This document shows positions 1 through 32,885 of a DNA stretch of 32,885 nucleotides, piece by piece. Made by a program: the position numbers and the translations under genes. Origin of the DNA: a virus (Duplodnaviria; Caudoviricetes); IMG/VR virus record IMGVR_UViG_3300048895_000065, positions 1 through 32,885 of that record; one strand, given 5' to 3'. The notes under the pieces were generated by a model. It searched no databases. It saw nothing but the letters and a program-made list of their open reading frames with translations, and was not told the origin of the DNA. The stretch's first letter is position 1; each line of letters starts with the position of its first letter.

Positions 1-112
1 GGGCGGTGTTGATGCCGGCGAGCTGTTCCGTCGAGAGGTCGACGCCGAACAGGACAGCGACGTTCAGGATCGCCATCAGCGCCGCGATCGTGAGGCTGAT
101 CTTGGTGAGCAT
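1..112 (-). CDS. holin-like membrane protein (3' end runs off the window)
   Basis: Read by hand: MLTKISLTIAALMAILNVAVLFGVDLSTEQLAGINTA..., with TAAGGAG RBS upstream. Hydrophobic helix plus a 'GVDLSxEQ' loop, downstream of the endolysin. Confidence 0.65.
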   Translation of the reverse strand, partial: MLTKISLTIAALMAILNVAVLFGVDLSTEQLAGINTA

Positions 113-120
113 CTTTCTCC

Positions 121-207
121 TTAGATTGCGTTGACTCCGGCGACCACGATGATCACGGAGCAGACGGCGATGATGATCAAACACACATCAGCGACCGACA
201 GGTTCAT
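121..207 (-). CDS. 28-aa single-pass membrane peptide
   Basis: MNLSVADVCLIIIAVCSVIIVVAGVNAI*. ATGA overlap with the upstream stop and a GGAGGTG RBS; not in the ORF track. Confidence 0.6.
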   Translation of the reverse strand: MNLSVADVCLIIIAVCSVIIVVAGVNAI

Positions 208-629
208 AACTCACCTCCCCGTTGTCCGGCGAAGTCGGGGTTGGAGTCCTTAATCGCCGCCACGATCCGGTCGGCCATCAAATCGATCTTGTCCCCCTGG
301 CCCCGCACCAGATCGGTGAGCGTGTCCAGGTCAGGACGGGCACGCAACGCGCTGTTCTCCGCGGTTGCTTTGACGAGCTCTTCCGTCACCCGGTCGGCTC
401 GAGCGATCGACGCGTCCCGCTCCTCATGCCACGCCTTCGCGGACGCGTCCGCTGCCGCCAACGCTGCCCGGTAGCGGGCGACGGCGAACACGCCGGCCAT
501 CAGGATCGCGAGGGCGATCAGGTTCAACGCGTTCGTGACGTTGAACGCTCCTTCGGCCAACACAAGACCAGCGAAGAATGGGGGCACGTAGACCATCCCT
601 TCACACGGCTCCTTGAAGTCGATGGTCAC
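204..629 (-). CDS. membrane protein with C-terminal coiled coil (lysis cassette)
   Basis: Hydrophobic segment LNLIALAILMAGVFAVA followed by a helical charged tail; GGGAGGAG upstream. Confidence 0.7.
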   Translation of the reverse strand: MTIDFKEPCEGMVYVPPFFAGLVLAEGAFNVTNALNLIALAILMAGVFAVARYRAALAAADASAKAWHEERDASIARADRVTEELVKATAENSALRARPDLDTLTDLVRGQGDKIDLMADRIVAAIKDSNPDFAGQRGGEL

Positions 630-659
630 TCATTCACCATCTCCTCCCGGCGAAGGACG

Positions 660-689
660 TAAACAACGCGCTGACGGCACAGCGCGACA
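660..689 (-). terminator. putative intrinsic terminator after the endolysin
   Basis: Minus strand reads CGCGCTG-tgccgt-CAGCGCG (7-bp GC stem) followed by TTGTTTA. Confidence 0.55.
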
Positions 690-1184
690 TCAGAGAAGAG
701 CGGGGTGCCGCCACACCCCGACCAAATCGGGACGGTAGTGCAGGTTGACGAGGTTAGGTCCGGCCTCGCGCCCATGCGACGTCCACTGCGCAGTCTTGGC
801 GGTGCCCGCTTTCGAGCAGACAGCGGTGTGGGCGTGGTTACCTTCTCCCCACCGCGCCACATCACCGACGAGATATCCGTTGATCTCGTTAACGAACTTG
901 CCGTTGCGACGCAGGTACGCCTCGATGCTGGAGGTGTTCCCGATGCCGGTGTAGCGGAAGTCGCACACGTCATGGAGGAACTGACCTGTCGCGTGCATGG
1001 CCTCCCAGAACACGTTCCCTACGAAGCCCGAACAGTCGAGCACGACGAACCCGTGGCCGATGTTCGCGTAGTAGTGGAACGGCCTCTGCTGGGAGTAATG
1101 GATGTTTGGCTCGTTGCCGACAGCCGTCTTGCACTCAGCGACCATCGCGTTGCGCCAGTTCTTTTTCTGGGTTGGTGAGCTCAT
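690..1184 (-). CDS. NlpC/P60-family peptidoglycan hydrolase (endolysin)
   Basis: LDCSGFV catalytic Cys motif, GDV..W, HTAVC His motif; GGAGG RBS; lies between tail and holin genes. Confidence 0.8.
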   Translation of the reverse strand: MSSPTQKKNWRNAMVAECKTAVGNEPNIHYSQQRPFHYYANIGHGFVVLDCSGFVGNVFWEAMHATGQFLHDVCDFRYTGIGNTSSIEAYLRRNGKFVNEINGYLVGDVARWGEGNHAHTAVCSKAGTAKTAQWTSHGREAGPNLVNLHYRPDLVGVWRHPALL

Positions 1185-1302
1185 CGTAAAAGTATCCTCC
1201 TGGGGTCGGTCATCGTTTCAGCCACCGGTAGATCTGCTGTTGCAGCCCGCCGCACCCTTCATACCCCGCCGCCGAGACTGTTCGTCTCTAGCAGAACAGC
1301 GG

Positions 1303-1901
1303 TCATACGAACGACGCTTGCACGTCTTGGATCGTGCCGCAGTAGAAGTCGTCGAGCCTCCCGGTTGTGTTGCGACAGCCGAGCGCGACGCTGCCAGCGT
1401 TCGGATAGGTCGAGTCGAACACCTGAGACACCATCGACCATGCTCCCGAGCGGAACACCCACGACTCGATCATGCTGCCGACAAGCACGATCCCGATCTT
1501 GTCTCCCGCCGTCAAAGCCTGGTTAGGAGTCGCGAGGTTCGTGATCCCGTTGTTCAAGATCCTGTCGATGAACAACTGCGGTGTCGCCTGGTTCTGCCAG
1601 CGGAGGCTGTAGCCGTCCCAGGTGTTCGCGCCGCCCATCTGCTGGCCGCGCGCATAGATGCGGGCGCTGTCGCCCGAACCCGGAAGCGTCGCGACGGTCA
1701 CATACGCAGCCAGATCGGGGCCGAACAGGTCCGGTGTCCAATACGACTCTCCTGTCGTCGCCCCCGTCGACGTGACCTGGTTCCCTGTCCGCTGAAGCGG
1801 GATCCCCAACGAGCTGACGACCGCCCACTTCCCTCCGTCCGACAAAGGGTTCTGGTTCGCGCCCGTGAAGTCCGCGACGAGAGACGCGAAGTCGACGGCG
1901 T

Positions 1902-1905
<4 letters not shown>
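1303..1905 (-). CDS. minor tail protein, beta-sandwich/lectin-like
   Basis: Beta-rich 200 aa ending GSVALG...RLDDFYCG; ATGA-coupled to the tail fibre gene. Confidence 0.55.
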
Positions 1906-3691
<1,786 letters not shown>

Positions 3692-5902
3692 CTACGTGCT
3701 CCCTGACAGCAGTTGGCGGAACTTTTCCTTCGACGCCCAAATAGGCATCCGATCCCCCAGCTGATAGTCCTGCCACGGACGCGGAGAACGCTCCGGGGCG
3801 GGAACGAACGTCACCGTCTGCCTGCCCAACGCCCTGAGTGCCACTTGTGCTTGTGCGAACGACGCCGCCGCCGCCACGTTCGCGACGGTGTCTGGTCCGT
3901 TCAGGCCGGGGAAGAACTGCTGCGCCAAATACACGCCGTACTTCGTGATCGAGTCGTTGTCGATCGACGTCGCCTGACCGCCACCCGTGCCGCCCGGACC
4001 AGCGAACGCATAGAAGTCGTTGACGCGCGACGAGCCGTCCTGCTGACGGGTCAACCCCATCAGGCTGCGCCCAGGCAAGTTCCACGCAAAAATCTGGTCG
4101 TCCCTCACAACACCAGCCTGCACGTACACGCTGATCTCGCAGAGGAAGTTCACAACCAGATCGGTCCCGACCGTCCGACCGGCAGGCTCGTAGATGGGGG
4201 TGAGGATGATGTCGCACTGACCCGCGGCGCACAGATCGGCCCACGCCTGACCCACACTGGTGCCCTGCGGGATGTTCCAGTTGACCACAGGCGTGTCATC
4301 CAGGAAACCACCGTACTCCGCAGAGCCGCCCCAGTCCTGATACTGAGAACCCTCACCGATCCTCGAACCGTCACCGGCGTCGATGTACGCGAACCCGAAG
4401 TTGATGATCGTGTTCCGCAACAGCTCACACACGATCACCGAGACCTTCGTGTCGTTGAACGACAGGCCGTCCTCGCCGGGGAGGTTCCCGTCGATGTCGG
4501 TGACGGGACGGCTCATCATGTAGTGCCACGGATCCCACCCCACAAACCGTGTTCGTGCATCGTCGCCCTCCGCGGTGTCCTCCACCAGATTGACGATCGT
4601 CGCGCCCCGCACCGTGTAGTACGGCGACGTGAACGACTCACGCCTGAACCCCCACATCAGCCGTGTTCCCTCGGACAGATACGGGTCGTTGTAGGTGTCG
4701 CCGTCGTAGGGGATCCACGCCTTCGGGTTATCGGACGGCACCGTCCCTGTCATCGACAGGGGCCCGTTCAGGATCACCTCGACCACACGGTCCGACGTGA
4801 TCTTCGACAGGTCAGTGACACCCGTTCCGTCCAACGCTGCGAGGAAGTAGCGCCACAGAACCGGTCCTCCCCCTCCCCTCGACGGCGGCGGCAGGATCCG
4901 CACCGGGGTGCCCGTCATCACCACGTCCTGCCCGGACGTCCCCTGCACGCACCCCGCGACGAGGTTGCGGCTAAACGAAGGAAGAGCCAACACAACAGAC
5001 GCCTGGCAGCTGAGAGGGATCGAGTTCGAAGCCTCCCACGTCACACCGCCGTCCGACGACACCGCCCCGTCAGGGGTAGTCGAAGCGTCGAACACCCGGC
5101 CGTCAACGAGCTCGCTGACGGGGTCGTTGAAGAACCCAGGGATCACGATCGTTGACCACGTCAGTCCTGCGTCGGCGGACCTGACCGCCAACCGGCCGCT
5201 GCCGTTCTGGCCGGACACGATCCACGCCGACCACGACGGCAAATACGACACGTAGTCGCCGTGGTTGAACGACGTCGCGTTGATAGGAGACGAAATGCCG
5301 GTGTAGTTGATGCCGTCCGTGGAACGGCGGATCGCGTCCCCGAACGCCACGCTGTCCCTCCCAACAGTTATCGCCACCCCCTCACTGTCCGACCATGCGC
5401 CCCGAACCGGGTACTTCATCGTCAAAGTCCCCGTATGCAACGTCACCGCCACCCCGTCAGGCGTCGTCAACACAACGCCCGAGTCGGCACCGGTGAAGTC
5501 CGTACCCGGAATAGACACAAGGCCGATCGAGTCGCAGGAGATCGGCTTGGAGGGGCTGATCGATGTCGGGTCCGTCCAGATCGTCGCCCACGTATCTCCG
5601 TCAGCCGACGTACACAACACAGCGTCAGCGCCAACATAGTGGACGGCGACGAACAGGCCGAGGAACTCGCACCACGTCACATACGACGAGTTGAAGCTTC
5701 CCGGTGTCGTCCACGGATACGACACCGACTCCGCCCACGTCAACCCACCATCGGCGGAGCGCATCACCAAAGGCTGCGGAAAAGAGCCGCCTGGGTCCTG
5801 CGCGCCAATAGCAACCACGATCCCGGTGGACGACACGGCGGCGTCGTTCACGAACGATGCGCTGTCACCGCCCATCGGAGAACTGCGTGCCGTCCAGCCC
5901 AC
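3692..5902 (-). CDS. Tal/baseplate-hub minor tail protein with N-terminal Asp-box (BNR/sialidase-like) propeller
   Basis: Asp boxes SADGGLTW, SADGDTW, STDGINY, SADAGLTW, SSDGGVTW; PPPSRGGGGP linker; C-terminal half ends DYQLGD as in siphophage hub proteins; follows Dit. Confidence 0.75.
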   Translation of the reverse strand: MGWTARSSPMGGDSASFVNDAAVSSTGIVVAIGAQDPGGSFPQPLVMRSADGGLTWAESVSYPWTTPGSFNSSYVTWCEFLGLFVAVHYVGADAVLCTSADGDTWATIWTDPTSISPSKPISCDSIGLVSIPGTDFTGADSGVVLTTPDGVAVTLHTGTLTMKYPVRGAWSDSEGVAITVGRDSVAFGDAIRRSTDGINYTGISSPINATSFNHGDYVSYLPSWSAWIVSGQNGSGRLAVRSADAGLTWSTIVIPGFFNDPVSELVDGRVFDASTTPDGAVSSDGGVTWEASNSIPLSCQASVVLALPSFSRNLVAGCVQGTSGQDVVMTGTPVRILPPPSRGGGGPVLWRYFLAALDGTGVTDLSKITSDRVVEVILNGPLSMTGTVPSDNPKAWIPYDGDTYNDPYLSEGTRLMWGFRRESFTSPYYTVRGATIVNLVEDTAEGDDARTRFVGWDPWHYMMSRPVTDIDGNLPGEDGLSFNDTKVSVIVCELLRNTIINFGFAYIDAGDGSRIGEGSQYQDWGGSAEYGGFLDDTPVVNWNIPQGTSVGQAWADLCAAGQCDIILTPIYEPAGRTVGTDLVVNFLCEISVYVQAGVVRDDQIFAWNLPGRSLMGLTRQQDGSSRVNDFYAFAGPGGTGGGQATSIDNDSITKYGVYLAQQFFPGLNGPDTVANVAAAASFAQAQVALRALGRQTVTFVPAPERSPRPWQDYQLGDRMPIWASKEKFRQLLSGST

Positions 5903-5907
5903 CTACA

Positions 5908-6780
5908 TCAGCCCCACGCCGGAGCCCACAACATGTCCATGTCGCACCCCGTGATCACGATCGTGTTGTCCCCCGTCACCAACGGGAAATAATCAGACTC
6001 CAACTCAGTGATCCCCGCCGACAAATTGGCTCCGTCGCCGTCCTCGAAGATGGTGTTGCGGAAGTTGTCCATCTCCGCGTAGTGACCGCCAGCCGAGATC
6101 GGGGACGCACCCGGATTGGACGAGGAGTAGACGAAGTCGATCCCCGTCGTGAGGTTCTGGATGATGAAATCGTTGACCGCAGATGCGCTGGTGACGCCGG
6201 CTGCGCGGTTGACCTGGAACACGGGCCAGTAGTCAGCGGTGCCGTTGTTCGTGATCGTGTTCGGCACACCATCCAAGAACGTCGTCAACTGTTGCGTCAA
6301 ATCCTGCGCGTACGGATACTGAGAATCAATAGTGAACGTGACGGTGGGCGGCGGACCCGGGGTGAACACGGGGTAGACGGACAACCTGATGTCGTCCAAC
6401 ATCCGTTCGTTCGCGCCATCCACCTCCCACGCAAGTCGTCCCTCGTTGTCACCCGCGTTCAACAGCGACCGGACAGACCCTGACAGGTTGTCGAGCATCT
6501 CCACCAGCAACGCCCCCTCACACGCCATTTCGTTCCGTGTCTCCCACAACTGCACCGTCAACTGCATCGTCGTGCCCGTCAGAAACCGGGTGTGCAAAAT
6601 AGAGCCGTCAGCCTGCGGCACATCGTTCGACGTCGACCTCACGTTCAGGTCGAACGTGCAGCCATCCTGAATCAACAAGTAGATGCCGGACGCTGTTTGT
6701 TCGTTGAACGACAGGTTCCCCGAGTAGGGATTGGTCAGGTCGAAAACGTTGGGGTACGCCCAGGCGGGAATGGCAGGCAT
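5908..6780 (-). CDS. distal tail protein (Dit)
   Basis: Directly follows the tape measure; motifs VPQADG, ITNNGTADYWP, YFPLVTGDNTI. Confidence 0.75.
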   Translation of the reverse strand: MPAIPAWAYPNVFDLTNPYSGNLSFNEQTASGIYLLIQDGCTFDLNVRSTSNDVPQADGSILHTRFLTGTTMQLTVQLWETRNEMACEGALLVEMLDNLSGSVRSLLNAGDNEGRLAWEVDGANERMLDDIRLSVYPVFTPGPPPTVTFTIDSQYPYAQDLTQQLTTFLDGVPNTITNNGTADYWPVFQVNRAAGVTSASAVNDFIIQNLTTGIDFVYSSSNPGASPISAGGHYAEMDNFRNTIFEDGDGANLSAGITELESDYFPLVTGDNTIVITGCDMDMLWAPAWG

Positions 6781-6784
6781 CAGG

Positions 6785-9421
6785 TCAACCGTATCCGTTG
6801 ATGGCGGCGAGCTCCGCCGCGGTCAGAGAAAGGGTGGGTGCGAGCTGCTTGCTCGTCGCAGCCTTCGTGTTCCGTTTGCCGGTCTTGGTGTTCCCGTCGA
6901 TAGAAGCCAGAAGCGCCGTCTGCCTCTGCGCCTCCGTCAACTGCGCCCCCGCGATAGAAGCGATGTTCGCGCCCAAAGACGCCCGGGCGTCCTGCGCCGA
7001 CAGGATGCCGTTGCGGCCCGCGGTGTTGGAGCCGAACTGGGAGAACTGCGACACACCCTCCCTGAACAGATCCGACAGCGAAAACCCGCTGTCGCTTTTC
7101 GCTGTGGCGTTCAGGCTCTTCAGCGTTAACTTCAACGAGACGATCTTCGACTGCAAGTCAACGACGGCCTGCTGCTGCTCGACCGTCTTGTTCTTCACCT
7201 TGTTGATCCCATCGATGCGGTCCTGGAACACCTTGATCGCCGCGTTGATCGCGCGCTTGTCGTCCCCCGTCCCCTTCGTCAGCCCTGCCGCCTGGATCCG
7301 CAGATCCAACCGGGAGTTCTGGAGGTTGATCAGCGCCTGAGCGGCAGCGGTGGCGGCAGCCAAAGCGTCCTTCGCGATCTGAGCGGCCTTGTCCTTCGCC
7401 GCCTTCGCTCCCGCGGCAGCGGTCGCCTGGATCGAGTCGAGGTCGTTCACGACACCCAACAACGACTGCTCCAACGCTTTCTTCAGCGCCGGACGGTTCT
7501 TGACGAACTGGCGTTGAAGCTGCGCGATCAGAAAGTCCTGTTCCGCCTGCAGGTCAGCGACCAGCTGTGCGTTGTCGTGCGCGATCTTGTCGCGCACCGT
7601 TTTCGCGTCGAACCCCGTCACGATGTTCTGGATCGGTGTCACACCCAACCCGGTGTCCTTCGGTCCCTGCGCCCTGGCGGCGGCAGCGAGTGCTTTCAGC
7701 GAAGCGGCGAGGTCGTCTACGCCCTTGGCTGCGTTCTTCGCGATGTTGCCGAAGAACTTCGTTTTGTCTGCTGTCGTTTCCGAGTCGACGCCGAACTTCT
7801 TCATCGCGAACGACGCGATCTCCAACGCCCGCGTCACCGGGTTGATCAGAAGAACGCCTTTGCCGATGTCATCAAGGTGCTTCGCGACGAACCCGAGCGC
7901 CGGATCGGACTGAGAGATAGAAGAACCAAGCTTCCTGAAGTTCCCCGACAGAACAAGGACTCCGTCCGCAATCGTGTTGACGTTCGACAGCGTCTCCCCG
8001 AGAGTAGACACGAAAAGATGAACGGGGCCGGACGCGACTTGCCCCAACGTCAACCCCAGAGACGAAGCCTGGTTCGAGAGGTTCTCGAAGTCGCCCTGTA
8101 ACCCCTGCGTCCGCGCCGCCGCCTGCTCCTGAGCCAACCCCGCCTCGGTCACAGCCTTCTTGATGTCGTTGAATCCCTTCACTCCCGCCTGCCCCAACAG
8201 GATCTGGGTGCGGACAGCGTCCGAACCGAAGATCGTCGCCTCGGTCGCCTGACGTTGCGCCTTCGACACGCCCTGCAACGCCTTATCGATGTCCGTGAAC
8301 ACCTGCGGACGCAGGTTCCCGTTCACATCGCGGACCTGGATGTTCAAGTCCTTCAAAGCCTTCGCGGCGTCCGCGGGAGGCTTCACCAGACGCAGCAGAG
8401 CGACCCGCAGCGACGTACCGGCCCTTCCTCCCTGCAACCCAGCCTTCGCAAGTTCGGTCAGGAGCGTGACGGTGTCCTCGATCGAGATCCCGAACCCATG
8501 CGCTACCGCGGAAGCCTGCCCCAAAGCCGGCCCGAAGTCCTCGATCGAACCCTGCGCGGACTTCGCTGCACCAGCGAACAGATCCGCAACCTTGACAGCA
8601 TCCGTTCCGGCCAACTGGAACGAGTTCAACGCGCCCGCCACAAGTTTCGCGGCAGCACCGTTGTCGATCTGTGCCGCCGTCGCCAACTGCAACGTCCCCC
8701 GGGCAGCAGCCAAAGCGTCCGCGACACTTAACCCGGCCTTCGCGAGCTCCGTCATCGCCTGAGCAGCATCAGACGCCGTGATCCCCGGCAACGTCAGGTC
8801 ACGACCGAGCTGTCTCGCTTCCGCATCAACACGGGCCATCTCATCGGCGGTCGCGCCGGCGTTGACCCGGAACACGTTCAGTTCCGTCTGGAACGACGCG
8901 AACGACGACACCGACTTCGCGAACAACGTCACCGCAGCCGCGCCAGCAAGGAACTCGCCGGACGCCGCGAGGGTAGCGCCACGCACCTTAAGTAGCGACA
9001 AAGCGGTTGCGCCAGCTCCTCTTTCTAGCTGTGCCAACTGCCTCGTCTGCGCCACCGTATTCACGTTCGTCGCGTTAGCAGCTTCCGTCTGCGTCAGCGT
9101 CAACTTCTCGCCCTGAAGAATCACCCCGTTCAGAGCAGAGTTCAGAGCCTGACTGGAGACGGCCTCGTTCTTCATCGCGGCACTCAAAGCACCGACCGAC
9201 TCTGTGGCCGTCGCCGACGACGCTGCGAGTTTCGTCTGGTTCGCGGCGGCAGTCTGGACCGCCGCCGCAGCACTCGAAACGCTCGTCCCCGCCACAGCAG
9301 CAACGACGGGGATCACGATCGGCTTCGCCGTCGCCAACTTCAACGCGGCCTCGAGTTCCGCCCGGAACCCGGTCGTGTCCGGGCGAACAAGGATGCGTGC
9401 TTCTGCGAGGAACTCGCTCAT
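6785..9421 (-). CDS. tape measure protein (TP901-family core)
   Basis: 878 aa, Ala/Leu-rich; ASDAAQAMTELAKAG, GTLQLATA, GGRAGTSLR, IFGSDA motifs; N-terminal EARILVRPDTTGF. Confidence 0.92.
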   Translation of the reverse strand: MSEFLAEARILVRPDTTGFRAELEAALKLATAKPIVIPVVAAVAGTSVSSAAAAVQTAAANQTKLAASSATATESVGALSAAMKNEAVSSQALNSALNGVILQGEKLTLTQTEAANATNVNTVAQTRQLAQLERGAGATALSLLKVRGATLAASGEFLAGAAAVTLFAKSVSSFASFQTELNVFRVNAGATADEMARVDAEARQLGRDLTLPGITASDAAQAMTELAKAGLSVADALAAARGTLQLATAAQIDNGAAAKLVAGALNSFQLAGTDAVKVADLFAGAAKSAQGSIEDFGPALGQASAVAHGFGISIEDTVTLLTELAKAGLQGGRAGTSLRVALLRLVKPPADAAKALKDLNIQVRDVNGNLRPQVFTDIDKALQGVSKAQRQATEATIFGSDAVRTQILLGQAGVKGFNDIKKAVTEAGLAQEQAAARTQGLQGDFENLSNQASSLGLTLGQVASGPVHLFVSTLGETLSNVNTIADGVLVLSGNFRKLGSSISQSDPALGFVAKHLDDIGKGVLLINPVTRALEIASFAMKKFGVDSETTADKTKFFGNIAKNAAKGVDDLAASLKALAAAARAQGPKDTGLGVTPIQNIVTGFDAKTVRDKIAHDNAQLVADLQAEQDFLIAQLQRQFVKNRPALKKALEQSLLGVVNDLDSIQATAAAGAKAAKDKAAQIAKDALAAATAAAQALINLQNSRLDLRIQAAGLTKGTGDDKRAINAAIKVFQDRIDGINKVKNKTVEQQQAVVDLQSKIVSLKLTLKSLNATAKSDSGFSLSDLFREGVSQFSQFGSNTAGRNGILSAQDARASLGANIASIAGAQLTEAQRQTALLASIDGNTKTGKRNTKAATSKQLAPTLSLTAAELAAINGYG

Positions 9422-9744
9422 ACCGGTGCTCCCTTGACGCCGCCCATCATCCCCATCAGCTCCTGCATCGCAGCAGCGTTATCAACAGGGGGAGGCGCGG
9501 GTTTCTCACCCGTTCCAAGCAGCCGCACCTGATCGACGGCGGACACAAGGTCTATGTTCAACCGCTGGTACTCCTCCACGAAGATCGCGTAAGCAACACC
9601 GATGAAGCGGCGCAACGTCATCCCGTCGGGGTTGCCTCCGTTCAAGGCTATGCGGCCTTCGATGTACGTTCTGTTTTCCCACGCCCAACCTCCGAGGGCG
9701 AGGGCAGTACGGTAGGGAAGTTCGTCTGCTGCTCCACCAGCCAC
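9418..9744 (-). CDS. tail assembly chaperone, second ORF (T-like; start uncertain or reached by frameshift)
   Basis: Directly precedes the TMP with ATGA overlap and overlaps the first chaperone in the -1 frame. Confidence 0.6.
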   Translation of the reverse strand: MAGGAADELPYRTALALGGWAWENRTYIEGRIALNGGNPDGMTLRRFIGVAYAIFVEEYQRLNIDLVSAVDQVRLLGTGEKPAPPPVDNAAAMQELMGMMGGVKGAPV

Positions 9745-9992
9745 TGAATCACGGCCATCACCAGACCACCCGGAATCGGATCCTCAACCCGCGCCCGCAA
9801 CGCCCTGTACCTATCGTGCTCTGCGGGTTCGATGAACAGCAGGATCTGCGCGTCCAACAGCGGGAACCCCTCGAGCTCCGTGCTGTCAGAGAACACCTCG
9901 AGCGCCTCCGGGGACTGGTAGCGCCAATGGAACGTCTCGCCGCCGAGAGCGAACTCTCGGTCTGTGGCGAGCAACACATCGAAATCCTTCAC
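9648..9992 (-). CDS. tail assembly chaperone (G-like)
   Basis: GTG start after GGAGG (MKDFDVLL...); acidic 114 aa ending NFPTVLPSPS; synteny. Confidence 0.7.
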   Translation of the reverse strand: MKDFDVLLATDREFALGGETFHWRYQSPEALEVFSDSTELEGFPLLDAQILLFIEPAEHDRYRALRARVEDPIPGGLVMAVIQWLVEQQTNFPTVLPSPSEVGRGKTERTSKAA

Positions 9993-10006
9993 AACACCCT
10001 CCTGGG

Positions 10007-10537
10007 TTAAAAGGTGGTTTCGTACCCTTCGACTTCCGCGCGGAAGCTGAAGTTCCAGCCGGCGCACCCTCCGGCGTTCGTGATCGGGAACAGCCGGTCG
10101 TTGAACACGCCACCGCATATTGTGAACAGCCGACCGGACCGCTCGCTGTTCCACAGGTAGTTCCACAGCGCCCACGCGTCCGCGTACGTCTGTTCCGCGA
10201 CGGCCTGTTGTGCTTCGGCGGACGGGATGTCGTCCAGGTAGTCGGTGCATCTGGTGATCGAGATGAGGAAGCCGACGTAGTTCTTGCGGAACTGCTGCTG
10301 ATGACGTGTGCCCGCACCAAGGTTCAACGGGTTCGTGGCTGCCTCGGCAACAGGTGCGGCGTTGACGGTCAACTGGTTGCAGCAGTCCAGGGCCGGGGGG
10401 CCGGAGCAAATGAAAGCTCTCTCCGGGGCACCCAGGAGCCCCGGAGAGAGGCTAGGGATCGTATTCAACGCGTCAATCGACGCGTCCAGGACTTGCTGGG
10501 TGATGTCGAACAGGTCGGAGGGGCCGGTGCCTGCCAT
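10007..10537 (-). CDS. tail terminator/neck protein
   Basis: TGATG-coupled start MAGTG; motifs ALDCCNQLTV, ITRC, GGCAGW resemble actinophage neck proteins. Confidence 0.6.
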   Translation of the reverse strand: MAGTGPSDLFDITQQVLDASIDALNTIPSLSPGLLGAPERAFICSGPPALDCCNQLTVNAAPVAEAATNPLNLGAGTRHQQQFRKNYVGFLISITRCTDYLDDIPSAEAQQAVAEQTYADAWALWNYLWNSERSGRLFTICGGVFNDRLFPITNAGGCAGWNFSFRAEVEGYETTF

Positions 10538-10860
10538 CAGAGCGGCGTGTCCCAACCGGCCATGATGCGAGGCACGAACTTGTCGGGTTCGATGTTCGCG
10601 AACTTGTTCGCCATGTAGTCAGCGATCCGCCGCTCGTCCGCCGGGATGCCGATCACGGCTTGCAGTCCGAACTGGCCCCGGTCGATCTCGAAGTCAGCGT
10701 GGGGTTTCACGGACGCCGTCTGGTCCTGCCAGACGCCTCCGATCGCGTCGTTGTAGTTCTGGGTGATCTGTTCCGCGACGAGCAGCAACCGCTGCCCGTA
10801 GGGACCGTCAGGTGCTTCGAGGAGGTTGACTAGCGCGGCCTCGTTGAAGATGAGCGACAC
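10537..10860 (-). CDS. neck/tail completion protein
   Basis: MSLIFNEAALVNLLEAPDGP...; lies between the adaptor and terminator genes. Confidence 0.55.
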   Translation of the reverse strand: MSLIFNEAALVNLLEAPDGPYGQRLLLVAEQITQNYNDAIGGVWQDQTASVKPHADFEIDRGQFGLQAVIGIPADERRIADYMANKFANIEPDKFVPRIMAGWDTPL

Positions 10861-10862
10861 AA

Positions 10863-11657
10863 CTAGCCGCTCCATTCCTGCGCGTACTGGCGCTTACCGG
10901 GAGACCAGAACGTCGGCCGACGCTGCAACCCCGCCGGGTTCGTCGTCGCGAGGAACGCGTCGACCAACGGCAGACCGGTGGACCACTGGCCGTTCCTCTT
11001 TCCCCATGACGTGAACGCGAGCTTGTCGATCGTGACTCCCTGCCTCGTCAGCTTCGTCACACCCGACGGCAACCTGCACTCACCCGACCCGCTCGAGCAA
11101 GCCTTGTAGAGCTCACAGCCGATCGAGGCGGCAGCCGCGATACCCAACGCGGGCGGGTCAGCGCCGAACGTGTAGGTGATGCTGAACGTGTTCTCTTCGG
11201 TGTCGGGCAGTCCTAGGTTCTGCGACCACGGCCACCGCAAATCATCGAGCCTCTGGAGGTAGCGGTCGTTGTAGACCCGGTATTCGCTGGGATCGAGGAC
11301 GTCGCCGCTGATCTTGACCTCGGACACCTCACGAACAGGAACCCCCGCCAACTTCACCAAAGACGGAGAGCAGGCCGTCAAACAGCCGTCGCAGAGGGAG
11401 AGGAGCGGGTAGCCGTAGTCCCACGGTCCGATCACGTAGCCGCGCGACAGCACCTGCCAGCCGCACCAGCAGTCGTCGCACGCCGGCCGCACCGTACGCG
11501 GACCGCATTCCCCGGCGTACAGACGACCGCTGATCTCAAACAGAAGGTCCGAGGCTTGCTCCGCGACGAGGTCGAAGATGACGCCGCCGCTGCTCTCCAC
11601 CGAGCAGCAGTCAGCGACGTCATCCCCGGTAATCCACGGCGAGCATGGACCTGCCAT
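10863..11657 (-). CDS. head-to-tail adaptor
   Basis: ASDLLFEISGRLY, TVRP, CELYKAC...CRLP, TRQGVT, TGLPLVDAFL...NP motifs typical of actinophage adaptors. Confidence 0.8.
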   Translation of the reverse strand: MAGPCSPWITGDDVADCCSVESSGGVIFDLVAEQASDLLFEISGRLYAGECGPRTVRPACDDCWCGWQVLSRGYVIGPWDYGYPLLSLCDGCLTACSPSLVKLAGVPVREVSEVKISGDVLDPSEYRVYNDRYLQRLDDLRWPWSQNLGLPDTEENTFSITYTFGADPPALGIAAAASIGCELYKACSSGSGECRLPSGVTKLTRQGVTIDKLAFTSWGKRNGQWSTGLPLVDAFLATTNPAGLQRRPTFWSPGKRQYAQEWSG

Positions 11658-11661
11658 CAGG

Positions 11662-12318
11662 CTACGACGTGCTCGTCACGTTCTGGGCAGCGCACTCCGC
11701 CGTCGGCAGATCATCGCTGGTGGCCCACCATGCGCCCTCAGCGATGTCAGCGCCGTTCGGCGGACCGTCACCATACGGGCCCTCGCCCCAGTTCTCGTTC
11801 GTCTGCGAGTTCCCGACGAACTGCGGCTGCGCCGGACCCTCCTGGAACGTGTTCTGGCCGAGCACCCACGTCGTGCTGGGGAACACCCAGTGGAAGTACG
11901 GATAGGTGCCGTCCAACCCTGAGCCGGTCACGTTCTCGGCCCAGAACTCGAACGCGACAGTCGGAGCCTGCTCCTCACAGTCCAACGCGGACGGGAACGC
12001 CACACCGACCGTCACACCCGTGTCGGTGATCGCTGTTGCTCCCAGAAGGAACTGCTGCATTACGGGCTCCATCGCGGCAGCGTCGAACGTGATCTCCCAG
12101 AAATTGAACGTGTCCGGGTTCTTCCGCGACGCGATCTTGCAGCCGCAGCCGTTCCGCACCGAGAAGTTGTTCCCCGCTTCGTTGTTCGGGTTGACCTGGA
12201 TCGAGATCGGCTTGTCCGACACGTACGAGTTAGATCCTGCGATGACGTTGCCGTTCGAGTCGAGTCGCGTGATCCGAACGAGGCACGCTCCGAAACTCAC
12301 TCCACAGTTAAAAGCCAT
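11662..12318 (-). CDS. major tail protein
   Basis: VRITRLD..G, VRNGCG, AFEFW, YFHWVFP motifs; GGAGGAGG RBS. Confidence 0.75.
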   Translation of the reverse strand: MAFNCGVSFGACLVRITRLDSNGNVIAGSNSYVSDKPISIQVNPNNEAGNNFSVRNGCGCKIASRKNPDTFNFWEITFDAAAMEPVMQQFLLGATAITDTGVTVGVAFPSALDCEEQAPTVAFEFWAENVTGSGLDGTYPYFHWVFPSTTWVLGQNTFQEGPAQPQFVGNSQTNENWGEGPYGDGPPNGADIAEGAWWATSDDLPTAECAAQNVTSTS

Positions 12319-12335
12319 TTCTTACCTCCTCCGAA

Positions 12336-13175
12336 TCACGTAGACCAGTCGACCAGAACAGCGCCCTGCAAGGCGGTGTCCCAGATAGCAAGCACGTACC
12401 GTTCCGCCCGGAACGTGAGAAGGTTGATCTCACGGTCCAGGTTCTCCCTGACCGAGTCCAACCGGACCGGGCCCATGTACACCTTCACGGGGCCGGTAGC
12501 GAACGCCCAGTCCTCCTTCGCTGACGGGGTCGACAGCGCGGCCGTGTCGACGCCCTGGTAGCCCATCCCCGAAACGACCTGGGTGCCGTTAACCGATACC
12601 AGTTCCGTGTTGTCCTTCGTCGTGACGGGCCATGTTTGCAGCGACGTCAGGATCGCTGGGGTGAAGTGCAGCATTCCCTGTCGGCATTGGGTACCCAGAT
12701 ACTCCTCGAGGAACGACTGTCCGATCTTCGCGGACACCGCCGTCCCGCTGTTCAGGATGTCGACGTTCGAGTCTCCGAAGAATGGGTTGGACGACGAATC
12801 CACACCCGCGGCCAACGCTGACTCGATACCAGCCGAAACGGTGGCGTCGAGGACGGCCTCGGCACGGTCGAACAGTTCCTGCGGATCCCTTAAGCCCATC
12901 GCGGAACACGTCACAGCCTTGTACACCACGAACGAGTCGAAGCGGACGTTGGGCTGTTCCGACTCGTCATCCTTGATCCGGAACGTCCCGTCCAGGCAAG
13001 GCTCCCAAAGGCTCGCGCAGTCTGTCGGGTAGCCCCACACGTTGACGCCGTTCAACACACGGGTGGCGTCACGCTCTACCACCACTCCCTCCGTCATCAG
13101 GAGGGAGTGGGGTGGAGCGACGGGAGGAGGCCCGTCAAGCGCGAACGCCGGACCGACTGCCTCAAACGTTGCCAT
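12336..13175 (-). CDS. second capsid protein (pentamer-type)
   Basis: 279 aa following the major capsid; FVVY...C, GTQVVSGMGY, ATGPV, N......AER.Y motifs as in cluster-B-like mycobacteriophage pentamer proteins. Confidence 0.7.
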   Translation of the reverse strand: MATFEAVGPAFALDGPPPVAPPHSLLMTEGVVVERDATRVLNGVNVWGYPTDCASLWEPCLDGTFRIKDDESEQPNVRFDSFVVYKAVTCSAMGLRDPQELFDRAEAVLDATVSAGIESALAAGVDSSSNPFFGDSNVDILNSGTAVSAKIGQSFLEEYLGTQCRQGMLHFTPAILTSLQTWPVTTKDNTELVSVNGTQVVSGMGYQGVDTAALSTPSAKEDWAFATGPVKVYMGPVRLDSVRENLDREINLLTFRAERYVLAIWDTALQGAVLVDWST

Positions 13176-13201
13176 TGTCAGACCTCCTCTCTACTCATTG
13201 A

Positions 13202-14971
13202 TCAGTCACACGTCCGAACGGTGCCCGCGGGCGGGAACTGACCCGAAGCGCAGATGTCGGAGGTGACCCAGTACGCCGCCTGAGCCGGAGCGATACGAGC
13301 GACGTTCCGGAACCTTTCACCGAACACCTGGAAGTCGTTCGTGGAGTTCAGCGTGCTGTCCCGGACGATGCCGAGCTCGAGCGTGCCGGAGTCGATCCCG
13401 AGGAACGCGCCCTGCGGGAAGATCGCCCACTGCACGTTGTCGGGGAGGCCGTCGATCGCCGCCGCCGTCTGCGCCGAATCGGGAAGCTGGGTTGTTCCCG
13501 TGGTCGGCGTGTCGAGGTAGTAGACCGGGTCGATCCCCGCGCCGCGGAGGTACGCCTCGATCTCGCCCTTCGACCTGAACCTGTCGAACTGCGTCTGGAT
13601 CGTGTCGAGCAGAAGCAGATCCAGCGTGTACGACGGAAGCAGTGCCGTGAACCGTGCGTTCGCGGGCATCCGCAGCCGTCCCGCGATCCCGAACTTCGAC
13701 TTCACGATCGCGTCCACCAGATAGATGAGAGCGCCGAGCGTCTCGAGGCCGTTCGTCACGTTGACGCTGAGGGCCTTGATCCGGTCGAGCATGAACTCCT
13801 CCGACGTGCGGGCCAGAGCCTGCATCGTCAAAGCGTTCTCATGCGCGATCTTCTCCGGCCACGCCCGGGCGTTCAGGTTGCCGTACTCGCGGCAGTGAGC
13901 CAGGATCTGGATCGCCGTCTCCGTGTACGCGGGACACGTCAGGTCCTGACAGCTCTTGGTCGCGAACGTTCCACCGAGTGCGTCGTTCGCCTCGGAGATG
14001 GACGAGATCGCGGTCGTGATGTCCGCGATGTACGTCGCCGCCGGAACGTTCACACCACCCCTTGCCGCCTGGAAGACAGGGAGGCTGTCCCAGACCGGCT
14101 CTGCCTCGGTGCCGAAGTTCGGCATCGTGTAGATCGGCGTCAGAGGAGCACACAGACCACCGGAAGCGGTCAGCGCGCCGTTCTCCTCGGTGCCCTTCCC
14201 GAAACCGGGAAGCGACGACTCCGGGATCTTCGCCTGCACCTTCGCGGAATCCTCATCCAGGTTTCCCGTCAGGATGCGGTCCTCTGGGAACCCGAAGTCG
14301 GCCCGGGCGATCTTGTGCTCCGGACCGCCGAACCGGTAGCGGCCAGGTGCGTCGACCTTCGGGTGGTTGCCGTGATGCGCCGCCGCACCGATGACGAGCT
14401 CAGCGAGCGACGTCGGGGTGAGCGGGTCGCGGAACTGCAAGCCCATCTCGCCGGCCGCAACCAGCGCCGTACCGGCAGGCTCCGGGGTCGAAACGCTGAT
14501 GCGGTTCGCTGCCGGTGCCGGAGGTGTCCGCGAATAGCGGGGTGACGGGACGATCGAGGCGGTGACGAGCTCCTGCTCCTCCAGGACCTCTTCCACGACG
14601 GGTGCGTCCTCGAGGATCGCTTCGGCTTCTGCGACGACCTCGGCCTCCGCCGTCACCTCGGCCTCGTCGCCCTCACCCTCCGGTGCGTCGGCGTCCTCTT
14701 CGTTCAGGGCGTTCTTCAGTTCGTCCCGTTTGGCGACGAACTCGGCGTACGCGCCCTCGCGCTCCTTGTTCTCCGCGCGAAGCGTCTTGATCTGGTCGAC
14801 GCCCTCGGCGTACTGGGCGATGATCTCGTCGGCCGTGAGTCCCTTGAGGAACTCCTGGTCGTCGGAATCGATCAGCTCTGCCGCGGCGAGGTGGTCGGTG
14901 AGAAGCTGCGCGATGTCCGCATCGGACACCTCGCTCAGGTTCTCTGGAATCTTGGGGAACAGCGGATCCAT
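13202..14971 (-). CDS. major capsid protein (hexamer-type) with acidic N-terminal scaffold/delta region
   Basis: ALTASGGLCAP...Y, ARGGV, WPE, GTLELGIVRDSTLNSTNDFQVFGE motifs; AGGAG RBS. Confidence 0.9.
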   Translation of the reverse strand: MDPLFPKIPENLSEVSDADIAQLLTDHLAAAELIDSDDQEFLKGLTADEIIAQYAEGVDQIKTLRAENKEREGAYAEFVAKRDELKNALNEEDADAPEGEGDEAEVTAEAEVVAEAEAILEDAPVVEEVLEEQELVTASIVPSPRYSRTPPAPAANRISVSTPEPAGTALVAAGEMGLQFRDPLTPTSLAELVIGAAAHHGNHPKVDAPGRYRFGGPEHKIARADFGFPEDRILTGNLDEDSAKVQAKIPESSLPGFGKGTEENGALTASGGLCAPLTPIYTMPNFGTEAEPVWDSLPVFQAARGGVNVPAATYIADITTAISSISEANDALGGTFATKSCQDLTCPAYTETAIQILAHCREYGNLNARAWPEKIAHENALTMQALARTSEEFMLDRIKALSVNVTNGLETLGALIYLVDAIVKSKFGIAGRLRMPANARFTALLPSYTLDLLLLDTIQTQFDRFRSKGEIEAYLRGAGIDPVYYLDTPTTGTTQLPDSAQTAAAIDGLPDNVQWAIFPQGAFLGIDSGTLELGIVRDSTLNSTNDFQVFGERFRNVARIAPAQAAYWVTSDICASGQFPPAGTVRTCD

Positions 14972-14974
14972 CAG

Positions 14975-15075
14975 GGTTCTCCTATTCGGTCGCGTTACGT
15001 GACGCGCCAGAACCCTTGGTTCTCGCTCACAGCAGCAAGCCTCGCCTGCCGTGCTGGGTGCCTTATATCAAATCG
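14975..15075 (-). promoter_or_regulatory. structured leader upstream of the major capsid gene
   Basis: Non-coding gap with three consecutive hairpins and TGATATAAG at its 5' end. Confidence 0.4.
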
Positions 15076-15087
15076 GGGCGGACAGCA

Positions 15088-15714
15088 TCACCAGTCGTAG
15101 CGTGCAGCATCATCTGCAAGTTGGAGTGCTTGCCGCCATGATTCCGCCCACGGCACATGCGACCGTCCGCCCTTCACCGAAGGTTCTCCGTCGTCGTGCT
15201 GGACGATCGACGGCACCGACACCAGCACCTGCGTCCTCGTTGCACGCAGCCAGCGGGCCGCGTTCCCGTCATCAGCACGCGTCATCCCGCGCGCCGCAGC
15301 CGACCATTCGAGGAACGCATGAGCCACCTTGGTGGGCCACAGCACGCACACCAGCGGCATGAACGACGACAATGTCAGCGAGACATAGCGAACGTCAGGC
15401 TTCGCGCGTCTGACTAGCGCGGCGGTTGACGCCGGCATCGATCCCATGAACAGGCACACTGGGGAGTCGGGGTGGCGTTCAGCGATCCTTACTGTTGCGT
15501 CTGCGAATCCGGGTGTTGGGATGGCGTCATCCTGAACCACCAGCAGGTGTGAGGCATCACCGTCATATTGGAGGCAACGCCGGTAGTTAGCCCACGGGTC
15601 TGGTGGTTCAGATGAGTGAACCAATAGGTCAGCGGGGAGGGGCTGTAGTAGTTCAAGCAATCTCCCGTGAACGTGCGCCCTCGAGGGGTGTGCCTGGATG
15701 CGGCACTGGATCAC
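15088..15714 (-). CDS. GT-A-fold glycosyltransferase-like protein
   Basis: GTGA-coupled start; IQAHPSR, LLVVQDDA, ADD, VPSIVQH motifs as in actinophage glycosyltransferases. Confidence 0.6.
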   Translation of the reverse strand: MIQCRIQAHPSRAHVHGRLLELLQPLPADLLVHSSEPPDPWANYRRCLQYDGDASHLLVVQDDAIPTPGFADATVRIAERHPDSPVCLFMGSMPASTAALVRRAKPDVRYVSLTLSSFMPLVCVLWPTKVAHAFLEWSAAARGMTRADDGNAARWLRATRTQVLVSVPSIVQHDDGEPSVKGGRSHVPWAESWRQALQLADDAARYDW

Positions 15715-16457
15715 CGCGAAGCGGCAAGGGCGGCACGGCGGCGCAGGAAGTCCCGGTCGCGTTCCGTCGGCTCCGCTAGCGCGGCGGACAAAACCTTCTT
15801 CCGCTCTTGATAGTCGGCGGACGCGACCAAGGCGAACTCCTCCTCCGGAACCCAAGGAGGCAAGATCAGCGACTCAACCTCCACGTCACCTGCTGCCGAC
15901 GCGGCGAGAGCAACCTCTGCGCGAGGGATGGGGAACCCCGGCACCGGCACGGACAGGGCGGCGACTAGCTCGAGATGGCGGTTCAGGGAGCGCCAGTCTC
16001 CCGAGGGCGGGTTGGCGCGAAGGTCACGGAACCCCTCCTCGGAAATGTCAGAACGTACCGAACCGGACACCCAAATTCCGACGGAGCCATTCCGGGCTCG
16101 TACGAACGCGCCAACCGAGCCGGTATGGTCGTAGTGGTCAGCAGCCACCCGTGCAGAAGCTGATAGGGGAGCGTGTCCGGTGGCGTATGTGATCTTTCCG
16201 ACACGAACATCTCCTCCATCCGTCTCCAACGTGCCAAGGTGGTAGTGCTGGTAGTCGCTCTTCGAAGCGGGCGGCTGGACGCACTCAGCCACCGCGCCAT
16301 TCAGAAAGCCGGTATGGCAGGACCCCCACAACGCAAGATGGCCATAGACGCGGCCATTCTTCTCGAACGTCAGCGGCGTCGCAACGTCGGGCTCTTCCAT
16401 GTCGAACCATGCGCGCGGCGGACGGATCGGAAACATGCGCGGCATCTTATACCTCAT
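15711..16457 (-). CDS. capsid maturation protease
   Basis: RVYGHLALWGSCH, GIWVSG, SGDWR, LELVAAL.V.VPGFP motifs; upstream of the capsid genes. True start may be 16445 or 16436. Confidence 0.75.
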   Translation of the reverse strand: MRYKMPRMFPIRPPRAWFDMEEPDVATPLTFEKNGRVYGHLALWGSCHTGFLNGAVAECVQPPASKSDYQHYHLGTLETDGGDVRVGKITYATGHAPLSASARVAADHYDHTGSVGAFVRARNGSVGIWVSGSVRSDISEEGFRDLRANPPSGDWRSLNRHLELVAALSVPVPGFPIPRAEVALAASAAGDVEVESLILPPWVPEEEFALVASADYQERKKVLSAALAEPTERDRDFLRRRAALAASR

Positions 16458-16650
16458 TCAGGACGACAGCCAACCAATCGTCCTCCGCCATGATTTGCTC
16501 CAACCGCTTACGGCGACCCCTGGTCATCGGCCCGCCCACCCCAGGAGTCGGAGGTGTCGGAACACAGTTCTCCAACACAAGAAACCCCGAGCCGTCCTCC
16601 AGCTCGAACCGGCCCACACCATCCACTTCCTGGACGAGATAGCAGCTCAT
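16447..16650 (-). CDS. small hypothetical (probable virion) protein
   Basis: ATGA-coupled; tandem YLVQEVDG / FELEDGSG / LVLEN motif. Confidence 0.6.
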   Translation of the reverse strand: MSCYLVQEVDGVGRFELEDGSGFLVLENCVPTPPTPGVGGPMTRGRRKRLEQIMAEDDWLAVVLNEV

Positions 16651-17795
16651 GCCGAAACCTTATCCCTGAGTTTCGTGAATCCTTCGCCCCACAGAAGATC
16701 CAAATTGTCGAACCACCTTTCGTACGCCGGCCGAACAGCGTCCATCGAATAGCGGGAGAGCGCGTAGTCGCTCACGTCGACGCGGTCCAGTTCCATCGCC
16801 GCGACGGTTCCGTCGACGGCTTCTTGCAGCGTCTGGAACCGGTAGCCCGACACTCCTTCAACGACGGTGTCGGTGAACGCACCGAAGTCCGTCGTCACGA
16901 CAGGAGTGCCGCACATCATCGACTCAACGGCGACGCCGCCGAACGGCTCCGCATACAACGTCGGCACAAGGGTGACAGCGGCCTCTCCCATCAGCACAGC
17001 GCGGTCCTCGATCCCAACCGGACCCACGTATTCGAGATGCCGTGCGGCCCACTCGCCCTCCGTCGACCGCAAATACCCCGGCCTGTGCTCCACCGCTCCC
17101 GGACCCGCAACCACCAGCCGCATGTCCAACGCATCAGCGATGAAGCACGCTTCCGTGATGCCTTTCAGCGGGATCAGCCGTCCGACGAACAACAGGTAAT
17201 CGCCGCCGCCGCCGAGTGGGAGCTCGTCGGGGTCGAACTGGTTCGGGATCACCACGTCGCCCCGCCTGGGGAAGTTCTGCAACCCGAGTTCGCCGTACAC
17301 CATCGCCCGGTGAGACTGCGACTCGAACGCGGCGAACACAGGAGACAACCTGGGTTTCACGATGATGCCGCGGTAGCCGACCATGATCTCCGCGCCGATC
17401 ATCTCCGGAATCGCATCAGCCACAAGTCCCTGAGACTGGCCGGCGGAGATGCACAACAGATCGGTGGGCTGCATCCGCTGCCTGATTTCTCCGATGGCGC
17501 GGCCGTTCATCTCCTGCCACCACGGCTTGGACGAGTCCCATGAGAAGCCGCCGCGATCCAAATCGTTTTCGTCGGGTGCTCCGAACCACTCTTGTCGCCT
17601 TGCTTCGGTGAGGAGCGGGACGTGTTCGTCGCAGGGTGCTTCGTTCAGTTCGCCCGAATAAAGGATGACTTTGCGACCCTGACCCGTCATCATCCGGCAG
17701 AACTTCACGATCCTCTGCGTGTACGCGCACGTCGCGTAGTCAGACGTCGTTTGCGTATGGGGGAGTCCGAGGACGTGGAGGGTCTGGCTGCTCAC
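16647..17795 (-). CDS. glycosyltransferase family 4 (GT-B)
   Basis: LFVGRLIPLKG and EPFGGVAVESMMCGTPVV (EX7E) motifs; GTGA-coupled start. Confidence 0.9.
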   Translation of the reverse strand: MSSQTLHVLGLPHTQTTSDYATCAYTQRIVKFCRMMTGQGRKVILYSGELNEAPCDEHVPLLTEARRQEWFGAPDENDLDRGGFSWDSSKPWWQEMNGRAIGEIRQRMQPTDLLCISAGQSQGLVADAIPEMIGAEIMVGYRGIIVKPRLSPVFAAFESQSHRAMVYGELGLQNFPRRGDVVIPNQFDPDELPLGGGGDYLLFVGRLIPLKGITEACFIADALDMRLVVAGPGAVEHRPGYLRSTEGEWAARHLEYVGPVGIEDRAVLMGEAAVTLVPTLYAEPFGGVAVESMMCGTPVVTTDFGAFTDTVVEGVSGYRFQTLQEAVDGTVAAMELDRVDVSDYALSRYSMDAVRPAYERWFDNLDLLWGEGFTKLRDKVSA

Positions 17796-18385
17796 AGCAC
17801 GAACGTGCCGTAGTAAGCCAACCCGACTGCGCCGTTCTCGTTCACCATCTCGACCGTCCCCTCGCCGCCGATCCACTTGTTGAGCTCGTCGGCGTGGAGT
17901 GTGTGTGGGTGGCCGATGTTGGTTTCGGTTTCGACCCACTCGAACATCCGCAACATATGCGCACAGGCTTTGGCGGTCGCGATCACCTTCTCCGGGTCTT
18001 CGACGTGCTGCAACACGTTGTAGACCCAGCATTCCGACAGCTTCTCGTCATACGGGTTATTGAAGGCTTCTGCTGTTTCGACGTGGTAGAAGACACCCGC
18101 CGCCGCGTACCGTGCCGCGACCCATTCCGGGTACGGGCACGGGTCAACGACAGCACCCCAGCCGTTGATCGTTTTCAGCAGCAGCGACGTCGGTCCGCCG
18201 CCGAGGTCGAGTACCGAATATCCGTTGAGGTCGTAGACGGGCCACTTGCCATCCTGCGGTGCGTTTACCAATCCCATTCGGTGGGCGTAGGTGATCTGTT
18301 TCGCTTCCTCCCCGAACGTGTTCGTACACGTCCCCCACCACGATTGCTCCCAATCCTGGGCTGTTCCGTCCTCGTTCAGGCTCAC
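17792..18385 (-). CDS. class I SAM-dependent methyltransferase
   Basis: VLDLGGGP, VVDP, NVLQHVEDP motifs; GTGA-coupled start. Confidence 0.8.
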   Translation of the reverse strand: MSLNEDGTAQDWEQSWWGTCTNTFGEEAKQITYAHRMGLVNAPQDGKWPVYDLNGYSVLDLGGGPTSLLLKTINGWGAVVDPCPYPEWVAARYAAAGVFYHVETAEAFNNPYDEKLSECWVYNVLQHVEDPEKVIATAKACAHMLRMFEWVETETNIGHPHTLHADELNKWIGGEGTVEMVNENGAVGLAYYGTFVL

Positions 18386-18597
18386 CGTGTTCGCTCCATG
18401 TCCACGCCCGTCTTCCGCATCGGTGTCAAAGGATGCTCGTCCCTCCACGACGGACCGGTGCATGCCGGCTCGAGGCCGTCGCCGTCCGTACGAACGGAAT
18501 GATTGCACGTTGGGCAGACGTAGACGACGACGCCCCGCTTCACCGGCCCAAGCACAAGGTGGTCGAAGCGGGACGCCATGTAGTCGAGGTCGCCCAT
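18382..18597 (-). CDS. small putative zinc-binding protein
   Basis: CPTC...C...H in 71 aa; fills the gap exactly. Confidence 0.6.
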   Translation of the reverse strand: MGDLDYMASRFDHLVLGPVKRGVVVYVCPTCNHSVRTDGDGLEPACTGPSWRDEHPLTPMRKTGVDMERTR

Positions 18598-18939
18598 CTA
18601 GCTGAACGTGTAGCCGTACGCTGCCGCGACGACATCGGTGTTGTTCGCGAACCCTTCCCAGTAGTCGCTGTTCTGGACGGTGAACCAGCCGTTCAGGATG
18701 TACGGCACGTTGACGGTCAGGATGTAGGCGTCGAGGATCTTCTGAGCTGCCGTGTCCGCGGCCGTCGAGCCCTGCTCGACCGTGATCGCCCTTGCGGAGA
18801 CGCTGTTGAAGACGTTGGTGCGGACGACGCCGAACGTGAGTGCGCCAGCGGTGTTCTGGTAGCGCCATGTCGCGATGTTGGCCGCGCCGTTCCCCATCAC
18901 TTTCGCGGTGATCAGGGTGGCGGGCAAATATCCTGCCAT
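18598..18939 (-). CDS. hypothetical beta-rich (probable virion) protein
   Basis: AGGAGG RBS before MAGYLP; 113 aa rich in T/N/A/V. Confidence 0.65.
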   Translation of the reverse strand: MAGYLPATLITAKVMGNGAANIATWRYQNTAGALTFGVVRTNVFNSVSARAITVEQGSTAADTAAQKILDAYILTVNVPYILNGWFTVQNSDYWEGFANNTDVVAAAYGYTFS

Positions 18940-19118
18940 GCTTTTTCCTCCTTCGTGTTGTTCATGTCGGGCCACCCTTGCGGAACGGTGGCTTTCCTGT
19001 CGTTCCAGTAGAAATGACCGAACCCGGAGTCAACACCGGGCGACCGCGGCACATACACGGTAGGAGCCACCGCGAACTGGAGCAGCGGAATGATGTTGCG
19101 GGTGGAAGGGTTCGCCAT
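18912..19118 (-). CDS. hypothetical protein
   Basis: TGATG-coupled start MANPSTRN; 68 aa. Confidence 0.5.
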   Translation of the reverse strand: MANPSTRNIIPLLQFAVAPTVYVPRSPGVDSGFGHFYWNDRKATVPQGWPDMNNTKEEKAWQDICPPP

Positions 19119-19657
19119 CAGTATCCGCTCTCGGTGCGGGTGATGCCGCACAGCTCGAGACCGGGGGTGCCGTAGGTCGCGAACGTCGCGGTCGCGGGCA
19201 GCGCAAACGCCGACGCTTGGCTCAGAAGACCACCGACAGCGCCGTTCGCCGCCGTTGTCACTACATTCCCGAATGCTCTGTTCGCGTTCGATGTATCGCA
19301 GGCATAAGCGAAGTAGTACATTCCTGCCGGGAGAACGAACGGGACTGACGGTGTCACGTATTGCGGAACGCTCGTTCCTACCTGGGCTGTCGATCCGGTG
19401 CTGTAAAGCCTTGCGCCAGACGGCGAATAGATCCCGAAGTCGACGTTATTCCCGATGACCGATCCGTTACACCACCACACCCGTTTCACGGGATACTCCC
19501 AGGGGATGATCATCGGCATATACACCGCTCTGTTGGCCGACCATGTAATGGACACAGCCTGTGTTGATCCCTGCGCCAATCTGATGACCGGCAGTGGACC
19601 ATATGAAGAGAACGTCGAGAGGAAAAGGGGTAGTTGGTCGTCGGGCCAGTCGCTCAT
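19118..19657 (-). CDS. hypothetical beta-sandwich virion protein (paralog B)
   Basis: ATGA-coupled; aligns by eye with 19654..20187. Confidence 0.7.
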   Translation of the reverse strand: MSDWPDDQLPLFLSTFSSYGPLPVIRLAQGSTQAVSITWSANRAVYMPMIIPWEYPVKRVWWCNGSVIGNNVDFGIYSPSGARLYSTGSTAQVGTSVPQYVTPSVPFVLPAGMYYFAYACDTSNANRAFGNVVTTAANGAVGGLLSQASAFALPATATFATYGTPGLELCGITRTESGY

Positions 19658-20187
19658 ATCGTTGCCCCTGAGATGATCATTAGCGGCGTCGAACGTGCTG
19701 TGTAGGTCGCAAACGTGGCTGGGTTCGGAAGCGTCACAGCCCCTACTGCTTGCTGCTGAATACCAGCCGTCCGCGACGCAGCCGCGATCGTGGACACGGC
19801 GAGGAACGCAGCGGTGGTGTTGTCGACATTAATCGCCATGAAGTACGTTCCCGGCAAAAGCCAGGTGTCTGTGATATTGACTACCTGCAACCCGGCGGCA
19901 GCGACCGCTGTTGAACCAGCGGAAATGAGACGTGTCCCCTTCTCGTCGTAGATGCCGACGTCACAGTTGCCGCTCTGGGTGGTAACCTGGAAACCGATTT
20001 TCTGGGCCAGATACGGCCACGTCAACACGAAAGGACAGTAGACAGCCGTGTTCGCCGTCGTCCATAGGGTCGCAGTGCCAGCACTCGTCGTTGACCCGCG
20101 CATGTAGTCGCCAAGGCCGGTGTCCCCATAGTTAGATATGGAGTACGGCATCCTTCCGAACGAGCCTCTGGCGCTGAAGTCAGGCAT
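19654..20187 (-). CDS. hypothetical beta-sandwich virion protein (paralog A)
   Basis: TGATG-coupled; AN.AVY.P, D.GIY...G.RL.S.GST, LP..ATFATY shared with its neighbour. Confidence 0.7.
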   Translation of the reverse strand: MPDFSARGSFGRMPYSISNYGDTGLGDYMRGSTTSAGTATLWTTANTAVYCPFVLTWPYLAQKIGFQVTTQSGNCDVGIYDEKGTRLISAGSTAVAAAGLQVVNITDTWLLPGTYFMAINVDNTTAAFLAVSTIAAASRTAGIQQQAVGAVTLPNPATFATYTARSTPLMIISGATI

Positions 20188-20543
20188 CAGCTGTACTTGA
20201 GCACTTTCCAGTCGTAGTTCCTGACCGACCCCGTCGTCTGCTGCAACGTGGCGCGCAACGACCCGGCGTCGGTGAGCTCGTTCGAAATAGGCACCGAAAT
20301 AGCGATCCGCGGATAGGTGTTGTCGCCGCCTTGCGCGTCGATGTAGTTCTGGAAGTAGACGGTTCGCCTTGTGCCGCCGGTCAGGATGATCTGGTACCAG
20401 CGCAGCAGAAGCGTGTCACCCGACGCCATGTTGACGAGGTCGACGTGCAGCGTGAATGTGCCCGCGACGGCGATGTCGAGCAGCGTGTGTTCGGTGCCGA
20501 TCACGGAAGTCTGGGTGCCGGTGCCCTGGGCGGTAACAGCCAT
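20187..20543 (-). CDS. hypothetical beta-rich virion protein
   Basis: 118 aa, Thr-rich, immediately after the collagen gene. Confidence 0.65.
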   Translation of the reverse strand: MAVTAQGTGTQTSVIGTEHTLLDIAVAGTFTLHVDLVNMASGDTLLLRWYQIILTGGTRRTVYFQNYIDAQGGDNTYPRIAISVPISNELTDAGSLRATLQQTTGSVRNYDWKVLKYS

Positions 20544-20547
20544 TTGC

Positions 20548-22560
<2,013 letters not shown>

Positions 22561-22564
22561 ACTC

Positions 22565-23188
22565 TTACGTCTCGGTTACTTCCGCCGACGTGACCTCATG
22601 CGTCAATGGATCCCGCTCGAACGTCACCGTCTTCGTCCGCTCCGGCAACACCACGTTCACGTCGGCGGGCTGCACCGTGATCTGCGCGGCCGGGACGTTC
22701 ACGTTCGGAGCCTCGACCGTGATCGCGGGCTGCTCGACAGTGATCATCGGGGACAACGTCACAGGTGTCGGTTCAACCGTGATCGCTGGTGTGTGGACGT
22801 TGATGACGGGGTCTTTCGCGCCGATCGCTTCCAACGCGGCCACCAGAGCCTGCCTGTCCTGTGCCGCCTCTTGGCGGGCTATCGACTGAGACTCAGCCAT
22901 CGACGCCACCAACGATTTTTCCTGCTGATCCCGCGCCAACAGAGCGAGGATCTCGGCCATCACCGGAGACGTCGGCGGCACAGCAGCGACGACCGGCTCG
23001 AGAACCTCGTCGGGTTGCGCGTCGAGCTCGGCGTACATCGAAGCCACCCTCGCTTCGTTCGCGTACAGGGCGCGCTGATGCTTGATCGCGGACGCACGGT
23101 CGGGATGGCAGCCGCCGGGAACCGGATCAGCAGCGCCCTGCTTCACCACGCACCACTTGCCGTCCCTATTTTGCAACGACCAAGGCAT
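22565..23188 (-). CDS. head-associated hypothetical protein with P-x-I-T-V repeats
   Basis: AGGAGG RBS; N-terminal WCVVK...GCH...[10 protein letters not shown] module; C-terminal PAITVE repeats. Confidence 0.7.
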
Positions 23189-24947
23189 CTTGACCCTCCT
23201 TCAACTTCTCTATGGTTGCCACAAACCCTGACGGCAACTCTGGCATCTGCGGCTCGAACAACGTGCGGGCGGCGTACAGCTCGAGCATCTGCTTCAGCTT
23301 CGTCGCCTGCATCACCGGAACACCCCACTCAACAAGGAGCGCGCGGAAGCCGTCAGCGCCATCCTTCACCAAAGCAGCCGGATCATGGGTGTATTCGGAC
23401 TGGCCGATCACGGACGCAACCATCGACTTCTCAGAGCCGTTGCCGCAATCCTTGCACTTCAACTGTATCCGTGCGCCGGCGAGCTCGCGGCAGCGATGCA
23501 ACCCCATCTGCGCCGCACCAGCCACCAACGACGCCGACACCGACTCTCTCCTCGAAACACCGCTGTTGGTTCCCGGCTTCGGTGGCCCGTCTGAGGGGTT
23601 GGTTCCGATCTTCGCCTGCGCCGTCGGACCTGCCAATGGAGGCCCTCCTGGCCCTGTTTCGGTGAGGCGCTCAGTGGCGGGAGCACCGATGATCTGCGGA
23701 TCCCGCAGCTTGATCGCCAACCACTCGTCCTTCTCCTCACCCACCATCGCGTCCTTCTCGCCCCAACCCAACGCCATCCGCGTCGACTCGCCCGACAGAA
23801 GACCCGCGGCGTTCGCTTTGAGGGCATCTTCGGTGCGGTCTGGGCTGATGACGACCTGGGAGTCATCGAAACCGATCACGACGTTCTCCCAATCCGGATA
23901 GTCCTCGTCACGTAACGCAGGCCTCAAATACGCGTCCGAAAGAGCCGTCGCGAACTGCTCCGCCTTGTTGAACCCGAACATCCGCCACCGATCCAACTGC
24001 ACCTGACGTCCCGTCCAGTGGTTCGCGTTCGTGTAGCCCAACAGATCCTCCGGCGACATGTCGAGCGAAAGAGCCAGACGTTCGATCGCTTCCTTGCGGA
24101 GATCCCGCTCCATGTAATCCGTTGCCGGATCATGCGTCTTCATCCACTGAAGCTGATCCAAATACTCATAGTCCCCCTCGACCAGGAACGGGATCCTCGC
24201 TTCGACGGAGCCGGGGTTGTCGATTTGGGCGGCGACGTGTTCCATCCAGTCGGCCAGCCACGGGTTCTGCTCCGGATCCTCATCCATCCCCGCACTGAGA
24301 GGATTCGGTGAGAGCTGGGTAGGGATCTTGATGATCCCGTTCGTCAGACGCGTCAACGCCGTCGCGCGAACACCAAGCGTCAGGATCAACAGTTCCTCGC
24401 AGATGTCCTGCACGGCCCTCATCGGTGCGTCGGCCTGATCAGACCAGCGCGGTGACGGGGTCCAGAAGCGGTAGGCGACACCGACCTCGTCCGTCTCTTC
24501 CTGCTCCCAGTTCACCCGCACATACACACCGTCACCCAAAGGCTTAACTTCGTCTTTCCAGAGGAACTTCCACTTCGTGCCGTCCGCATAGCCGAACAGA
24601 ACACCCTCGCCGGTCAGGAACTGCAAGCGGCCGTAGTCGAACAGGAACTGCGACCGACCGCCGCCCGGGTCTTGCACCTGATTCAGGATGTCCACCGGAG
24701 GGCCACTGGTGATCCGTTCCAACGTTTGGTCCTCGAGCTGCTTCGCCGGGTAGAAGATGACCCTGGATATTTGGCGGGCGAGGAATTTGGAGGTGAAGTT
24801 GATCTCCCCGATCGTGTCGTAGTACGACATCGACCGGTACTGCCACGGTTGCGAGAGACGCTTCGAGTACGCCGTTTGTGGGGCCGTCAGTTTGACGGCA
24901 GACGCAGTTAGCGCCCTACCGGTCGAGCGCCTTTCGGGGAGAGCCAC
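23166..24947 (-). CDS. portal protein
   Basis: 593 aa; WQ....YYD.IGE, WTPSPR...AD.P, R.EAI.RLAL.LD..PE.LLG...NHW motifs of actinophage portals. Confidence 0.88.
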   Translation of the reverse strand: MALPERRSTGRALTASAVKLTAPQTAYSKRLSQPWQYRSMSYYDTIGEINFTSKFLARQISRVIFYPAKQLEDQTLERITSGPPVDILNQVQDPGGGRSQFLFDYGRLQFLTGEGVLFGYADGTKWKFLWKDEVKPLGDGVYVRVNWEQEETDEVGVAYRFWTPSPRWSDQADAPMRAVQDICEELLILTLGVRATALTRLTNGIIKIPTQLSPNPLSAGMDEDPEQNPWLADWMEHVAAQIDNPGSVEARIPFLVEGDYEYLDQLQWMKTHDPATDYMERDLRKEAIERLALSLDMSPEDLLGYTNANHWTGRQVQLDRWRMFGFNKAEQFATALSDAYLRPALRDEDYPDWENVVIGFDDSQVVISPDRTEDALKANAAGLLSGESTRMALGWGEKDAMVGEEKDEWLAIKLRDPQIIGAPATERLTETGPGGPPLAGPTAQAKIGTNPSDGPPKPGTNSGVSRRESVSASLVAGAAQMGLHRCRELAGARIQLKCKDCGNGSEKSMVASVIGQSEYTHDPAALVKDGADGFRALLVEWGVPVMQATKLKQMLELYAARTLFEPQMPELPSGFVATIEKLKEGQDALVVAK

Positions 24948-24953
24948 GCTTGG

Positions 24954-24998
24954 CTACTGACCCGGAACGGGCTTCTTCGGCTTACGGCAACCGCACAT
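24954..24998 (-). CDS. 14-aa micropeptide MCGCRKPKKPVPGQ
   Basis: Strong AGGAAAGGTG RBS; ends 6 nt before the portal start. Confidence 0.5.
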   Translation of the reverse strand: MCGCRKPKKPVPGQ

Positions 24999-25044
24999 GT
25001 GCCCACCTTTCCTAACGCGATGACTAGTCGCGCGGGAGCGTACA

Positions 25045-25680
25045 TCATCTGGTGGACAACACGTACTTGACGCCACGGCGGACGCGCGACATGTGCGACT
25101 CGGAAATCCCGTACATGGCGGCAAGTTCCTTGTTAGTGAACAACCCTTTCGGAACCGAACGAATCTCCATCACTTGCTTCTCGGTCAACTTCGTCCCCGA
25201 TCCGCGTTGAAGATTCTTCGCATGAGTCACGGGTTCAAGATGATCCGGGCGCATGCACTTCGTCTGTCGGCACAGATGGTCTAGGTGGAGTCCAGCAGGG
25301 ATCGGCCCGACTTCCTGCTCGTACATCGCGCGGTGGGCATACTGCGACCGTCCCGCAATGGTGACGCGCCCATAGCCCTTATTAGTCGTGAACCCCTTCA
25401 AGATCCAGCAGGGAGTCTGATGACCGCGATCCTCAACGAGGTAATCGTCCTCGCAGATGGGAGGACGACTCTTGGTTCGGTTGGCATGTCCAAGGATGAA
25501 CCGGAGCGGTTCGCCCCTAACCCATCCTTTGACCTTGTCTGTTTGGCGAGCCTTGGTCGTCTCCTGACCACACCCGCACTCACACAGTCCTACTCCGAAC
25601 TGAGAAGTCTCTGTGCTGCTATCACGCCCGCGTTCAACGCGAAGGGCATGCACACTACGAGAGTCGCCTCCGGAAGCCAT
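25045..25680 (-). CDS. HNH endonuclease with C-terminal HTH (start uncertain)
   Basis: CECGCG, CW...GYG, AHR..YE, LDHLCR...C.RPDHLEPVTH..N, and an LAAMYGISESHMSRV helix-turn-helix. Confidence 0.85.
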   Translation of the reverse strand: MASGGDSRSVHALRVERGRDSSTETSQFGVGLCECGCGQETTKARQTDKVKGWVRGEPLRFILGHANRTKSRPPICEDDYLVEDRGHQTPCWILKGFTTNKGYGRVTIAGRSQYAHRAMYEQEVGPIPAGLHLDHLCRQTKCMRPDHLEPVTHAKNLQRGSGTKLTEKQVMEIRSVPKGLFTNKELAAMYGISESHMSRVRRGVKYVLSTR

Positions 25681-25922
25681 AACCAGAACAAGTATACACC
25701 GAGAGACAGGTAAAACCCACAACAATATGGGCACGTCAGGAAGTTCGCCAACCCTTCGCGGTAGTCGTCCCCGGTGGCGTCTCCTTCTTCCCTCCATTTC
25801 GGAGACAGCCGCGTTATGTAACGGCGCGGCCGGTCCAGAATGTCGTCGAACGCCAGCAGGTGGAAGGTGCGCCACGCTGCTAGCGCGAGCAGCGTGGCGG
25901 ACCACCAGTCAGGCGTTCTCAC
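25590..25922 (-). CDS. DUF1360-like membrane protein
   Basis: LALAAWR..HL...D.I...PR and LTCPYC.G.. motifs with hydrophobic helices; GTGA-coupled start. Confidence 0.7.
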   Translation of the reverse strand: MRTPDWWSATLLALAAWRTFHLLAFDDILDRPRRYITRLSPKWREEGDATGDDYREGLANFLTCPYCCGFYLSLGVYLFWLWLPEATLVVCMPFALNAGVIAAQRLLSSE

Positions 25923-26041
25923 TTCTTGCCTTTCTTCTTTTTCTTCTTCGATTCTTTCGGCTGTTCGGGCCACACGTATCCGCACGGCCATGTCTGCGCG
26001 GGAGGGTGGACGGTGATCGTCGGCTCAGGCACGTTGGGCAC
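25919..26041 (-). CDS. 40-aa peptide with poly-lysine tail
   Basis: MPNVPEPTITVHPPAQTWPCGYVWPEQPKESKKKKKKGKK*; bridges the SAP and DUF1360 genes with overlaps; not in the ORF track. Confidence 0.55.
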   Translation of the reverse strand: MPNVPEPTITVHPPAQTWPCGYVWPEQPKESKKKKKKGKK

Positions 26042-26249
26042 CGGAACCTTCGACGCCGGCTAGCCTGTCGATCAGGTCGGACTTGCTGCCGGACGTCGGA
26101 AGGCCCCGCGACTCTGCGAGCTCCTGCAACGCGGCTTTGGTCATCTGGCTCGAGGACGTAACCGCCGTCGTCGGACGGGACTCGCCGTCGCCTCCGAGGC
26201 CGCGCGTCGACGGGCCCTCTGATTCGTTGCTGTACGTGACGGGCATCAT
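26025..26249 (-). CDS. SAP/HeH-domain protein
   Basis: MTKAALQELAESRGLPTSGSKSDLIDRL fits the SAP consensus; AAAGGAG RBS. Confidence 0.8.
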   Translation of the reverse strand: MMPVTYSNESEGPSTRGLGGDGESRPTTAVTSSSQMTKAALQELAESRGLPTSGSKSDLIDRLAGVEGSGAQRA

Positions 26250-26836
26250 TCGCTCCTTTGCGGTTGGACTGCCATGAAGCAGCCACGCGGGTTCTGCAAG
26301 AACACCCCTGTCATACCCAGATCACCGATCAGTTCACGCACGGTCTGGTGAACGGTGCCGTCCCGGTCGGACGTGTCATGGATCAACGCGACCGCTCCCG
26401 GTTGGGCCACCTCGCTCCAAGTCGTGATTTCTATGAAGCGGTAGTGGAAGTCGGAATCGAACACACACAGGTCGGCGGCGGCGAGCTGTTCCGCGGTCGG
26501 CATCGGGTTCGGTGAGAGTTGGGTGTTGTTGCGGAACCGCCAGAACTCCAACGGCCACATCATGTCGCGCCACTCATCATCCGACTCGAACGCAACCAAA
26601 CAGCCGTCGTTCAAAGCGGCCGCGATCGACCTCGTCATGTAGCCCTGACCAACCCCTGTTTCGATGACGAGACTAGGGTTCATCATGCGGACGAGTGTGC
26701 GGGCGAAGTCCATGACGGCGACTTCTGGGGATTGTCCGTTGTGGGCGAGCCACCCGGGTTGCGCCCACGGCGTGAACTCCTGCTCATCAACAACGAGTTG
26801 GGCCTGGTTCCAGGCGTTGTCGAGCGGCACCGTCAT
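26246..26836 (-). CDS. class I SAM-dependent (O-)methyltransferase-like protein
   Basis: VIETGVGQG, AFESD, DLCVFDSD, PGAVALIHD motifs; ATGA-coupled start. Confidence 0.75.
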   Translation of the reverse strand: MTVPLDNAWNQAQLVVDEQEFTPWAQPGWLAHNGQSPEVAVMDFARTLVRMMNPSLVIETGVGQGYMTRSIAAALNDGCLVAFESDDEWRDMMWPLEFWRFRNNTQLSPNPMPTAEQLAAADLCVFDSDFHYRFIEITTWSEVAQPGAVALIHDTSDRDGTVHQTVRELIGDLGMTGVFLQNPRGCFMAVQPQRSE

Positions 26837-27501
26837 TTCAGGTCCTCCGCCCACGGCCGCAACCCGTAGATGCGGCGTGCGCCCCACGACCGGTTGTAAT
26901 ACGGGTTCATGCGGTTCTCGTCCGTCGACACGCCGTAGATGCAGGGCTCCGCGACCCGGACCCACTTGTATCCCATCGCCGCCACCGCCGGAGACATGTA
27001 CGTGTCCTCACTGTGGCCCGGCGGAAGTTGCGTCCACGGGCGCTCGTCGTATCGCAATCCTTTGTCCCAGAGTTCGCGTCGGATGACGCAGTTGCCTCCG
27101 ACGTTCCACGGGATCGGGACGCCGCCATGTGATTCCTCGAGGTCGGTGCGGAGGCCGACCTGTCCGACCTTGGGATCTTGGAAGGCGGCGGCGAGGTGGT
27201 CGCACCAGCCGGGGTAGTAGGCCCAATCGTTGTCGGCACGGTGCAGATGGGTCGCCTCTTCGGGCGCGCGCTGCCATCCCTGATTGCAGGCATAACCGGG
27301 ATACATGTTGCGCGGCAGGAGCGTGACATGGAACATGTCCAATCCGGCGGCGTTCGCCAGCCACTTCACTGTTCCGTCCGTGGATCCGTTGTCCACGACG
27401 ACGAGGGTGAATGGAACCGTCACCGTTTCCAGATACGACTCCAACGATTTCTGGGTGGCGTACAGGCGGTCGTAGGTGATCATCACCGAATGAAGAATCA
27501 C
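26833..27501 (-). CDS. glycosyltransferase family 2
   Basis: ITYDR, VVVDNGSTDGT, ACNQG, RADND, SED motifs. Confidence 0.85.
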   Translation of the reverse strand: MILHSVMITYDRLYATQKSLESYLETVTVPFTLVVVDNGSTDGTVKWLANAAGLDMFHVTLLPRNMYPGYACNQGWQRAPEEATHLHRADNDWAYYPGWCDHLAAAFQDPKVGQVGLRTDLEESHGGVPIPWNVGGNCVIRRELWDKGLRYDERPWTQLPPGHSEDTYMSPAVAAMGYKWVRVAEPCIYGVSTDENRMNPYYNRSWGARRIYGLRPWAEDLK

Positions 27502-28052
27502 GACGCCATCCTCTCCGGAGGCTCACTGACATCAATCCCCGACAGCGCATTGTGTAAAGACAGCACCTGCGGCAGGAACACCACATTCGGATTATCTGTG
27601 AGCATGTTCTCCAACCACTCACCGTCCCCAGCGTAAAACTCAGGGATCCGGTAGCCGCCGATGAACGAACGTCGCAGACACACCTGGCCGGCGTCGACCT
27701 TGCCGACCACCATGTTCTCCGGACAAGCCTGCAACACAACCCCCGTTGTGCGCTTCTGGGTGACCACGATGGCGTCCGCGTAGGGGTTCTGCCGGTATGC
27801 CTTATATATACGTCGCAAATACGAGGGGTGCATGGTGGTGTCGTCGTCCAGGATGCAGACCCAGCCGTGTTCGATCCTGTCGAGCATGACGTTCTTCGGC
27901 TGTTGCCCGCCCACATGCTCCTTCGCGAGGTCTTCGTAGCGGTGCCACTCCACATCGACTTCGGGGGCGAGGTCGTTGGCGGCGTAGATGCTGTCCTCGA
28001 GCTGCGGGAGGTTGTCGGGGCGGCTGACGGCGGTCAGGATGTTGATCAGCAC
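27498..28052 (-). CDS. GT-A-fold glycosyltransferase-like protein
   Basis: ILTAVSR, WVCILDDD, VDAGQ, GDG motifs. Confidence 0.7.
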   Translation of the reverse strand: MLINILTAVSRPDNLPQLEDSIYAANDLAPEVDVEWHRYEDLAKEHVGGQQPKNVMLDRIEHGWVCILDDDTTMHPSYLRRIYKAYRQNPYADAIVVTQKRTTGVVLQACPENMVVGKVDAGQVCLRRSFIGGYRIPEFYAGDGEWLENMLTDNPNVVFLPQVLSLHNALSGIDVSEPPERMAS

Positions 28053-28630
28053 AGCACGACACCTATCCCTCCCCACTCCGCGTCCCGGTCAGCGACGATC
28101 TCGAACGTCAGATGGTCTTTCTTGATCTCTTCCCACAGACGGCCGACCTCGATCGACGGCCAAGCCGGATGCGTCAGGATGTCGTGGAGGCAGATCATGC
28201 CGCCGCTCTTGACCATCGGCCGGTAGTTCTCCCAGTCGGTCTTGACCTCTTTGTAGTAGTGGCCTGCGTCGATGAACACGAAGTCGTAGGGGCCGAGGCT
28301 TCCGATCTTGCTGATGATCCAGCGGTCAGCCGAGTCGCCCTCGAGGACGTGGAGCACCGTGTCATTCGCGTTCCAGCCGTCGTACAGTTCGCGGTTGTCG
28401 ACGCCGACCGCATACGAGTCCACCGTCACGATGCTCGCTCCAGGTCGCGCGGTGTTCTGCAACCAGTGGTACAGGGTGCCGCCGTGGTAGGTGCCGACCT
28501 CCAACACGTTTGACGGTTCGAGGAGGCGGTACAAGTTGAGCAGCACCTCGAACTCACGCTCCCATTGCAAGATCGGCACGGGCGCTGGGGGGCCGCATCC
28601 GGGCTGCTGCTCGACCATCGTTACTGCCAC
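28046..28630 (-). CDS. class I SAM-dependent methyltransferase (Methyltransf_24-like)
   Basis: VLEVGTYHGG, GDS, DFVFIDAGHYY..V..D, GG.I.LHD motifs. Confidence 0.85.
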   Translation of the reverse strand: MAVTMVEQQPGCGPPAPVPILQWEREFEVLLNLYRLLEPSNVLEVGTYHGGTLYHWLQNTARPGASIVTVDSYAVGVDNRELYDGWNANDTVLHVLEGDSADRWIISKIGSLGPYDFVFIDAGHYYKEVKTDWENYRPMVKSGGMICLHDILTHPAWPSIEVGRLWEEIKKDHLTFEIVADRDAEWGGIGVVLC

Positions 28631-29283
28631 AGTCTGCTCCTTTGTCTGAACAACCGGCCGTCCCTGCCGAACTGTCTCATCCCCAAACGGTAGGTGGCGT
28701 CAGGAGGGGCGGAAGAGAACGCAGGGTGCAGATGCTCAAGAACCGCGCGCCGGCAGAACGCCCATTCCTTCCGCCAAATCGCCGTAGCCGCCAACTCGCG
28801 GTCGGGGTAGTTGTGGTCGTACCCCTCATACATGATCGACCCAGGACCGTCCACAGTCCCCAACTCGTCAGCATACGAACGATGCACCGCCGGGTGCGGC
28901 GAGTAGATCCCAGCCACATCAGCACGCGGGTTCATGTCGGACGTGCCGATCACCCTGGCACCGGTCAGCTCGGCTTTCAGGAGGATGTGGGTGTCCCATT
29001 TCGGGTGGAAGTGAACATCATCGCCGCAGCACACGATCCAGTCCTCCGTCGTGTTGCGGTAGCCCAAATTGATCTTGGACGCCCAATCACCCATCCGCCG
29101 CCTGCTCTCGGTGACGAGGTGATCGACGCCTGCGTACTCGAGAGCCGCGAGCTCCTCCCGGTCCTCCGGGGACGCGACGAACAGGATGCGTGCTTTCGCG
29201 CCTGACTCCTCGAGCGACCGAACTAATGGCTCGACGCGGTGGGGGCGTTTGTATACCGGGACGACGATGACCAGGCTAGGCAA
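28621..29283 (-). CDS. glycosyltransferase family 2
   Basis: IVVPVYKR, KINLGY, CGDDV.F, Y.D.E, EHLHP motifs; TTG start overlapping the upstream stop region. Confidence 0.8.
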   Translation of the reverse strand: MPSLVIVVPVYKRPHRVEPLVRSLEESGAKARILFVASPEDREELAALEYAGVDHLVTESRRRMGDWASKINLGYRNTTEDWIVCCGDDVHFHPKWDTHILLKAELTGARVIGTSDMNPRADVAGIYSPHPAVHRSYADELGTVDGPGSIMYEGYDHNYPDRELAATAIWRKEWAFCRRAVLEHLHPAFSSAPPDATYRLGMRQFGRDGRLFRQRSRLWQ

Positions 29284-29953
29284 CGGGTGCTCCGATGTGC
29301 GCGAGAAGCTGCGACCCGATGAACTCTGTGTAGGCCGGCGGGATCGCTTCGGACAGCTCACGGCGGGTCATCCAGTCGATCCCCATCGCCGTCTGTGCCT
29401 CCTCGAGGTTGCGAGGCTTCCGCGAGTTGCCGCCTGCACCGTCGAGGCGATCGTAGATGCGTCTCGAGCCCGTGCCTGTGACGTCGATCGGCGCTGGGAA
29501 CTCCCGGTGGGAGCAGGGGGGCACCATCCCGACATCCCAGTTCGTCTCGAACAGCCGGTGCCGCCAAACGTTCAGCCCGAACGACGAGCCGCACAGTTTG
29601 AACGGCTGGATCAGGGGTGCGCCCGCCACGTTCTCGATCACATAGGGCTTACCGGTTTCGAGGAGCAGGTCGCGGACGGGCCCTACGAGGTCTGGGTATG
29701 AGGTATCGTGCAAAGATTTCGTTGTGGAGTACGCCTGGCAGGGAGGCGAGGCGTGGATGGCGTCGAAGTCGCTGATGCCGCCGAGGATCCAGAATCCTTC
29801 CCAGAACACCCTCATCACGTCCGCCCTCACGAACGTGAACGGATAGTTGGGCTGCGGGTTGATGTCGACACCGACCACGTCGAAGCCCGCGCGGTGGTAG
29901 CCCTCGCCCGCGCCGCCGGCACCGCAGAACAGGTCAAGCAGTCGTGGCCGCAT
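29276..29953 (-). CDS. DNA cytosine-C5 methyltransferase
   Basis: DLFCGAGG (motif I), ASPPCQ (IV), ENV (VI), RHRLFE (VIII), AIPPAY (X-like). Confidence 0.85.
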   Translation of the reverse strand: MRPRLLDLFCGAGGAGEGYHRAGFDVVGVDINPQPNYPFTFVRADVMRVFWEGFWILGGISDFDAIHASPPCQAYSTTKSLHDTSYPDLVGPVRDLLLETGKPYVIENVAGAPLIQPFKLCGSSFGLNVWRHRLFETNWDVGMVPPCSHREFPAPIDVTGTGSRRIYDRLDGAGGNSRKPRNLEEAQTAMGIDWMTRRELSEAIPPAYTEFIGSQLLAHIGAPVA

Positions 29954-30572
29954 ATGCCGCCTCCCATTCGTCAAGTTCTTGTGCGACCCGCCGATGGGCT
30001 GCGACCTGTGCTTTTTTGTCGCGCCACATTTGGCGGTGCATCGACTGTGGGTTCGCCCAGTACCGGTAGACGGCGTCGGGCACCTTCACGACCTCAGCGC
30101 CCACACGCGCGCACTTGCTCCAAAGACCCCAATCTTCCAAGCCGTGTTCGGCTTCGGGGAACCCGCCGACCTCCCAGAACAGATCCCGATGCACGACCGT
30201 GCCGATGACCAACCAGTTCGCCTGCCTCAGTGGCACCTCCCGGAAGAAAGAGGGTGGGCCGGGGGTCCGTCCTTGGCGGACGGTCTGGACAGCGGGCGTG
30301 AACAGGGTTCGCGCGTTGTCGGCGCGTTCGATCGCGGCTTCCATCGCCCCGATGTAGCCGGGGGCGAGTTCGTCGTCGGCGTCCAGATAAATGAGCCAGT
30401 CATAGTCGCCTCCGTAGGCGGCGGCTGCGTTACGTGACGACGAGATCGTTCCGTCTGGTTCGTGGATCGGGATGATCTCAACGTTCAAAGGGACAGACGG
30501 AAGCGCACGCTCATTAGCGAGACGCGCCCACTTCAAGTCTCCATAGGTGGAGACACAGACGCGGATGCTCAT
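29934..30572 (-). CDS. glycosyltransferase family 2
   Basis: SRNAAA, WLIYLDADD, VGGF, EDW.LW motifs. Confidence 0.85.
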   Translation of the reverse strand: MSIRVCVSTYGDLKWARLANERALPSVPLNVEIIPIHEPDGTISSSRNAAAAYGGDYDWLIYLDADDELAPGYIGAMEAAIERADNARTLFTPAVQTVRQGRTPGPPSFFREVPLRQANWLVIGTVVHRDLFWEVGGFPEAEHGLEDWGLWSKCARVGAEVVKVPDAVYRYWANPQSMHRQMWRDKKAQVAAHRRVAQELDEWEAAYAATTA

Positions 30573-30826
30573 ACGTGTTCTTCGCGGACGGCGATCTCGT
30601 CGCGGTAGAACCCCAGCGACTGCACCAGCCGCTCGCGGATCTCGTCGTGCGCCTCAGGCATGTCCAGTGTGATGAGGAATTGTTCCATGAGGTCGCGGCA
30701 GATCCGCTGATACGCCAGCTCGACGGCGTCCCGGTCGGCGGCGAGGTCTTCGATGGTTTGGCGTTGGTTGCCGATGACTTCGGCTGCCATCCACAACAGT
30801 CGGGCGGATCGGAGGAGTTCTCTCAT
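30569..30826 (-). CDS. hypothetical helical protein
   Basis: 85 aa MRELLRSARLLW...; ATGA-coupled to the downstream glycosyltransferase. Confidence 0.6.
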   Translation of the reverse strand: MRELLRSARLLWMAAEVIGNQRQTIEDLAADRDAVELAYQRICRDLMEQFLITLDMPEAHDEIRERLVQSLGFYRDEIAVREEHV

Positions 30827-30833
30827 CCGCGAG

Positions 30834-30842
30834 ATGCTATCA
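30834..30842 (-). promoter_or_regulatory. putative extended -10 promoter for a leaderless transcript
   Basis: TGaTAGCAT, then 7 nt, then the ATG at 30826, with no Shine-Dalgarno. Confidence 0.45.
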
Positions 30843-32408
30843 CGTTCGGCGGCTGGTTTTGAAGGACGAGAACGTGCGGCTGCGTCCTTGCGGTCGTGAG
30901 CGGATCCAGTTGACGGCCTGCGTGAACGAGTCGACGTCGTCGTCGTTGCGGCCGTTCGGGAACACGGCGCAACTGTTGATGAAGTCAACGATGTCCGCCG
31001 AACACCTGGATTCGTCGGGCATGGAGAACTCGTCTGCTCCCATCCGGTATCCGGGCAGGTAGCAGTTGCCGGACTCGAGGTCTGAGGAGGCGGCTTCGGC
31101 GCGGAGCACCTTGTCGCCCTCCCGCGCATGCGACAGTTTCGTCACGCCGCCGAGGAGCGGTTTCAGTTCTGTCACCAGCTCGTCGCCGTAGCCTGCGGAC
31201 TCGATGAGGATGTGGTGGCCGCAGTGAGGGAACATCTGCCTGACGTGCCGTGCCTGTTCGATGATCGCCCGCTTCGCCTGCGAGAACGACATGTTGCCCT
31301 TCCGCAAGTCGATTAGGTATTTGTCTGCTCCGGCTACCGCCCAGGCTTGGATCGCGATGAGGTCGTTCGACTGCTTGTCCTTCAGCGGCGCATCCACGGA
31401 CTGGACGACGAGGCGGAATTTGGGCTGGCGGTCTTTGAGGGTGGGGTCGGTGAAGAGTTTGGGGTCGTAGAAGCGCCACCAGTACCGTTTCAGGATCTCG
31501 CCCTCCCGCGCGCTGGGGCGCTGTTGCATCTGCGCGGACGCTCGATGGGATCCGAGGCTGCGGGCCATGGCGTCTGATTGTTTCGCGCCGCGCCTCTCCT
31601 CCCACAACAGTTGTCCTTCCTTGCGGGGGTCTTTCGGGAAGCGGTGCGGGTGGTCGTGCTCGAAGCGTTCGGGCAAACACAGGACTTCCCATTCGCCGGG
31701 GAACATCTCCAGGGCGTGGGCGGCGACGTCGTTTTCGTGCAAACGCTGCATGATGATGATCTCGGCGGAGTTGATTGGGTCCTCTTTGGAGCCTTGGACG
31801 GCTCCTCCGTACCAGTCGTTCGTGCCCTCGAGGACGACGCGGCTGGTGGCGTCGGCTGCGGCGAAGTTGATCGGGTCATCAATGATGATGCGGGAGCCGT
31901 GAACGCCCAGAGCAGTGGATCCGGGTGCGGTCGCCAAGCGTTTGCCGCCGTGGTCGTTCGAGTAGAACCGCTCCCCGATCTTCAGCATCTCGAACAGATG
32001 GCCCCACCGCGCCTGGAACCACGGCGACTGAAGCAGCGTCAGCGACTTGCCGACGTGCTGTTGCGCGAGGAACAGGTCGTAGGAGGCCGACCAGTACGTC
32101 AACCCCGGATTCTTGGTCCATTCCCACACCGGCCAGAACGTGCTGACGCACAGGGATTTCATCATGGCGCGGGGGATCCAGACTTGCAGCCGTTTAATCT
32201 CGCCGCGCGAGACGGCTTCCAAATGGTCGCAGATGGCGTCGATGTGCCAGTTCGACTTCATCGTCTGCGCCGGCAACAGAACCCTCCACGCCTCATTGAT
32301 GAACAACCGAAGGCTGTCAGCCAACTCCTGTGCGTCCGCGATTTGCTGGCGTCGGGCGAGCTCCGCGTCGATGACGGCGAGTTTCGCTTCGTCCTCTGCG
32401 ATGCTCAT
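30840..32408 (-). CDS. terL: terminase large subunit
   Basis: NWH...IC.HLE, PR.MMKS (Walker A-like), IIIDDP (Walker B), IMQRLHEND, QQRP, and nuclease acidic motifs QSVD and DDDVDS. Confidence 0.93.
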   Translation of the reverse strand: MSIAEDEAKLAVIDAELARRQQIADAQELADSLRLFINEAWRVLLPAQTMKSNWHIDAICDHLEAVSRGEIKRLQVWIPRAMMKSLCVSTFWPVWEWTKNPGLTYWSASYDLFLAQQHVGKSLTLLQSPWFQARWGHLFEMLKIGERFYSNDHGGKRLATAPGSTALGVHGSRIIIDDPINFAAADATSRVVLEGTNDWYGGAVQGSKEDPINSAEIIIMQRLHENDVAAHALEMFPGEWEVLCLPERFEHDHPHRFPKDPRKEGQLLWEERRGAKQSDAMARSLGSHRASAQMQQRPSAREGEILKRYWWRFYDPKLFTDPTLKDRQPKFRLVVQSVDAPLKDKQSNDLIAIQAWAVAGADKYLIDLRKGNMSFSQAKRAIIEQARHVRQMFPHCGHHILIESAGYGDELVTELKPLLGGVTKLSHAREGDKVLRAEAASSDLESGNCYLPGYRMGADEFSMPDESRCSADIVDFINSCAVFPNGRNDDDVDSFTQAVNWIRSRPQGRSRTFSSFKTSRRT

Positions 32409-32885
32409 ACTGCAGCTTTGGCGGATTCGGCTATCGAGATCAGCACATCACGGAACTCAATCGGCGTTTTGAGCGGCTCTGCGACACGACCTCTCCCCAT
32501 CGCCTGTCCGCTGTGGACGCCCGCGCCGATGACGTGTTCTCCGCGGGGATCTCCGGTCAGGAGCTCGGGAAGGTCGGTGTCAACCGCGTACAGCCATGTT
32601 CGCTTTCGTGCTTTGTGCCCGTAGGCGCTCTGCGACACCTCGATCGAGTATCCAGCGTCATCCATTGACGATGTCCATCCTCCCCGTGAGACGGGGCGAG
32701 GAAGACCGAAGTGGGTCCACGCGAGCGAGTAGGCGGGATGTTCTAGGACTCCTCCCCACTGGCGAACGGAGGCGAGTGCCGCCTGGAAGCAGCCTTCGTC
32801 GTCTCCGATCATCGCCCCCCAGCGTTTCTGGTTGACGGAGGCGAGCATCCCCCACCGTCCGCACGGAGGATGCGCAACGACAGGG
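32405..32885 (-). CDS. cytosine-methyltransferase-like protein (5' end outside the window)
   Basis: The frame stays open to the window edge and reads PVVAHPPCGRWG (PC motif), GVLEHPA, RKRTWLY, TP.EF. Confidence 0.6.
   Translation of the reverse strand, partial: PVVAHPPCGRWGMLASVNQKRWGAMIGDDEGCFQAALASVRQWGGVLEHPAYSLAWTHFGLPRPVSRGGWTSSMDDAGYSIEVSQSAYGHKARKRTWLYAVDTDLPELLTGDPRGEHVIGAGVHSGQAMGRGRVAEPLKTPIEFRDVLISIAESAKAAV

Follow-up and report, generated by a model that had tools for sequence, protein, structure and literature searches.

O-glycosylation of virions has been described for mycobacteriophages, with Che8 gp108-110 and Corndog gp35-38 as the proteins concerned (PMC12363180, PMC12619734, PMC11600133, PMC4351075). 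In these accounts, gp110 and gp38 are glycosyltransferases essential for capsid glycosylation (PMC12363180), and the glycans are located at the C-termini of capsid and tail-tube proteins (PMC12619734). A second group of related systems concerns collagen-like proteins. In Clostridioides difficile, the gene sgtA adjoins bclA3 (PMC7157674). Furthermore, Thr-rich collagen triplets were reported to be over-represented in viruses and bacteria, where stabilisation by glycosylation is presumed and the addition of the sugar before or after folding is stated to be unknown; the model peptide (Gly-Pro-Thr)10 folds only if galactosylated (PMC11923368). Neither a pairing of GXT collagens with GT4 glycosyltransferases nor a phage enzyme for collagen Thr glycosylation was found described in the literature.

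Gene order and origin of the window

The window, i.e., the whole stretch of 32,885 nucleotides analysed here, originates from an uncultured soil phage, and the record is approximately 70% complete. An earlier note on this DNA had reported six glycosyltransferase (GT)-like and three SAM methyltransferase (MT) genes amid the head genes. All of them were recovered, the GT-like genes comprising four GT2-like genes, one GT4 gene and one phrog_854 transferase gene. The nine enzyme genes and a collagen gene are encoded on the minus strand and occupy the slots originally assigned to them; the enzyme genes are co-oriented, mostly overlap by a few bases and belong to one structural operon. Probable gene starts, as deduced from stop/start overlaps, give shorter genes than the longest open reading frames. 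The structural genes serving as landmarks are as follows:

30840..32408, minus strand: terminase large subunit, upstream boundary (phrog_38, E 1.7e-67)
23166..24947, minus strand: portal (phrog_776, E 3.6e-75)
15711..16445, minus strand: head maturation protease (phrog_18402, E 2.4e-44)
13202..14971, minus strand: major capsid (hexamer-type) protein, ending in Asp (phrog_777)
11662..12318, minus strand: tail tube protein with Ser at the C-terminus (phrog_792)

In agreement with the first reading, two scans covering 30 and 42 window proteins detected no sugar-nucleotide synthesis genes. A contig from a soil sequencing run, which may represent the source sample, spans positions 16404-20393 with 0 differences. 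The lineage is large and uncultured, with at least 579 capsid relatives; a scan with the portal found no other loci. No host names came with the capsid homologues; the hosts known for distant isolates, among them a cyanobacterium, lead us to infer an actinobacterial host.

The tail-tube serine and the variable block between terminase and portal

Enzymes are designated below by their first coordinate. The gene nearest to the capsid gene encodes a GT of the mycobacteriophage type:

15088..15714, minus strand: Che8 gp110/Corndog gp38-family glycosyltransferase (no Pfam match; phrog_854 'glucosyltransferase', E 2.9e-16)

Profile comparison shows GT 15088 to be a homologue of Che8 gp110 and Corndog gp38 (hhalign 97.6% and 97.3%; HMM E 5e-19 and 4e-16, respectively). 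This homology was seen only at the profile level, as tblastn gave no match in isolated phages at 1e-5 and no sequence match was obtained among solved structures. A homologue is present in 30 of 31 capsid loci. Moreover, the tail tube protein ends in Ser in the window and in 34 of the 38 distinct C-termini of relatives, compared with 9/57 portals, 11/59 proteases and 8/41 capsids of the relatives. Eleven isolated phages possess a homologous tail tube, and the three with a terminal Ser are exactly the three encoding a phrog_854 gene (p 0.006 in a Fisher test that ignores relatedness, the tail-tube ends of the Gordonia phages Forza and GMA2, both with terminal Ser, being alike). Exceptions to this rule were observed in two records, one featuring the Ser but no gp110-like gene (G040) and one featuring the gene and a terminal Thr (G055). 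Che8 gp6 and gp11 as well as Corndog gp41 and gp49 all carry a C-terminal Ser. The major capsid protein of the window ends in Asp and thus is not a C-terminal Ser acceptor; the C-terminal residues of the pentamer-like protein are Ser-Thr.

Further GT and MT genes are clustered between the terminase and portal genes:

29934..30572, minus strand: GT2-like glycosyltransferase, variable block (PF00535, E 4.8e-5; DADD motif)
29276..29953, minus strand: C5-cytosine DNA methyltransferase-like (PF00145, E 1.1e-5; phrog_363, E 1e-41; PPCQ and ENV motifs)
28621..29283, minus strand: GT2-like glycosyltransferase, most conserved member of the block (PF00535, E 9.3e-8)
28046..28630, minus strand: SAM methyltransferase (Methyltransf_24, E 3.8e-15; rhamnosyl O-methyltransferase/CmcI, E 1e-8)
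27498..28052, minus strand: weak GT2-like glycosyltransferase (PF00535, E 3.2e-4, below the curated cut-off; phrog_14775, E 5.8e-4)
26833..27501, minus strand: GT2-like glycosyltransferase, variable block (PF00535, E 1.2e-11)
26246..26836, minus strand: SAM methyltransferase-like (Methyltransf_24, E 1.2e-4, below the cut-off; Corndog gp35, E 0.005)

MT 28046 is a probable sugar O-methyltransferase as judged from its profile matches, that to NF045824 (E 7.5e-5) being far below the cut-off. The C5-cytosine DNA methyltransferase-like gene, missed in the first reading, is probably unrelated to glycans; its homologues are located outside the block in three relatives. Contents of the block differ among the 10 relatives scanned and include GT2, GT6, GT7, FkbM, de-N-acetylase, epimerase, and dehydratase or dehydrogenase genes. 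Two relatives kept the GT2 homologues and contain only 2 and 4 matches to the collagen pattern.

Co-occurrence of GT4 and threonine-rich collagens

The fibre module and a further collagen gene comprise the following features:

20548..22560, minus strand: GXT collagen-like fibre, 670 aa (149 G-X-Y triplets in 8 runs, residues 44-503)
18382..20543, minus strand: small fibre-module genes (20187, paralogues 19654 and 19118, 18598, 18382), assigned by neighbourhood
17792..18385, minus strand: class I SAM methyltransferase (no Pfam match; class I SAM methyltransferases as fold matches of the AlphaFold model, pLDDT 90.5)
16647..17795, minus strand: GT4 (GT-B) glycosyltransferase (PF00534, E 1.3e-15; EPFGGVAVE motif intact; pLDDT 95.9)
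1902..2657, minus strand: short GXT collagen in the tail module (29 triplets, 25 of them GXT)

The 670-aa collagen noted previously is real, with Thr at position Y in 102 of its 149 triplets and Pro at position X in only 4. Matches of its C-terminal domain are mostly viral, in unnamed clusters at 0.95-0.96, and the protein contains no hydrophobic membrane stretch. The short collagen, located outside the interval noted earlier, is a possible second substrate of GT4. Among the small genes, homologues of 18598 occur alongside collagen and GT4 in four other records, and homologues of 19654 flank collagens in another. In one record, two ORFs upstream of a 20187 homologue appear GT2-like and MT-like by eye and have no Pfam match at 0.01.

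GT4 16647 features both a GT-B fold and the EX7E motif. Its nearest solved folds are tll1591 and tetrahydrobiopterin glucosyltransferase (7fga, 9v0w, 5zer; E 1e-18 to 1e-15, TM ~0.65-0.7). MT 17792 shows a Rossmann-type fold with a glycine-rich motif I; its homologue is fused to GT4 in three loci (L116, L120, L192) and is present in only 20 of 80 viral GT4 loci.

Of the 79 viral loci of the GT4 subfamily, 57 had a GXT collagen at a distance of no more than 10 kb; many of the other 22 loci are short. Among representative viral loci of at least 15 kb, 37/42 GT4 loci contained a GXT collagen versus 0/31 for GT 28621, the remaining controls giving 0/6, 10/25 and 2/7. Considering all viral loci, GT 28621 was near a GXT collagen (within 10 kb) in 0/80 and GT 26833 in 0/20, although these GT2 proximity controls are partly positional since the GT2 block is usually far from the fibre genes. 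Cellular matches devoid of the N-terminal domain were near a GXT collagen in 0/35 cases. At the level of whole records, eight contained GT4 and collagen, none GT4 only, six collagen only and 29 neither (p 2e-5, Fisher test ignoring relatedness), and GT4 never occurred without a long GXT collagen in 45 related records. The GT4 tree (FastTree, 85 rows) was computed after removal of collagen-negative loci below 15 kb, matches below 300 aa and duplicates.

In five of the six collagen-only records a GT2 gene lies beside the collagen, and the one tested matches GmaR (E 4.8e-12) and SunS. The corresponding profile gave no match in the record analysed here. Furthermore, the collagen-x-MT-GT4 cassette is identical in order in the cyanomyovirus ACG-2014f, a Synechococcus phage with gp015 as the collagen and gp017-gp018 as further cassette members. 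As far as gene content is concerned, only GT4 and, more loosely, MT 17792 co-segregate with the collagen. The co-occurrence expected across relatives holds for GT4, whereas neither GT 15088 nor the GT2 block shows it.

These data indicate that GT4 16647 is likely a collagen Thr O-glycosyltransferase. GT4 enzymes retain the anomeric configuration, and an alpha linkage is therefore predicted for the product. As an alternative, the substrate of the enzymes may be phage DNA, a small molecule or the glycans of the host surface; the link to collagen would then reflect hitch-hiking within a variable island for host recognition. Phage genome papers usually interpret such enzymes along these lines, and only 15 of 43 cellular GT4 members have a nearby collagen, a Nocardia clade and some others being without. 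Moreover, the C5-cytosine DNA methyltransferase-like gene lies within the same block as the GT2s, so that position alone is no proof. However, no link to collagen is seen for the remaining GTs of these islands, and the collagens near GT4 are biased towards Thr (at least 40% Thr at Y in 83/97) and often directly adjacent. None of the enzymes contains a membrane stretch, base-modification genes were absent among the window proteins scanned, and the GT 15088 family is reported as virion-glycosylating. This alternative as a whole is considered unlikely. Among other Thr-rich ORFs near collagen-less GT4s, nothing systematic was found.

GT4 might also act as an extender, adding a second sugar to collagen Thr primed by a host enzyme, GT 15088 or a GT2. 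The closest structures of GT4 take sugar or small-molecule hydroxyls. Furthermore, in L192 a GT4-MT fusion and a GT2-TPR gene lie together beside one collagen; GT4 and GT2 are therefore not exclusive everywhere, and GT4 could be an extender. In contrast, GT4 is found in 10 of the related records and the GmaR/SunS-like GT2 in 7, with no record having both at full length, so that one enzyme stands in for the other in this lineage. In Bacillota genomes collagen and GT4 form adjacent gene pairs, the neighbours having been partly scanned. An extender role is thus rated as quite improbable, and direct transfer to collagen Thr is preferred.

Finally, the earlier note proposed a single methylated oligosaccharide on collagen Thr, assembled by the six GTs and three MTs together, which appears very unlikely. 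The shared operon and the many Thr residues on offer agree with it, and the GT2 block may cross-extend the fibre sugar in this phage. However, GT 15088 follows the tail-tube Ser, and the collagen-GT4 cassette also occurs in unrelated phages and bacteria. Moreover, both GT 15088 and the GT2 block are retained in near-complete relatives that lack a long GXT collagen (10 of the 16 records that are at least 90% complete and contain the GT 15088 family). Independent loss of GTs and collagens, which had been named as evidence against a common glycan, was observed for GT 15088 as well as for the GT2 block between terminase and portal. The comparative data thus lend good support to two parts of the original glycan-coat idea, namely glycosylation of the virion and of a GXT collagen, but not to a single glycan made by all enzymes.

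Two proposed glycosylation kits and their relation to known systems

Based on gene content and comparative data, the six GT-like and three MT-like genes are proposed to represent two independent virion O-glycosylation kits, targeting the tail tube and the collagen, respectively; we regard this reading as moderately probable. In the first kit, which belongs to the lineage core and is an already known kind of system, GT 15088 would likely attach the first sugar to the conserved C-terminal Ser of the tail tube. The four GT2s and two MTs of the block, whose variability is observed, may extend and O-methylate this glycan on the tail tube as the predicted target, and the block would constitute a hypervariable, serotype-like region. 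In the second kit, a mobile fibre cassette, GT4 16647 would likely act in the host cytoplasm and move a sugar onto Y-position Thr of one or both GXT collagens, and MT 17792 would methylate this sugar in lineages keeping the MT. GT4 would perhaps stabilise the proline-poor collagen in this way; extrapolating from model-peptide work, Thr glycosylation may replace hydroxyproline in stabilising a nearly proline-free triple helix. Sugar-nucleotide donors would be supplied by the host or encoded in the missing part of the genome.

More tentatively, and with rather more doubt than confidence, the GT4 16647 family may represent widespread, undescribed retaining collagen-threonine O-glycosyltransferases that play a prolyl-hydroxylase-like role for Pro-poor viral and bacterial GXT collagens, are interchangeable with GmaR/SunS-like GT2 enzymes and act beside a separate tail-tube kit. 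In that case, virions would carry two independently evolving sugar coats. The results extend gp110-type virion glycosylation to a large uncultured lineage, and the terminal Ser of the tail tube provides a simple sequence predictor for it. They also suggest that many phage GTs labelled as DNA or host-surface modifiers in fact act on the virion. GT4 is small and soluble, and its predicted substrate is a defined repeat, which makes collagen Thr glycosylation directly testable; the enzyme could serve glyco-collagen biomaterials.

In comparison with Che8 and Corndog, the window shares a GT of the gp110/gp38 family, a tail tube with terminal Ser, and GTs and an O-methyltransferase among the head genes. 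It differs in the capsid ending in Asp, in a hexamer/pentamer-type head and in the presence of a second, collagen-linked kit; the accessory GT2s and MTs match gp108/109 and gp35-37 only weakly in pairwise comparison (E 7e-4 and 5e-3). As for SgtA/BclA3 and Bacillus BclA, a GT gene adjoins a GXT collagen whose Thr residues are the predicted acceptors. SgtA is a GT2-type beta-O-GlcNAc transferase, whereas the enzyme of the window is a GT-B GT4; moreover, the triplets are Pro-poor GAT/GVT rather than GPT, and the collagen is a phage fibre encoded in a head operon, not a spore exosporium protein, and lacks a membrane segment. GmaR exhibits flagellin O-GlcNAc activity, and the family name of SunS is peptide S-glycosyltransferase. 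Relatives of GmaR and SunS (PDB 22ao, 7msp) lie beside the collagen in seven related phage records without GT4 and are absent from the window. The alpha-1,2-glucosyltransferase tll1591 and tetrahydrobiopterin glucosyltransferase, sharing 16-18% identity with GT4 16647, use small-molecule acceptors and are not protein GTs.

Structural operon and enzyme genes

The window represents the entire linear virus record (32,885 bases), which is approximately 70% complete. On its minus strand, it encodes the structural operon of a long-tailed phage comprising terminase, portal, protease, capsid, second head protein, tail tube, adaptor, tape measure, Dit, tail proteins and lysis genes. The capsid has distant relatives among the 'major capsid hexamer' proteins of Gordonia, Microbacterium and Mycobacterium phages (231 records), which suggests an actinobacterial host. 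All three sequencing runs containing at least half of the window's sampled words originated from soil metagenomes, and one soil-run contig matched positions 16404-20393 without differences; this run may be the source sample.

The glycosyltransferase (GT), methyltransferase (MT) and collagen genes called in an earlier note were all confirmed (enzymes are named by lowest coordinate):

15088, minus strand, GT matching phrog_854
16647, minus strand, GT4 with intact GT4 motif
17792, minus strand, MT with class I SAM fold (structure-based)
20548-22560, minus strand, GXT collagen fibre (670 aa); of its 149 triplets, 102 have Thr at Y and 4 have Pro at X
26246, minus strand, MT (weak match)
27498, minus strand, GT2 just below the Pfam cut-off, which is passed by three further GT2s (26833, 28621 and 29934)
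28046, minus strand, MT matching Methyltransf_24 and rhamnosyl O-methyltransferase/CmcI

No membrane-length hydrophobic stretch was found in any enzyme or in the collagen. In addition to the genes noted earlier, the GT2 block contains a C5 DNA methyltransferase-like gene, and the tail module encodes another GXT collagen. The methyltransferase-like gene (29276-29953) is short and overlaps its GT neighbours; a truncated ORF at the window end (32405-32884, phrog_12600) carries a similar PPC motif. Furthermore, the GT block ends with a gene for a tiny SAP-domain protein (26025-26249, E 6e-11), and an HNH endonuclease (25045-25653) is flanked by DUF1360 and the portal; a joint skipping 25048-25729 in one run weakly hints at a variant lacking the HNH gene. 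The first 45 residues of the 22565-23188 product resemble the N-terminus of the relatives' long protease proteins, and a protease-type gene region thus appears to have been split by the fibre cassette.

GT 15088, the tail-tube serine and the variable block

A GT 15088 homologue was located in the protease-capsid interval of 30 of 31 capsid-related loci. The family profile matched Che8 gp110 (E 5e-19, hhalign 97.6%) and Corndog gp38 (E 4e-16, 97.3%). In these phages, the glycosylated C-terminal site is reportedly a serine, and terminal Ser was confirmed in the sequences of Che8 gp6 and gp11 and of Corndog gp41 and gp49. The window's tail tube, the predicted acceptor, likewise has a terminal Ser, which is shared by 34 of 38 distinct C-termini of relatives, the preceding residues being variable. 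Terminal Ser is rarer in the control proteins, i.e., portals (9/57), proteases (11/59) and capsids (8/41). As outside control, 11 isolated phages whose tail tubes are homologous were taken from capsid and tail-tube searches (the tail tube was matched by 80 records) and selected for host diversity before their ends were seen. Three of them (Forza, GMA2 and phiAsp2) possess Ser-ended tail tubes, and exactly the same three carry a phrog_854 gene (p 0.006, Forza and GMA2 probably being non-independent). Exceptions among metagenomic records are G040, featuring Ser without the gene, and G055, encoding the gene together with a terminal Thr. Forza (L400), GMA2 (L404) and phiAsp2 (L403) are cultured Gordonia/Actinoplanes phages and hence represent ready test cases for virion glycosylation.

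Ten relatives were covered in full, and 110 of their 121 unassigned structural-region ORFs were scanned. Their terminase-portal gene sets differ, including GT2, GT6, GT7, DXD-type GT, FkbM and other methyltransferases, as well as de-N-acetylases, acetyltransferases, NDP-sugar epimerases, GDP-mannose dehydratase and UDP-glucose dehydrogenase; this interval behaves like a serotype locus. The earlier proposal of a single glycan system on the collagen is not well supported, since the 15088 family and the variable block persist where the long GXT collagen is absent: ten of 16 records carrying the 15088 family (at least 90% complete) show at most nine GXT-GXT-G pattern matches each, and homologues of the window's GT2s are retained in the related records G001 and G002. 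Based on co-retention and the Che8/Corndog precedent, the GT2 block may extend the glycan started by GT 15088.

GT4 16647 and the collagen fibre

Following a GT4 homologue search with an alignment of 70 sequences, the best 80 of 390 viral loci and the best 80 of at least 409 cellular matches were fetched. GXT collagens (at least 15 triplets, Thr at Y at least 40%) within 10 kb were recorded for 57 of 79 viral and 15 of 43 cellular subfamily members in these sets, and for 0 of 35 cellular matches lacking the N-terminal domain (best 80 of at least 409). Once loci had been clustered (70% identity) and those shorter than 15 kb removed, collagen was nearby for GT4 in 37/42, GT 28621 in 0/31, GT 26833 in 0/6, GT 15088 in 10/25 and the capsid in 2/7 cases, the GT2 controls being partly positional. 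A whole-record test was therefore performed on 45 records of at least 25 kb, picked via GT 15088 (30), GT 28621 (14) and GT4 (1); the GT4-picked record was dropped and two near-identical ones were merged. GT4 and collagen occurred together in eight, GT4 alone in none, collagen alone in six and neither in 29 (p 2e-5, relatedness ignored); for records at least 90% complete, the counts were 5, 0, 1 and 13 (p 5e-4, relatedness ignored). Co-segregation with collagens was observed for GT4 16647 and, more loosely, for MT 17792.

GT4 16647 and MT 17792 follow another pattern than the variable block. Their homologues accompany a long GXT collagen at a different site, the tail tube-adaptor interval, in G003, G008, G010 and L067, and the order collagen, small gene, MT, GT4 recurs in cyanomyovirus ACG-2014f, which is unrelated. 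L001, the closest relative (90% identity in the capsid), encodes neither gene at the window's position; here (L001:1-925), the small fibre genes are followed by no MT-GT4 pair, different GT-like and MT-like ORFs lie upstream, and the contig stops too early for any collagen to be visible. Collagen association is scattered across the GT4 tree (69/85 rows). A Nocardia clade (L147, L150, L152-L154, L156) lacks GXT collagen within 10 kb. One subfamily member, P0109, is fused to an N-terminal domain of approximately 240 aa without Pfam hit, resembling a DXD-type GT by eye.

Five of six collagen-only records were examined, the sixth being 48% complete; all five encode a GT2 no more than about 2 kb away from a collagen, and two additional records feature a GT2 after a short tail collagen. 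The one collagen-side GT2 compared with solved structures matched GmaR (E 4.8e-12) and SunS (E 2.5e-6), and three of the seven gave hits to the model for SunS peptide glycosyltransferase, with scores far under the cut-off. Full-length matches of a profile of these seven among 46 records were, by construction, only those seven; none was found in the ten GT4 records, the window or the 27 remaining collagen-poor records. Of the lineage's collagen-rich records, 15 of 16 encode GT4 or GT2 and none both. Since GT4 and the GmaR/SunS-related GT2 replace each other beside collagens in this lineage, GT4, as judged from sequence, occupies the slot of a peptide-glycosyltransferase relative.

GT4 would transfer a sugar, probably in alpha linkage, onto Y-position Thr of the collagen in the cytoplasm; methylation by MT 17792 would follow, and glycosylation may stabilise the fibre. 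MT-GT4 fusions were detected in three loci. According to excerpts of PMC11923368, viral and bacterial collagens contain anomalously many Thr triplets, and (Gly-Pro-Thr)10 is a random coil unless galactosylated, the timing of glycosylation being given as unknown; an excerpt of PMC8968730 names Thr as the commonest Y residue of bacterial collagens. Against a role on collagen Thr, the nearest structures of GT4 are small-molecule glucosyltransferases, and Nocardia GT4 members occur without collagens; against MT 17792 as regular partner, it is present in only 20 of 80 viral GT4 loci (best 80 of 390). Alternatively, GT4 may extend the collagen sugar instead of priming it, which fits locus L192 carrying both GT4-MT and GT2-TPR.

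Comparison with known systems

A phage GT4-collagen pairing was not described in the literature searched, mostly excluding subscription papers, nor in the excerpts available of PMC10202952, PMC7029224, PMC12801897, PMC11600133, PMC11256854 and PMC13188886. In bacteria, collagen threonines receive GlcNAc from SgtA, whose gene lies directly upstream of bclA3 (excerpt of PMC7157674). A Bacillota clade of the GT4 subfamily shows adjacent chromosomal GXT collagen and GT4 genes (L165, L167, L168, L175, L177), one pair being located beside the sporulation gene yqfD and a sigma factor; these pairs are candidates for a non-SgtA route to spore-collagen glycosylation.

The GT 15088 system belongs to an already known kind. 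Che8 gp110 and Corndog gp38 are GTs essential for capsid glycosylation (PMC12363180, in part, citing Freeman et al. 2023), and the glycans reside at the C-termini of capsid and tail tube (PMC12619734, in part, citing Freeman et al. 2023). The likeness is only partial, because the window's capsid ends in Asp, in contrast to the Ser-ended Che8 and Corndog proteins. GT/MT clusters in head operons are likewise known, since Corndog carries an O-methyltransferase and three GTs in the portal-protease interval (excerpt of PMC4351075).
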